The notes: generated from the sequence alone by a model not told the origin. A DNA stretch of 64,000 bases from Nostoc sp. DedSLP01 (GCA_034530875.2 JAVRCJ020000023.1:32001-96000), one strand, 5' to 3'. Positions 1-64,000 are shown, counted from the stretch's first letter. Made by a program: numbers and translations.

Positions 1-219
1 GGAACAGGTACATCTGTGCGTCGAATAGCAGTTTTGTACAAACAAGGTTACAATGCAGAAGAAATTGCCAGACGGCTGGATCATTTGACAATAGTTCAAA
101 TCTATGCCGCTTTAACTTATTATCACGCTAACCGAGAAGAGATTGATACAGATTTAGCAGAAGAACAAGCAGCTTATGAGCAGTTAGCAGCACTCCACTA
201 TGGTCAAAAGCAGAGTTAA
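1..219 (+). CDS. DUF433-family antitoxin-like protein, 5'-truncated by window edge
   Basis: Frame is open from base 1 (GTGTSVRRIAVLYKQGYNAEEIA...LTIVQIYAALTYY), a DUF433 HTH pattern; lies directly upstream of a DUF5615 gene. Confidence 0.8.
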   Translation, partial: GTGTSVRRIAVLYKQGYNAEEIARRLDHLTIVQIYAALTYYHANREEIDTDLAEEQAAYEQLAALHYGQKQS

Positions 220-221
220 CA

Positions 222-587
222 GTGAGTGTGATTCGCCTGTACCTAGATGAAGATGCAATGGACGCTGACTTGCTTGATGCTCTGCGACTGTGCGATGTCG
301 ATGTAATCACTGTTGCACAAGTAGGGATGCTATCTCGTAGTGATGCAGAGCAATTACAGTGGGCGTTTGTGAATAATCGTGTGATTTATAGCTTTAATAT
401 TAGGGACTTTTATCGGTTGCATACAATCTTTGTAGAACGCGGAGAATCCCACGCTGGCATTATTTTATGGCAACAAAATTATACTATTGGCGAGCAAATG
501 CGCCGCCTTCTGAGGTTAATTGCAGCTAAGTCAGCAGAGGATATGCAAAATCAGGTGGAATTTTTAAATGCTTGGGGTGAAGAATAG
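222..587 (+). CDS. DUF5615 PIN-like protein (putative toxin of DUF433/DUF5615 pair)
   Basis: RLYLDED N-terminus, SDAEQL, SFNIRDF and HAGII motifs; 2 bp after the DUF433 gene. Confidence 0.8.
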   Translation: MSVIRLYLDEDAMDADLLDALRLCDVDVITVAQVGMLSRSDAEQLQWAFVNNRVIYSFNIRDFYRLHTIFVERGESHAGIILWQQNYTIGEQMRRLLRLIAAKSAEDMQNQVEFLNAWGEE

Positions 588-670
588 TTTTTCATTCTTG
601 TCACGAATTGGCAAGGTTATGACTAGCATTAATATGTTCAATCAATACTGTGCTAGTTACCCGAAATCCT

Positions 671-701
671 TGTAGAGACGTAGCATTGCTACGTCTCTAC
701 A
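671..701. repeat. Dispersed palindromic repeat TGTAGAGACGTAGCA-N-TGCTACGTCTCTACA
   Basis: Perfect 15-bp arms; near-identical copies at 16637-16667 and 48046-48076, a variant at 24727-24755, a degenerate copy at 62353-62380. Confidence 0.9.
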
Positions 702-791
702 TTTATTTTCATTGCTACGTTTATACATTTATTTTCATCAGATGTCTATCATAGAGAGGCGATTCATCGCGTCTCAATTAGCCATCAAATT

Positions 792-1565
792 TCAAGCTGA
801 TTTAAAAAACCGAATAATTTCCCGCACATTATCGAGAAATTGTCCGTCAGTGGAAAGTTGCGCGATCGCATTTCTCGCTTCTCTGCTTAAACGTTCGTGT
901 TCTGTTTGATTTGTAGCGCGTAATTCTTCTAAATTAGCAGCAATTCGCGCTAAATCTCTGCGAGTTTCTTCAGCAAAACGCTGTTGAGTTGCTGGCAATG
1001 AAGAGGGTTCTTCTGGATTAAGTCGATCCTCTAAAGATTGCACTTTTTGTTCTAAAGTGGAAAAGCGATCGCGCAGTTCAACAATATCTTCGCGGGGATA
1101 CTTCCATTCTTGGCGAATCATCGCTAACCGCGCATACAAATATTCATAAGCCCGAATCGCCGGACGCAGAATTGTTAATAATAAGGCTGCACCAGAACTG
1201 ACATATCCTACTTGGCTAATACCAGTGGCAGCAAGAGTATAAAGACCAATAGCTGAGAGTATGTGTAAAGCAATGGCAACCCAAAGCGATCGCTTTGCTA
1301 ATACTGTGACATAATTCACCTGTTTGCGATCGACTGGAATTCCTTTCTCAGTAGATTGTGCTGCTTCTGCTAAAACTTCTTTAGCTTGAAAATGCACGTT
1401 CCACGGTACCGTCACAATTACCAACAGCCACCAAAAACTCGCGCCAGCAATTACCCAATCGAGAAAATTACCAGTAGGTAAGTGCAACCATTGCATTAAG
1501 CCAAAAGCAGCTAGCACTACAACCGCAATGCTAGCAATAGAACTGATAAAAAAATTAATATACAT
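792..1565 (-). CDS. Hypothetical membrane protein (about 4 TM segments plus C-terminal coiled coil)
   Basis: 257-aa ORF; hydrophobic N-terminal half, charged heptad-like C-terminus; GGAGA RBS upstream. Confidence 0.75.
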   Translation of the reverse strand: MYINFFISSIASIAVVVLAAFGLMQWLHLPTGNFLDWVIAGASFWWLLVIVTVPWNVHFQAKEVLAEAAQSTEKGIPVDRKQVNYVTVLAKRSLWVAIALHILSAIGLYTLAATGISQVGYVSSGAALLLTILRPAIRAYEYLYARLAMIRQEWKYPREDIVELRDRFSTLEQKVQSLEDRLNPEEPSSLPATQQRFAEETRRDLARIAANLEELRATNQTEHERLSREARNAIAQLSTDGQFLDNVREIIRFFKSA

Positions 1566-1598
1566 ATTGCTTAGTCTCCGATAAAACCATAATGTAAA

Positions 1599-1906
1599 AA
1601 TTCAGGAGTCAGAATTCAGAATTTAGAATTCAGAATTTATAAGAGGGTGTTGAGAAAGTATGAATATTCTTACACCATTATTTCGATGGTGACTATGACT
1701 CAGCAGTTCTACTCAAATAATTGTGATACTTTTTCTAGTTGCACACCCGATCTTTTAGATGAAATAGGTACGCTAAGGTGCTTAAATACCTTTGCTACAT
1801 TTTTGTAAAAATTAGTAACATAAGTGCTTGTGATGGTTTTTCTAGCTGCACATATAGCAGAATTCTGTTAGCGTAGCGGGGCGTAGCCCATTCTGACTCC
1901 TGAATT
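1599..1906. repeat. Inverted repeat pair AATTCAGGAGTCAGAAT / ATTCTGACTCCTGAATT with AGAATTC heptamer arrays
   Basis: 17-bp perfect inverted repeat at 1599-1615 and 1890-1906. Confidence 0.7.
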
Positions 1907-1917
1907 CTGAATTCCGA

Positions 1918-2343
1918 TCAATTAATGAGATAACTACGCCAAACTAGTTTGGCATTTTTACCACCCTTGTCTGGAAGCAGTAATCGCCAGGTTTTACCTT
2001 CTTGCTGAATTTGCAGGTAAAGTTCAAAAGGTTTTTTGGCTTGCGTGAGGCTTCGTTTTGGTAGCTTGACAATCAAATCGTAAGTTCCTCGGACGCGGAA
2101 AGCTGGTAAATTTTCAATGTTTAGGGGTTGTTCTTGGGTAATTGATAACCGCTTGATTTCAAATCCTTGAAAATCTAGATCTAACTGCTGGTTAAGCTTT
2201 TGTTGAGTTTGTTCTAGCTCAAACGCGATCGCTTTTTGCACTAACTCGCTAGTTGGTACTAGTCCAATAGTGCCACAAGCTGTCACTAGTAGCAGCAATA
2301 TTACTGTCAAAACTAACCGCACCATGTTTTTCTGAAATCCCAC
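1918..2343 (-). CDS. Hypothetical lipoprotein
   Basis: Hydrophobic signal ending LLVTAC (lipobox-like); true start may be the internal Met (MVRLV). Confidence 0.7.
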   Translation of the reverse strand: MGFQKNMVRLVLTVILLLLVTACGTIGLVPTSELVQKAIAFELEQTQQKLNQQLDLDFQGFEIKRLSITQEQPLNIENLPAFRVRGTYDLIVKLPKRSLTQAKKPFELYLQIQQEGKTWRLLLPDKGGKNAKLVWRSYLIN

Positions 2344-2504
2344 TTTTTGGCGATAGTATAGCAGGAGGCAGGGGGCAGGGGGCAGGAGGCAGGGAAAGAA
2401 ATTTTATTAAGTTGTTATCATCCCTTAATTCAGCAACGCCAGAGTTCCTTGTTCTCTGTTCGCTATCTCCACAAATAAATTTAATTTTGCGCGACTACTT
2501 AATT

Positions 2505-3578
2505 ATGCTCATTCAACTCGAACCCCGTGGTGTGCCTTCAAAAATATGGCAGATTTTGTCGCCTCTAGTTGCACTACTCGGAACGGTAATTATAGGATTT
2601 TTCCTCTTTAGTTTATTGGGTAAGCCGCCTGTAGTTGCTTTACAAACTTTATTAATTTCGCCTTTAACTAGCTTTTATGGATTCTCAGAATTAACGATCA
2701 AAGCCACACCAATTTTATTAATTGGTGTTGGTTTATCGGTGTGTTTTCAAGGTAAAGTGTGGAATATTGGTGCAGAAGGACAGTTTACTATCGGTGCGAT
2801 TTTTGGAAGTGCGATCGCTCTGGGATTTCCTAATATTAATAATTACGGTTTATTGCTATTGAGCTTGATAGCTGGCGTATTGGGCGGTGGAATTTGGGCA
2901 AGTATTTCTGCTTGGTTAAAGGTGCGATTTCATGCTAATGAAATTCTCACAAGTTTAATGTTAAATTATATCGCAACTTCGCTATTAAACTATTTAGTAC
3001 ACGGGCCATTAAAAGACCCTCAGGGATTTAACTTTCCTGAATCTGCAACCTTTACAGAATTTGCTAGTTTACAACCATTAATTCCTGGTACGAGGTTGCA
3101 TTTGGGTGTAATTTTCGCCGTTGTAGTAGCAGTATTAATGTGGGGAGTACTGCGACAAACGTTTTTTGGTTTCAGCGTGCGGGTAATTGGTGCTAGTGCT
3201 AAGGCTGCGGTATATGCTGGAATAGAGAGCGATCGCATTATTTGGCTAACTCTTTTAATTAGCGGTGGGTTAGCAGGTTTAGCTGGCGTCTGCGAAGTTC
3301 TTGGCCCTATTGGTCAACTACGTCCTACTATTTCACCCGGTTACGGTTATACTGCCATTATTGCTGCTTTTATTGGCAGGTTAAATCCATTGGGTATGAT
3401 TTTATCCAGTTTACTTATAGCACTTTTGTATGTAGGCAGCGAATTAGTGCAGATTAAATTAGGACTTCCTTTAGCTTTAGCTGGAATGTTTCAAGGTATT
3501 TTATTCTTTTTTCTTTTAGCAACAGATATATTAATTTACAACCAAATAAAAATTAAGTCAAAGCTACAATCAAATTAA
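2505..3578 (+). CDS. ABC transporter permease, nucleoside/sugar (BPD_transp_2) type, subunit 1
   Basis: WNIGAEGQF, ANEILTSLMLNY, SGGLAGLAG and GYGYTAI motifs; ATG 2505 preferred over TTG 2412. Confidence 0.88.
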   Translation: MLIQLEPRGVPSKIWQILSPLVALLGTVIIGFFLFSLLGKPPVVALQTLLISPLTSFYGFSELTIKATPILLIGVGLSVCFQGKVWNIGAEGQFTIGAIFGSAIALGFPNINNYGLLLLSLIAGVLGGGIWASISAWLKVRFHANEILTSLMLNYIATSLLNYLVHGPLKDPQGFNFPESATFTEFASLQPLIPGTRLHLGVIFAVVVAVLMWGVLRQTFFGFSVRVIGASAKAAVYAGIESDRIIWLTLLISGGLAGLAGVCEVLGPIGQLRPTISPGYGYTAIIAAFIGRLNPLGMILSSLLIALLYVGSELVQIKLGLPLALAGMFQGILFFFLLATDILIYNQIKIKSKLQSN

Positions 3579-3597
3579 GAATGAAAAAATCTTAGTG

Positions 3598-3762
3598 ATG
3601 ATAGCTACAACCCAACAACTGCCAAAAATGACTGTTGAGTGTTACTCTCGGGGAAAACGAAGAATGTGGTTTTACTATCCTTACACAACTGGAGACATCA
3701 TTACTTTATCAAGTATTGAATTTGAGTTTCCTATAGAATTACTCTATGAAAGTATGGTATGA
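3598..3762 (+). pseudogene. Internally deleted Uma2-family endonuclease remnant (54 aa)
   Basis: Translates MIATTQQLPKMTVE-CYSRGKRRMWFYYPYTTGDIITLSSIEFEFPIELLYESMV: a Uma2-like N-terminus joined directly to a Uma2-like C-terminus, catalytic core missing. Confidence 0.6.
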
Positions 3763-4052
3763 GACACATAACTCTAAGTGTTTGTTTTAATACATAATTT
3801 TCCTTGGGATGGTGTGAAGTGCAAGGCAAACGCGACAGGCAAGCAAAAGGCTTATAAAAGATTAAAGTATAGAGATTTTTTTCACATAATTAAATACTCT
3901 TCCCATAAAATAATTCAAGAGTTAGAATCCAGCTTGAGTTAAAAATTAAGAGTGCTATGGATTGTTGAGTTTCTGGAAACTATTACGCTTGGGTATTAAA
4001 TTCTTTTGCATGATGACTGAGAAATGACCGATAAAAAATTAAGAGATTAAGG

Positions 4053-4967
4053 ATGTTTAATGTGTTAAATCAAAAATTATCTTTAACATTAAAATTGATA
4101 ATCGTAACATTAGTTACTGGTGCTACTAGTTTAGGTATGAGCCTGCTTTTAGGTACTATCAAACTTGATTATCTATTAGGAATTCAACCCCCAAAAACCG
4201 AGAGTAAAAAAGTCAGCTTAGAGAAAGCAATGAGCGCATCTGCACAAGCTTTTTCATTAACAACAACTCAAATCAGTGAAGTACCCGAACGATTTCAGGG
4301 GACAGTTATTTCTCAAGCAAATCTCAAACCAAACGAAAAAGCGATCGCCCTGACTTTTGATGATGGCCCCAGCCCTAAAAATACTGCACAGATATTAGAG
4401 ATTTTGGAAAAAAATCATATTAAAGCGACGTTCTTTATGATTGGGCAAATGGTGAAATATTTTCCCCAAGTTGCCAAACAAGTTGCAGCTGATGGCGAGG
4501 TAATTGCTAACCATACATGGCATCATTCTTATCGTCACATGGACGTAGCTACTGCCGCTAGTGAAATAAATAATACAGCAGACATCATTTATCAGACTAC
4601 GGGAGTGAAAACTACTCTCTTTCGTCCCCCTGGCGGCTTCTTGAATAATGGATTAGTTGATTATGCAAAAAGTCATAAGTATGCCGTCATCATGTGGTCA
4701 GAAGTTTTAGGAGATGCCGACCGTCGAGTACCTCAAGTGCCAACGATGGTCAAAAATGTACTAAAAAATGCCAAACCAGGGGCAATTGTCCTCATGCATG
4801 ATGGTGGCGGAAATCGTTCTCGAACTGTGCAAGCTTTACCGCTAATTATCGATGGTTTAAAGGCGCAAGGTTATAAATTTGTCACAATACCAGAACTACT
4901 GGAAATACAAGCCCAAGAAAATAATTTGGTCACAGCAGGTTCGCGCAAATTAAAAAGTAAACACTAA
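4053..4967 (+). CDS. Polysaccharide deacetylase (CE4/NodB homology), N-terminal TM anchor
   Basis: ALTFDDGP, NHTWHH, FRPPGG and IVLMHDGGG motifs. Confidence 0.92.
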   Translation: MFNVLNQKLSLTLKLIIVTLVTGATSLGMSLLLGTIKLDYLLGIQPPKTESKKVSLEKAMSASAQAFSLTTTQISEVPERFQGTVISQANLKPNEKAIALTFDDGPSPKNTAQILEILEKNHIKATFFMIGQMVKYFPQVAKQVAADGEVIANHTWHHSYRHMDVATAASEINNTADIIYQTTGVKTTLFRPPGGFLNNGLVDYAKSHKYAVIMWSEVLGDADRRVPQVPTMVKNVLKNAKPGAIVLMHDGGGNRSRTVQALPLIIDGLKAQGYKFVTIPELLEIQAQENNLVTAGSRKLKSKH

Positions 4968-4993
4968 AAGATAAGGTTTTTCAGCACCTAGTA

Positions 4994-5139
4994 ATACCAA
5001 TTTGAAAAAAGAATGCGACAGATACACAGTTCTAAACTCTTGTCCTGTCTAAATTATTAATTTTGAATTTTGTTAGCGCAGCGTTAGCGAGTCCTGTCTG
5101 CGACACGCTACGCGAACGAGCGTCATTTTGAATTGGTAT
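4994..5139. mobile_element. MITE-like element (146 bp)
   Basis: Terminal inverted repeat ATACCAATT / AATTGGTAT, non-coding interior. Confidence 0.5.
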
Positions 5140-5186
5140 AAGCTGGTCTAGAACAATCAGTTCTGTTCCTTGTTTTTCACAAATTA

Positions 5187-6113
5187 ATGAATATTCAAAC
5201 AATCAGCTTAATCGTTAGCGATAGCATTCGGGCAGCTACACCTCTAATTTTTGCAGCATTAGGTGAATTAGTGACTGAAAAATCAGGGGTGTTAAACCTG
5301 GGTGTTGAGGGAATGATGCTGGTTGGGGCTGTGGCTGGTTTTATTACTACTTCAGTTACAGGTAATATTTACTTGGGATTATCGATCGCATTACTATCAG
5401 GAATAGCGATCGCTCTGATTCATGCCTTATTAACAATTACTATAGCTGCCAACCAAGTGGCGACGGGTTTAGCCCTGAGTATTTTTGGTTCGGGACTCAG
5501 CGCTTTTGTTGGTGCGGGTTATGTAGGTAAAACAATTAGCGGACTGCAACCTGTTGACATCCCAATTTTCCAATCGATTCCGCTTTTGGGTAAAGTTTTA
5601 TTTCATCAAGATATTTTGGTGTATGTTTCAGTTGTCTTAACGATCCTAGTGTCGTGGTTTTTGCAGAGTACGCGGACTGGTTTAGTGTTGCGGAGTATTG
5701 GCGAGTCGCCTGATGCGGCTGATGCTTTGGGTTTAGCTGTTAGCAGAGTTCGATATTTAGCGGTAATGTTTGGTGGGGCGATGGCTGGGTTGGCGGGGGG
5801 TTATCTGTCTCTTGCATATACGCCGCTATGGACAGAAAATATGACTAGCGGACGAGGATGGATTGCGATCGCATTAGTTGTGTTTGCGACATGGAAAGCT
5901 GAAAGAATCCTTCTCGGTGCATACTTATTTGGTGGCGTTGGCGCCATACAATTAATGCTTCAAGGATTAGGAGTTGATATCTCTCCTTATCTTTTATCTT
6001 GTTTGCCTTACTTGGCTACTATCTTAGTTTTGGTGTTGATTTCACGGGACGATACACGTATAAAACTCGAGACACCTGCATCGTTAGGACAACCTTTTAG
6101 ATCTAGTCATTAG
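5187..6113 (+). CDS. ABC transporter permease, nucleoside/sugar (BPD_transp_2) type, subunit 2
   Basis: EKSGVLNLGVEGMM, ANQVATGLAL, GESPDAADALG, GRGWIAIALV and PASLGQPF motifs. Confidence 0.9.
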   Translation: MNIQTISLIVSDSIRAATPLIFAALGELVTEKSGVLNLGVEGMMLVGAVAGFITTSVTGNIYLGLSIALLSGIAIALIHALLTITIAANQVATGLALSIFGSGLSAFVGAGYVGKTISGLQPVDIPIFQSIPLLGKVLFHQDILVYVSVVLTILVSWFLQSTRTGLVLRSIGESPDAADALGLAVSRVRYLAVMFGGAMAGLAGGYLSLAYTPLWTENMTSGRGWIAIALVVFATWKAERILLGAYLFGGVGAIQLMLQGLGVDISPYLLSCLPYLATILVLVLISRDDTRIKLETPASLGQPFRSSH

Positions 6114-6557
6114 TCATTGGTCATTGGGTTAGTGTAAATTATTGGTGCTGATAAAAAAATAAATAAAATGTAAAAGAAAAATATTTTAACTTTACTTTTT
6201 AACCTTTTTTCAAAATAAAATTCTGAGTTAAAAATTCTTAACCTACTAATATTGAAATGCGATCGCACTTACATAATATGCGTGAATAGACTCGCGATTG
6301 ACGTTAAATTATCGAAGAATTTGACGCTAGAACTTGCAAAATTGAGTTTGAGTAATTTTCATTAATCGAAAAACTATAGCATAAACTTTAGATTTTCTCA
6401 TATCAACTTTAGGCTTAACTAAATACTATTTCAATCTATTAAAAGAGCGAATTTTTTCAATGACTTTTGATGAGATAACCTCTATCTGGGGAGCGATTTA
6501 GCTGATGAGTCAAATGAAGTAAATATAGAAAACAAAAGCAAACGGACATTGTATTCT

Positions 6558-7001
6558 ATGAAACGGGATTATTTTACAAAAGGGCTTTCCACTGTAGGAC
6601 GTTGGATAGCTACAACATTGTTTTGTGTATCTGCGATCGCTTTTATTTGGCATGGTGCATTTGTTGTAAACGCTTCAGCAATGGCTAGCCCTGCAACAAA
6701 CTTGATTGCATCTGCTGATGTTGACGATGCTAAAGGCAAAGCTAAAGAAGATCTTGGACGAACCAAGGGTTTCGTGCAAGAGACACGAGACAAGCTAAAG
6801 GAAACAGCAAACACTAATGCTAATAAAGTAGACAACGCAACAGATAACGGTAGCTTTGTCGGCCGCAAAGCACAAAGAGATGCAGCTCGAATCGAGAAAA
6901 GAGCAGACGAAGATGCAGCTCGCACACAAAAAGCAATAGACAATACCAAGAATGTTGTTGAACGCGCTGCTGATAGCATTAAAGATGCTTTTAGCAAATA
7001 G
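6558..7001 (+). CDS. Hypothetical secreted/membrane-anchored hydrophilic helical protein (LEA/stress-like)
   Basis: N-terminal hydrophobic segment followed by an A/D/K/E-rich helical region. Confidence 0.65.
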   Translation: MKRDYFTKGLSTVGRWIATTLFCVSAIAFIWHGAFVVNASAMASPATNLIASADVDDAKGKAKEDLGRTKGFVQETRDKLKETANTNANKVDNATDNGSFVGRKAQRDAARIEKRADEDAARTQKAIDNTKNVVERAADSIKDAFSK

Positions 7002-7049
7002 ATAATAGTTGCAGCTGTTGACTGTTAACAGCGGTCATCATACAAAAAT

Positions 7050-7096
7050 AAAAAGTCTAAAGGTAAAACAAAGAACTCTTATCCTTTAGGCTTTTT
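7050..7096. terminator. Probable bidirectional terminator
   Basis: AAAAAGTCTAAAGG...CCTTTAGGCTTTTT inverted repeat between convergent genes. Confidence 0.55.
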
Positions 7097-7157
7097 GCTC
7101 ATAGTAGAATTCAGGAATCATCAAACAAGACAAGCCGATTTACCCTTGCCCTGTTGC

Positions 7158-9107
7158 TCATCCTCCAACATGAATACCAGGACGCATTTCCGGATCTTTT
7201 TCAGCGCGACGGACTACTTCACGGGTAAGAACGGCAATATCGCCTTCACCAAATAGAATAAAACGCAGTAAGTATTGGATGGGGTTTCCCTCTACCCAGC
7301 CGAAGTAAGCATGGGGAATCTTACCTGTTCGATCGCGAATGTACAATAATAAAGCAGCGATCGCATTGGGTACTGCTGCACTTTGGGCGCGGAGAATGCG
7401 GTAATTGCCAACTTGTACGCCTTTGACTTTAATCACCTCAGCAAATTCCGAAGCATCCGACACCATAATCTCTAAAAAGAGAATTGGATCGTCGGCTGGA
7501 ATATGATTGTCTTCACGCACTTCTCTTTCTTTGAAAGAATACTCTTCGACATCGCCTGTATTTAACCGGTTGGCAATTATTCGTATTGCTCCCTGGCTTT
7601 CTTCAGCAATGAATTGACTGGCTATATCATCAACTTCAATTCGCTCGACTCGCAGTTCAGTGGAACGCCAAACGCGAGAAATCAATGAAGTGCAAATGAT
7701 TGCACCAATAAAACATGCAGCAATGCGAATCCCTTCTGGTCTTTCGATAATATTAACAACAGTGGTATATACAAATAACACTGTAATAGTTCCAAAGATG
7801 AAGGTTGCGCGTTTCTCTCGATGACGGCGAGCTGATAAAGTCACGGCAAAGGCGGCTGAGGTAATCAACACCAACACACCAGTTGCATAAGCCCCGCCTT
7901 GAGCTTCCACATTTGCCCGAAAGATAATTGTGACGACAAAGGCGATCGCTGTATAGACTAACACTAAAGGCCGGCTGACTAATGCCCAATTTGGTGCCAT
8001 GCCATAGCGCGGCAAGTAACGAGGCACAATATTTAACAGCCCTGCCATTGCCGATGCACCTGCAAACCACAAAATCGAAATCGTGCTTAAATCGTAAATT
8101 GTGCCAAAGGTATTACCAAGATAAAGGTGTGCCAAATAAGCAAGGGCGCGTCCGTTGGCTTTGCCTCCCTCAGCAAATTCGGGAGCCGGAATTAGCAGAC
8201 TAGTTATAAAACTGCTGGTGAGTAAAAAGAAGCTCATAATCAGAGCAGCAGTAGTAAGCAGCTTGCGTGTATTTTGAATCCTGGCTCTGGGATACCCTGG
8301 AGTATCGCTGCTGCTACCTTTGACGAGGGGCATCACTGTCACGCCAGTTTCAAAGCCTGATAACCCTAGCGCTAACTTAGGAAATACCAAAAGAGCTAGA
8401 CCGATTAGGAGGAAAGGATTAGAATTGCGGGCAAACAATGCAGTTTGCCAGTTAGCGATCGCTTCTGTGTGAATTAAAATCTGAAACAGTCCAACGCTGA
8501 CCACAATCAAGTTTAACAGCAGATAAACTGCCACCAAAAACACTGCAATCCCGATCGCTTCTTTAAAACCTCGCAAGAAAACTGCGCCTAGTAGGGCAAT
8601 TAATACCAGAGTAATAGCGATGGTTTGATTGTGAAGCCAATTTGCAGCCAGCGGATTTTCAATGATATGGGCTGTGGCATCAGCCGCCGATAGGGTAATT
8701 GTGATAATAAAATCGGTAGCCACAAATCCCAGTAAGCACAGTACGAGTAATTTGCCTTGCCACCAGGAAAGCAAACGCTCTAACATAGCGATCGAGCCTT
8801 CCCCGTGATGACTTTCGGCAGCAATGCGCCGATAGATAGGCAATGCACCAAACAGCGTTAGCAAAACTAGAATCAGCGTCGCCACAGGAGAAAGAGCGCC
8901 AGCCGCTAGTGCTGCAATCCCAGGTTGATAGCCAAGGGTCGAGAAATAATCTACGCCAGTCAAGCACATCACTTGCCACCAAGGATGCTGGCGATGCGAT
9001 TCTTCTTTGGGATGAGACCCTTGCCGCCTTCGCCTATTTTCTTCCAGCAACCAGCGCATGAACTGTTTGCTGAGCCGTTTTTTTGAAAAAATTGATTTAG
9101 CCATCAA
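7158..9107 (-). CDS. APC-superfamily (amino acid/K+ permease-like) transporter
   Basis: 649 aa, about 12 TM segments, [15 protein letters not shown] and LSGFETGV motifs, soluble C-terminal domain. Confidence 0.8.
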
Positions 9108-9356
9108 ATACGTTTATGTTGCAAAAGTCAAAGTAACTGATAATATCTTTACTTTTCTTTGTGCGCTCTCTTGGAATACAAGAGTGCTGAGTTATGGAGT
9201 TATTATTTGCCTCCTTGTTTACCCAGTTCCTGAAGAATTATTTGCCAACAATTTTACCTACGTTGGCACGACAAAGCTAACTGTTATTGTCCCACTTTTA
9301 AGAGCCAGTTTCCTCAATCAGCCGATTGCTGTACGTAGCTGTTTGTTATCAAGAAA

Positions 9357-9402
9357 GGCAGGAGGCAGGGGGCAGGGGGCAGGGGGCAGGAGGCAGGGGG
9401 CA
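9357..9402. repeat. STRR heptamer array (GGCAGG[A/G])
   Basis: Tandem GGCAGGA/GGCAGGG; related arrays near 2364, 21327, 40769, 46345, 52400, 53255 and 54790. Confidence 0.85.
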
Positions 9403-9683
9403 GTCCCGATGAAATAAGTTTCATCGCCAAGAATGAAAGTATCTTTCTCCCCTTGCTTCCGCTGCCTCCCCTGCTCCCCCTGCTTTTTCAAGCTAGGGGG
9501 CAGGAGAAAAAAGCTTAACTCAACGGTATTGCACCATAACACTACAATCAGAAACAAGCAAATACTGACCTTGGTATTGCAAGTATATTGCAATACCAAT
9601 CTGGCTGGACTATCAAAAAGCTGAAAAGCTTACAGAACAAGGTTGAAAGCTGCTCCCTACCTCCCCACCACAATAAAATCTGT

Positions 9684-11060
9684 TCACATATTCGGACACC
9701 CAGGCATGTTATCTCCAAGTAGCAACCGTGCCAAACTGGGTAAAGCTTCACCGTATGTAGGATGAATGTGAACCGATCGCTCTAATAACTGCCAAGTTGC
9801 TCCTGCTTCCATCAAAGATAAAAATACATGCACCAGCTCAGCGGCTTCGTACCCCACCAGGGTTGCTCCCAGAATTTTGTCTGTGTCGCAATCGATCGCC
9901 ATACGATAAAATCCCAGGTCGTGCGCCCACTCGATGGCGCGCGCAATTTGGCTCATGGGTAAGGTGACAGCACGTGCATTGATGCCTTGTTTCTCAGCTT
10001 GTTCTAAAGTCATACCCACTCGCCCCACCTGGGGTTCTGTGTAAACCGCATAGCCAAGGACGCGATCGCTACGCATCCGGTTTTCTCCACACAAAATTGC
10101 TTTTAAGCGGCGATAGTCCTCCCAGGACACATGGGTAAAAGCAGGCTGTTTGGCAACATCTCCGATGGCATAGACTCCAGAACAGGTAGTATGGAACCGA
10201 TCGTCAATTTTGACAAACCCGCGATCGTCTAGCTCAATTCCACTGGCGCTTGCATTTAACGCACTTGTATTGGGTTTGCGTCCAATGGCAACTAGCAACG
10301 CTTCTCCCTCGAGTTGTTCGCTATTGCTTAGGGTCAACCCAAACACATTATTCTCGTAGGCGACGCGATTCACATTAACGCCAAAGTGGAGGTTAATTCC
10401 ATCCTGCTTTAATGCTTGTGCTAACACCTCGCTGACATCAGACTCTTCTTGTCCGAGGACGCGATCGCCCCGCACAATTAAGTGGGTCTGACTGCCCAAA
10501 CGCGCTAGCCCTTGCCCTAATTCCAAGCCAATATAGCCGCCTCCAATTACCAATAAACGAGCTGGTAAGGACTTCAAGTCAAAAAAGTTACGGTTGGTCA
10601 GGTAGGGAGTTCCCGCAAGTCCGGGAATATCAGGAATCAGCGATGACGTGCCCGTGTTAATAATTACTAGAGGAGCCTGAAGGGTAACATCCCCACCTTT
10701 GACGGTGCGATCGCCCACAAAAGCAGCTTCGCCACAAATGACATTGACACCCGCACTCTCCAATCGCTGGCGAACCCCTTGGTTAAAGCTGCTGCGGATT
10801 CCCCGAACTCGCTCCATGACAGCGGGAAAATCCACTTCGACACTTGCGTGGATGCCTAACTTCTGACTCTGGCGCGCCCGTCCTGCTGCATGAGCTGCTG
10901 CTAAGAACGCTTTCGAGGGAGTGCAGCCATAGTTGATGCAACTACCGCCTAAAGCATCCCGTTCAAACAAGACAACCTTACGTCCCTCATTGGCAAAATC
11001 AGCCGCCAGTGGAATGCCTCCTTGACCGCTGCCGATGACAATGACATCTGCTGTTTCCAT
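9684..11060 (-). CDS. Pyridine nucleotide-disulfide oxidoreductase (RclA/mercuric reductase-like, lacking the MerA metal-binding domain and C-terminal Cys pair)
   Basis: GSGQGG FAD motif, GGSCINYGCTPSK redox disulfide, GGGYIGLE, HPTYGE. Confidence 0.88.
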   Translation of the reverse strand: METADVIVIGSGQGGIPLAADFANEGRKVVLFERDALGGSCINYGCTPSKAFLAAAHAAGRARQSQKLGIHASVEVDFPAVMERVRGIRSSFNQGVRQRLESAGVNVICGEAAFVGDRTVKGGDVTLQAPLVIINTGTSSLIPDIPGLAGTPYLTNRNFFDLKSLPARLLVIGGGYIGLELGQGLARLGSQTHLIVRGDRVLGQEESDVSEVLAQALKQDGINLHFGVNVNRVAYENNVFGLTLSNSEQLEGEALLVAIGRKPNTSALNASASGIELDDRGFVKIDDRFHTTCSGVYAIGDVAKQPAFTHVSWEDYRRLKAILCGENRMRSDRVLGYAVYTEPQVGRVGMTLEQAEKQGINARAVTLPMSQIARAIEWAHDLGFYRMAIDCDTDKILGATLVGYEAAELVHVFLSLMEAGATWQLLERSVHIHPTYGEALPSLARLLLGDNMPGCPNM

Positions 11061-11249
11061 CAGCGCTCAACTCCTTAGAGATAGTTTGCTTTCATCAGAC
11101 TGTGACATACTCCCGGCGCTGCCCTCCGCGACAGCAGGCGCTTCTCAGCGACTCCCGGCAACCCGGCGGACATTAACTGAGCTTTGTAGGACGGGATGCC
11201 CCTCCGCCCCTGCCTGATTCTGACAATTATTGACAAGACCTACTTAAAA

Positions 11250-11663
11250 TCAACGAGTAACGATAAAGGCTGCTAGAGCGATGGCGACAACATCCTCGGC
11301 CAGGGCAGCAGGAACTGCACCAATCTTTTCAATGGCAGCTATCCGCACCGCCCGACCTCCATACGCACCGACCAGCGCACCCACAACACCAAACAACGCT
11401 CCAACAACTGCAAAACTGCTGTTTCCTCCGGTGATTAGCCATCCCACAATGCCACCGCTGAGAATCCGAGCAATCAACGCCGGGGGGCTGGTACGCGAGG
11501 GGATTTGCGGCAGCATATCGCCAATCAACTCAACAACTGCTAGTACAGCCAGAACGATTCCTATAATGCCGCCACGCACCAGAAATAAAGCAGCAGGGGC
11601 TGTAAATGCTCGCAGTCCCGCAACTAACCCCAGGAAAAATGCAGAAATCAATGTTACGAACAT
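11250..11663 (-). CDS. Small membrane protein, DUF4126-like
   Basis: GLVAGLRAFTAPA, ELIGDMLP..PSRT and ALAEDVVAI motifs. Confidence 0.7.
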   Translation of the reverse strand: MFVTLISAFFLGLVAGLRAFTAPAALFLVRGGIIGIVLAVLAVVELIGDMLPQIPSRTSPPALIARILSGGIVGWLITGGNSSFAVVGALFGVVGALVGAYGGRAVRIAAIEKIGAVPAALAEDVVAIALAAFIVTR

Positions 11664-12278
11664 AAATAACCCTTGTGGTAGATTTGGATGCCATCTTTAG
11701 CCATAATCGTGAGTAATCAGTAGGCGGACATCAAGAATTGTAATTGGGATGAGGCAGGGGGCAGGAGGTTTTTAACTTTCTTGAAATTAATTCATAAAGT
11801 TAAGTTTATTTGTGTCTTTCTACTTAATCCCGCACAAATTTCGCGTTGCCCATCTCGGCTAAATTACGAGTTAGATACTACTGTAGCTGAAGCTGGCTCA
11901 GGTTCATAGATGTTTGTCAAGTGCTGACGAGCTTAATCAAGTATTGACTCTTGTAAAAGCACTTTCAACTGCCTATTACACTAATGACTAATAACGTGAA
12001 ATCAATAATCTTTGTTGCCGATTCTACGTATTAGCCCTTTCGTGTAGCAAGACTATATATTAATGTGACGAATGGCTAAATCGGGGCGATCGCCTGATAT
12101 AGATTTTCACTAATACCATTCGAGTCATAATATGGTTCAAACTAAAATTTGGGCAAGATATTAAATATACAACTGTTTATGCGTTGGTTAGATATTGATA
12201 CTTGAGTTAAACAAAAAGTACTGTATCCTCAAACCTATAAGCAGGCTGAAAAATTAGTATCAAAATCTGAAAATTTCT

Positions 12279-13259
12279 ATGTTTCAACTACTCAGATACG
12301 TTAGTATTTTTTTCGTTACTGCCTATTTGCTATTTGCTTGTCATGCTTCATCGCCGACTGAATTAAAACGCCCTCCCTTAAAAGTGCAATTTTCATCTTT
12401 TATTGGCGAGTATCCAGGGATCATTGCTCAAAAAAAAGGATTTTTCAAAGCCCAAGGGGTAGATGTGGAACTAATTTATAAACAATATACCCAATTAGAA
12501 AGAGCAAATTTCAGTGCGGGTAAGTATGACGGTATTACAGCATCCTTGGGAAGTTTTATCATCTTGAGTGCTACAAATCCGGATATACAAAGCGTGCTTG
12601 CGATAGATGAATCAACAGGAGCAGATGTGGTGGTCGCCCAACCAGAAATTAAAACTGTCGCTGATTTGAAAGGGAATAAGCTGGGTGCAAATCTAGGCGG
12701 TTTTAGCGAAGTTTTTGTGACTGAGATGTTGAAAAGTTCCAATTTAAACAGCGATAATGTGAACTTAGTTAAATTAGAGGCTTTAGAAATTCCTCAATCC
12801 CTGAAAAATAATAGTATTCAAGCCGGACATACTTGGGAACCCCATCTTTCTAAAGCGATTAAATTAGGAGGACATATTCTATTTACCAGCAAACAAACCC
12901 CTGGTTTGATTTTAGATTTGATTATTTTTCGCAGCGATATAATCCGCGATCGCCCCGAAGATATACGTGCATTTGTCCGAGGATGGCTGCAAGCCTCGGC
13001 CTACTGGAAAGCAAATATTCAAGAAGGAAATGCTATCATCAGCAAAGCCTTAAAAATTCCTAGCAATACAATTTCTTTACAGGGAATAAACCTAAGCGAT
13101 TTAGGTGAAAATCAAAAATTATTTCAATCTAATAACCCTAATTCTATCTATAAAACTGCGAAGATATATGCAGACTTTTTTATTCGCTCTGGAAACATAA
13201 CCCGGGTTCCTGAGTTAAAAGGTTTGTTTAATTCTTCCTTCTTGCAACCTGCCTCCTAG
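12279..13259 (+). CDS. NMT1/THI5-SsuA-like solute-binding lipoprotein
   Basis: Lipobox LLFAC; KKGFFKAQGVDVEL, DESTGAD, IKTVADLKG and TWEP motifs. Confidence 0.85.
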   Translation: MFQLLRYVSIFFVTAYLLFACHASSPTELKRPPLKVQFSSFIGEYPGIIAQKKGFFKAQGVDVELIYKQYTQLERANFSAGKYDGITASLGSFIILSATNPDIQSVLAIDESTGADVVVAQPEIKTVADLKGNKLGANLGGFSEVFVTEMLKSSNLNSDNVNLVKLEALEIPQSLKNNSIQAGHTWEPHLSKAIKLGGHILFTSKQTPGLILDLIIFRSDIIRDRPEDIRAFVRGWLQASAYWKANIQEGNAIISKALKIPSNTISLQGINLSDLGENQKLFQSNNPNSIYKTAKIYADFFIRSGNITRVPELKGLFNSSFLQPAS

Positions 13260-13268
13260 TTTAAAGCC

Positions 13269-15068
13269 ATGCAGCATAGTCATTTGGGCAGTATCCGTAC
13301 AAAGTTGATCGCCTGGTTTCTAGTTGTTGCTTTGATTCCGTTGTTGTTATTAACATCGATCGACAAGCAGACAACTGAAAAAGCACTAACTGACAATGCT
13401 CGACAAGCCCTTTCTGCGGCGGCTAACGAAACCACTAACAGAATAGAAGCTTTTATTGATGCAAATCTCAATGCGGTACGCGTAGAGGCGATTCTACCAG
13501 GTTTGGCACGCTATCTGAGCCTAACTCCAAAACAGCGAGATGGCAGTTTTGAAATGCAATTGGCGACAGAAACATTGAACTCTCTCAGTCGCAAAGATAT
13601 GCTTAATATTCTCTCATACTCTTTGCTCGATTTAAACGGGAAAAATGTATTGGATACCCATACATCGAATATTGGCAAAGATGAATCATCTGAAAATTAT
13701 TTTCAAAACCCATTGGCAACTGGGTTATCTTTTGTTTCTAGTATGAAGCTATCACCGACAATTCCTGACCTTGTGAATTTGTTTTTTAGCAGTCCGGTTC
13801 GCAATGCCAAAGGAAAAATATTAGGTGTATTGCGTGTTTCATACAATGCTACTGTTATTCAGCAGTTAGTAACTCGGGAAACTGAACGGGCTGGGGTAAA
13901 ATCCTTTGCTATTCTTTTAGATGAAAATAATATTTATCTGGCACATAGCACTGCACCACAACTACTTTTTAAATCAATTGTGCCTTTACCTATGGATGTT
14001 GTAAATCAACTACAAAAGAAAAGACGTTTGCCTAATTATCCTGTAGCAAAATTGGCAACTAATGAGTCAAAACTTAAGCAAGCATTAGATAATAAACAGC
14101 CATATTTAATTGCATCTTTAGAAGCAACAGGTAATCAGGTTAATCTGATTGCGATCGCTCATTTAAAAAAATATAAACAATGGTCTGTTTTGTTTGCACA
14201 GCCCCTTGCTGTTGCACTAGCACCTGTAGAAAAGCAAATTCGTCACGCAATGTTTCTATTTACAATTATCGCGTCAGTAGTGACAGCTGTCGCTTTTGGT
14301 ATCGGCCAACTGCTAACAAAGCCAATAATTTACCTGACAAATATAGTTTTGCAATTTACCGCAGGTAACTTAGATATCCGCGCCGAAATTAGCTCAAAAG
14401 ACGAAATAGGTCAACTGGCAAAATCGTTTAACAACATGGCATTTCAGTTACAAACATCTTTAGAAACTTTGGAACAACGGGTACAAGAGAGAACAGCACA
14501 GTCACTTATTGCTAAAGAAAAAGCAGAATATGCAAATCAGAAACTAAAACAACTAGTAAATATAGATGGTTTGACTCAGGTGGCTAACCGTCGTTGCTTC
14601 GATATACGGCTGCAAGCAGAATGGAAACGTCTTGCACGAGAACAACGACCCCTGTCACTGATTTTATTAGATGTTGATAAATTTAAATCTTACAACGATT
14701 ACTATGGTCATCTTGGAGGCGATCGCTGTCTGATCGCAATAGGGCAAACACTCCAACGCACAGTTCATCGTCCTGCTGATTTAGTAGCGCGTTACGGAGG
14801 AGAAGAATTTTCGGTACTCCTCCCCAATACTGACTTAGCAGGAGCAGTCAAAGTAGCACAAAGTATTCAACAAGCAATTCACTCTCAGGCTATTCCTCAC
14901 GCACAGTCTGATATTAAGGATATCGTCACAGTTAGTTTGGGTATTACTTGTGTCATACCCACTTATGACATCAAGCCAGATACACTCATCGCTTCAGCCG
15001 ATCGAGCATTGTATAGTGCTAAAGAAAAAGGACGCGATCGCTACTGTACTCATTTAGATATTTCTTAA
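13269..15068 (+). CDS. Diguanylate cyclase (TM - Cache-like - TM - HAMP - GGDEF)
   Basis: DGLTQVANRR, DVDKFKSYND, RPAD I-site, intact RYGGEEF; HAMP motif DEIGQLAKSFNNM. Confidence 0.92.
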   Translation: MQHSHLGSIRTKLIAWFLVVALIPLLLLTSIDKQTTEKALTDNARQALSAAANETTNRIEAFIDANLNAVRVEAILPGLARYLSLTPKQRDGSFEMQLATETLNSLSRKDMLNILSYSLLDLNGKNVLDTHTSNIGKDESSENYFQNPLATGLSFVSSMKLSPTIPDLVNLFFSSPVRNAKGKILGVLRVSYNATVIQQLVTRETERAGVKSFAILLDENNIYLAHSTAPQLLFKSIVPLPMDVVNQLQKKRRLPNYPVAKLATNESKLKQALDNKQPYLIASLEATGNQVNLIAIAHLKKYKQWSVLFAQPLAVALAPVEKQIRHAMFLFTIIASVVTAVAFGIGQLLTKPIIYLTNIVLQFTAGNLDIRAEISSKDEIGQLAKSFNNMAFQLQTSLETLEQRVQERTAQSLIAKEKAEYANQKLKQLVNIDGLTQVANRRCFDIRLQAEWKRLAREQRPLSLILLDVDKFKSYNDYYGHLGGDRCLIAIGQTLQRTVHRPADLVARYGGEEFSVLLPNTDLAGAVKVAQSIQQAIHSQAIPHAQSDIKDIVTVSLGITCVIPTYDIKPDTLIASADRALYSAKEKGRDRYCTHLDIS

Positions 15069-15140
15069 GGTGAAACGCGATCGCCTCAGGAATTGTTAAC
15101 GCCTTTGCTCGCAATTATAAACAAAGTGCTACAATCAACA

Positions 15141-16615
<1,475 letters not shown>

Positions 16616-16636
16616 GTCACGCCGGGACGCAAAGAA

Positions 16637-16667
16637 TGTAGAGACGTAGCAGTGCTACGTCTCTACA
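16637..16667. repeat. Palindromic dispersed repeat between convergent genes
   Basis: TGTAGAGACGTAGCAGTGCTACGTCTCTACA. Confidence 0.9.
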
Positions 16668-16699
16668 AAGATTTTGGGTAACTGGAGATGTCTATTGCC

Positions 16700-18688
16700 T
16701 TAAAATCCAATTTCGATGGTGAAGCTGCGAATTTTTCCCGTATCTAGGTTAGATTTATCTGCTACTTCCAGCGTCCAGGTTCCTTGGGGACTTTTACCTT
16801 TAAAGGCAGCGAGTTTGGGGCTATTTACCTCATCATAAGTTGTTTTGATGTTATCTGAAGATCCGCCCAGGCGATCGTGGAGAATTATCGGAGGTACGCC
16901 TGTTGGGGCTGGGGAGTTGAGGGTAACTACTAGGTCGGCAATGTAGGTGTGTTCGATGTCTACGCTGACTTTGATAGATTTTACAAGGTTGGTATTAGCG
17001 ATCGCCACTGCTAATTTTGATGTTTGCAAGTCGTTAATTGGTACATCTTGCACTGCTTGGAATACGCCAACGGGTGATGGTTGATTTGGCTTGGCTAATT
17101 CCACAGCTTTGAGAGCATTAATTCGACCGTAACCGTAGAAGGGACTGCGACCGTTAGCATCATATTTACCTCCGGCTTGGTCGATGCGATCGCAGGAGCG
17201 TTTAATTATATCTCGTACTTCGTCCCAACGCAGATTTGGGTTTCTAGCAATAATTAAGGCTACGACGCCAGCTGCACCCGGACAAGCGCTGGAAGTACCG
17301 CCAAATGAGTTTGTGTAGTTACCTTGGGTATCGCCCAGATTCACACTACCAGAATTATAACCAACTGTACCAGAGCGATCGGTTGTCCAGATTCCAGGGG
17401 TTTGAGAACTATCACCATTGTTGCTGGGGAAGGCGCACCAAACCGCCTGACCGTAGTCGCTATAAGCGCTTCTTGTACCAAAATCGTTACAAGCTGCGAC
17501 AGCAATTACATTTTTGTAGCTGGCGTAGCCGTCATTATCTACGCTTTCGTTACCATTACCAGCAGCGAATAAAATAACACAGCCTTTGCCATTACGTCCT
17601 TTGGTAATGGCAAACTCCATAGCTAATCTTGTAGAGTCAGGTAAAGGCACTTTTTGGTTGTGTACGGGATCTTTTGCTTCATACCAAACACCATCTGACG
17701 GCCCCCAGCTACAAGAAATGACATCAGCACCGTTTTGAGCCGCCCAAACAAAGGCATCGGCTTCGTTCTGCGAACCCAACGCCGAAGCTAAACGAATCGG
17801 CATCAGTTTTGCACCAGGCGCGACACCAGATGCACCAAAGTTACCGTTTCCACAGGCGACTCCAGCGCAGGATGTTCCGTGATTATCATCGTTCCCTGGT
17901 CTGGGATCGTTGGTTTTACGGGTGACATCGCGCGGGGCAACGATTTTTCCAGAGGAACGGAATTCTTCATGATCGATGTCTACACCGTCGTCGATAATTG
18001 CAATAGTCGCTCCTGTACCATCGCTCAATTTCCAAGCTGCCTCAACGTTGGCATGGGCCTTGATAACTTTACCGTTAATTGTTGTTTCCTTTAAGTGCCA
18101 CTGCTGCGGGAAAACTTGACGTCGGCGTAACTCACGCACTAGTTCGGGATGGCACAATTCAACAGATTGCTCGTTTAAAAGTCTCTCGGCGATATCAAAG
18201 ATGGCTAAACCAGTGTTAGCAGGTGCGCTGATAAAATAACCATTTCGTGCATATTCAATCTGGCGTTTTATTGTTAAGTTGTAACGCCCTAAAATTTCCT
18301 CACACGCCCTCGACTCTTGTCGATTATCGAATTTTACGAACAGGTTTTCAGTATAAATTACAGGTTCTTGAGAGCTTGGATCGATCAGCACGCGTCCGGC
18401 AAATTCAATTTTAGGTTCTTCATTGAGAATTTGCCTAGCGCGATCGCGCAAAGCAACCGCTTGAGTCGGAACTTTCGCACGCAGAATTTCTACACCCGCT
18501 TGTCGAAATCGCGTTGTTAACTCGAATTGATTCAGGATGCTACGAGCTGCAACTGATACAGGTGCGACTTCAAACGGTTTTTCGCCAATCAATGGACTGC
18601 GATTTTCGGTACGAACTACAATGCGATCGTCACTAATAGCAAGTTCATAACGCTGACCGTTTTGACCACCATAGCGAACTTGAACCAT
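16700..18688 (-). CDS. S8 subtilase with N-terminal propeptide and C-terminal proprotein-convertase P domain
   Basis: Catalytic motifs IIDDG, HGTSCAG, FAAGN, GTSSACP; P-domain IEHTYIADL..GTWTLEVAD; no obvious Sec signal. Confidence 0.92.
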   Translation of the reverse strand: MVQVRYGGQNGQRYELAISDDRIVVRTENRSPLIGEKPFEVAPVSVAARSILNQFELTTRFRQAGVEILRAKVPTQAVALRDRARQILNEEPKIEFAGRVLIDPSSQEPVIYTENLFVKFDNRQESRACEEILGRYNLTIKRQIEYARNGYFISAPANTGLAIFDIAERLLNEQSVELCHPELVRELRRRQVFPQQWHLKETTINGKVIKAHANVEAAWKLSDGTGATIAIIDDGVDIDHEEFRSSGKIVAPRDVTRKTNDPRPGNDDNHGTSCAGVACGNGNFGASGVAPGAKLMPIRLASALGSQNEADAFVWAAQNGADVISCSWGPSDGVWYEAKDPVHNQKVPLPDSTRLAMEFAITKGRNGKGCVILFAAGNGNESVDNDGYASYKNVIAVAACNDFGTRSAYSDYGQAVWCAFPSNNGDSSQTPGIWTTDRSGTVGYNSGSVNLGDTQGNYTNSFGGTSSACPGAAGVVALIIARNPNLRWDEVRDIIKRSCDRIDQAGGKYDANGRSPFYGYGRINALKAVELAKPNQPSPVGVFQAVQDVPINDLQTSKLAVAIANTNLVKSIKVSVDIEHTYIADLVVTLNSPAPTGVPPIILHDRLGGSSDNIKTTYDEVNSPKLAAFKGKSPQGTWTLEVADKSNLDTGKIRSFTIEIGF

Positions 18689-19043
18689 AATTTAATCTCC
18701 TATATTTATTGGGGATTGGGCATGGGGCATTGGGCATTGGGCATTGAAAGTTTACCCATTACTGATTCCGCATTCCCCAATCTCTTTTATCAATTTTCAT
18801 CGGTTATATCTGGATTAGGGCACAGATAAAGATATAGCTTAAACAGAATTTAATCTTTCTAAGTTCATACAACTGTTTAATTTCTCTTTTCCGAAAAGAG
18901 GTGAATTAAAAGTTAGGTTAATTTACGAATCTTCACTCTTAGTAGGGGAACATTCTTTTTAAAAGAGACGTTGCAATATAACATCTGCACTTATGTGAAT
19001 GGTTTCTAAAAAAACGCTATAACATCATTAGAACTTAAGAGAA

Positions 19044-19607
19044 ATGATCTATTTTCCCGCTGAGTATTTGCTTACAATATATTCTCTACCTCCAATGGCT
19101 GAAGTGAGATTTGAAAAAGATTACTTTTCTGAGTATCCCCAACAAATTCGAGTTGGGAACAATCGCTCTGCTGTATCCTACACCCGTCAGCCTGGGTACT
19201 ACGCTATACATGACAATCAATTCGGTACGGCGGCTCCAAAAGCAATTTTACAACTCAATGGAGGAGCGATCGCTGTGTTTGCTGGCGAACCCAATCAATC
19301 GCAAAAAAATACATCAAGTCCGATTTATACACTGGAACCATTAGGTTCTCCTGCTGTGCCAACTGGACTTGTTTTTATTCGCTTCGCTGAAGGCGTTAAC
19401 GTAGAATCTCAGCTTCAAGCCATCAATCAAGCAGGCTACGCAATAGAACAAACTCTGCCTTATGCACCTCACACCGCCTGGTTGCGTCACCAGTCAGGTA
19501 ATATTGCTAATGCGATCGCTGGAATTTCTCAGTTAGAAGCAATACCAAATGTTGAAAGTGTCGAACCTCAAATGCTGATGGAAAGAAGTTTCAAGCTAAA
19601 AAGGTAA
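19044..19607 (+). CDS. Hypothetical protein with subtilase-propeptide-like C-terminal domain
   Basis: 187-aa ORF; a 75-aa stretch near the C-terminus aligns without gaps to the propeptide of the neighbouring S8 protease. Confidence 0.7.
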   Translation: MIYFPAEYLLTIYSLPPMAEVRFEKDYFSEYPQQIRVGNNRSAVSYTRQPGYYAIHDNQFGTAAPKAILQLNGGAIAVFAGEPNQSQKNTSSPIYTLEPLGSPAVPTGLVFIRFAEGVNVESQLQAINQAGYAIEQTLPYAPHTAWLRHQSGNIANAIAGISQLEAIPNVESVEPQMLMERSFKLKR

Positions 19608-19723
19608 AAGGGCATTGGGCAAGCAGGGAGTGTGGGAGGATGGGGAACATAGGAAAGAAATCTTTCCCCCCTAGTCCCCACACTCCCCCATCTCCCCTTG
19701 TCCCTTCTGCCCCCTCTGCTCCC

Positions 19724-21232
19724 TTACTCTATCCAAACTAAAGTACGTTTCACTGCTTTTTGCCAGGTAGCAAAGTTGGAAATATTGCTCTTTGGCTCAA
19801 AGACGCGCTCAATTTGGCGTTGCTGTACCAATGCTTCATAGTTATCCCAAAATCCTACGGCTATACCTGCGGCAAATGCTGCGCCTTGAACGGTAGTATC
19901 GCGTACCAGGGGACGTTCGACTGGAATACCTAAGACATCTGCCTGAAACTGCATCAAAAAATTGTTCTCGCAAGCGCCACCATCTACGGTTAATCGTTTA
20001 ACAGGGCTACTACTAGATGCATTTATCGCTTCTACTACCTCGACAACTTGGTAGGCGATCGCTTCTAATACAGCCCGTACTAAATGCTCTGGCTGTACGC
20101 TGGCGGTAATCCCGAAAAAGGCTCCCCTGGCGCTCATATCCCAGTAGGGTGCGCCCAGTCCGCTAAATGCAGGGACAAAATATACACCACCATTATCTGC
20201 AACTCGATTTGCCATTGCTTCAGTTTCAGCGGCAGTTGCAATCAGTTTCAAGCTGTCGCGTAACCATTGGATACAAGCACCATTAGTAAACATACTGCCT
20301 TCTAAGGCGTAGCCAACATCTAGAGAGCCGTTGGAATTTTTTTGCGTCCATGCGATTGTGGAAATTAGTTTATGAGGCGATCGCACAATTTCGGAACCAG
20401 TGTGAGCAACTAAAAAGCTACCAGTACCGTAAGTACATTTCATTAAACCAGGGCGATGGCAGCCGTGGCCGAATAAGGCAGCTTGCTGATCTCCCAAAAT
20501 CGCAGCGATGGGAATTTCTACACCCAACAAAGTCGCATTAGTAACGCCAAATATTCCTAAACTAGGCTGAATTTGGGGCAGGATATGAGCCGGAATCTGG
20601 AATATTTCTAGGAGAATTGCATCCCACTCGCAGGTTTTGAGATTCATTAACATTGTGCGGCTGGCGTTGCTGTGGTCGGTAGCATGGACTTTGCCACCTG
20701 TGAGCTTCCACAGCACCCAAGTATCAATTGTGCCCGCTAAAAGATTCTTCGGATCAACATCGCTAAACTTGTCTAATAGCCATCTGAGCTTAGTTGCGGA
20801 AAAGTAGGCATCGATAATTAATCCGGTGCGATCGTAAATTTCTTGGGCATAGCCTTGCTCTTGTAGCTCGTGGCAAAGATTAGCAGTGCGGCGGTCTTGC
20901 CAAACGATCGCTTTATGGAGTGGTTTCCCTGTAGTTTTGTCCCAAATCAAACAGGTTTCACGCTGCACAGTCAATCCCAACGCGGCGATCGCTGATGGGG
21001 TAATCTTGGCATTGGCGATTGCCGTTTCCATTACCCAACAGGTATCCCGCCAGATTTCTTCAGGGTCATGTTCTAACCATCCCGGCTGGGGATAATGCTG
21101 AGTCAGTTCTTTGTATGCCTGTCCGACAATTTTACCTTCTGCGTCAAATACAAAAGCACGGTTGCCGGTAGTACCCAAGTCCAGTGCCAAGACGTAACCC
21201 GACGATCGAGTGATGCTGCCAACTGTGTCCAT
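19724..21232 (-). CDS. glpK: Glycerol kinase
   Basis: ALDLGTTGNRA, QRET, WQDRRT, DQQAALFG, KCTYGTG and VPAFSGLGAPYW motifs; ORF extends upstream to 21259. Confidence 0.96.
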   Translation of the reverse strand: MDTVGSITRSSGYVLALDLGTTGNRAFVFDAEGKIVGQAYKELTQHYPQPGWLEHDPEEIWRDTCWVMETAIANAKITPSAIAALGLTVQRETCLIWDKTTGKPLHKAIVWQDRRTANLCHELQEQGYAQEIYDRTGLIIDAYFSATKLRWLLDKFSDVDPKNLLAGTIDTWVLWKLTGGKVHATDHSNASRTMLMNLKTCEWDAILLEIFQIPAHILPQIQPSLGIFGVTNATLLGVEIPIAAILGDQQAALFGHGCHRPGLMKCTYGTGSFLVAHTGSEIVRSPHKLISTIAWTQKNSNGSLDVGYALEGSMFTNGACIQWLRDSLKLIATAAETEAMANRVADNGGVYFVPAFSGLGAPYWDMSARGAFFGITASVQPEHLVRAVLEAIAYQVVEVVEAINASSSSPVKRLTVDGGACENNFLMQFQADVLGIPVERPLVRDTTVQGAAFAAGIAVGFWDNYEALVQQRQIERVFEPKSNISNFATWQKAVKRTLVWIE

Positions 21233-21400
21233 AGCCGCTTTCAATGATGCGATCGTCATCTTATCAATATCTGCGACCTAATACAGCACTTTTCATTTAC
21301 ATGAGGTACAAAGTTACGGGTTTTGAGGCAGGAGGCAGAAGGCAGAAGGCAGGAGGCAGTCCCGATGAAACAAAATTACGCGAAGCGGTACTAGTTTTGC

Positions 21401-23455
<2,055 letters not shown>

Positions 23456-23775
23456 CTACGAATAAAAGTTAAAGACGATAAAACCTGCCAAAAGCAGGTT
23501 GTAGATGCATAACCTTACACTGATAGCTGAGTGGCTCTGGCTGGAAATAAAAACGTCTACTTTTCTAGGTTACTAAATTTAATACCAATAGTCCCATTCG
23601 TCGATACAGTTAATACCGTCGTAATTAACTCCATCAAGTCGAACTTAGATCTTTACAAAAGATTCTTTTTGGACAACTAATCCTCATGAAAATGTCATAA
23701 TTGAAGAATACGCTGTTCAAGCTTTAAATATTCGCCAAATCATTATCTGTCTTCATCCCCCAGAAATTTTTACAC

Positions 23776-23834
23776 TAGACAAATAAATACTACAAGTTGT
23801 ATTATACATATTAGTCTAAACTACAAATACTACA
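23776..23834 (+). promoter_or_regulatory. Sigma70-like promoter overlapped by ATACTACA palindrome/repeats
   Basis: TAGACA(23776)-N18-TATTAT(23800); ATACTACA-AGT-TGTATTAT imperfect palindrome at 23787-23805; further ACTACA copies at 23820 and 23829. Confidence 0.55.
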
Positions 23835-24086
23835 ATGTTCTCGACCATCGGCAAATTCTCTTCAACTATTGATAGCATGATGCATTGTCAACCCAGCAAG
23901 GATTCGGGCAGAAGATTTGGCGCGTGTGGGTTTGAGGGAATGTATCGGTTATTGGTAGCTCAATCTGCAAATGAAAGCATTATAAGAGCGATCGCTCTAG
24001 CGCTCAATCCAGATGGAATTCTTCACAGCGGGAGGTGCAACAGTCTAATAGCACCCATAATCAGGCAAAACGTATCAACTACCTGA
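23835..24086 (+). CDS. Putative leader ORF (83 aa) upstream of HNH nuclease
   Basis: ATG directly after the promoter region; stop codon abuts a terminator hairpin. Confidence 0.4.
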   Translation: MFSTIGKFSSTIDSMMHCQPSKDSGRRFGACGFEGMYRLLVAQSANESIIRAIALALNPDGILHSGRCNSLIAPIIRQNVSTT

Positions 24087-24125
24087 CCCCCGCTTTTGAG
24101 AACCAAAAGTGGGGGTTATTTTTTT
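24086..24125 (+). terminator. Intrinsic terminator / attenuator hairpin
   Basis: ACCCCCGCTTTTG-AGAAC-CAAAAGTGGGGGT followed by a T-rich tract, immediately before the GAGGAG RBS of the HNH gene. Confidence 0.75.
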
Positions 24126-24141
24126 GAGGAGCCTTTTACAC

Positions 24142-24678
24142 ATGCAAGTTCAGCAGCAAACTCAGCAACCACACATACTACAAAATTCGGTGGTGGTCTT
24201 TTCCAAGAACTACCTACCATTAGCACGTATCAACATCAAACGAGCAATAGTACTGTTAGTTACTGGTCAAGCAGAATCATTGGATTTTGGCAGTACAAAG
24301 CAGTGGGAAGTTCGTTCGCCTAGTGTTGTACTACAAGTTCCGGAACATATTCGTTTGACAACGGGTAATCCAGAACGACACTGGAAAGTACCTCCTGTGA
24401 ATCGTCGGGAAGTACTCAAGCGAGACAACCACACTTGCCAATACTGTGGAAGCGGCAAGCGTTTAACCCTAGATCACGTGATTCCTCGTTCCAAAGGCGG
24501 ACAGCATACCTGGGATAACGTTGTCACAGCTTGCGAAAAGTGTAACTCAACCAAAAGCGATCGCTTACCTCACGAAGCGTCTATGGTACTCAAAACCAAG
24601 CCTAAAGCTCCAATTCACCCTGCTGTAGCATTTGCAGAGCAGTTTTGGAGCGTACAACGCCTGAATGAAAACGAGTAA
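24142..24678 (+). CDS. HNH endonuclease (McrA-like, Zn-binding)
   Basis: RDNHTCQYCG..LTLDHVIPRSKGG..WDNVVTACEKCN; RBS GAGGAG at 24126. Confidence 0.92.
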   Translation: MQVQQQTQQPHILQNSVVVFSKNYLPLARINIKRAIVLLVTGQAESLDFGSTKQWEVRSPSVVLQVPEHIRLTTGNPERHWKVPPVNRREVLKRDNHTCQYCGSGKRLTLDHVIPRSKGGQHTWDNVVTACEKCNSTKSDRLPHEASMVLKTKPKAPIHPAVAFAEQFWSVQRLNENE

Positions 24679-24859
24679 TTCATTCGGCTATGTGCGTAAA
24701 CGGGAATATCTAGCTATTCCAACAAATGTAGAGACGTTGCAATGCAACGTCTCTCATATTTTTTCACCAAAATTATAGAGAAATTGTAATTATTGCAATC
24801 CTGGCAAAATGAGAGTGGATTTATATAATTGTCAAATCCATTAAATCATTCTCAAGTCC

Positions 24860-26350
24860 GTGAAAAAAACAAAAGTATGGCTATTAACGATACTCGTTGT
24901 ACTAATAGCAGTAATCAACATTATCGCCGGACATAACAATCCTCTCAAAGCCGCTTCATCTTTAGGAAAAGATACCCTAACCATGATAACTTCGCCAGAT
25001 TATCCGCCTTATGAGTTTTATGATACTAAAACAGGTGAAAATCAAATCGTTGGCTTTGATATCGATATTGCCAAAACCCTTGCTGAAAAATTAGGGTTTA
25101 AACTGCAAATCATGGAATCCGATTTTAATGGCTTAATTCCTGCGCTGCAAGCAAATCGAGCAGATTTCGTAATGGCTGGGATGACTCCAACTCCAGAACG
25201 CCGAAAAAATGTTGATTTTTCTATTATTTATTATGAAGCTAAAGATACGATTGTTGCTGCCAAGGGTAGCAATCTAAAGCAGCCGCAAGATTTATCAGGT
25301 AAAAAAGTTGGAGTACAACTAGGAACTATACAAGAACAAAATGCAAAAAAGATTGCCCAAAAAGTTACGGGTATTCAGCTAAAGCAACTCAACAAAGTTC
25401 CGGAAGTAGTTCAAGAAATCAAATCTCGGCGAATTGATGCGGCAATTGTTGAGGATACTGTGGCAAAAGGATTTGCCCAAGCTAACCCAGATTTAGAATT
25501 TAATGTTATTCCTTCAGAAGAAACAAGTGGATCGGCGATCGCATTTCCCAAAAATTCTGCTTTCGTCGAACCTTTTAACAAAGTCCTGCAACAAATGAAG
25601 GACGATGGCACGTTAAATAAGCTAATAAATAAGTGGTTTTCGCAAAACATTATTACCGATACTAAATCCTCAACTCCTGCCAAAACCGGATTAAATCTCG
25701 ATTTCACAAGAATATTTCCTGATATTCCCTTTATTCTTCGGGGAATACCTTTAACTTTGTTGTTTACCTTATTATCTGTATTCTTGGGGTTAATCTGGGG
25801 AACAATACTTTCTCTATCAAAAATTATCGGCATTAAGCCGCTTACTTGGGTTGCTAATGCTTACACTTCAATCTTCCGAGGCACACCCTTACTGTTACAA
25901 TTAGCGCTGGTTTATTACGCAACACCCCAACTTACAGGTTATGATATTTCGGCATTGGAGGCAGGGGTTTTAACTTTTACTCTGAATTCTGGCGCTTATA
26001 TGTCGGAAACCATTAGAGGTGGAATTCAAGCTGTAGATAAAGGGCAAACTGAAGCGGCAATGTCTATGGGTGTTCCCTATAGATTAATGATGTGGGATAT
26101 AATTTTGCCCCAAGCCTTGAAGAACATTCTCCCAGCATTAGTAAATGAAACTATTGGATTGCTGAAAGATTCGGCGCTGGTGTCAACAATTGGTGTGGTA
26201 GAAATATTACGCAGCGCCCAAATTGTCGGTGCAAATAAATATATTTATTTTGAACCCTTGTTGTTTGCAGGGTTAATTTATTATGTTTTGGTTATGGGTC
26301 TAACATATAGCGCATCCACTTTAGAAAGGAGATTACGACAAAGTGAGTAA
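24860..26350 (+). CDS. Polar amino acid ABC transporter, fused binding protein + permease
   Basis: SPDYPPYEF and GFDIDIA (SBP family 3); FRGTPLLLQL, AYMSETIRGG and LLKDSAL (permease). Confidence 0.92.
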   Translation: MKKTKVWLLTILVVLIAVINIIAGHNNPLKAASSLGKDTLTMITSPDYPPYEFYDTKTGENQIVGFDIDIAKTLAEKLGFKLQIMESDFNGLIPALQANRADFVMAGMTPTPERRKNVDFSIIYYEAKDTIVAAKGSNLKQPQDLSGKKVGVQLGTIQEQNAKKIAQKVTGIQLKQLNKVPEVVQEIKSRRIDAAIVEDTVAKGFAQANPDLEFNVIPSEETSGSAIAFPKNSAFVEPFNKVLQQMKDDGTLNKLINKWFSQNIITDTKSSTPAKTGLNLDFTRIFPDIPFILRGIPLTLLFTLLSVFLGLIWGTILSLSKIIGIKPLTWVANAYTSIFRGTPLLLQLALVYYATPQLTGYDISALEAGVLTFTLNSGAYMSETIRGGIQAVDKGQTEAAMSMGVPYRLMMWDIILPQALKNILPALVNETIGLLKDSALVSTIGVVEILRSAQIVGANKYIYFEPLLFAGLIYYVLVMGLTYSASTLERRLRQSE

Positions 26351-27077
26351 TGCAGTAATTCGCACGGAATTTTTGTGTAAATCCTTTGGTAAACTCGATG
26401 TACTTAAAGATATTTCTACAGAAATTCATCGGGGTGAAGTGGTTGCCATATTAGGGCCTTCTGGTTCTGGCAAGTCTACATTTTTGCGATGCATGAATTT
26501 GCTAGAACAACCCACCAGAGGAAGAGTCTATTTTCAAGAGCAAGAAATTACCAATCCGAAGGCAAACATTGCTAAGGTTCGGCAACATTTAGTGATGGTA
26601 TTTCAACATTTTAATTTGTTTCCCCACATGACGGTGCTGCAAAATGTCACCTACGCGCCCATTAAGGTGAAAAAAATAGACAAGCAAAAAGCACAGGAAC
26701 GTGGTTTAGAATTGCTGGCGAAGGTGGGTTTAGAGCCAAAAGCTGATGTCTACCCGTCGAGGCTATCCGGGGGACAAAAACAGCGCGTTGCGATCGCTCG
26801 TGCCTTAGCAATGGAACCAGAGATGATTCTGTTTGATGAACCCACCTCTGCTTTAGATCCAGAAATGGTAAAAGATGTGCTGGAAGTGATGAAAGCTTTA
26901 GCCTTATCTGGGATGACAATGGCAATAGTTACCCATGAGATGGGTTTTGCCAGGGAAGTCGCCAATCGCATTATGTTCCTCGATGGCGGAACTTTAGCAG
27001 AAGATACTGCTCCAAGTGAGTTTTTCCAGAGTCCAAAGTGCGATCGCGCCAAGCAGTTTTTAGAAAAAATGCTTTAA
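26343..27077 (+). CDS. Polar amino acid ABC transporter ATP-binding protein (GlnQ-type)
   Basis: GPSGSGKS, LSGGQKQRVAIARAL, DEPTSALDPE. Confidence 0.95.
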   Translation: MSNAVIRTEFLCKSFGKLDVLKDISTEIHRGEVVAILGPSGSGKSTFLRCMNLLEQPTRGRVYFQEQEITNPKANIAKVRQHLVMVFQHFNLFPHMTVLQNVTYAPIKVKKIDKQKAQERGLELLAKVGLEPKADVYPSRLSGGQKQRVAIARALAMEPEMILFDEPTSALDPEMVKDVLEVMKALALSGMTMAIVTHEMGFAREVANRIMFLDGGTLAEDTAPSEFFQSPKCDRAKQFLEKML

Positions 27078-27098
27078 AACTTGAGAACTGCTATAGTA

Positions 27099-30000
27099 TT
27101 AATCGTTTTGCTTTGTGCCTAGTGTATTTCCATGACTATAAATCTCCCACATAGCAGAGTAGGCTTGTTCTAAATTGCGGGTAAATCTTAGCGTATCAAA
27201 CAAAGGATAAGTAGCGCGATTTTGTGCTAATCTGTGTTTGAGTTCTTGCAATGCTGTATCGGAATGAGCTAAATGTATTGCCAATTGCTCGTATTCTTCT
27301 AAGTTATTAGTAATTAAATCTGGTAAACCTACTGCTGTTAGCAAACTAGCAGCAACACGAGCAGCAAAAGTTTTTCCTATACAGGTGAGAACTGGTAAAC
27401 CTGCCCATAAAGCATCGCTAGCAGTAGTGTGAGCATTACAATATAAAGTATCTAAAAATAAGTCTGCTAATTGATGCCGCGCTAAATGTTCTGCTTTCGA
27501 GAGATATTGAGCAAAAATTAAGCGATCGCTATTAATTCCCCGCGCTTGGGCTTCTCTTTTGAGATTCTCCTCAGCAGCAGGAAATCTCACAAGCAACCAA
27601 AGGACGCTTCCCGGTACTGCGGCGAGAATTCTCATCCAAACATCGAAAATTTGCGGTTCAATTTTATAGTTGTTATTGAAGCAGCAAAAGACAAAACCCG
27701 CCTCTGGTAAACCATACTGAGAACGAGTCACAGGAGTAGAAGCGATAACTTGTTGGCGATCGTTGACTTGATAGCTGTGGGGTAAAGTGACTATCTTTTC
27801 GCTAAAACTATTAGCAAATTCTGGTGGCGTAACTACTGAATCGCCAATAATATAATCGATAAAGTCAGCACCCATTGTTCCAGGATAGCCCAAATAGCTA
27901 ACCTGAATTGGAGCAGGTCTTAAAGCTAAAATTGCACTGCGAGAACCAGCGGTGTAACCTTTGAGGTCTACTAATATATGAATGCCATCATCATAAATCT
28001 GGCGGGCGCTTTCTTGTATAGATAAGGTAGTAATATCTTGGAAATGTTCGCAGTTAGCAACAATGTATTGGCGGTATTCGCTGTTGTCATCTGCACCAAA
28101 AGAGTAAGCAAATATCTCAAAATTAGCTCGATTGTGTAAGTTAAATAAGCTTTTCATTAAATGACTAGTAGCATGGTTGCGAAAATCATTTGATAAATAG
28201 CCAATGCGTAGCCGCCCATTCAAAGAAGAGGAATGAATAAAATTGAGAGATTGTTTTTCGCTTGCCCATTGTGCTTTAATACTTTCTCCATGAGTCTGGG
28301 CAATTTTGAGCAGAAAATTCCTGTCCCAAGGCTTGTATAAAGTATCGAAGGGGCCGATTGTTGTCGGTTTTCCTTGTTCGACTTCCAAAAGAGTTTGTTC
28401 CCAAATGCGGGTTAAATCTGACTGACGCGTTTGCCAGTCGCAAGTCATTTCTTTGAGGTAAAACAAATAATTGAATGCTTCAGCCGATGGTTGCAGTTGT
28501 AAAACCTTTTCAAATGCTAACCTGGCTTCATCTACTTCACCTTGAGTAGCCATAGCCAAAGATAACAGCGCTGACCCTAAGCGATTATAAGCTTTAATGT
28601 AGTCTGGTTTGCGACGAATGGCACAACGATAACAAGCGATCGCACCTTGTAAATTATCTTGTGCTTCTAATACAATACCCAAATTCAGATAAGCTTCTGG
28701 ATAATTAGGATTTTTCTGTAAAGCCTTGCGAAACTTAGCTGCTGCTGCTGATAGCTTCCCTTGCATTTGCCAAACTAGACCCAGATTATTGTGAGCAAAA
28801 GCATAGTTAGGATTGCTAAGTATTGCAGATTCAAAAGAAGCGATCGCTTTTTCTAAATTTTTCTCGGCTACTTGCACCATACCTAAACTATTATGCACTT
28901 CTGCATATTTTGGGTTAATTGTCAATGCCTTTTGGTAAGCGAGAATAGCTTGGTAAATTTGCCCTTGATTGCACATAATCACGCCCAGCTGATACCAAGC
29001 AGGAGCATATTGGGGATATTGGGCGATTATTTCTTCGTATTGGGCGATCGCTTCTGTAAATTGTAGTTGTTTTTGTAAAGCAAAAGCCTGCTGATAAAGC
29101 TGTTCTACAGTTGGGAATTGCTGCGTTTGTTCTGTTGGCGAATCAGAATTAGCCCAAGCTTGATGAGGAGTTATTGCAGAGATGCTTGGATGGCTATTTT
29201 CACCAGCCAAATTTCCCTTGATGAGGGGAGAACGCGGATCGAGGGTAATTAACTGCTGAATCTCTTGAGTTTGGAATCCCAAAGCTTGCGGACGACGGAC
29301 ACCTGGTAATACCTGCACATCATAGAGTTCCGTCACTTCTCCTTCTAGACGTAGCCAGTGGACAACTTCGCCGCTTTTTAAATCAATAACCATCAAACCA
29401 CAGCGGGGTTCAGCATTTCTCTGGGCTAAATTTTCATCCAGTTTTAAGCCAGAAAAAGTTTTGTGACGGGGTTTAGATAAGCCGACAATGGCATAATCTC
29501 CACTAAATGCCAAACCACGCAGAAAACCCGGACAAAAAGTAACAGTCTGAAATTCTCCATCGCTATCGATATAGCCGAATTCCCCTGTGCCAGCATTGAG
29601 CAACCACAACTTACCCTGATAAAATCGTGGTGCATGGGGCATAGATAAACCCGTTGCAATAACCTCATCAGATTGAATATCAATAATACAGCCACCGCCT
29701 TGTCGCTTGTTCCGCCAACCATCCACCAGATCGGATTCACCGCACAGGGTAACATAGCGGGGCTTCCCGTCTACCAGCGCCAAACCATTGAGGTGACAGC
29801 GATCCTCATTGACCAAACTAGAAATAAACTTAGGCTTCCATAAAGGAATGCAACTATGGCGATCGCTCACTGTTGCTACACAATTTAATATTGTACTGAT
29901 AAACACGATGCGTTCGTTATCAGTTTCCACCACCAAATCGTGAATATCTAAATCCCCAGTAGTATAAGCAATCCGGGGAATATACAGCTTGTCATAACCA

Positions 30001-30284
30001 TCATAAAGTTGTCCTGGAGCCAGCACATTGTCTAGCTGCCACAGTTGGAATCTAGAACTAAGATAAATTCGTTCTCGTGTAGCAAATAACCCCATTGCGC
30101 GATCGAAAAAACGCTCAAATCCCGACAATTCACCGCTGGGGTTCGTTCCTATAAGCATGAGGCGCGAACTTTGATAAGTAGTGAAAGCCAAACTAATTTG
30201 CTGAATTTGTAGCCAGTCGGTGAAATGTCGCGAGGCGAGTGTTTCTATAGGGAGAGAAGCTTTAGTCGTAGATTTTTGAAGCAT
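27099..30284 (-). CDS. TIGR03032-like domain + TPR repeats + GT41 (O-GlcNAc transferase/SPINDLY-like) glycosyltransferase
   Basis: N-terminal TGDLDIHD, EDRCHLNGLA, GLSMPHAPR, PGFLRGL; TPR repeats; GT41 motifs RIGYLSNDFRNHA, LVDLKGYT, APIQVSYLGYPGT, FNNNYKI, NAHTTASDALWAG. Confidence 0.88.
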   Translation of the reverse strand: MLQKSTTKASLPIETLASRHFTDWLQIQQISLAFTTYQSSRLMLIGTNPSGELSGFERFFDRAMGLFATRERIYLSSRFQLWQLDNVLAPGQLYDGYDKLYIPRIAYTTGDLDIHDLVVETDNERIVFISTILNCVATVSDRHSCIPLWKPKFISSLVNEDRCHLNGLALVDGKPRYVTLCGESDLVDGWRNKRQGGGCIIDIQSDEVIATGLSMPHAPRFYQGKLWLLNAGTGEFGYIDSDGEFQTVTFCPGFLRGLAFSGDYAIVGLSKPRHKTFSGLKLDENLAQRNAEPRCGLMVIDLKSGEVVHWLRLEGEVTELYDVQVLPGVRRPQALGFQTQEIQQLITLDPRSPLIKGNLAGENSHPSISAITPHQAWANSDSPTEQTQQFPTVEQLYQQAFALQKQLQFTEAIAQYEEIIAQYPQYAPAWYQLGVIMCNQGQIYQAILAYQKALTINPKYAEVHNSLGMVQVAEKNLEKAIASFESAILSNPNYAFAHNNLGLVWQMQGKLSAAAAKFRKALQKNPNYPEAYLNLGIVLEAQDNLQGAIACYRCAIRRKPDYIKAYNRLGSALLSLAMATQGEVDEARLAFEKVLQLQPSAEAFNYLFYLKEMTCDWQTRQSDLTRIWEQTLLEVEQGKPTTIGPFDTLYKPWDRNFLLKIAQTHGESIKAQWASEKQSLNFIHSSSLNGRLRIGYLSNDFRNHATSHLMKSLFNLHNRANFEIFAYSFGADDNSEYRQYIVANCEHFQDITTLSIQESARQIYDDGIHILVDLKGYTAGSRSAILALRPAPIQVSYLGYPGTMGADFIDYIIGDSVVTPPEFANSFSEKIVTLPHSYQVNDRQQVIASTPVTRSQYGLPEAGFVFCCFNNNYKIEPQIFDVWMRILAAVPGSVLWLLVRFPAAEENLKREAQARGINSDRLIFAQYLSKAEHLARHQLADLFLDTLYCNAHTTASDALWAGLPVLTCIGKTFAARVAASLLTAVGLPDLITNNLEEYEQLAIHLAHSDTALQELKHRLAQNRATYPLFDTLRFTRNLEQAYSAMWEIYSHGNTLGTKQND

Positions 30285-30697
30285 TAGTAAAGATATAAAT
30301 TTTGACTTTTGACACTCGCGAACAACATAGTTAGAATGTTGGGCGTTCAGTTATTAAATATACATATATTCAGTTGAAGTCAACAAATACCTGAAGTTTA
30401 TTTGAGCGCTTCTTGTCTATAAAATTTACTGCCAACCTACGGTATATACCAAATTCACGCAAGGCTCAATTTAGCTTTAGTTAAGCAGAGTGAAAGGGAA
30501 AAATCAGCGTTTAAGGTTGGCTTTCGTTCCTTAACCCAATCTAGCAACTGTAAATGATTTATTAAAACCATTTACATATAAATAACCACAGCGATTTTAC
30601 TGAAGTTTTTGCTGAATTATGCTACCTAAATACGGGTATTTTTAAGCATAAAAATTAGCATTCCAATGACTACTAAATCGGGAAATACTGAAATATC

Positions 30698-33600
30698 ATG
30701 GCAACTACCAAAGCGATCGCTACAAAGCAGACTCTAGTTATCATCGACGCCGGAATTGATGACCGTCAAATACTAGAATTAGGCATCCTACCCACAGCCA
30801 AAGTAGCCGTTCTCAACAAACACATTGACGGCATCGACCAAATCAGCGCCTTATGCAAGAACCATGCGACAGCTAGCATCCAGATAATTGCCCACGGCAG
30901 CCCCGGCAGCTTGCAACTAGGTAATAGCCAACTAAATTTAAACAACCTCCACGCATATCGCCAGCAACTACAACAATGGCTGCCCACAGAAATCCTCATT
31001 TATGGGTGTGAAGTTGCCGCCACAGAAACCGGAAAAACCTTTATAGAAACCCTACACCAACTCACCGGGGCAAACATTGCTGCCTCAGCCGGAAAAATCG
31101 GCAATGCCGAACAAGGCGGAAGTTGGGAACTAGAAGTCAAGATAGGTCAAATTGACTCTACCCTAGCCTTACAACCAGAAATTAGGGAAGCTTACCCCAA
31201 AGTCTTAGCAAGCTTTGCCACTGCCAGCAACTTCACAGTCGGCACTAATCCTATATCCATCACAGTGGAAGACTTCAACGGCGACGGCAACTTGGACTTG
31301 GTTACTGCTAACAGCACCAGTAACAATGTCTCTGTGCTGCTAGGCAACGGCACAGGCGGTTTTGCTACCGCTAGCAACTTCATCACAGGCAGTCGTCCCT
31401 TTTCAGTCACAGTGGAAGACTTTAACGGCGACGGTAACCTGGACTTGGCTGTTGCTAACTACAACAGCAACACCACCTCTGTGCTGCTAGGCAACGGCAC
31501 AGGCGGCTTTGACACTGCCACCAACTTTACCGTCGGCACTCGTCCTACATCAGTCACAGCAGCAGACTTCGACGGTGATGGCAACGTGGATTTGGCTGTC
31601 GCTAACAGAACCACCAACAATGTCTCTGTCCTGCTAGGTAACGGTACAGGCGACTTTGGCACCGCCAGCAACTTCACCGTCGGCAGTAGTCCTCAGTCAG
31701 TCACAGCAGCAGACTTCAACGGCGACAACAACCTAGACTTGGTTGTTGTTAACAGAACTAGCAACAAAGTCTCAGTCCTGTTAGGGGACGGCACAGGCAG
31801 CTTTGCGACTGCCACCAACTTCACCGTCGGTACTAGTCCCTTTGAAGTCAAAGTCGCAGACTTCAACGGTGATGGCAACCTTGATTTAGCTGTCGCTAAC
31901 TACAGCAGTAACAACGTCTCGGTGCTGTTAGGCAATGGTGCTGGCAGTTTCGGCACCGCCACTAACTTCAGCGCTGGCAGTAGTCCGCGATCGCTTGTAG
32001 TGGGAGACTTCAACAGTGACGGCAACCTAGATTTAGCTACCGCTAACAGAAACGGCAACAACGTCTCGGTGCTTTTAGGCAATGGCACAGGCGGCTTTGG
32101 CACTGCCAGCAAATTTACCGTCGGCAATAGTCCCCGGTCAATTACAGTGGGAGACTTCAACGGCGACGGCAAGCTGGATTTGGCTGCTGCTAACTTCCTA
32201 AACAACAGAGTCTCAGTGCTGTTGAACACCACCCCCAAAATTACCATCGCTTCAGGCACTAACCCCAAAGAAGGCGGACCAGACGGCAGTTTTACCATCA
32301 CTCTCGACACTCCCGCCCCTGCTGGCGGCTTAGTCGTCAAATTCAACGCGATCGGTAGCACAGCCACCGCTACTACCGACTACGCCTTGGTAGCCGACAC
32401 AAATATCACCGCTGTTACAACTAACACCTTCATCATCGCCCAAGGACAGACTACCGCCACATTAAAAGTTACAGCTGTATTCGATAACGTAGCTGACCCC
32501 AACGAAACAGTTATTATCAACTTAGAATCCAGCCCAGACTATATCCTTGGCGCAAATACCACTGCAACCCTAACAATTGCAGAACCTATTGCCCCAGTCG
32601 TCACCGCCACCAGCACCCCACTGGCTTACACCGAAAATGATGCGGCTACAGCGATCGACTCTGGTCTTACCGTCACCGATGCCGACTCCACTAACCTCAA
32701 CAGTGCCATAGTCAGCATCACCAGCGGTTTTGTCGCAGCAGAAGACATCCTCGGTTTCACAGCCCAAAACGGCATTAGTGGTAGCTATAGCAATGGTGTT
32801 TTAACCTTAACTGGCAGTGCTACTGTCGCCCAATATCAAACTGCACTGCGTTCTGTTACCTATCAAAACACTAGCGACAACCCCAGCACCACCACCCGCA
32901 CCATTAGCTTTATCGTCAATGACGGCAGTTTAAATAGTACCACTGTCACCCGCGACATTAATCTCACCGCAGTCAATGATGCCCCAGTAGTCACCCCGAC
33001 CAGCACCCCCCTGGCGTACACCGAAAACGACGCGGCTACAGCGATAGACCCCGATCTTACGATCGCCGATGTTGACTCAACCAACCTCAACGGTGCCACA
33101 GTCAGCATTACCAATGGTTTTGTCGCGGCAGAAGACACACTTGCTTTCACTGACCAAAACGGCATCACTGGCAGCTATAGCAATGGCATCCTCACGTTAA
33201 CTGGCAGTGCTACTATCGCCCAATATCAAACTGCACTGCGTTCTATCACCTATCAAAACACTAGCGATAACCCCAGTACCACCACCCGCACCATTAGCTT
33301 TATTGTCAATGACGGCAGCTTAAATAGCACCACTGTCACCCGCAACATTAATCTCACAGCAGTTAATGATGCCCCAGTAGTCACCCCGACCAGCACCCCC
33401 CTGGCGTACACTGAAAACGAAGCGGCTACAGCGATAGACTCTGGCATCCTCATCACCGATGTTGACTCAACCAACCTCAACGGTGCCATAATCAGCATTA
33501 CCAGTGGTTTTGTCGCGGCAGAAGACACACTTGCTTTCACAGCCCAAAACGGCATCACTGGCAGCTATAGCAATGGTGTTTTAACCTTAACTGGCAATGC

Positions 33601-36349
33601 CAGCGTCACTGATTATCAAACTGCACTGCGTTCTGTTACCTATCAAAACACTAGCGATAACCCCAGCACCACCACCCGCACCATTAGCTTTATTGTCAAT
33701 GACGGCAGTTTAAATAGTACCACTGTCACCCGCGATATTAATCTCACCGCAGTCAATGATGCCCCAGTCGTCACTGCGACCAACACCCCCCTGGCGTACA
33801 CCGAAAACGACGCTGCTAAAGCTATAGACCCCGATCTTACGATCGCCGATCTTGACTCCAGTAACCTCACCAGTGCCATAGTCTCTATTATCGGTTTTGT
33901 CGCGGCAGAAGACACACTTGCTTTCACTGACCAAAACGGTATCACTGGCAGTTATAGCAATGGTGTTTTAACCTTAACTGGCAGTGCTACTGTCGCCCAA
34001 TATCAAACTGCACTGCGTTCTGTTACTTATGAAAACAGCAGCGCTAACCCTAGCGCCATTACCCGCACCATCAGCTTTGTTATCAATGACGGCATCTCAG
34101 ATAGTACTGCTGCAACCCGTGACATTGATTTCACCGCAGTTGATAATATCCCAGTCATCACTGCCACCAATATCGCCCTCGACTACACGGAAAATGACGA
34201 TGCTACAATCATCGACTCCGGTATTAACATCGCTGATGTTGATTCCAGCAGCCTTAACAGCGCCATAGTCTCGATTATCGGTTTTGTTGCGGCAGAAGAC
34301 AGCCTCGCTTTCACTGACCAAAACGGTATTACTGGCAGCTATAGCAATGGCGTTTTAACCCTAACTGGCACTGCCAGCATTGCCAACTATCAAACTGCAC
34401 TGCGTTCTGTTACCTACCAAAACAGCAGCGATAATCCCAGCGCCACCACCCGCACCATTAGCTTTGTAGTCAATGATGGTACTTCAGATAGTACTGCTGC
34501 AACCCGCGATATTAATGTAATCCCAGTTAATGATGCGCCAGTCATCACTGCTACTAATACCACCCTCGACTACACGGAAAATGACGATACTACAATCATC
34601 GACTCCGGTATTACGATCGCTGATGTTGACTCTAGCAGCCTTAACAGTGCCACAGTCACCATAAGCAGTGGTTTTGTGGCGGCAGAAGATAGCCTCGCTT
34701 TCACTGACCAAAACGGTATTACTGGCAGCTATAGCAATGGTGTTTTAACCTTAACTGGCACTGCCAGCATCGCTGACTATCAAACTGCACTGCGTTCTGT
34801 CACCTACCAAAACAGCAGCGATAACCCTACCACCACCCGCACCATCAGTTTTGTCGTCAATGACGGCACTTCAGATAGTACCGCTGCAACTCAAGATATT
34901 AATTTAATCCCAGTTAATGATGCCCCAGTCATCACTGCTACTAATACCACCCTCGACTACACGGAAAATGACGAGGCTATAGTCATTGACTCGGATATTA
35001 CGATCGCTGATGTTGACTCTAACAACCTCAGCAGTGCTACAATCAACGTTCTCGATTTTGTTGCGGCAGAAGACACACTTGCTTTCACTGACCAAAACGG
35101 CATTAGTGGTAGCTACGGCAATGGTGTTTTAACTTTAACTGGTAGCGCTACTGTCGCTCAATATCAAACTGCGCTGCGTTCTGTTACCTATCGCAATAAC
35201 AGCAATAAACCTAGCACCCGCAGTATCAACTTTGTAGTCAATGATGGCAGCTTAGATAGTACCGTTGCAACCCGTAACATTAGTTTCAACCCAGTTGATG
35301 AGGAAATACCCAGCCGTCTAACTAACCCCGATGATGATGTCTTCAAAATTAGTGGTGAGGATATCAAAGTCAGACTTGAAATCAAGCTCACTGGACACAC
35401 TAGTAAGCTAATGAATGAACTGGGTTTATTTATTGTTGATGATGCTCAAGGTACGATTAACGGTATTGCTCCTGGTGCTGATGGTTATGCCGCAGCAGCT
35501 TTAGAACGCTCAAAGGTAATTTTCTCTGCGATCGCTAATACTCCTAATGGCTTTGATTCCAATAATCTCACCACTCTGCTGGAATTAACTTCTGGTCAGT
35601 ATTTCCGATTCTTATTATTCAAAGACAGCACTTTTGATGCTGTACGCAACGATCCCAAATCCATCGGCAAATTACTGTTTTCTGATGTCTCAACACAAAA
35701 AATTACAGCTTTGGGTGATGATAATTACTCTGTAGGTTGGAAGGATAGTTTTAATAACGCTGCCACCGATTTTAACGCTCTGGTGGTAAAAATTAAACAG
35801 ATAAATCAACCTTTACCTTTGGGTACAAATCTCCAAAGTAAATCCCAAGGGGAAATGATTGATTTGCGAGATGTTCAACAACCAGTTCTTGCTGAATTTA
35901 GTGTTTATAGAGAGGCAGCTTACAACAATTATGTCGGCTTCTATCAAGTAATTGATGAAAATGGTGGAATTGATACCAATGGCGATGGGGTGGCTGATGT
36001 TCTCACCGGACAGGCTGGTTATACTCAGGCTGCTGTGCGTAGTCGGGTTGGCGGTATTGATTTGGCTGTGAGCGATGGAGGTAGCGCTACTTACAGTGGT
36101 ACTTTGCAACCTGGCGGAATTTTTGTTCCGTTTATTATTGTTGATGGTACTCCTGATGCACTTTTAGATAACGACCGCAATAACGATCCGGCGGTTTATT
36201 TCCCATTCTTGGGTGCTAATTCTGATGGCTCAGATCACATTCGTTTATTAGGAAATAATAGCTTTGGCTTTGAGGATTTGGTTGGCGGTGGCGATCGCGA
36301 TTTCAACGATCTGATTGTTAAAGTTAATTTGACCCAAATTAGCGTTTAG
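30698..36349 (+). CDS. Giant repeat surface protein: DUF4347 + 7 FG-GAP repeats + Calx-beta-like + 7 tandem ~130-aa Ig/cadherin-like repeats + DUF4114-like C-terminus
   Basis: IIAHGSPGSLQLG, IYGCEVA, GGSWELE (DUF4347); seven DFxxDxxxD repeats; seven (A/I)PV(V/I)T..YTEN repeats; GFEDL..GGDRDFNDL C-terminus. Confidence 0.88.
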   Translation: MATTKAIATKQTLVIIDAGIDDRQILELGILPTAKVAVLNKHIDGIDQISALCKNHATASIQIIAHGSPGSLQLGNSQLNLNNLHAYRQQLQQWLPTEILIYGCEVAATETGKTFIETLHQLTGANIAASAGKIGNAEQGGSWELEVKIGQIDSTLALQPEIREAYPKVLASFATASNFTVGTNPISITVEDFNGDGNLDLVTANSTSNNVSVLLGNGTGGFATASNFITGSRPFSVTVEDFNGDGNLDLAVANYNSNTTSVLLGNGTGGFDTATNFTVGTRPTSVTAADFDGDGNVDLAVANRTTNNVSVLLGNGTGDFGTASNFTVGSSPQSVTAADFNGDNNLDLVVVNRTSNKVSVLLGDGTGSFATATNFTVGTSPFEVKVADFNGDGNLDLAVANYSSNNVSVLLGNGAGSFGTATNFSAGSSPRSLVVGDFNSDGNLDLATANRNGNNVSVLLGNGTGGFGTASKFTVGNSPRSITVGDFNGDGKLDLAAANFLNNRVSVLLNTTPKITIASGTNPKEGGPDGSFTITLDTPAPAGGLVVKFNAIGSTATATTDYALVADTNITAVTTNTFIIAQGQTTATLKVTAVFDNVADPNETVIINLESSPDYILGANTTATLTIAEPIAPVVTATSTPLAYTENDAATAIDSGLTVTDADSTNLNSAIVSITSGFVAAEDILGFTAQNGISGSYSNGVLTLTGSATVAQYQTALRSVTYQNTSDNPSTTTRTISFIVNDGSLNSTTVTRDINLTAVNDAPVVTPTSTPLAYTENDAATAIDPDLTIADVDSTNLNGATVSITNGFVAAEDTLAFTDQNGITGSYSNGILTLTGSATIAQYQTALRSITYQNTSDNPSTTTRTISFIVNDGSLNSTTVTRNINLTAVNDAPVVTPTSTPLAYTENEAATAIDSGILITDVDSTNLNGAIISITSGFVAAEDTLAFTAQNGITGSYSNGVLTLTGNASVTDYQTALRSVTYQNTSDNPSTTTRTISFIVNDGSLNSTTVTRDINLTAVNDAPVVTATNTPLAYTENDAAKAIDPDLTIADLDSSNLTSAIVSIIGFVAAEDTLAFTDQNGITGSYSNGVLTLTGSATVAQYQTALRSVTYENSSANPSAITRTISFVINDGISDSTAATRDIDFTAVDNIPVITATNIALDYTENDDATIIDSGINIADVDSSSLNSAIVSIIGFVAAEDSLAFTDQNGITGSYSNGVLTLTGTASIANYQTALRSVTYQNSSDNPSATTRTISFVVNDGTSDSTAATRDINVIPVNDAPVITATNTTLDYTENDDTTIIDSGITIADVDSSSLNSATVTISSGFVAAEDSLAFTDQNGITGSYSNGVLTLTGTASIADYQTALRSVTYQNSSDNPTTTRTISFVVNDGTSDSTAATQDINLIPVNDAPVITATNTTLDYTENDEAIVIDSDITIADVDSNNLSSATINVLDFVAAEDTLAFTDQNGISGSYGNGVLTLTGSATVAQYQTALRSVTYRNNSNKPSTRSINFVVNDGSLDSTVATRNISFNPVDEEIPSRLTNPDDDVFKISGEDIKVRLEIKLTGHTSKLMNELGLFIVDDAQGTINGIAPGADGYAAAALERSKVIFSAIANTPNGFDSNNLTTLLELTSGQYFRFLLFKDSTFDAVRNDPKSIGKLLFSDVSTQKITALGDDNYSVGWKDSFNNAATDFNALVVKIKQINQPLPLGTNLQSKSQGEMIDLRDVQQPVLAEFSVYREAAYNNYVGFYQVIDENGGIDTNGDGVADVLTGQAGYTQAAVRSRVGGIDLAVSDGGSATYSGTLQPGGIFVPFIIVDGTPDALLDNDRNNDPAVYFPFLGANSDGSDHIRLLGNNSFGFEDLVGGGDRDFNDLIVKVNLTQISV
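32590..35290 (+). repeat. Seven tandem ~390-bp intragenic repeats
   Basis: Units start near 32590, 32980, 33370, 33760, 34147, 34535 and 34921; long stretches identical at DNA level. Confidence 0.9.
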
Positions 36350-36991
36350 GGTATAGGGTGTAGGGAAGAACAATTGTATTTTTATATACTCTTACCAAAA
36401 TTGATAAGGATACAATTTCCCACTATGATCCCACACCCTTCAATTTAAATCCTAAATTTTGTTTGGGAAAACTCATGCGTTAATAGTCACTGTCAGCCAC
36501 ACACATACCTTTACATTTAATACCGTTGGTAGCAGTGCGCTGACAATGATAGCATAGAATTTTTTCTTTTTCTGTTTCTTGATTTGTTTCAATATGAGTA
36601 TTTGCTGTAGCAAATTCTTTTTCTGTCTCGAGTTTTACAGTCATAAAAATGAAGGTATTTTTTACAGGTTACATTTAACTTATCAAAACTTACGCCAAAA
36701 TAGCATGATTTATTTTAGGAGCAAATCATACTATTTTTGCCTGGATTGGAAGCTATATTCATAAAAATGCTATTTTTGTTAATGCAGAATTTTATATAGT
36801 AATTTGCAATTTAATAGATAATATATCAATTCTTACTATTCGTAATTTTTAGAAAGTTATTTAATAGGCTGTTTACGTTATCGCAGTAATTATGGGATTT
36901 TTTTAGTTAATTTCTTCTTGCTTGAGATGAAAAATTTCAGCAGGCTATGTTTGACGACAAGCCACTTGTGTGGAGCGACTATAAACAGGCT

Positions 36992-37426
36992 TCATCCCTC
37001 ATCTTTGTGATAACCATTTTTCTCGCGTTTGAGGCTTTCTTCTAAAGCTTGAATTTGTTCGCGTCTAGCTTCCAATTCCAGAGAACGTCGCGCTAAGTCT
37101 TGGTTTTGTAACGTCAAGGATTGTCGCCAATGTTCTGCTCGTTCGGCTTCGTGCTGCAAGAATTCTGGTGTAATGCCAGTGGTAAGGTAAGTTTGTACTA
37201 AATGGAGCACCCAATCGGTGGCTTCTTCTATTGTTTCAATATCGCCTGTGGGGGAAAGTTCGACTAAAACAAGCAAGTTCTCACTCATAGGATTTCCCTT
37301 TCCCAGGAGAATGAAAGCTTCTTCTGGAATTATCGCCCATAAGTTATCAACTTCCTGACGCGCTAATAAGCGTAACTGGTGCTGGTCTAAAAAATCGTTT
37401 TTACGCACCTGGGCTAGATATAGCAT
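36992..37426 (-). CDS. Conserved cyanobacterial hypothetical protein with C-terminal coiled coil
   Basis: 144-aa ORF, MLYLAQV..., WRQSLTLQNQDLARR. Confidence 0.75.
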   Translation of the reverse strand: MLYLAQVRKNDFLDQHQLRLLARQEVDNLWAIIPEEAFILLGKGNPMSENLLVLVELSPTGDIETIEEATDWVLHLVQTYLTTGITPEFLQHEAERAEHWRQSLTLQNQDLARRSLELEARREQIQALEESLKREKNGYHKDEG

Positions 37427-37669
37427 GACAGTTACTCCGCTTTAATTAAACATTCCAAAAATCATTTTTAATCAATAAACAAGTATAAACATTAGTTGCC
37501 AAGTCCAAATTAAAGAATTAAAGTAAGCCGCAGTCAGAAATTTAGCTAAATGAGCTTCCCAATAATCAGAAACAGCTTATTTGCGGTTGGGTAATGGGTT
37601 ATTGACAATTAATCAGTCTCCCATTACCCATTAGAGCGTTACAGTTATCCTAAACTACGCAGTCGATGC

Positions 37670-40600
37670 CTACGGCAACGCCTGAAGGCGTGCGCGGAGA
37701 ATTTCTGCTTGTTTTTCGGCTTCTGCTAAGGCATCTCTCGCTCCTTGAACCACATCGGCTCTAGCTTTATCGACAAAATTTGGATTTTTTAATCTGCCAC
37801 TCAAAGATTGAATTTCCGCTTCGACTTTGCTGAGGCTTTTTTCTAGTTTGGCACGCACAACTTCGATATCAACGACGCCGCTGAGGGGAATTAGTACCTG
37901 TATTGTACCTACTACACCAGCGATCGCATTTTCTGGTTCTTGTGCCTGTTGCACTTCTGTCTCTGGGAAGAACTGTTCCCAAAGCTTTTGTCTGGCTTCG
38001 GCTGTTAGTAAATTTTGGCTGACAAACCAAGTGGCGTAAACAAGACCAACGATTTCAAAGAAATCTCCGAAGATGGGAGTTTCATAAATCGCATTTCCTA
38101 CAGCTAAACCTAATCTGCCAAAAACAATTGCCAAAATAGTTAAGCCAATTACTTTCAAACCATTGAGAGGTTTTTTCGCCGCTACAGTTTGGCTTTTTGG
38201 CTTGTCGGTAATGGTTAAAGTCTCAACCTTTGCCAAATCTTTAATATAAACTTGTCCGGCGGTGAGGATTTGTCTTTCTTTTTCACTTTCAGTTTGTAAA
38301 TTAGCTGTTACCTTCACCCCTGGTTTCACATCCGCTTCTGCACGCAAGTTGCGAATTGTGCGAATAGTACCAATCAGCAAGTCAAACTGTTCTTCTAAGC
38401 CTAAATCTATCAACTTGGCATCTACCTGAGGATAAGTTTGCAAAGCTAAAGTTTGGGTAGAATCTGCTGGTTGTTGGCTGAGAGTTTGCCAGATTTCCTC
38501 GGTAATATGAGGCATAAAGGGATGAAGCAGTTTCAAAATCCCTTCTAGGACGTAGGCGAGGGTTTGTTGTGCAATTCGTCGCGATGCCGAGTCCGCATCT
38601 GGCTGGAGGCGAGATTTCACTAATTCAATATATTGGTCGCAGAAATCGCCCCAAATGAATTCATATAGTCCCTTGGCTGCTTCTCCTAGACCATAATTAT
38701 CAATGTAATTGCTGGTTTGTTTGACAACTTGATTGTAGCGGGAAAGAATCCAGCGATCGTTTAATTCGAGGGATTGGGGATTAGGGATCGGGGATTGGGA
38801 ATCTTTCCCAGTCACCAGTCCCCAGTCCCCAGTTCCCAAATTCATCATCACAAACCGAGCAGCATTCCACAACTTGTTTGCAAAATTGCGGGAGGCTTCT
38901 ACAGATGGTGATTCATCCTTTTTGCGATCGTATTCCAAGCGGATATCTTGTCCCGCACCTGCGACTTCCTTAACTAAGGTATACCGCAGCGCATCAGTAC
39001 CATATTTGTCAATTAATAACAGCGGGTCAATACCATTACCTTTGGTCTTTGACATCTTCTGACCTTTTTCATCCAGCACTAAGCCGTGGATGTAAACGGT
39101 TTGGAAAGGCATTTTGCCAGTAAAATGCCCGCCCATCATTGTCATTCTGGCTACCCAAAAAAAGATGATGTCAAAGCCTGTCACCAAAGTAGTGGTGGGG
39201 TAGTAAGTTGTTAAATCCTGAGTTTGTTCCGGCCAGCCCAAAGTTGAAAACGGCCACAGTCCAGAAGAAAACCAAGTATCCAGTACATCTGGGTCTTGTT
39301 CTAACTTGACATTTTCGCCAAATTGGGCTTTAGCTTTCTCCCAAGCTTCCGCTTCCGATTTTGCTACGACAAACGGCGTGTTATCGGTAATTTGCCCGTC
39401 TGTTTCGCTGACAGCGTACCAAGCTGGAATTTGGTGTCCCCACCACAGCTGGCGAGAGATGCACCAATCTTTGAGTTTTACTAACCAATCACGATAAACC
39501 TTAGTCCAGCGTTGGGGGACAAACTCCGGGGAATTTTGCCCATCGAGGAATTCTAAAGTTTTGTCAGCTAGGGGGCGAATTTTGACAAACCACTGAGTCG
39601 AAAGTAGGGGTTCAATGGGTACTTTACCGCGATCGCTGTAGGGAACGGTATGCTTATAATCCTCAATTTTCACCAAAACGCCATCTGCTTCTAGGCGAGA
39701 AACTACATTTTTTCTCGCCACAAAGCGGTCTTGTCCTTGAAATTCTCCGGCATTGGCGTTGAGAGTGCCGTCTTTATTCATAATGTTGATTAACGGCAGA
39801 TTATGACGCTTACCCATTTCAAAATCGTTGGGATCGTGGGCGGGAGTCACCTTGACGCAACCAGTACCGAAAGTCGGGTCAACGAATTCATCGCCAATGA
39901 TGGGAATTTCTCGTTGTAAAATGGGCAGAGTCAGAGTTTTGCCAATGAGATGTTTGTAGCGATCGTCATCGGGATTAACTGCCACAGCCGTATCGCCGAG
40001 CATCGTTTCCGGTCGAGTCGTCGCTACTTCCACAAAACCAGAACCATCTGTCAGCGGATAACGGAAGTGCCAGAGATTGCCATTAACCTCTTGATTTTCC
40101 ACCTCCACGTCAGACACAGCCGACTGGGAAGCGGGACACCAGTTAACTAAATATTCACCACGATAAATTAAGCCTTCCTCGTAAAGGCGAGTAAATGCTT
40201 CAACAACGGCTTTGGATAAACCCTCATCCAGGGTAAACCTTTCCCGCGACCAGTCTGCCGAAACACCCAAGCGTCGCAATTGATTAACAATCGTTCCCTC
40301 AGATTCTGCCTTCCATTGCCAAGCGCGTTCTAAGAATTGGTCGCGCCCCAACTCATAGCGAGTCTTACCTTCAGTCTTGAGTTGCTTTTCCAGCATCGTA
40401 TGCACGGCAATACTGGCGTGGTCGGTTCCAGGTAACCACAGGGTATTACGCCCCTGCATTCGGTGGTAACGGACAAGAACATCAATCAACGCACTTTCAA
40501 AAGCGTGACCCATGTGCAAACTGCCAGTCACATTAGGCGGCGGAATCACGATGCAGTAACGTTCGCCGTCTTTGTTGGGGTCAGCTTTGTAAACTTGGTT

Positions 40601-40681
40601 GTCTTCCCAGAATTTTTGCCACTTAGCTTCAGTGGAAAACGGGTCGTAGAGACTGGGAAGATTGGGAATGGTTGCGGTCAT
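37670..40681 (-). CDS. valS: Valine--tRNA ligase with inserted CAAD membrane-anchoring domain
   Basis: [29 protein letters not shown]; hydrophobic CAAD-like insert at about 37963-38176. Confidence 0.97.
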
Positions 40682-41082
40682 GCGGAGCAAACTAAGTTAT
40701 GGAAGGACTCTAATAAATTTTGCCACAGGGTTGGAGGGGGTTTTGATGAAAACGAGCTGTAAACGTTGCAGAGGGGGCAGAGGGGCAGAGGGGGAGGGGG
40801 GGAGCAGAGGAGGCAGAGGGGGCAGGGGAAGCAGGGGAAGCAGGGGGAGAAAATATTCGATAGTGACGTTGGATATAGGAATTGAGTAATTTAATTTTTG
40901 GGTGTCTGGAAGTAAAGGATACTGGAATAGACTAAAAAGTTTAACAATATTTAGTCATCTTGAGATGACTTTTGCGATGAGCAAGGAACTTAAGTTCCTT
41001 GCGGGGCGTTTATTGTATGTTAAGTTGACACAATGTGCAAGATGTCTAATCTACAAGAATTTAGGCGTGTCAAGCTATTACA

Positions 41083-41502
41083 TTAAATTTCAGGTTTGAG
41101 ATATTCCTGTAATTGTTTGGTACGCTCTTTTGTCATATTTTCCAAGCAACCAAAATAAATCGTAGGGGCTATACTTCCCCCTTCATATTCGCTTCTTTCA
41201 TATTCGCAATTAGTATCTCGAAACTTAATCCATGCTTGCTCGGCAGCAATCAATTTTTGTTTTCTACTTCTGTCTAGTTTAGCTACTAGTTTTTGATAAA
41301 CTGTATTCAATTTTTTATCAGCATTTTGATAGGACAACCTACTACATTCATTAATCTCTGTTTGAGTTTGAGCATTATTGCAGTTGAGCTTTTGAACTAA
41401 ATGCATTTTCGCTAAATCCGGTGCTGTGTTTCCTGTTGTTACGGTAGGAATGTACAAACTGCTCAAAGTTAGGTTTAATAATAAAAGCGATAAATAGTAC
41501 AT
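41083..41502 (-). CDS. Lysozyme-inhibitor LprI (DUF1311) family secreted protein
   Basis: Signal peptide; C..AQTQTEINEC, ADKKLN..Y, QAWIKFRD..C, GGSIAP..C motifs. Confidence 0.85.
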   Translation of the reverse strand: MYYLSLLLLNLTLSSLYIPTVTTGNTAPDLAKMHLVQKLNCNNAQTQTEINECSRLSYQNADKKLNTVYQKLVAKLDRSRKQKLIAAEQAWIKFRDTNCEYERSEYEGGSIAPTIYFGCLENMTKERTKQLQEYLKPEI

Positions 41503-42792
41503 GTATTTTCCTTGCTACGTAATGAGTTTGGCAATTTTAGCCATTGTTTCGATAGGTCAAACATCCAGTACCACCAAAGCCATGAAGAAATCAAGGTTGC
41601 ACAAAAGTCCTTGAAATCTTGAAATTACATAATTTGTAGTTATGGTTGGTTTGTATACTGAGTGAAGTTTTCAGATCGACTTTATCCTACGAACATGCAT
41701 AAATTAGTTATTAAGTCAAGAATCTTAATTTGGCAAACATCAAAGACTAGAAGTCGCAGTTACGGCTAGGAAGATAGCGATCGCTTTTGACTGAGAATGC
41801 TGAACTAGTGAAAGTGGATAGGTGGAAAACATCAGGTTGATGCCTTAGAGGGTAGATGAAAAATAGAGCGATCGCTGTCGTGGCTTTGAAAATCTGTTCG
41901 CGAGTCGCACGAGGAATCAGGTGTAGGTTTTCGGGGATCGAGAGTACAATCAGGCGATCGCTTGTGCATATAATTCTTTGAGAAGTCAGCAAAAAAGGCA
42001 AAATTTTCCTTTGCCGTTTACCTACAAATGTGCAAAAATTACTTTTGCAAGATATATCGAGCAACTATAATTGACCAATCGCAATGGAAATATCTCATTC
42101 TCTATTCACTAGTCCCCAGCCTCTAATCTCATGACATCCCTAATTTACGTGTTGGAATTTAAGCCTAAGCATTTGAAACTCTAGAAAATTCAAAAGCTTA
42201 GCTTTTTTAATATCAATTCCATTTTATGGTATTGAATGCGAACTAATGTTTAGATAAAATCTAAGATTTAGAATTTATCGTTGAAAATTGCAAGAGCGTA
42301 AACAAGATAAGATCTAGGTTTTTTGCAGAAGTATCATAATTGTGCCAGAATTATTTATCTTCAATTATGAAATTACAGCAAAACTCTTGCATTAGGGAAT
42401 CAAAAAAATGTATTGTTTGTATTGTTGAGAATTGTTTCTTAATAAAGCAATAATACAACATAAGTTCAGCATCGTAGGAAAAATTATGAAGTTGGTAAAT
42501 CGATAAATATCAAGCTAAACGAAAATATGTCTCCCATTGTTGGCATTATTCGTAACAGGACTAACTCTAGAAAGGAAAAATTAAATATGTTGTTGGTGTG
42601 TGTAGCGTCACAAGGAACTTCAAGTTTTTCGAGACTATAATTCCTCAAGTCTATACATCATTTTGATAGAAAACAGTATCGGCTAGATTTTCAGGGTTTC
42701 ATCTCTCTAATCGGGGCAAGAAATCTATTCTGTGCTGGCTGAATTCGAGATTTCAAGCTCACTTTATCAAGGAACGCGATCGGGAAAAAATT

Positions 42793-43845
42793 ATGACCTC
42801 TTTAGATCCTAATTTTTTTGATATTCCAGCTAAAAGCCTAATCATTATTGACCCAGCTGTTGAGAACTATAAAAAGCAGAATAACAACTTGGAAGTCACG
42901 TTACAAGATGTACCAAATACAGAAGTAGCAGCGTCCAAAACACGCAAGCTGCTAAAAATTCCACCGAAGGAACTTTTAGCGCCTCCTGGTGATTTCAATC
43001 CTACTTTACTGCTATTCTTGGCATGTGTCGGAGCGTTGGTCTTATCTAACTTTGGTTACTGGCTTTGGCAATGGCCGGACTGGGTTTGCTTTAGCATGAA
43101 CGTTATTGCTTTGCATTGTGCTGGGACAGTAATTCATGATGCTTGTCATCAATCTGCCCACCGCAATCGTATAATCAATGCGATGCTAGGGCATGGTAGC
43201 GCCTTGATGCTAGGGTTTGTTTTTCCGGTATTTACGCGAGTGCATTTGCAGCATCACGCCCATGTAAACGATCCTAAAGATGACCCAGATCATTATGTTT
43301 CTACAGGCGGGCCGCTGTGGCTAATTGCATTCCGATTTTTGTCCCATGAAGTGTTTTTCTTTAAAAGACAATTGTGGCGTAAATACGAACTGTTGGAATG
43401 GTTTATCAGCCGTTTAATTGTCGTTGCCATTTTTTATATAGCAATTCAAAATGATTGTTTAATGTACGTTCTCAATTTCTGGGTTGTACCTGCTGGAATC
43501 GTAGGACTAATACTAGGCTTCTTTTTTGACTATTTGCCCCATCGTCCTTTTAGAGAACGCGATCGTTGGAAAAATGCTCGTGTATATCCTAGCCGAATTC
43601 TTAATATCCTAATTTTAGGACAAAACTATCATTTAGTTCATCATTTATGGATTTGTGTTCCCTGGTACAAGTATCAGTCTACATACTATGTGATGAAGCC
43701 TCTGTTAGATGAAAAAGGCTGCTATCAAACTTCAGGATTGCTAAAAAAGAAAGACTTGTTAGAGTTTATTTACGATATTTTTATAGGAATCCGCCCTCAC
43801 CATCAAACCACGAAAAATAAAGACGAATCACAAACTTGTGAGTAA
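42793..43845 (+). CDS. crtR: Beta-carotene hydroxylase CrtR-like desaturase-family protein with N-terminal extension
   Basis: PPKELLAPPGDFNPT, His boxes HDACH, HLQHH and HLVHH, FDYLPHRPF, RWKNARVY. Confidence 0.85.
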   Translation: MTSLDPNFFDIPAKSLIIIDPAVENYKKQNNNLEVTLQDVPNTEVAASKTRKLLKIPPKELLAPPGDFNPTLLLFLACVGALVLSNFGYWLWQWPDWVCFSMNVIALHCAGTVIHDACHQSAHRNRIINAMLGHGSALMLGFVFPVFTRVHLQHHAHVNDPKDDPDHYVSTGGPLWLIAFRFLSHEVFFFKRQLWRKYELLEWFISRLIVVAIFYIAIQNDCLMYVLNFWVVPAGIVGLILGFFFDYLPHRPFRERDRWKNARVYPSRILNILILGQNYHLVHHLWICVPWYKYQSTYYVMKPLLDEKGCYQTSGLLKKKDLLEFIYDIFIGIRPHHQTTKNKDESQTCE

Positions 43846-43994
43846 GCCGTACTCTACTAACTAGAAGGCAGAAGGCAGAAGGTAAAACCCTCAACAGTAA
43901 AAGGTTTTGCTGCTTTGGATTTTACATTTAATTATGTCCGTCTACTTATAATTTGATGATTTGTCGCTTGTAACTAATGACCAATGACCAATGA

Positions 43995-44750
43995 CTAATG
44001 ACTAATCTCAGTTTGATTTTCATAATTAGGGTCTTGAGTCCCAAGCAGCTTGTCCCAAAACGTAAAATACAAACCGTAGTGTACTTTATATTTACGGTGA
44101 TGTATTGAATGATGCATTGAACCAATGAGCCACTTGCCAATCCAGTGGCTCTTAGATGAAGATGGAAATACCTCAAATCCAAGATGGGTAAACACTGCCC
44201 ATACTGTCATAGTTATAAGTGCCGCAACTAAAGTAAGAAAGTGCAGCGGTACTATGAAGCTTACAGCTACAAAGAAAAGTGCTTGTATAATTGCCTCCGG
44301 CAAATCAAATGCCGAAGAACTCCAAGGTGTTGGTTCTCCAGATCGATGGTGTCCATAATGCATCCATTTAAAAATTAAAGGATGATGAAACATTCTATGG
44401 ACAAAGTAAAAGTATGTATCCTGAAGAATTAGCACCAGAACAAAGCTAAATACCAGATACCATAGCCCATATTTATAGAAGTCAGTATATAACGACGTCC
44501 CTCCTAAGGTATATTCTGAAATAATAAACGCTCCAGAAATACCAAAAACCACTGCGGAGAGTACCGATAATTCAATGTCTTTTCTAATGGAAGAGTTCGT
44601 TAATGGTTTCAAACGCAAACTCTTGCTAGCGATAGATTTTTTCCAAACTGAATAAAAGAGAAAATATGCTCCTCCAGCTATCAGAAGATACCGCGCAAGA
44701 GTGATGCCGAATAAGAAGAAGGAATAATAAAAAAATGAATGATTCGTCAA
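43995..44750 (-). CDS. Sterol desaturase / fatty acid hydroxylase family protein
   Basis: DTYFYFVHRMFH, HYGHH, HLGFE, HHSIHH and YGLYFTFWDKLLGT motifs. Confidence 0.88.
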   Translation of the reverse strand: MTNHSFFYYSFFLFGITLARYLLIAGGAYFLFYSVWKKSIASKSLRLKPLTNSSIRKDIELSVLSAVVFGISGAFIISEYTLGGTSLYTDFYKYGLWYLVFSFVLVLILQDTYFYFVHRMFHHPLIFKWMHYGHHRSGEPTPWSSSAFDLPEAIIQALFFVAVSFIVPLHFLTLVAALITMTVWAVFTHLGFEVFPSSSKSHWIGKWLIGSMHHSIHHRKYKVHYGLYFTFWDKLLGTQDPNYENQTEISH

Positions 44751-45282
44751 TTATAACCGTCCGTAATCTTAATTTTGTAAAAGGAAAGTGTTGTGCTAAT
44801 TATATCTACAATAGCTAAGCTTCACTTAATTTATTAATCGACAAAATCCACTGTTTATTTTACAATGTAAACTAATTAATATACTTTATATTTAGATTTC
44901 TTCATAGATTTTAACAAGAAAGAATTGAGAATTGAATTTTGTGTAAGTAATGAAAGTTTCAAATTGAGATTTATGTGAAACTCAGTGAGAAAATATTTTA
45001 ATTGTTTGACATTTGAGATTTTTAATATAGAGAATTAAGGGCTTCAGAAATATTAGGAATAGTTGGAAATATCTATATCAGGATTTGGTCAAAAAAGCAA
45101 GGACAGATAAGACTCTTAAGAGACGGTTAGAAAACTTATTGAAACTATTCAAAGACAGTTAAGTTGACTCAAAGATGGCTTGAGAGTGAGTCCAGTCAAG
45201 CCATTAGAAGGAAGTGGAAATTTTGCGATCGTGGTAAAAATAATTTGATATCTTAGCGATCGCAGCTTCTTTGTTATTCCCT

Positions 45283-46254
45283 ATGAATCGTTCCGCCTGC
45301 CTCATCTTTAATCCAGTAGCGGGTCAGGGTGACCCAGAATTAGAACTAGCAGAAATTAGAGCAATATTAGAGCCAGAAATTGATTTAGATATTTATTTAA
45401 CAACTGAGGAAATTGGTGCTGACGCCTTGGCCTCAGCAGCAGTACAGCGAGGCGTAGATGCAATTATTGCTTCAGGGGGAGATGGCACTCTCTCAGCGGC
45501 AGCGGCAGCAGTAATTGGTACTGACATTCCATTTGGTATCATTTCCAGAGGCACAGCAAATGCTTTTGCCACAGCTTTAGGAATTCCTGACACGATCGCA
45601 GGTGCATGTCAGACAATTTTACAAGCAGGAACCCGTAATGTAGACGTAGCCTATTGCAACGATCTGCCAATGGTATTGCTAGTAGGCGTTGGTTTTGAAG
45701 CTGAAACCGTAGAACTAGCAGACCGAGAAGCCAAAAATCGCTTTGGGATGATGGCTTATGTTTTGGCAGGAATTCAGCAACTAAGAAACTTAAAGAACTT
45801 TGATGTTGAAATTGAAACCGAAGACAGAATAATTAAAACGAGCGCTTGTGCAGTCACAGTTGCCAATGCCGCGCCTCCGACTTCCGTTTTGGCACAGGGG
45901 CCAGCAGGTCTGATTTATGACGACGGGCTACTCGATTTAACGATTGTAGCTCCAACGAGTAAAGCCGGAGCGATCGCCGCGACATTCCATCTGTTTCAAA
46001 CAGCTTCTACAGGCAACGCCGCAGAACGCAATGACATTGGTTACCTGCGAGCCAAACAATTTAAGATCGCTACAGACCCACCACAAAAAGTTGTTCTGGA
46101 TGGCGAAATCATCGGCACAACACCAATAGAAGTTAAATGCGTACCAGCTGGCTTAAAAATTTTTGTGCCACTAATAGAAGAAGTTGAGCCTACAGAAAAA
46201 CTAGAGGGACTCCCCAACTTGGTTATTGAGATGAAAAATCCACAACAAGAGTGA
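45283..46254 (+). CDS. YegS/BmrU-family (diacylglycerol kinase-like) lipid kinase
   Basis: IFNPVAG, SGGDGT, GTANAFA, DDGLLD, LDGE. Confidence 0.9.
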   Translation: MNRSACLIFNPVAGQGDPELELAEIRAILEPEIDLDIYLTTEEIGADALASAAVQRGVDAIIASGGDGTLSAAAAAVIGTDIPFGIISRGTANAFATALGIPDTIAGACQTILQAGTRNVDVAYCNDLPMVLLVGVGFEAETVELADREAKNRFGMMAYVLAGIQQLRNLKNFDVEIETEDRIIKTSACAVTVANAAPPTSVLAQGPAGLIYDDGLLDLTIVAPTSKAGAIAATFHLFQTASTGNAAERNDIGYLRAKQFKIATDPPQKVVLDGEIIGTTPIEVKCVPAGLKIFVPLIEEVEPTEKLEGLPNLVIEMKNPQQE

Positions 46255-46459
46255 GGAGATGGGTATGGGGCATTGGGCATGGGAAAGGGGAAAAGGGGAA
46301 AGGGGAAAGGGAAAAAGGGAAAGGCATTGATTTTTAATTATTCTCCTCTGCCCCTCTGCCCCCCGTGCTCCTCTGCCCCCTGCCTCCCCTGCTCCCCTGC
46401 CCCTCTGCCCCCCTGCCCCCTTGTCCTCCCATTCCCTAAAATTTAGGAGTTAGGTTGCC

Positions 46460-48034
46460 TTGAAACTAGTATCCGATCCACCTATTGCTAAAAAAATTGG
46501 CAAAATGAATCAGCGGGTACGATGGCAAGACCCGGTGATTGTGAAACATAACATCGACCAAACTCGATTCGTGTTAGATGACGGTCATGCAAACGATGCG
46601 GAGTTTTCGTTTTTAGTTGTAGGTGATAGCGGTTCTGGAAACCATCGGGGACAGAATCCCCAGCGGAGGGTGGCTGAACTCATGTTGCCCCACCACAATG
46701 AATGTCGTTTTATGCTACATACCGGCGATGTAATTTATTTGGTGGGGTCGAGTGAGTACTACCAGCAGAACTTTATCCAGCCTTACCGAGAGTTTATCTT
46801 GGGTGGAGAGTATCCCAGGAAAATTATTTATGATGACATGGTTTTTAAGCTGCCAATTTTACCCGTGCCGGGAAACCATGATTATTATGACTTGCCGATT
46901 TTGTTAGGTTTAGCGTCCGTGACAACATTACCGATTCGGAAACTGTTGCGATCGCGGTTAGATTTAGATGTAGGTTTGCATGGTTCGGGAACAGGTGACG
47001 CCTACGCACGGGCGTTTTTAGATTATCTCCAGATTTTGGATCGTCCCAAAGAATTAGAAGCTCATTTAAATCGCTACTATACAGCAAAGACAGAAACAGG
47101 GCGTTGTCTTTGCTATCAACCAGGGCGCTTTACTCGCCTTCCCAATCGCTACTACACTTTTCGCTATGGCGGTATTGATTTCTTTGCCTTGGATTCTAAT
47201 ACATTTAACGACCCACCACCCCTGCCGAAAACGAGGAAAGGTGAAGCAGACCGCAAAGTTTTAGAAAAACGCCGTCAGGATTTAGAGCAAGAAAAGCTGC
47301 GAGTCATGGAAAATTCAGCGAAGCTAAATCCTGAAAACCCCAGCGAAGCTGATGATTTAGAGGATTTCCAAGCGAAAGTATCGCAAATTGAAGAAATTAT
47401 TGTTGATATTGATAAACAACTAGCCACAGACCGATTAATTCAGACTGACACCGAACAACTTGAATGGCTCAAACACAAACTAATCGCATCTTGGAATACT
47501 GAGGAAGTCCGGGGACGGGTGATTTATTTTCACCATCCGCCTTACGTGACTGAGGCGACGAAGTGGCAACAAGCGCAAACTTTGACAATTCGCAACCACC
47601 TACGTAATGTTTTGGATGGAGTGGCTAAAGAAATAGGTTCTCTAAATCAGGGGCGTCCTTTAGTAGATTTAGTATTGAACGGACACGCCCACTGTCTCGA
47701 ACATCTGCAAACAATGGATACAGGACACGCTGATTCTCATATCCACTGGCTTGTGTGTGGAGGTAGCGGCTTTAGCCTGCGACGCCAGCGAATTGAGGGA
47801 GCGAATTTGATGGAAACTTTTGGGAATCTAGATAACCAGCACAATAAAATAGTAGCGCGATCGCATTTGTTCGTCGGTCGCAACGGTTTGAGTTCTCAAA
47901 AGCGACGCCCTTATTCAAGTTTACGCATTGACGTCAAAGGCGAAGGAAGCCCCAAGTTTATCGTTCGTCCCTTGGTTGCTGAATTCTATCAACGAGAATG
48001 GCATAATCGGGAACTTGATCCGTTGATAATTTAG
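46460..48034 (+). CDS. Metallophosphoesterase (calcineurin-like)
   Basis: GDSG, HTGDVIY, PGNHDYY, FHHPPY, NGHAH; TTG start. Confidence 0.88.
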   Translation: MKLVSDPPIAKKIGKMNQRVRWQDPVIVKHNIDQTRFVLDDGHANDAEFSFLVVGDSGSGNHRGQNPQRRVAELMLPHHNECRFMLHTGDVIYLVGSSEYYQQNFIQPYREFILGGEYPRKIIYDDMVFKLPILPVPGNHDYYDLPILLGLASVTTLPIRKLLRSRLDLDVGLHGSGTGDAYARAFLDYLQILDRPKELEAHLNRYYTAKTETGRCLCYQPGRFTRLPNRYYTFRYGGIDFFALDSNTFNDPPPLPKTRKGEADRKVLEKRRQDLEQEKLRVMENSAKLNPENPSEADDLEDFQAKVSQIEEIIVDIDKQLATDRLIQTDTEQLEWLKHKLIASWNTEEVRGRVIYFHHPPYVTEATKWQQAQTLTIRNHLRNVLDGVAKEIGSLNQGRPLVDLVLNGHAHCLEHLQTMDTGHADSHIHWLVCGGSGFSLRRQRIEGANLMETFGNLDNQHNKIVARSHLFVGRNGLSSQKRRPYSSLRIDVKGEGSPKFIVRPLVAEFYQREWHNRELDPLII

Positions 48035-48045
48035 GTGAAAACGAA

Positions 48046-48076
48046 TGTAGAGACGTAGCAGTGCTACGTCTCTACA
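48046..48076. repeat. Palindromic dispersed repeat between convergent genes
   Basis: Identical to 16637-16667. Confidence 0.9.
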
Positions 48077-48091
48077 ACGGTTGTTTTGCAT

Positions 48092-49276
48092 TTATCGATC
48101 TACCGATCCCATCACCACATCAATACTTCCTAGAATGACGAAAATATCTGCTACTTTTTGACCCCGGATTAATTGAGGTAAAACTTGTAAATTATTGAAA
48201 TCGGCCGGGCGAATTTTCCAACGCCAAGGGAAAATGCGATCGTCTCCAATAATATAGATTCCTAATTCTCCTCTACCTGACTCAATACGCACATAGTTTT
48301 CACCCTCAGGAATTTTAAATGTGGGCGAAACTTTTTTGGCAATGAACTGGTAATCAAATCCGTTCCACTCAGATTTAGCACCTGCTGACAGGCGTTTAGC
48401 TTCTAAATTTTCATAAGCACCACCAGGTAATCCCTTCAGTGCTTGCTGAATAATTTTGACTGACTCGCGCATCTCTCCAGTTCTGACAACGTACCTAGCA
48501 AAACAATCTCCTGCTGTATCCCACTGCACTTGCCAGTCAAAATCGTCGTAGCATTCGTAACGGTCAACTTTTCGTAAATCCCACTTCACGCCAGAAGCGC
48601 GTAACATCGGCCCGGAAACTCCCCAGTTAATTGCTTCTTCGCGACTTAAAACTCCTATACCCTCTACTCGACGGCGAAAAATTGGGTTATTAGTAATCAG
48701 TTTTTCATACTCATCAATCTTGGGGACAAAGTAATTACAAAAGTCTTCGCATTTATCCACCCAGCCGTAAGGTAGATCAGCAGCAACTCCACCGATACGA
48801 AAATAATTATTGTTGACCATGCGGTAGCCTGTGGCAGCTTCAAACAAGTCGAGAATCATTTCGCGATCGCGCAAAGTGTAAAATATCGGAGTTTGTGCGC
48901 CAGTATCTCCCACAAAAGGCCCCAACCACAGTAAATGGTTGACAATGCGAGCTAACTCCAACATGATTACCCGAATGTAGCTAGCACGTTTGGGGATGGT
49001 GACGTTTGCCAATTTTTCCACAGCATTCACCGTCACGGCTTCATTAAACATCCCGCCATAGTAGTCCCATCGGCTCACATAAGGGACATACATCACATTG
49101 GTACGGTTTTCGGCAATTTTTTCCATACCCCGGTGTAGGTAGCCGATGACAGGTTCGCAATCAACCACATCTTCACCATCCAAGGTGACAAGAATCCGAA
49201 AGCACCCATGCATCGAAGGGTGATGCGGGCCAAAGTTGATTGTCATTGGCTCGGTTCTGATTTGAATTCTGACCAT
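48092..49276 (-). CDS. ndhH: NAD(P)H-quinone oxidoreductase subunit H (apparently divergent copy)
   Basis: [32 protein letters not shown]-terminal GSVDR; 394 aa. Confidence 0.93.
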
Positions 49277-49396
49277 AATTAAGTTTCCCTAATCCGCAAT
49301 AATTATAGATTAGAGCTTCTTAATTCCTTTGGCTTTGCTTTGTTTGTTTCGCTCTTCCTGCCGCTAGCTGCGCCTTTGTTGGAGACTGACGTTAAG

Positions 49397-52300
49397 TTAA
49401 AGCAACTGTTGCATCATCAGTTGTGCAAATAGCCCTGGTTGATTTGTTAGTTCGGCGAAACTGCCTTGCTGCACTACTTTGCCACCTGCGAGGACGTAAA
49501 TGCGATCGGCGTTTTGAATGGTACTGAGGCGATGGGCGATCGCAACTCTAGTCACCTTTAGCTTTTGTAAGCTTTCACTGACAATTGCCTGAGTTCTATT
49601 ATCTAAAGCGCTAGTAGCTTCATCAAATAGCAAAATTCTGGGTTTCAATACCAATGCCCTAGCAATCAACAACCGCTGTCGTTGTCCGCCGGACAGATTA
49701 CTACCTCCCTCGCTGACGATTGTATGCATCTGCATCGGCATCGCGGCAATGTCATCCGCCAAACCCGCCATCTGAGCTGCTTCCCAAGCTTCGTCCATTG
49801 TCACCAAGGCACCACTGGCAATATTTTCAAAAATTGAAGCTGACATTAAGCGACTATTTTGCAATACTACGCCTAATTGACGGCGCACAGCATGGACATC
49901 CAAAGAAGCTAAGTCTTGCCCATCGTAGTAAATTGTGCCAGATTTCGGGAATTCAAACCCTAAAAGTAACCTTAATAAAGTTGATTTACCGCTGCCAGAA
50001 GGGCCGACAATGGCAATAAATTCTCCTGGTTGGGCGTGAATGCTGACATTATCCAGCGTCAAGGGGCCATCGTCACGATAGCGGAAAGTTACCCGATCTA
50101 CAACTAATTTGCCCGATAACCTACCCGGATCTGTCTGAGCAGAACTAATTTCTGGTTCAGCTTGTAAAATTGGTTGGGCGCGTTGCCACAAGGGTAAGAC
50201 TTGCAAAACTTCCACAACTGTGCTGCTGAGGCTAGTGGCTCCGTTAATGAAAGTACCAAAAGCAACATTGAATGCTAAAAAAGTGCCAGTGGATAAACCA
50301 CCTCCTCCAGGAGTTTGTTGGGACTGCACAATTAAGCTAGTAGCAAACCAGAACAGGGCAGCAGTGGTGATTGCAGGTAATATTTGATTGATTACTACCA
50401 CGCTATCTTCAATGCCTTGGGTACTCAGCATGAGTTTCAGTTGATGCGTATACTGTTTACCCCAGTAGGCAAAGGCACGGGCTTCAGCTTTGGCAACTCG
50501 GAGTTTGGCAACTCCATTAATTAACTGCACCATGACGCCAAAGATTTGTCCTTGTAGTTCTAGTAATGGGCGAACTTTACGCACAATCAGAACGCCAGAG
50601 ATGATGGTAACGGCAATATTTACCAGTGCTACTACACAAGCTATGAGAGCTAAGGAGACATTGTAGTAAAATAACAATCCTAGATTCAGCAAGGAGAACA
50701 AACTGGAAAAGATTGTTTTTAAAACTGTGTTACCCAGCTTATGGCGAATTTGACTAATAGCTGTGACTCTAGAATCCAAGTCTCCAACTGAGAAAGAGCG
50801 AAAAAAGGAAGCCTTCAAGTTTAACAATCGATCCCAAACTGCCCCTTGGGTAGAGGAATCGGCAAAAGTTTCCAACCTAATGGTGGCAAATCCAAGGGCG
50901 AGTTGAAATAGCGTTCCGCCAAAGGCAGCAGCCACCAAAGCAACAGCAATTTGGCTCAACAACCCTCGATTCGCATCTGGGATAGCTTTGTCGATGAGAA
51001 TAGCTGTAGCTTGAGGTGTCAGCATTCCTAACAGGCTGATGGTAATTCCCATTACTAAAACTAAAATTAGTTCTTTGTAATGTCCTTGGAGGGCAAACTG
51101 GAGTAAATCAAAAGTTCTCAGCTTTTTATCGGGTAAAGGTCGATAGAATGCGTAGGCAGTCTTAACTAGGGCTACTGCTATGTTGGCATCGACAGGGATA
51201 GGCGTTTTTTCACCGGGAACGTAGAGTTGGTAACGCGTGTCAGACACTGGTAATAGTGCCACTGGCAGTTTATCGGCAAGTGTAAATGCTAACATTGCGC
51301 CGCAATCTTTTTGCCACCAGTTGTCCCGCAACTGAACTCGTCGCACGCGGATACGCGAAGCCCTGGCGATCGCTTCTACAGGATCTTGTACTCTTGATAA
51401 ATCTTCTGAGGCAGCTGGCGGACAAATCTTAATTCCTAATGCTCGTCCCACAGCACCAGCAGCCATTAGTAAGCCTTGGTCTGGATCGGTTGCATCAAGA
51501 CTACTACTAAATCCTATATTATTTAGCTTGTTTGACTTTGGCTGTGGCAAGACAGATGCTAATTCTGCTAACGTCTCTTGCATCACTTGGTTCTCAAGAC
51601 GTTCCCTAGCTTGAAATCTGAGCAATTCTGCATCCATTTCCTGCTGTTGCAGTAGATTAACGCACTGGAGGAAGTAGGTTTGTAGTTGCGACAAACCATC
51701 TAACAAAGAATTGATATCTTTGATGTCTGCGGTGTTAATACTTTGCAATTCTACAATGTTATTTGCTTGCAACCACATATTTGCAGCTAAAGGCAACATT
51801 CCACAGGCAGGAGTGAACGGCAGATCGTCAAATCCCATCCATCTAGCACGTCCTTGGAGAATTTGCACCCACGATATTTGCTGCGGCTGGAAGATTTGAC
51901 CTGCGGCTAAGGATAAGTGGCCGATTTCTGGCAGCGATGTTGGTGTTGTTGGCGTAGTAATACCAGCAAGTACCGAACCAAATTGAGAAATCCAGCGTTC
52001 TATCAGAGTTAATACTTCTTGATTAGCGTCAGCAAACAACTGGTTAAAGTCAGTTCTCGATATTTTGAGAATTTCTGTCTCCTCTAGGGATACTGCCAAA
52101 ATCTCTTGCTGCTTGCCGATGTTACTTGGTGCGATCGCAAACATCGCCTGTCCTGGTGTGCTGCTAAATAAATAGCGACGGGTACCTTCGGGAACGCCAT
52201 CATTAACTGCGATCGCAAATAGCGCCAAGTAACCAGATTTCACTAACCAAATTGACTCCGGATCGTCTAGCACTAGCGATTCATTGCATTGAAAACGATA

Positions 52301-54757
52301 GTGTTGTCCTTTAAGGTTTGAGAAGGATAAGAGGGATGAGGGGGATGAGGAAGACAAGGAAGACAAGGGGGACAAGGAAGATAAGTCTTCACTTCTGTCT
52401 TCTGCCTCCTGCCTCCTGCCTTCTGCCTCCTGCCTCCTGCCTCCTGCCTCCTCCCCTGCTTCCTCACTGCGAATTAGTTGTAAGTACGGCCCTTCAACTT
52501 GCCGCAATTGTTGGTGACTTCCTCGTTGAACTATCTTGCCGCGATGGAGGACAATAATTTCATCACAATCTCGGATAGTCGAGAGTCGATGCGCCACGAT
52601 GATGCAAGTGCAACCGCGCAACCGCAGATTACGATTGACGTTCTTTTCTGTTTCGGCATCGAGAGCGCTGGTAGCTTCATCCATAATCAGGATACTGGGA
52701 TTATTCACCAAAGCCCGCGCGATTTCTAAACGTTGCCTTTGACCGCCACTCAAATTAGTAGCACCTTCTAAAAGGTCAGCATGATAGCCTCCAGGCAGTG
52801 AAAGGATGACATCGTGAAGCGCTGCGTCTTGACAGGCTCGGACGAGATGAGTGTCAGGTATGGTAGTATCCCAAAGCGTTAAGTTGTCTCTGACACTGCC
52901 AGCAAATAACAAAATCTCTTGCTCTACAACAGAAATAGAATTGGCTAGTACCTGGCGATAAATTTGCTCTCTGGGTTTGCCGTCGAATAAAATTTCTCCC
53001 TGCCAAGGTTCGTAAAGCCCACATAAAAGTTTGGCAACAGTAGACTTACCAGAACCACTTCCACCCACCAAAGCAACTCGCTGCCCTGGCTTGAGCGTAA
53101 GATTAAAATTTTCAATCAACGGCGGGGCTATTTGACTATAGCCAAATGTCACATTGCGTAATTCAACATAACCCTGGAGTTTGGGCAGAGGATAGGCGGA
53201 TGAGGAAGTGAGGGAGTGAGGGAGAATAATTACTGATTCCTGACTTCCAACTTCTGCCTCCTGCCTTCTGCCTCCTGCCTTCTGCCTCCTGCCTTCTGCC
53301 TCCTGCAACTGCCGGTCAATGGGGTTACGCAAGACATCATCGAGGCGATTTAGATTACCTTCCATTTCTTGGAGTTCGCTTCCCAGGCTGATGAGATTAT
53401 TTACTGGAGCGAAAAATCTTTGCATCATGCCGAGAAAGGCTATTAACATGCCGATGCTCAAGGCTCCATCCATGACTCGCAAACCGCCTACAGCTAAAAG
53501 TAGCATGGAAGCGATCGCTGACAGAAAAGATGGTAAAACACCTATTGTCTGGTTTGTTTCTTCTAATTCTTGCTGGGTATTGATGGCTTTGGCATAGTGA
53601 CCCCCCCACCGGGAGAAGAAATCTGACTCTAAGCCAGATGCTTTTAGTGTCTCCATACTCTGAAGACCAGAAATTTCTACGCCGCGAACTTTTCCCTGTT
53701 CTTGGATGAGTTTGATATTGGCATCTACCCGCCGCCCTCTTACCCACTGCAAGGCGGCAAGGTTGATAATGACAAAGGCGATCGCAATTAAAGTTAGTAC
53801 AACATCATATTGCAACATCACTATTACATATAGAAATATTGATGCTGCGGCAATTACTGTAGTTGCTAACTCACCCGAAAGCATGTCGGCGATGCTGTCG
53901 TTGAGTTGCATTCGGCTACTGATTTCCCCAGCATAACGCTGATCGTAAAAACTAACGGGTAGGCGTAAAATGTGCCACAGATAGCGACTCTTCATGCCCA
54001 CGGACAACTTAATTTTCATTTGACGCAAAAACTGCAACTGTAGCAGCGTCAAAAATCCACTGAGTCCGGCTGTGAAGATAATGCCTAAAATTAGCGGACG
54101 CAACCACTCATAACGACGCTCAATTAATACGTTGTCTACAAATACCTGGGAAAATGCAGGTATTGCCAGCCCAGGAATGACTAACAAAAATCCTGCCAGC
54201 ACGCAGTAAAGTAATGCCCCAAGAGAACCTCGCAACCGCGACCACAAAGCTAAGATTGTGCTGGGCTTGCGTCCTCCGGGTTGAAACTCTGGACTAGGCT
54301 CTAGGACTAGCACTACACCAGTGTAAGCACCGCTGAATTCTTCTAAGGAGACGGTGCGCCGTCCAGTCGCAGGATCGTTAAGATAAACTCGCTGTTTATC
54401 GAATCCCTCTACTACTAAGAAATGGTTAAAGTTCCAAAATACAATATAGGGAGATTTTAACTGTAATAAACCAGTTAAGTTGGTTTTAAAGCTTTTAGCG
54501 GTAAGTCGATAATTTCTCGCAGCCTTCAAGATATTTAAGGCACTAACTCCATCCCGCGAGACACCGCACGCTTGTCTCAATTCCGTCAGTGGGACAATGC
54601 GATTGTAATAACCCAGAATAATTCCCAAAGCGGCAGCACCGCATTCTACTACCTCCATTTGCAGCAGAGTCGGAGTATGACATCGCTTGTTTTTAAGCGT
54701 CGGCTTTGCCCACCGCAAGCATCGCTCTAATATATTTTGCAAATTTCGCCAGAACAT
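49397..54757 (-). CDS. NHLP-type bacteriocin export ABC transporter: fusion of C39-peptidase/permease/ATPase and cNMP-like/permease/ATPase halves
   Basis: QMEVVECGAAAL, HFLVV and NDPA (C39); two Walker A motifs (GGSGSGKS, GPSGSGKS) and two LSGGQRQR signatures in one 1786-aa ORF. Confidence 0.9.
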   Translation of the reverse strand: MFWRNLQNILERCLRWAKPTLKNKRCHTPTLLQMEVVECGAAALGIILGYYNRIVPLTELRQACGVSRDGVSALNILKAARNYRLTAKSFKTNLTGLLQLKSPYIVFWNFNHFLVVEGFDKQRVYLNDPATGRRTVSLEEFSGAYTGVVLVLEPSPEFQPGGRKPSTILALWSRLRGSLGALLYCVLAGFLLVIPGLAIPAFSQVFVDNVLIERRYEWLRPLILGIIFTAGLSGFLTLLQLQFLRQMKIKLSVGMKSRYLWHILRLPVSFYDQRYAGEISSRMQLNDSIADMLSGELATTVIAAASIFLYVIVMLQYDVVLTLIAIAFVIINLAALQWVRGRRVDANIKLIQEQGKVRGVEISGLQSMETLKASGLESDFFSRWGGHYAKAINTQQELEETNQTIGVLPSFLSAIASMLLLAVGGLRVMDGALSIGMLIAFLGMMQRFFAPVNNLISLGSELQEMEGNLNRLDDVLRNPIDRQLQEAEGRRQKAGGRRQEAEVGSQESVIILPHSLTSSSAYPLPKLQGYVELRNVTFGYSQIAPPLIENFNLTLKPGQRVALVGGSGSGKSTVAKLLCGLYEPWQGEILFDGKPREQIYRQVLANSISVVEQEILLFAGSVRDNLTLWDTTIPDTHLVRACQDAALHDVILSLPGGYHADLLEGATNLSGGQRQRLEIARALVNNPSILIMDEATSALDAETEKNVNRNLRLRGCTCIIVAHRLSTIRDCDEIIVLHRGKIVQRGSHQQLRQVEGPYLQLIRSEEAGEEAGGRRQEAEGRRQEAEDRSEDLSSLSPLSSLSSSSPSSLLSFSNLKGQHYRFQCNESLVLDDPESIWLVKSGYLALFAIAVNDGVPEGTRRYLFSSTPGQAMFAIAPSNIGKQQEILAVSLEETEILKISRTDFNQLFADANQEVLTLIERWISQFGSVLAGITTPTTPTSLPEIGHLSLAAGQIFQPQQISWVQILQGRARWMGFDDLPFTPACGMLPLAANMWLQANNIVELQSINTADIKDINSLLDGLSQLQTYFLQCVNLLQQQEMDAELLRFQARERLENQVMQETLAELASVLPQPKSNKLNNIGFSSSLDATDPDQGLLMAAGAVGRALGIKICPPAASEDLSRVQDPVEAIARASRIRVRRVQLRDNWWQKDCGAMLAFTLADKLPVALLPVSDTRYQLYVPGEKTPIPVDANIAVALVKTAYAFYRPLPDKKLRTFDLLQFALQGHYKELILVLVMGITISLLGMLTPQATAILIDKAIPDANRGLLSQIAVALVAAAFGGTLFQLALGFATIRLETFADSSTQGAVWDRLLNLKASFFRSFSVGDLDSRVTAISQIRHKLGNTVLKTIFSSLFSLLNLGLLFYYNVSLALIACVVALVNIAVTIISGVLIVRKVRPLLELQGQIFGVMVQLINGVAKLRVAKAEARAFAYWGKQYTHQLKLMLSTQGIEDSVVVINQILPAITTAALFWFATSLIVQSQQTPGGGGLSTGTFLAFNVAFGTFINGATSLSSTVVEVLQVLPLWQRAQPILQAEPEISSAQTDPGRLSGKLVVDRVTFRYRDDGPLTLDNVSIHAQPGEFIAIVGPSGSGKSTLLRLLLGFEFPKSGTIYYDGQDLASLDVHAVRRQLGVVLQNSRLMSASIFENIASGALVTMDEAWEAAQMAGLADDIAAMPMQMHTIVSEGGSNLSGGQRQRLLIARALVLKPRILLFDEATSALDNRTQAIVSESLQKLKVTRVAIAHRLSTIQNADRIYVLAGGKVVQQGSFAELTNQPGLFAQLMMQQLL

Positions 54758-54940
54758 AAAAATATTTTTTAAATAAGGAGTCAGTTGTCAGGAGGCAGGA
54801 GGCAGAAGGCAGAAGGCAGAAGGCAGGAGGCAGAAGTTAAGACTTATCTTCCTTGTCCCCTGCCTCCGCTGCCTCTCCTGCCTCCCCTGCTTCCCCTGCT
54901 CCCCCTGCCTCCCCTACCCCCTGCTCTCTCATCTCCAGTA

Positions 54941-56383
54941 TCAAGAAACACCGCTCCAGGATCTCAGAATTGGTAGAACAAAGGTAATCGGGGCGCGTTC
55001 TTCCACGGTGACTTGTACGGAGGTGGTAGTTCCAGAAGTGACCTTCATCTGTGGCCCTTGGGAAGAAGACCATTTGTACTCGCTGAAGGTGGAATTGTCT
55101 GGTTGCAGTCGTGCAGTAATTAGCATCTGTGGTCCTTGTGACATAATGGCTTCTACAAATTCAGAATTGCCGACTACACTTAATGCACCTTCTTTAGTCA
55201 CGGGAAAGGCTGAGACTTCTGTGACGGCACCGATGATGCCACCAAAGCGTTCGCGTTGGACTGTAGTAGGCGTGACTTGTAACTTCATCCCCGGTTGAAT
55301 TTGCTTACCATCGCCAACGGGAAAAAATGCCACACTGACAGGTTGAGCAGATCGCTGTTGTGCAGCGATCGTTCCTATGGGTGTACCCTGTAAAACAATC
55401 TGCCCTGGTGTGGCGGAAATTTCTAAAACTCGTCCGGAGTAATTGCTTTTGACTAAGCTGCTACTCGATAGTTGCAGTGCTAATTGAGCAATATTCCGCT
55501 GAGCTTCCTGAATTTCTTTTCTGCGATTAGTTACGGCATCTAAGTCTTGTTGTGCCGCAGCAGCTTGTTTGCTATCTAGTTGTTTTAACTGCGCTTGCAA
55601 ATCTTTAATTGCGTTCAAGTTCTCTAGGTATTGGCGTTGAGCATCTGCTTCTTTGACATCCAGTTGCTTGAGTTGGGATTCGGCTTCATTGATTTGTGTC
55701 ACGGCATTTAAGTAGTCTTGCTGTGACTGTAGGACTGAATCGCCAGAAATTGCTCCCTCTTGCAATAGTTTATTGCGGTTGTCCCATCTTTGTTTGAAGG
55801 TAGGCAACAGTTGTCGTAGTGCTTGTAAGCTTTGAGTTTGGTTGGCGCGATCGCGAGCAATCGAGTCTAGCCCTTTTTCTCTTAAAATCGGTGTTAGCTT
55901 CTGTACTGCCTGGAGATTTTGCAGCAAAGATTGGCGTTGCTGTTTAATGGCTTCTTTGTCTGCGTTTTGCCGTTGTAGTTGCACTAAGTTAGCAGCGCGA
56001 TCTTGTGCTTGTAGTTGTTGTAATTTAGAGCGTACTAGTTGTAGCTGTTTCAACAGTTCGCTTTGGTCTAGCGTCGCCAGCACATCTCCTCTATTTACAT
56101 AGTCACCAACTCGGACGTTGATTGTTCGCAATTTACCTGCGATCGGTGACTGAAACAAGGTAACTGTACTGGGATAAACTATTATCCCAGTACCCGTTAC
56201 TGTAATTGGAATTCGACCTAAAAAACTCCAAGTCAGCCCCGTCGCCACCAAAGAACCAACAGCGACTAGAGGTAGCCACTTTTTCGGGCTGACTACCTGC
56301 ATGATTTGATCTAGTTCTTCAGGTGAAGAAGCACGCTCTAAAGCTTCTTTGCGGAACAGGTCGCTCTTTTGCCTAACCACCAA
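54941..56383 (-). CDS. NHLP bacteriocin system secretion protein (HlyD membrane-fusion family)
   Basis: FRKEALERASSPEELDQIMQVV, TM segment, coiled coil, RERFGGIIG, YKWSSSQGP, PITFVLP. Confidence 0.92.
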   Translation of the reverse strand: MVVRQKSDLFRKEALERASSPEELDQIMQVVSPKKWLPLVAVGSLVATGLTWSFLGRIPITVTGTGIIVYPSTVTLFQSPIAGKLRTINVRVGDYVNRGDVLATLDQSELLKQLQLVRSKLQQLQAQDRAANLVQLQRQNADKEAIKQQRQSLLQNLQAVQKLTPILREKGLDSIARDRANQTQSLQALRQLLPTFKQRWDNRNKLLQEGAISGDSVLQSQQDYLNAVTQINEAESQLKQLDVKEADAQRQYLENLNAIKDLQAQLKQLDSKQAAAAQQDLDAVTNRRKEIQEAQRNIAQLALQLSSSSLVKSNYSGRVLEISATPGQIVLQGTPIGTIAAQQRSAQPVSVAFFPVGDGKQIQPGMKLQVTPTTVQRERFGGIIGAVTEVSAFPVTKEGALSVVGNSEFVEAIMSQGPQMLITARLQPDNSTFSEYKWSSSQGPQMKVTSGTTTSVQVTVEERAPITFVLPILRSWSGVS

Positions 56384-56925
56384 ACACCGTCCCCATTTCT
56401 ATGGGAATAAAAACATAAAATACCTTTGAGTGAATACAATACTGTTGCTGCGATCGCTAGGAGTTGCAGTCTAAATGGAAAATAGGCAATACAATTGTTT
56501 GCTTATTTGACAGTATTAATATTCACAGATAGAAATTATTTTAATCATATCATTTGATGAAAAAACGAGAAATTTATAAATTAATTTTTTTAATTATTTG
56601 ATTTTTTATAGACATGAATTAAAGTTCTGAGTCAAGACCTCTTTCCTCAGAACTTTAAGACAAATCAAAATTTTTACAGCATTTATAAAATAGTCTAATG
56701 ATTTAGGAAAAATACTTTTCCACTTAAATAATCAATCCTTTACACCCTATATCGAATAGAGTTGACATAACTTAGAGTCAGTCTAATTATAAACTAAACC
56801 TAGCTAATGAATTTGGTTAATGTGAATTTCGCCATATTGATGACAATACTAACTTTTAAAACCAAAGTCAATACTAAATTTAAAGCCTAAAACTCTTTAA
56901 AAATAAACACATATAGCTGATGTCT

Positions 56926-56961
56926 AAAAGTAAGAAAAGTAGGAAAAGTAAGAAAAGTAAG
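56926..56961. repeat. Four tandem AAAAGTA(A/G)G 9-mers
   Basis: Direct reading; second array at 58941-58980. Confidence 0.85.
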
Positions 56962-57250
56962 AATTCCTAATTATCACTAAGGTATGCAACAAATTCCACA
57001 GCACTTATCAGATTTGTGTTTGAGTGATGCGATCGCACCACTTAATCGAGTCTCTAGCACTCATACTTGATTTGATGAAAAAAACTCAGTACACTTTTAT
57101 TACTTTTTACTTGTTAAGAGTTCCCTATGTCTACAACTAGTTCTCCGAATTAAACCGGATTTCTATAGCCCTTTATCTTTTAAAATCGGTGTCAGCTTCT
57201 GTACTGCCTAGAAGTTCTAAGTAGGTCAGTGTGAATATTTATCGTTACAC

Positions 57251-57425
57251 CTAGTGGCGTGGCAAGCTTTAAATGTTGCAAAGAAATTATAGGTTGGGGA
57301 AACCCCAAATTGAGCAAGTAGCATTTGACGTAAGAAAACTCAACGCTACGCTAATATATTTGTTGGATTTCACGTTGCTCAGCCCAACTTTCTAATGCAT
57401 TATTCTAGTCTTGTCGCGCCACTAG
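57251..57425. mobile_element. MITE-like element (175 bp)
   Basis: TIR CTAGTGGCGTGGCAAG / CTTGTCGCGCCACTAG (14/16 match). Confidence 0.6.
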
Positions 57426-57575
57426 TAGAAAAAAAAGTTTACAAAACTCGTAAAAAGTCACTTAACCGCCAGCGTTGCTTTCCATAGCAATTCGGAATCA
57501 TTCGTGAGAAAAGATCATTATTTTACAAGTATTCAAGCCTGGATTAATTCTCACGTATCATTTAGGACTACTATA

Positions 57576-57830
57576 TTATTTGTCCTTTGTTGAGATATCA
57601 ACCACAATTTTATTGTCAATCTTTACGTTTATGACAATACTATCGCAAGGTAGTTGTCCTAATGGGGAATTTGGTTGGGCTGGTGGGGCTGATGGGACTG
57701 GTGGTTCCCATTTTATTGGTAGCCACTTTAATGGTTGCCAACCATTTCCTCCAACGAGGGTAAACGTTTTTTCTTCATCTAACTCTGTAATAACTGCAAC
57801 CTCTTCTCGTTCAAAAGTGATGTTGGACAT
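57576..57830 (-). CDS. Double-glycine-leader secreted peptide 1
   Basis: Leader ..ITELDEEKTFTLVGG|; GGAAGGA RBS; upstream of the C39 transporter on the same strand. Confidence 0.75.
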   Translation of the reverse strand: MSNITFEREEVAVITELDEEKTFTLVGGNGWQPLKWLPIKWEPPVPSAPPAQPNSPLGQLPCDSIVINVKIDNKIVVDISTKDK

Positions 57831-58345
57831 AACAAATCCTTCCGTCTACAAAATGACTCTGGTCTGGTGAAATTCTTTTAGTCACTTAACCAAAAATTAC
57901 AGTAAGTTCCGTTAATATAACTATTCTGTAATCTTTATAAGAAAATATTGACGGGTAGGTAAGAAGTAAGAGATAATAATTACTGGTCGCTTACCTTTGA
58001 CCTTTAATCGTTATCCAGCTTACACCCGCCAATATTCACGTAATATTGTCGTGAGTTGTGATGCCAGAAATAGTCAGACCACTATGTTATAAGATGTCAC
58101 TACACTTATTCGTAAAGGTCGTCTCTAGTCCTTTGTCAGTTGTTGGTAGCAATTGGCAAAGGACTACTGGTTTATAAGGGTCTTAACGAAATAACGTGTA
58201 AGTTTCATACTTATTAGCTTAGTGTTGTCGTGATTTGTAGCGATAATACAAATCATGATAAAGAAATTTTTGGCAATACAAACAAACGGTTAAAGTGACT
58301 TTTGTTGAGGTGATAACTCAATTCAGAGCGTACTAGACAGACACA

Positions 58346-58630
58346 TTACCAACCAATGTACGCGCGGTCTCTACTGCTATCAGAGTAGTTTGAAGCATAA
58401 GCATTTCCACCAACTGCTACTGCGGTAGATGTTTGATTGGTTACATTAATGTCATTTTTGCCGCCTTTGACACTTCCGATCTTAACGTCATTGTCGTTTT
58501 TGACATCGATATCTATTTTTTTGGCATAAAAAGAGTAGTCTGCGCCACCACCTACAACTCCACTGATTTCTTCATCAGCTAACTCTGTCATTACTACGAG
58601 GGTTTCTTTCTCAAGTGTTACAACTGACAT
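58346..58630 (-). CDS. Double-glycine-leader secreted peptide 2
   Basis: Leader ..MTELADEEISGVVGG|; leader paralogous to peptide 1. Confidence 0.82.
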   Translation of the reverse strand: MSVVTLEKETLVVMTELADEEISGVVGGGADYSFYAKKIDIDVKNDNDVKIGSVKGGKNDINVTNQTSTAVAVGGNAYASNYSDSSRDRAYIGW

Positions 58631-59585
58631 AAGATTATTTCCTTCTACAAAATGATATTTGCATAGTGCAATTCTTTCTTTGACTTAACCAACAACTGTA
58701 GATAACAAAAGAACTTTTATACTTGAAAAATAGTATTTACTGTTTTTTTGTTAATATCTTTAGATATTCTTAAATGAATATATCTAAAGATGAATTTTGT
58801 TGGTTGCATCGTTGAATTCACTATATTTATAGAATACAACTATTTAAAAAAAACTATATAAAGAAATGATGAAGTTAATAACAAATTTTTTTAAAGATTA
58901 ATTTTTTTAAGCGATTAAAATTCGATAAAATTTAGTATAAAAAAGTAAGAAAAGTAAAAAGTAAAAGTAAGAAAAGTATGAATATTTAAAATAATATTTC
59001 CATCATTTAAATATCAAGAATATTGTAAACAGCAAATATAAAAATATTTTTTAATAAATTAAATATATATATTAAAGTATATTTAATAAATTTAAAATAT
59101 TTAATAGCATTTACTAATAAATAATTGCTGCAATGCTTATTCAACAGGGATTACAAAAAAATAAAATAATAAATATTATCGGAATTAAATAGAATTGCTA
59201 TGTAAAAACATATAGCTAATATCAAAATTTAAAATTATATTTTTAAATAGTAATTCTCTCAAGTTTTAAAAGCCATTTACAGTAGTATGTCTATTGTTTT
59301 TCATAAAAATGATAGCTCTAAATTATTTATAAATAATAAGATTTTCAACCGATACGTATCAGTCGAAAATCTTAGTATTATCTAGTTTAAAAACTTATAT
59401 TTTACATACTATTTAGTTAAAAAATACTGCAAATTATAGTTAGAAAAATAAAATTTACTACTAGAGAAATAGACTTCACGTGACTTATACTCAAACTCAC
59501 TCGAAGTAGTACTAACGCCAAAGTCGGAACGTAAAAATTAAAACAAAATGTGCGATTAATCGTGTCTAGTACTTAATGAGTTATT

Positions 59586-59808
59586 GGAGGATGTTTGCAA
59601 AGTATCAGACGAATATAATCCGTCACTACACAAGCGTAGACACGTTAGCAGGTTATTGATTCCTCGAAAAGGGTTTTCACAGGATGGAGTACGCTAACAA
59701 AAAAGCAAAGTTTTTAAACGGTACAAACAGGTTTGGTTTACGTGTAAAATGAACCGCAATTTATATTCGCCAAAACTAATGATAAATTAGATTTCACAAA
59801 CATCCTCC
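59586..59808. mobile_element. MITE-like element (223 bp)
   Basis: Perfect 12-bp TIR GGAGGATGTTTG / CAAACATCCTCC. Confidence 0.6.
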
Positions 59809-59874
59809 TTAATCGCACTTCTACAACCTACCCACACCTACATATCCTTATCTGCTTGCTTTAGCTGTATGTAG

Positions 59875-60162
59875 CTAGGAAGCCTGAACAACTCCATTCA
59901 CAAACTTCAAGATATTTGTTGTTGCCTCTGTTACTCCATTCACAGTTTTATTTGTCTTTGTTGTGACTGTTCTTTGATTTCCAGTCTGTTTGTCTTCAAT
60001 GGATTGCTCAATGATAATTTGAGTTGCATTGTCTACATTTGAAGCTGAATAAGATATTGTTTCACCACCAACTATTCCTTTCAATTCGCCATCTCTTAGC
60101 TCCTCGATAATAACTTTTTGTTTATGGTTAGATTTGAAGCTAACTCGATTGATATTAGCCAT
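59875..60162 (-). CDS. Double-glycine-leader secreted peptide 3
   Basis: Leader ..IIEELRDGELKGIVGG|; ATG 60162 with GGAGGA RBS. Confidence 0.8.
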   Translation of the reverse strand: MANINRVSFKSNHKQKVIIEELRDGELKGIVGGETISYSASNVDNATQIIIEQSIEDKQTGNQRTVTTKTNKTVNGVTEATTNILKFVNGVVQAS

Positions 60163-60841
60163 AATTTCCTCCAAAAATGTGTACACAATTTGCGTTTTAC
60201 ATGTCTTTACAAATAACAGTTTTTTTAATAGCTTGTCAACAGTTAATACAAAATATCGTACCTTTCAAACTTAACTTACTTTTCCTAAATTTATTGTTTC
60301 CATTTTTATTTTTTTTAAATAATTGGTATTCACCAATTATAAACAAACAATATTTTTATACTTAAAAAACTTAAATACTTTGTGTTTTACCATTATTTAA
60401 TATTAGCAAAAACTATATAATTGTTTGTTAGCTACTTGCAGAGCTACTGCTAATATGAGCAAAACTACAAATTTTAATTGGGATATTGAACCTCTTAGGT
60501 TTCAAATCTTTAATTTCAATTTAAACTTTATACTTATAGCACCGATAAAAGTCAGAAGTCAGAATATTCCGACCTCTGACTAATGTATTAAACAGATAAT
60601 GAGGAATGCATAACTGGCGTTATACAAGGGATTGAGCGATAACTAAGACGAAATTATAGCAATTTTTTGGTTCAATCAACTTTTATAAAAATACTAGTTT
60701 ATCGAGGCTAATATTTTTATATTGGTTGGTTTACTGCTTAATTTTCAAGAATTATCTTGAATTGCTTTATGATGTTAGTTAGCTCAATCCACCTTATATT
60801 TTATAAATTACGCTTTGCTTGTGGATTAGGCAAATCAATTA

Positions 60842-61036
60842 CTATTGAATAGACCCAATACCTGTTAATAATTCATCGAGAGCATCGGTAGCTCTTACAA
60901 GAAAAGTACCCAATCCTCTACCTAGCAAGCCTAATATCCCTATTCCTCCGACTACTGCTTCTAATTCTTCCTCATTAATTTCTTCCACAATAACTTCTTG
61001 ATTGATGGATTGTGCCAAGTTTTCATCGTTAACCAT
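60842..61036 (-). CDS. Double-glycine-leader peptide 4 (class II bacteriocin-like core)
   Basis: Leader ..VEEINEEELEAVVGG|, core IGILGLLGRGLGTFLVRATDALDELLTGIGSIQ; ATG 61036 with GGAGA RBS. Confidence 0.82.
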   Translation of the reverse strand: MVNDENLAQSINQEVIVEEINEEELEAVVGGIGILGLLGRGLGTFLVRATDALDELLTGIGSIQ

Positions 61037-61532
61037 GATTTTCTCCAAAAAATTTGTTGTTAGGTGTTTATACCCTTGATGTAATTAGAAATAACAGTTT
61101 GATTAATAGCTTGTCAATAGTTTATACAAAACAACTTACTTTTATGGCTTAACCCACTTTTATTGCTTTTCCTATTTTTTAGAATCTCACTTTTATTACT
61201 TTTATTAATAACATTTTCGCGATTTCCAAAAGTTAAAAAACTTTTAAATATCCTACTTTAGTAGGATGTCTTATACCAAATTTTGCTTATCTGGTTGATA
61301 TGCTTGGAGTTTTTCTATGAGACGGTAAATCCATAGATAAGCTTTGTAGAAGTTACTTGCATAGTCCATATAAAAAGAAATATAGCTTATATCAAAAGGC
61401 TGATTTATGAAGTTTAATCATCAATTCATATCATTTCCTTTAATAAGGATATAAATACGTTAATAGGCGCACAGCTAGCTGTGCACCCTTACCAAATGTT
61501 GATATTTAACTGAGTTTGCGTGAGTTTATATC

Positions 61533-61694
61533 AGGACTTACGCACTCAGATCCCCCAACCCCCTTAAAAAGGAGAGCCACTGTGCCCTTGCGGGTTCCCC
61601 GACTTGTAGCAAGTGGCGTGGCTTTAGAGGTTCCCCTCAATTTATCAGGGGGTAGTGGGGGGATCTATCTTTCAGGCTTCAGTGCGTAAGTCCT
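61533..61694. mobile_element. MITE-like element (162 bp)
   Basis: Perfect 14-bp TIR AGGACTTACGCACT / AGTGCGTAAGTCCT. Confidence 0.7.
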
Positions 61695-61711
61695 ATATAT
61701 TAGGTTGTTTG

Positions 61712-62048
61712 ACGTCTTATCCCACAGACTTAACTGATATGGAGCCAGGATTTCCGGCTCCCTTGATTCCACCAGCTAAAGAAGGAGGATATCCACGCAA
61801 CAATATGCGAGAAGTATGCAATGCAATCTACTATCACTTGAAAATAGGATATGCTTTCAGGCGATTTCCCACTCCTCTTAACGGTATAGAGCTATTACAG
61901 AAAATGGCAATGCAAGGAAGTGTAGGAAAAATTAAACCATACACTGTGTAGTCAAGCTCGCTATTTCACTAGCTAAATCAACACAAACAAGTACGTTAGA
62001 AAAGCTCACCGCAGATACTCAGTCAGTAAAAACGCTTGAAAAAAGGAG
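61712..62048 (+). pseudogene. Degraded IS5-family transposase fragment
   Basis: SYPTDLTD..PLIPPAKEGG.PR..MREVCNAIYY, and later DTQSVKT in another frame; frameshifted and truncated. Confidence 0.75.
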
Positions 62049-62213
62049 CCACTGCGTTCGATCGCAGACTTGTTCGCTGTTGAGAGCCATATATGCTACA
62101 TCGTCTTGTATCCTAAAGAATTACTTTATAAATAATCTCTAAGAGTTCCCTATTCGCTTGAGATCGAAATATGATGTCCTAACCAATATGTCCGTTGCTA
62201 TAAATTTTGTATT

Positions 62214-62340
62214 TACAGCAGATTGAAAGTAAGTGAGAACAGGACTGATTCATCAAAGATAAAGAGTTTCTTTCTAACTCCTACCTCCTCCGGCCTCAAA
62301 ACCCGTAATTTTATACTTCATGTAAATGAAAACTGCTGTA
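62214..62340. mobile_element. Short MITE-like element
   Basis: TIR TACAGCAG / CTGCTGTA; related degenerate element at about 63271-63368. Confidence 0.4.
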
Positions 62341-62494
62341 AATATAAGAAAAGTAGAGACACTACCATTGCATCTCTACAGACTTACTCATTAAAATTTT
62401 TACATGAAATTACACCCAGGAAAAAGTAAAACTATTTTGAATTTAAGATTGTACAAATTAATTTGAAAATCTAAAATTCAGTGATTTTTTTTAA

Positions 62495-62902
62495 TTAAAC
62501 TATTCCTGAACCTTTACCGCGTCGGTCATCGTTTTCTCTCAATTCACCTTCTCGATCCTCGTTAATTTCTTCGAGTTCTTCAACGCGTTCTGCGGTATCT
62601 TCTACTGTTTCTTGGCGTGCATCACCTGGTTCTTCGTAGTACATTTCAGGTTCTACTGCATAGTTATTTAACAAACCTTCTCTGTCTACGGTGTAACCAT
62701 CAGTGGTACGTATACTTTCCGGATCGGTTTGGTCATCGGTAGCCGAATTTGCTTCTCTTTCTTCTGTGGGACGTGTTTTAAATTTATCTCCTTCTCTTTC
62801 TCTGCGAGCAGCTGTTTCAGCGGGAATAATACCGCGATCGTAGGTATCTACTTCTGCGCGCTCGTGTGAATCTATACCTTTTTTAACTGATTCATTAGTC
62901 AT
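62495..62902 (-). CDS. Acidic hydrophilic hypothetical protein
   Basis: 135-aa ORF, GAGGA RBS, DRGIIPAETAAR and DGYTVDREGLLNNYAVEPEMY motifs. Confidence 0.75.
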   Translation of the reverse strand: MTNESVKKGIDSHERAEVDTYDRGIIPAETAARREREGDKFKTRPTEEREANSATDDQTDPESIRTTDGYTVDREGLLNNYAVEPEMYYEEPGDARQETVEDTAERVEELEEINEDREGELRENDDRRGKGSGIV

Positions 62903-63381
62903 AAATTATGTCCTCGTTAAAGATGTATTGAATAACTTCGAGAACTAGATTAGGCTGTTTTTTATTTACAATCTACTATCTTGAGAAGTGATTTAACTTT
63001 AACAATTTATACTTTCCTCTATCTTGAGATGTATTCAAAAGACTAGTATTAAAAGTAATTCAATAATGTGAATCGATTTAGTTTGAGGCAAACACTCTTT
63101 TTCACTTTTCTTGCTTCCCCGACTTTCCATCTGTATCAATCTTAAGGTGAAAGGATATCATCCTTTTCACTCACTTCTGTAAGAAGCCCAATGCAACGCA
63201 AGCATTTAAATCCCACCCTTTTTCAGGAGTGGGATTGCAAGAGATTGAGAAAATGAGGATAGGACTAACTTACAGCAATTGTCACGTAAATAGTCCACGT
63301 TGTAGGGGCGCACAGCTAGCTGTGCTTCTTTATAAGGATTGTGGTTTAAATAGATGAAAAACGCCCTAATAAATTAGAAAT

Positions 63382-63810
63382 TTATTCACCTACCATTTGA
63401 TTCTTCAGTAATTGAATTTCATGGGCTAATTCTTGCCGCGTTGAAGCCTTAATTAGATAACGGAAAATAAACCAGCCAGCATAAGAAATTCCAATTAATT
63501 CAAAAATTGGTGATATTAGCGGAATATCATTGATGGCATCCAGAATTGTTAGCGCTACTTTGGCTGTAACGAACGCTGACAAAATTAAAAGAACAGTTAT
63601 CAGAGACTGCTGGTAGTCCTTAAAAAAGTTACTTAAGTATTCTGGTAAGTGCCCCAAAACTTCAAAAATTTGTCTAGTAATTCGTTGCCATTCCGGTTCT
63701 GATGCTGGTGGAAGCTTGGGCAAGTTTGTAGTATTTGTACCTTGAAGTGCTAGAGTGCCTTCTAATGAAGAGGAGTTAATTGATTCGTGTTGCTGTTGTT
63801 GGGTTTCCAT
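63382..63810 (-). CDS. CAAD-domain (CurT/CURT1-like) thylakoid membrane protein
   Basis: ILDAINDIPLISPIFELIGISYAGWFIFRYLIKASTRQEL CAAD pattern; ATG 63810 (ORF extends to 63828). Confidence 0.85.
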   Translation of the reverse strand: METQQQQHESINSSSLEGTLALQGTNTTNLPKLPPASEPEWQRITRQIFEVLGHLPEYLSNFFKDYQQSLITVLLILSAFVTAKVALTILDAINDIPLISPIFELIGISYAGWFIFRYLIKASTRQELAHEIQLLKNQMVGE

Positions 63811-64000
63811 AGTTTTAGTTTTCAGCAATTACAGGAGTTTTAATAACTGACCAAGACGGGGAAAGGGATATAAGCCCTTAATTTCTTTTTATGGAGACGC
63901 AAAGCGCAACAGTTGAAGCGTCCTTACTTCAAGGTCTTAACTGTAGTTAGGGGTTTACTTTCCCCTTTTCGCTTTAACCTTTTCTCCGACAAAATCGCTA

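Follow-up and report, generated by a model that had tools for sequence, protein, structure and literature searches.

A conserved cassette of four double-glycine-leader proteins beside a fused NHLP-type exporter in Nostoc

Introduction

The exporters closest to the one considered here are the group VII clusters of Wang (2011), in which a short C39-ABC protein is fused directly to a peptidase-less ABC protein beside hlyD, an arrangement which that report derives from the three-gene group V cassette (PMC3140520). Its Table S3 gives seven group VII precursors, one from Cyanothece and six from Trichodesmium (two of the seven are annotated as PilT-like and DNA-polymerase-beta-like), and gives none for the Nostoc cluster; a later survey counts no group VII cluster in 13 subsection V genomes (PMC4558948). 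For exporters of the NHLP type it has been argued by Haft (2010; PMC2887384) that conservation of the leader has more to do with the transporter than with the tailoring enzymes. A structural role for exported proteins is best documented for EbfG1-4, whose export, and biofilm formation with it, is reported to need the double-glycine (GG) motifs and the C39 Cys of the transporter PteB (PMC4997328). EbfG2 forms fibrils and amyloid-prone EbfG members are present in the biofilm matrix (PMC4997328, PMC9981879), and the same idea of structural export has been put forward for GG clusters of Anabaena (PMC12267927). Genes of the CTB family (NF038167; Pfam PF28158, "cyanobacterial tandem bacteriocin") have been found to be transcribed in Nodularia (PMC9846622).

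In this work we analyzed a locus from Nostoc sp. DedSLP01 contained in a stretch of 64,000 nucleotides, called the window below. A sequence-only reading had proposed four unrelated GG-leader proteins, exported unmodified by an NHLP-type system that was probably undescribed.

Results

All genes of the locus are on the minus strand. The exporter gene (49397..54757) encodes a fused single chain of 1786 aa, and hlyD (54941..56383) a HlyD-type adaptor of 480 aa (TIGR03794, 394 bits against a cut-off of 156). Upstream of both lie the four small ORFs at the positions first proposed, namely p1 (57576..57830, 84 aa), p2 (58346..58630, 94 aa), p3 (59875..60162, 95 aa from an ATG with a ribosome binding site) and p4 (60842..61036, 64 aa with a core of 33 aa). 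An upstream GTG offers p3 an alternative start, giving 103 aa. Each of the four ATGs is preceded by a purine-rich stretch resembling a ribosome binding site, the leaders are indeed short (28, 28, 33, and 31 aa for p1 to p4) and the cores nearly free of Cys (1, 0, 0, and 0 residues), all as originally read; the leader motif, given as EL/EI-x7-VGG, is in fact one residue longer, EL/EI-x8-VGG.

In the source genome (G000, 99.8% complete) the motif E[LI]x7[VIL]xG[GA] occurs in 14 of 8491 free-standing small ORFs, against a mean of 4.2 in 50 shuffles (sd 2.2, maximum 9), and four of these 14 fall in this 4.7 kb, a stretch with 10 small ORFs in all, so that the clustering exceeds chance. Besides p1 to p4, the genome has ten small ORFs with a GG motif. 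The description of the four as unrelated holds for the cores, which are mutually unrelated, and fails for the leaders and the upstream DNA, where p1/p2 and p3/p4 form two paralogous pairs: in each pair the DNA upstream is alike, and so is the leader toward its N-terminus (in none of the four tests did any of 1000 shuffles score as high), while all other pairings are at chance level by the same shuffle test. The DNA upstream of p3 (60165..60270, minus strand), which is homologous to that upstream of p4 (about 61040-61145), is likely a duplicated promoter, and TTGACA is present in both. Two duplications, followed by replacement or rapid change of the cores, are the likely history of the set. On the sequence evidence p1 to p4 are real genes.

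The exporter had been read as a C39-peptidase ABC transporter, which is correct as far as it goes; it is not a plain one, since both NHLP ABC subunits are fused in a single ORF. The first half (C39 peptidase-TMD-NBD) matches TIGR03796 over aa 27-763 with 1449.8 bits and the second (TMD-NBD) TIGR03797 over aa 1094-1785 with 1363.4 bits, and together with TIGR03794 all three models pass their curated cut-offs at the locus. Between the halves are a repeat-derived linker and a weak cNMP-binding-like region, the match to which (E 0.019) is under the cut-off. All 18 full fused proteins checked have the C39 Cys/His/Asp and two each of the Walker A motif, the signature motif, and the H-loop, and the second Walker B was caught by our pattern in 12 of the 18, the window protein included. 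Both linkers of the exporter are made of 7- to 9-nt tandem repeats whose length varies among genomes with the frame kept, which suggests selection for keeping the fusion. A frame of at least 1500 aa open through the middle domain was found in 20 of 127 genomes of the genus. A quick tree built from 52 first halves groups the 21 fused proteins, together with one split copy (L111), in a single clade (support 99). By its domain architecture the exporter is of the known group VII type (PMC3140520). The source genome holds 13 C39 matches, and away from this locus it has two full genes of the TolC family besides a single weak match.

Conservation of the cassette was addressed across the same 127 genomes. 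The order p4, p3, p2 (one to three copies), p1 (optional), hlyD, exporter recurs, always co-oriented, in 14 of them and in one genome of a sister genus (L121), where the order is complete and p2 is present in four copies. The p2 profile matches 16 genus genomes, in all of which the match lies upstream of a member of the fused-exporter clade, and in none of these 16 genomes were the peptides found away from the fused exporter. In one genome (G111) the cassette is divided over two contig ends. The p2 gene proper is present in 14 genomes, with p3 in 14/14, p4 in 13/14 and p1 in 5/14 (and in L121); G007 (locus L033) has lost p4 and kept the rest, and G071 and G077 carry only a different p1-like gene. 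The cassette occupies several chromosomal sites with differing flanking genes. Five of the 20 genus genomes with a fused exporter show no p2 or p3 match in searches run without a positive control, and in these five the long open frame is retained.

Homologs (49 of p2, 33 of p3, and 37 of p4) come from Nostoc, Calothrix, Aulosira, and Brasilonema. Searched against 1.84 billion representatives the p2 profile gave 11 matches, none of them named, and against 401 genomes of the order it found G000, G495, and one weak match in G296. No Pfam family matched p1 to p4; NCBIfam gave weak leader-type matches only, p4 passing the leader model TIGR01847 with 16.5 against 15.7 bits. Leader dN/dS is 0.16-0.24, which indicates purifying selection, and core dN/dS, from non-independent pairs, is 0.40 for p1, 0.55 for p3, and 1.15 for p2, the last from 180 such pairs with paralogs mixed. 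By these estimates the cores evolve fast beneath conserved leaders. It should be noted that fast core change and a patchy range suit conflict systems equally.

Between p2 and p1/hlyD lies a conserved element of 440 nt (57901..58341, no strand assigned), which is 83-92% identical among genomes, occurs once in each and is restricted to L121 and those 14 genomes of the genus that carry p2 proper. Its copies differ from the window by 6-17%, against 14-35% at the four-fold sites of hlyD (13 loci). It folds better than shuffled sequence on both strands (z -7.5 on plus, z -4.1 on minus), and a 19-bp hairpin at 58126-58166 is 100% paired in 13 distinct copies on the plus (antisense) strand and only there; three of its positions vary on one side and none on both, so that covariation lends weak support. 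The pairs of a second long stem, near p1, are better kept on the minus strand. A promoter-like site on the plus strand (57948-57977, 10/12) is largely conserved, though the promoter scan as a whole was at chance (27 sites against 26.7 expected) and single sites are leads only. Rfam gave no match up to E 1 over 56300-62500. A model of the hairpin region scored at least 119 bits in the same 14 genomes only; weak matches, of at most 47 bits, occurred in three of these and in another 13 genomes. A hidden peptide gene was considered and rejected, no ORF running intact through all 15 of the aligned copies, among which single-base indels occur. The element may be an antisense RNA or a stabilizing or attenuating structure of the mRNA.

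The claim that the window holds no YcaO, LanM, radical-SAM, or prenyltransferase gene stands for YcaO, LanM, and prenyltransferase among the 33 ORFs scanned; it does not stand for radical-SAM, as a ThiC gene of that family is present at 15242-16615. Like an S8 peptidase gene (16700-18688) and a GT41 glycosyltransferase gene (27099-30284), it is at least 19 kb from the cassette. Of the flanking ORFs of at least 200 aa, 43 of 75 were scanned, apparent repeats of the same neighbor having been dropped by eye, and none was a LanM, YcaO, or radical-SAM gene; a GNAT gene near L031 and an asparagine-synthase-family gene near L110 were each seen at one locus only. The source genome as a whole contains one LanM, two YcaO, and four SPASM matches. 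A search for enzymes acting in trans, which the sequence-only reading had called for, found the LanM gene beside a Cys-rich precursor, the contig-23 YcaO gene (same contig, beyond the window) with four Nif11-like precursors and an unfused exporter of its own, and the contig-16 radical-SAM gene with a Nif11 precursor alongside; the pair on contig 4 flanks an ORF of 207 aa, in our reading a precursor, the contig-13 gene we take from its context to be PqqE-like, and a gene on contig 20 received no assignment. In agreement with the original view of the leaders, p1 to p4 match neither TIGR03793 nor TIGR03798, and 61 of 63 cores are without Cys. No PoyD-type epimerase was found in the source genome, and proteusin-type epimerization was rejected on this ground; of the 61 genomes searched in this way, 4 gave a match above the cut-off, and none of the four further cassette genomes in the set is among them. 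The search for a TIGR04064 enzyme found none above the cut-off.

The reading best supported by these sequences is that small proteins leave the cell unmodified by type I export: the C39 triad is intact, the leaders are under purifying selection, the cores are Cys-free, no tailoring gene is conserved, and the tailoring enzymes examined at other places in the genome all have clusters of their own. Export and cleavage without ring-forming modification is, in our judgment, probable.

The four cores are of distinct kinds. That of p1 is rich in Pro and Trp and then beta-alternating, with a terminal stretch similar to the p2 core; that of p2 is rich in G/V/N/K/D/S, lacks Leu and Pro, and has its polar and apolar residues in alternation (p=0.006 and 0.036, from a series of 12 tests on the window peptides, all uncorrected). 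The p3 core, rich in Thr/Ser/Ile/Val, gives mixed signals: no beta alternation is detected (p=0.78), the helical moment is significant (p=0.006), and the AlphaFold2 model is a beta-meander (block pLDDT 76-82 over residues 51-90) for which the PDB holds nothing at E 0.001 or better. The p4 core is Gly/Leu-rich, hydrophobic, and of the amphipathic-helix type, with a net charge of -1; in the p4 cores Gly makes up 20% and Leu 22%, the net charge is -2 to 0, and the helical moment is above that of shuffles. The cores of p2 to p4 are near neutral (net -2 to +4). Homology between the p2 and p3 cores, over a stretch like G.DA.V.Q.S.Q.I, was considered suggestive and not accepted (hhalign probability 2.6%, though 0/60 shuffles were as high).

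The AlphaFold2 monomer of p2 is poor (pLDDT 52). Four p2 cores modeled as an in-register stack scored 0.43, with 0.00 for the best of three controls, none of which was a shuffled core; the score sits on the pass mark of 0.42 (runs of 0.58, 0.38, and 0.43), a mark reached by 20/30 solved pairs and 1/23 single chains and, being calibrated on two copies, rough for four. Contact agreement between runs was at least 94% and partner pLDDT at least 65, and the best contacts join residue i to residue i over positions 31-92. Such contacts are the geometry of parallel in-register amyloid; complex predictors of this kind may, it should be noted, stack many beta-rich peptides. The model supports self-association of p2, which is predicted to take the form of parallel in-register beta stacks.

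Discussion

The cassette is real, conserved, and coherent, yet its components are known: the fused exporter has been described before, and so has the strategy. Our preferred account, which we put forward tentatively, is that the four proteins are cleaved, exported unmodified, and serve as a self-assembling surface or matrix set; if unmodified, cleaved export is granted, the matrix role is itself somewhat probable. Each small gene would be transcribed and the leader of its product would dock on the single C39 domain and, as is known for the family, be cut after the GG, that is after residue 28, 28, 33, or 31 in p1 to p4. Family precedent likewise suggests that one polypeptide supplies both halves of a heterodimeric transporter with a single active peptidase. 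The core would then pass through the fused transporter, HlyD, and a TolC encoded elsewhere, leaving the cell unmodified. Outside the cell the copy-number-variable p2 is predicted to polymerize as the bulk subunit, with p1 and p3 speculatively as minor or nucleating partners and p4, equally speculatively, as a membrane-inserting anchor. A more elaborate version seems rather unlikely in all its parts: a fixed-order, four-subunit functional-amyloid system of heterocyst-forming cyanobacteria, with p2 as the dosage-amplified major subunit, p1/p3 minor, and p4 the membrane anchor, in which one P-glycoprotein-like single-chain peptidase transporter would secrete all four and an undescribed, structured antisense RNA within the cassette would set the ratio of cargo to exporter.

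The main rival, unlikely on balance and still to be taken seriously, is a multi-component unmodified bacteriocin, possibly held at the surface and contact-dependent like CdzCD of Caulobacter, in which p4 would permeabilize membranes and aggregates of p2/p3 would display it; this would be compatible with a matrix role. The p4 core resembles a class II bacteriocin in its Gly and Leu content and in its helical moment, p4 passes the TIGR01847 leader model, some p4 homologs carry the annotation bacteriocin, and the cores diverge fast under conserved leaders. Aggregation and killing are moreover reported to coexist in CdzCD (PMC5380434) and MccAB1 (PMC13188072), and in the latter, a comparable microcin system, the immunity ORF was at first overlooked. 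Against this, the p4 cores are neutral to acidic, G007 dispenses with p4 and keeps the rest, and the names given in the sources appear to rest on the leader. No conserved immunity-type ORF was found among 63 small ORFs of at least 25 aa; the additional ones that recur either overlap p1 to p4 or fall in non-coding DNA that is itself conserved, and a divergent tiny ORF could escape such a search.

That p1 to p4 are RiPP precursors modified in trans by distant enzymes appears improbable. The forms this could take are YcaO-made oxazolines or dehydration on the Ser/Thr-rich p3 (28% Ser+Thr in its cores), epimerization, glycosylation, or acylation. Exporters of the NHLP type are usually accompanied by modified precursors (PMC2887384), a stand-alone LanM seems, from the report on the groups, to serve distant group V exporters (PMC3140520), and the genome does hold LanM, YcaO, and SPASM matches, with GNAT and asparagine-synthase-family genes as further neighbors. 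These last are confined to single loci, however, the enzymes examined have adjacent precursors of their own, neither a PoyD-type nor a TIGR04064 enzyme passes its cut-off, the leaders match neither RiPP leader model, and the Cys-free state of 61/63 cores excludes lanthionine and thiazole.

It is similarly improbable that the exporter mainly carries cargo encoded at other sites, the peptides beside it being optional passengers, or that these peptides leave by way of a different C39 transporter. The five peptide-free genomes with an intact long frame, and the 13 C39 matches and 10 further GG-motif ORFs of the source genome, would be in keeping with this; the confinement of the peptides to fused-exporter loci in the 16 genomes, and their fixed order and co-orientation with the exporter at several chromosomal sites, speak against it. 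GG-peptide pheromones are known to leave cells through C39 transporters (ComA structures), and a conserved leader with a variable core would fit strain-specific signaling or kin-recognition peptides (in density sensing, or in hormogonium or colony control), but the cassette has no conserved sensor kinase or regulator next to it and cores of 33-66 aa in up to four tandem p2 copies point to bulk production rather than a signal, so we consider this improbable too.

If p2 forms fibers, its core of 66 residues would be a candidate protein scaffold of Nostoc colonies or biofilms. The cassette adds evidence that many cyanobacterial "bacteriocin" clusters may be secretion systems for structural proteins. 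A single-chain exporter with one active peptidase would be a natural tool for the mechanism of asymmetric peptidase transporters, and the structured element is a separate lead. As to novelty, the original estimate of a probably undescribed system applies to the four peptide families themselves and to their association with this exporter; no published description of these families was found in a literature search that left subscription journals largely outside. It does not apply to the fused exporter (PMC3140520), to C39 export of four GG proteins (EbfG1-4/PteB, PMC4997328), or to enzyme-free arrays (CTB, NF038167), all of which are known. New here are the four unnamed cargo families in fixed order, their link to group VII exporters, the amyloid prediction, and the non-coding element.

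Among the described systems, CdzCD (PMC5380434) and MccAB1 (PMC13188072) are likewise small proteins exported by type I systems, and p4 shares their Gly-rich hydrophobic composition; those systems have immunity genes and demonstrated killing, whereas no conserved immunity-type ORF emerged here among the 63 small ORFs. The CTB proteins are closer in layout, with short GG leaders upstream of an NHLP-type exporter, and six sister loci that were fetched showed CTB-type tandem arrays with unfused exporters and no evident tailoring enzyme. Membership in CTB was rejected, since the window peptides have no NF038167 match (cut-off 32 bits); the best p4 ortholog reaches 15.3 bits against 49-64 bits for peptides of the sister loci, and 2 of 40 p2 members match weakly (best E 0.016). 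Homology of the cores was rejected as well, profile-profile scores being equaled by 29/60 shuffles for p2 and 60/60 for p3. The nearest ESM Atlas clusters of p2 and p3 are CTB (0.85-0.89), a lead only, and a CTB search of the source genome, run without a positive control, was empty. CTB cores are moreover acidic (net -3 to -6) and their exporter unfused, against near-neutral p2 to p4 cores and a fused exporter.

The NHLP cassette of Haft (2010; PMC2887384) is defined by TIGR03794, TIGR03796, and TIGR03797, the three models that pass here; the locus differs in that two of the three genes are fused, the leaders are neither NHLP nor Nif11, and no cyclodehydratase or LanM gene adjoins. As in PCAT transporters, the C39 Cys/His/Asp is accompanied by intact NBD motifs, and cleavage and export of the substrates are predicted. 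EbfG1-4 and PteB of Synechococcus elongatus, as reported, also combine four small GG-leader proteins of similar size with a C39 transporter and HlyD; the likeness is one of genes and size, and PteB is a single C39-ABC protein where the present exporter is a fused NHLP-type heterodimer. The group VII cluster of Wang shares both of its defining features with this locus, the ORF fusion of a C39-ABC protein with a peptidase-less ABC protein and the adjacent hlyD. What sets the cassette apart is its cargo: to the exporter type for which Table S3 gave no Nostoc precursor in 2011 (PMC3140520) it attaches a conserved, ordered set of proteins, and group VII exporters thereby gain a concrete candidate set of substrates.

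Linkers, non-coding element and flanking genes

Both linkers of the fused exporter (49397-54757, minus strand), the single-chain C39-peptidase ABC transporter, are made up of tandem repeats of 7- to 9-nt (52325-52464 and 53201-53306), in which the reading frame is kept despite length differences among the genomes; at locus L111 the exporter gene is broken in two at a linker tandem repeat. Between p2 and p1/hlyD lies a structured, conserved non-coding element (57901-58341), which occurs in one copy and only together with the p2 cassette (p4-p3-p2-[p1]-hlyD-exporter). It has no match in Rfam and is possibly an antisense RNA or an mRNA control structure.

The exporter gene is directly followed on the same strand by ndhH (48092-49276), of which a second version, 81% identical, is carried on contig C17. 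Just upstream of p4 is a fragment resembling the N-terminus of IS4/IS5 transposases (61655-61951; DUF4096, E 1e-5, below the cut-off). Elsewhere in the window, a DUF4915-TPR-GT41 glycosyltransferase and a 1883-aa DUF4347/FG-GAP protein are divergently oriented (27099-36349), the latter likely a giant exoprotein that the former glycosylates; a 649-aa ORF (7158-9107) has no match in Pfam.

Related exporters and cargo

Outside the window, the same genome (G000) encodes a second, unfused NHLP-type exporter (C23:14939-29941), accompanied by a YcaO gene and by four Nif11-like precursors, whose cores are very short (about 10-12 aa after GG). Further arrays of small GG-leader ORFs adjoin other C39 transporters (C40:33086-34484 and C71:4071-5788).

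In G015 and G035 the fused exporters (L038 and L039) are shorter, 1520 and 1533 aa, lack the cNMP-like region and are adjoined by glycosyltransferase genes; no GG peptide was seen within the stretch retrieved around them. Exporters of the window's own clade are adjoined at two loci by a single p1-leader gene (L111:10900-11193 and L112:10605-10898), the core of which is Asn/Val/Leu-rich and unlike that of p1. In another family (L115, G296:C19) small GG-ending proteins stand in tandem, and their cores are weakly p2-like (E 2.4e-5).
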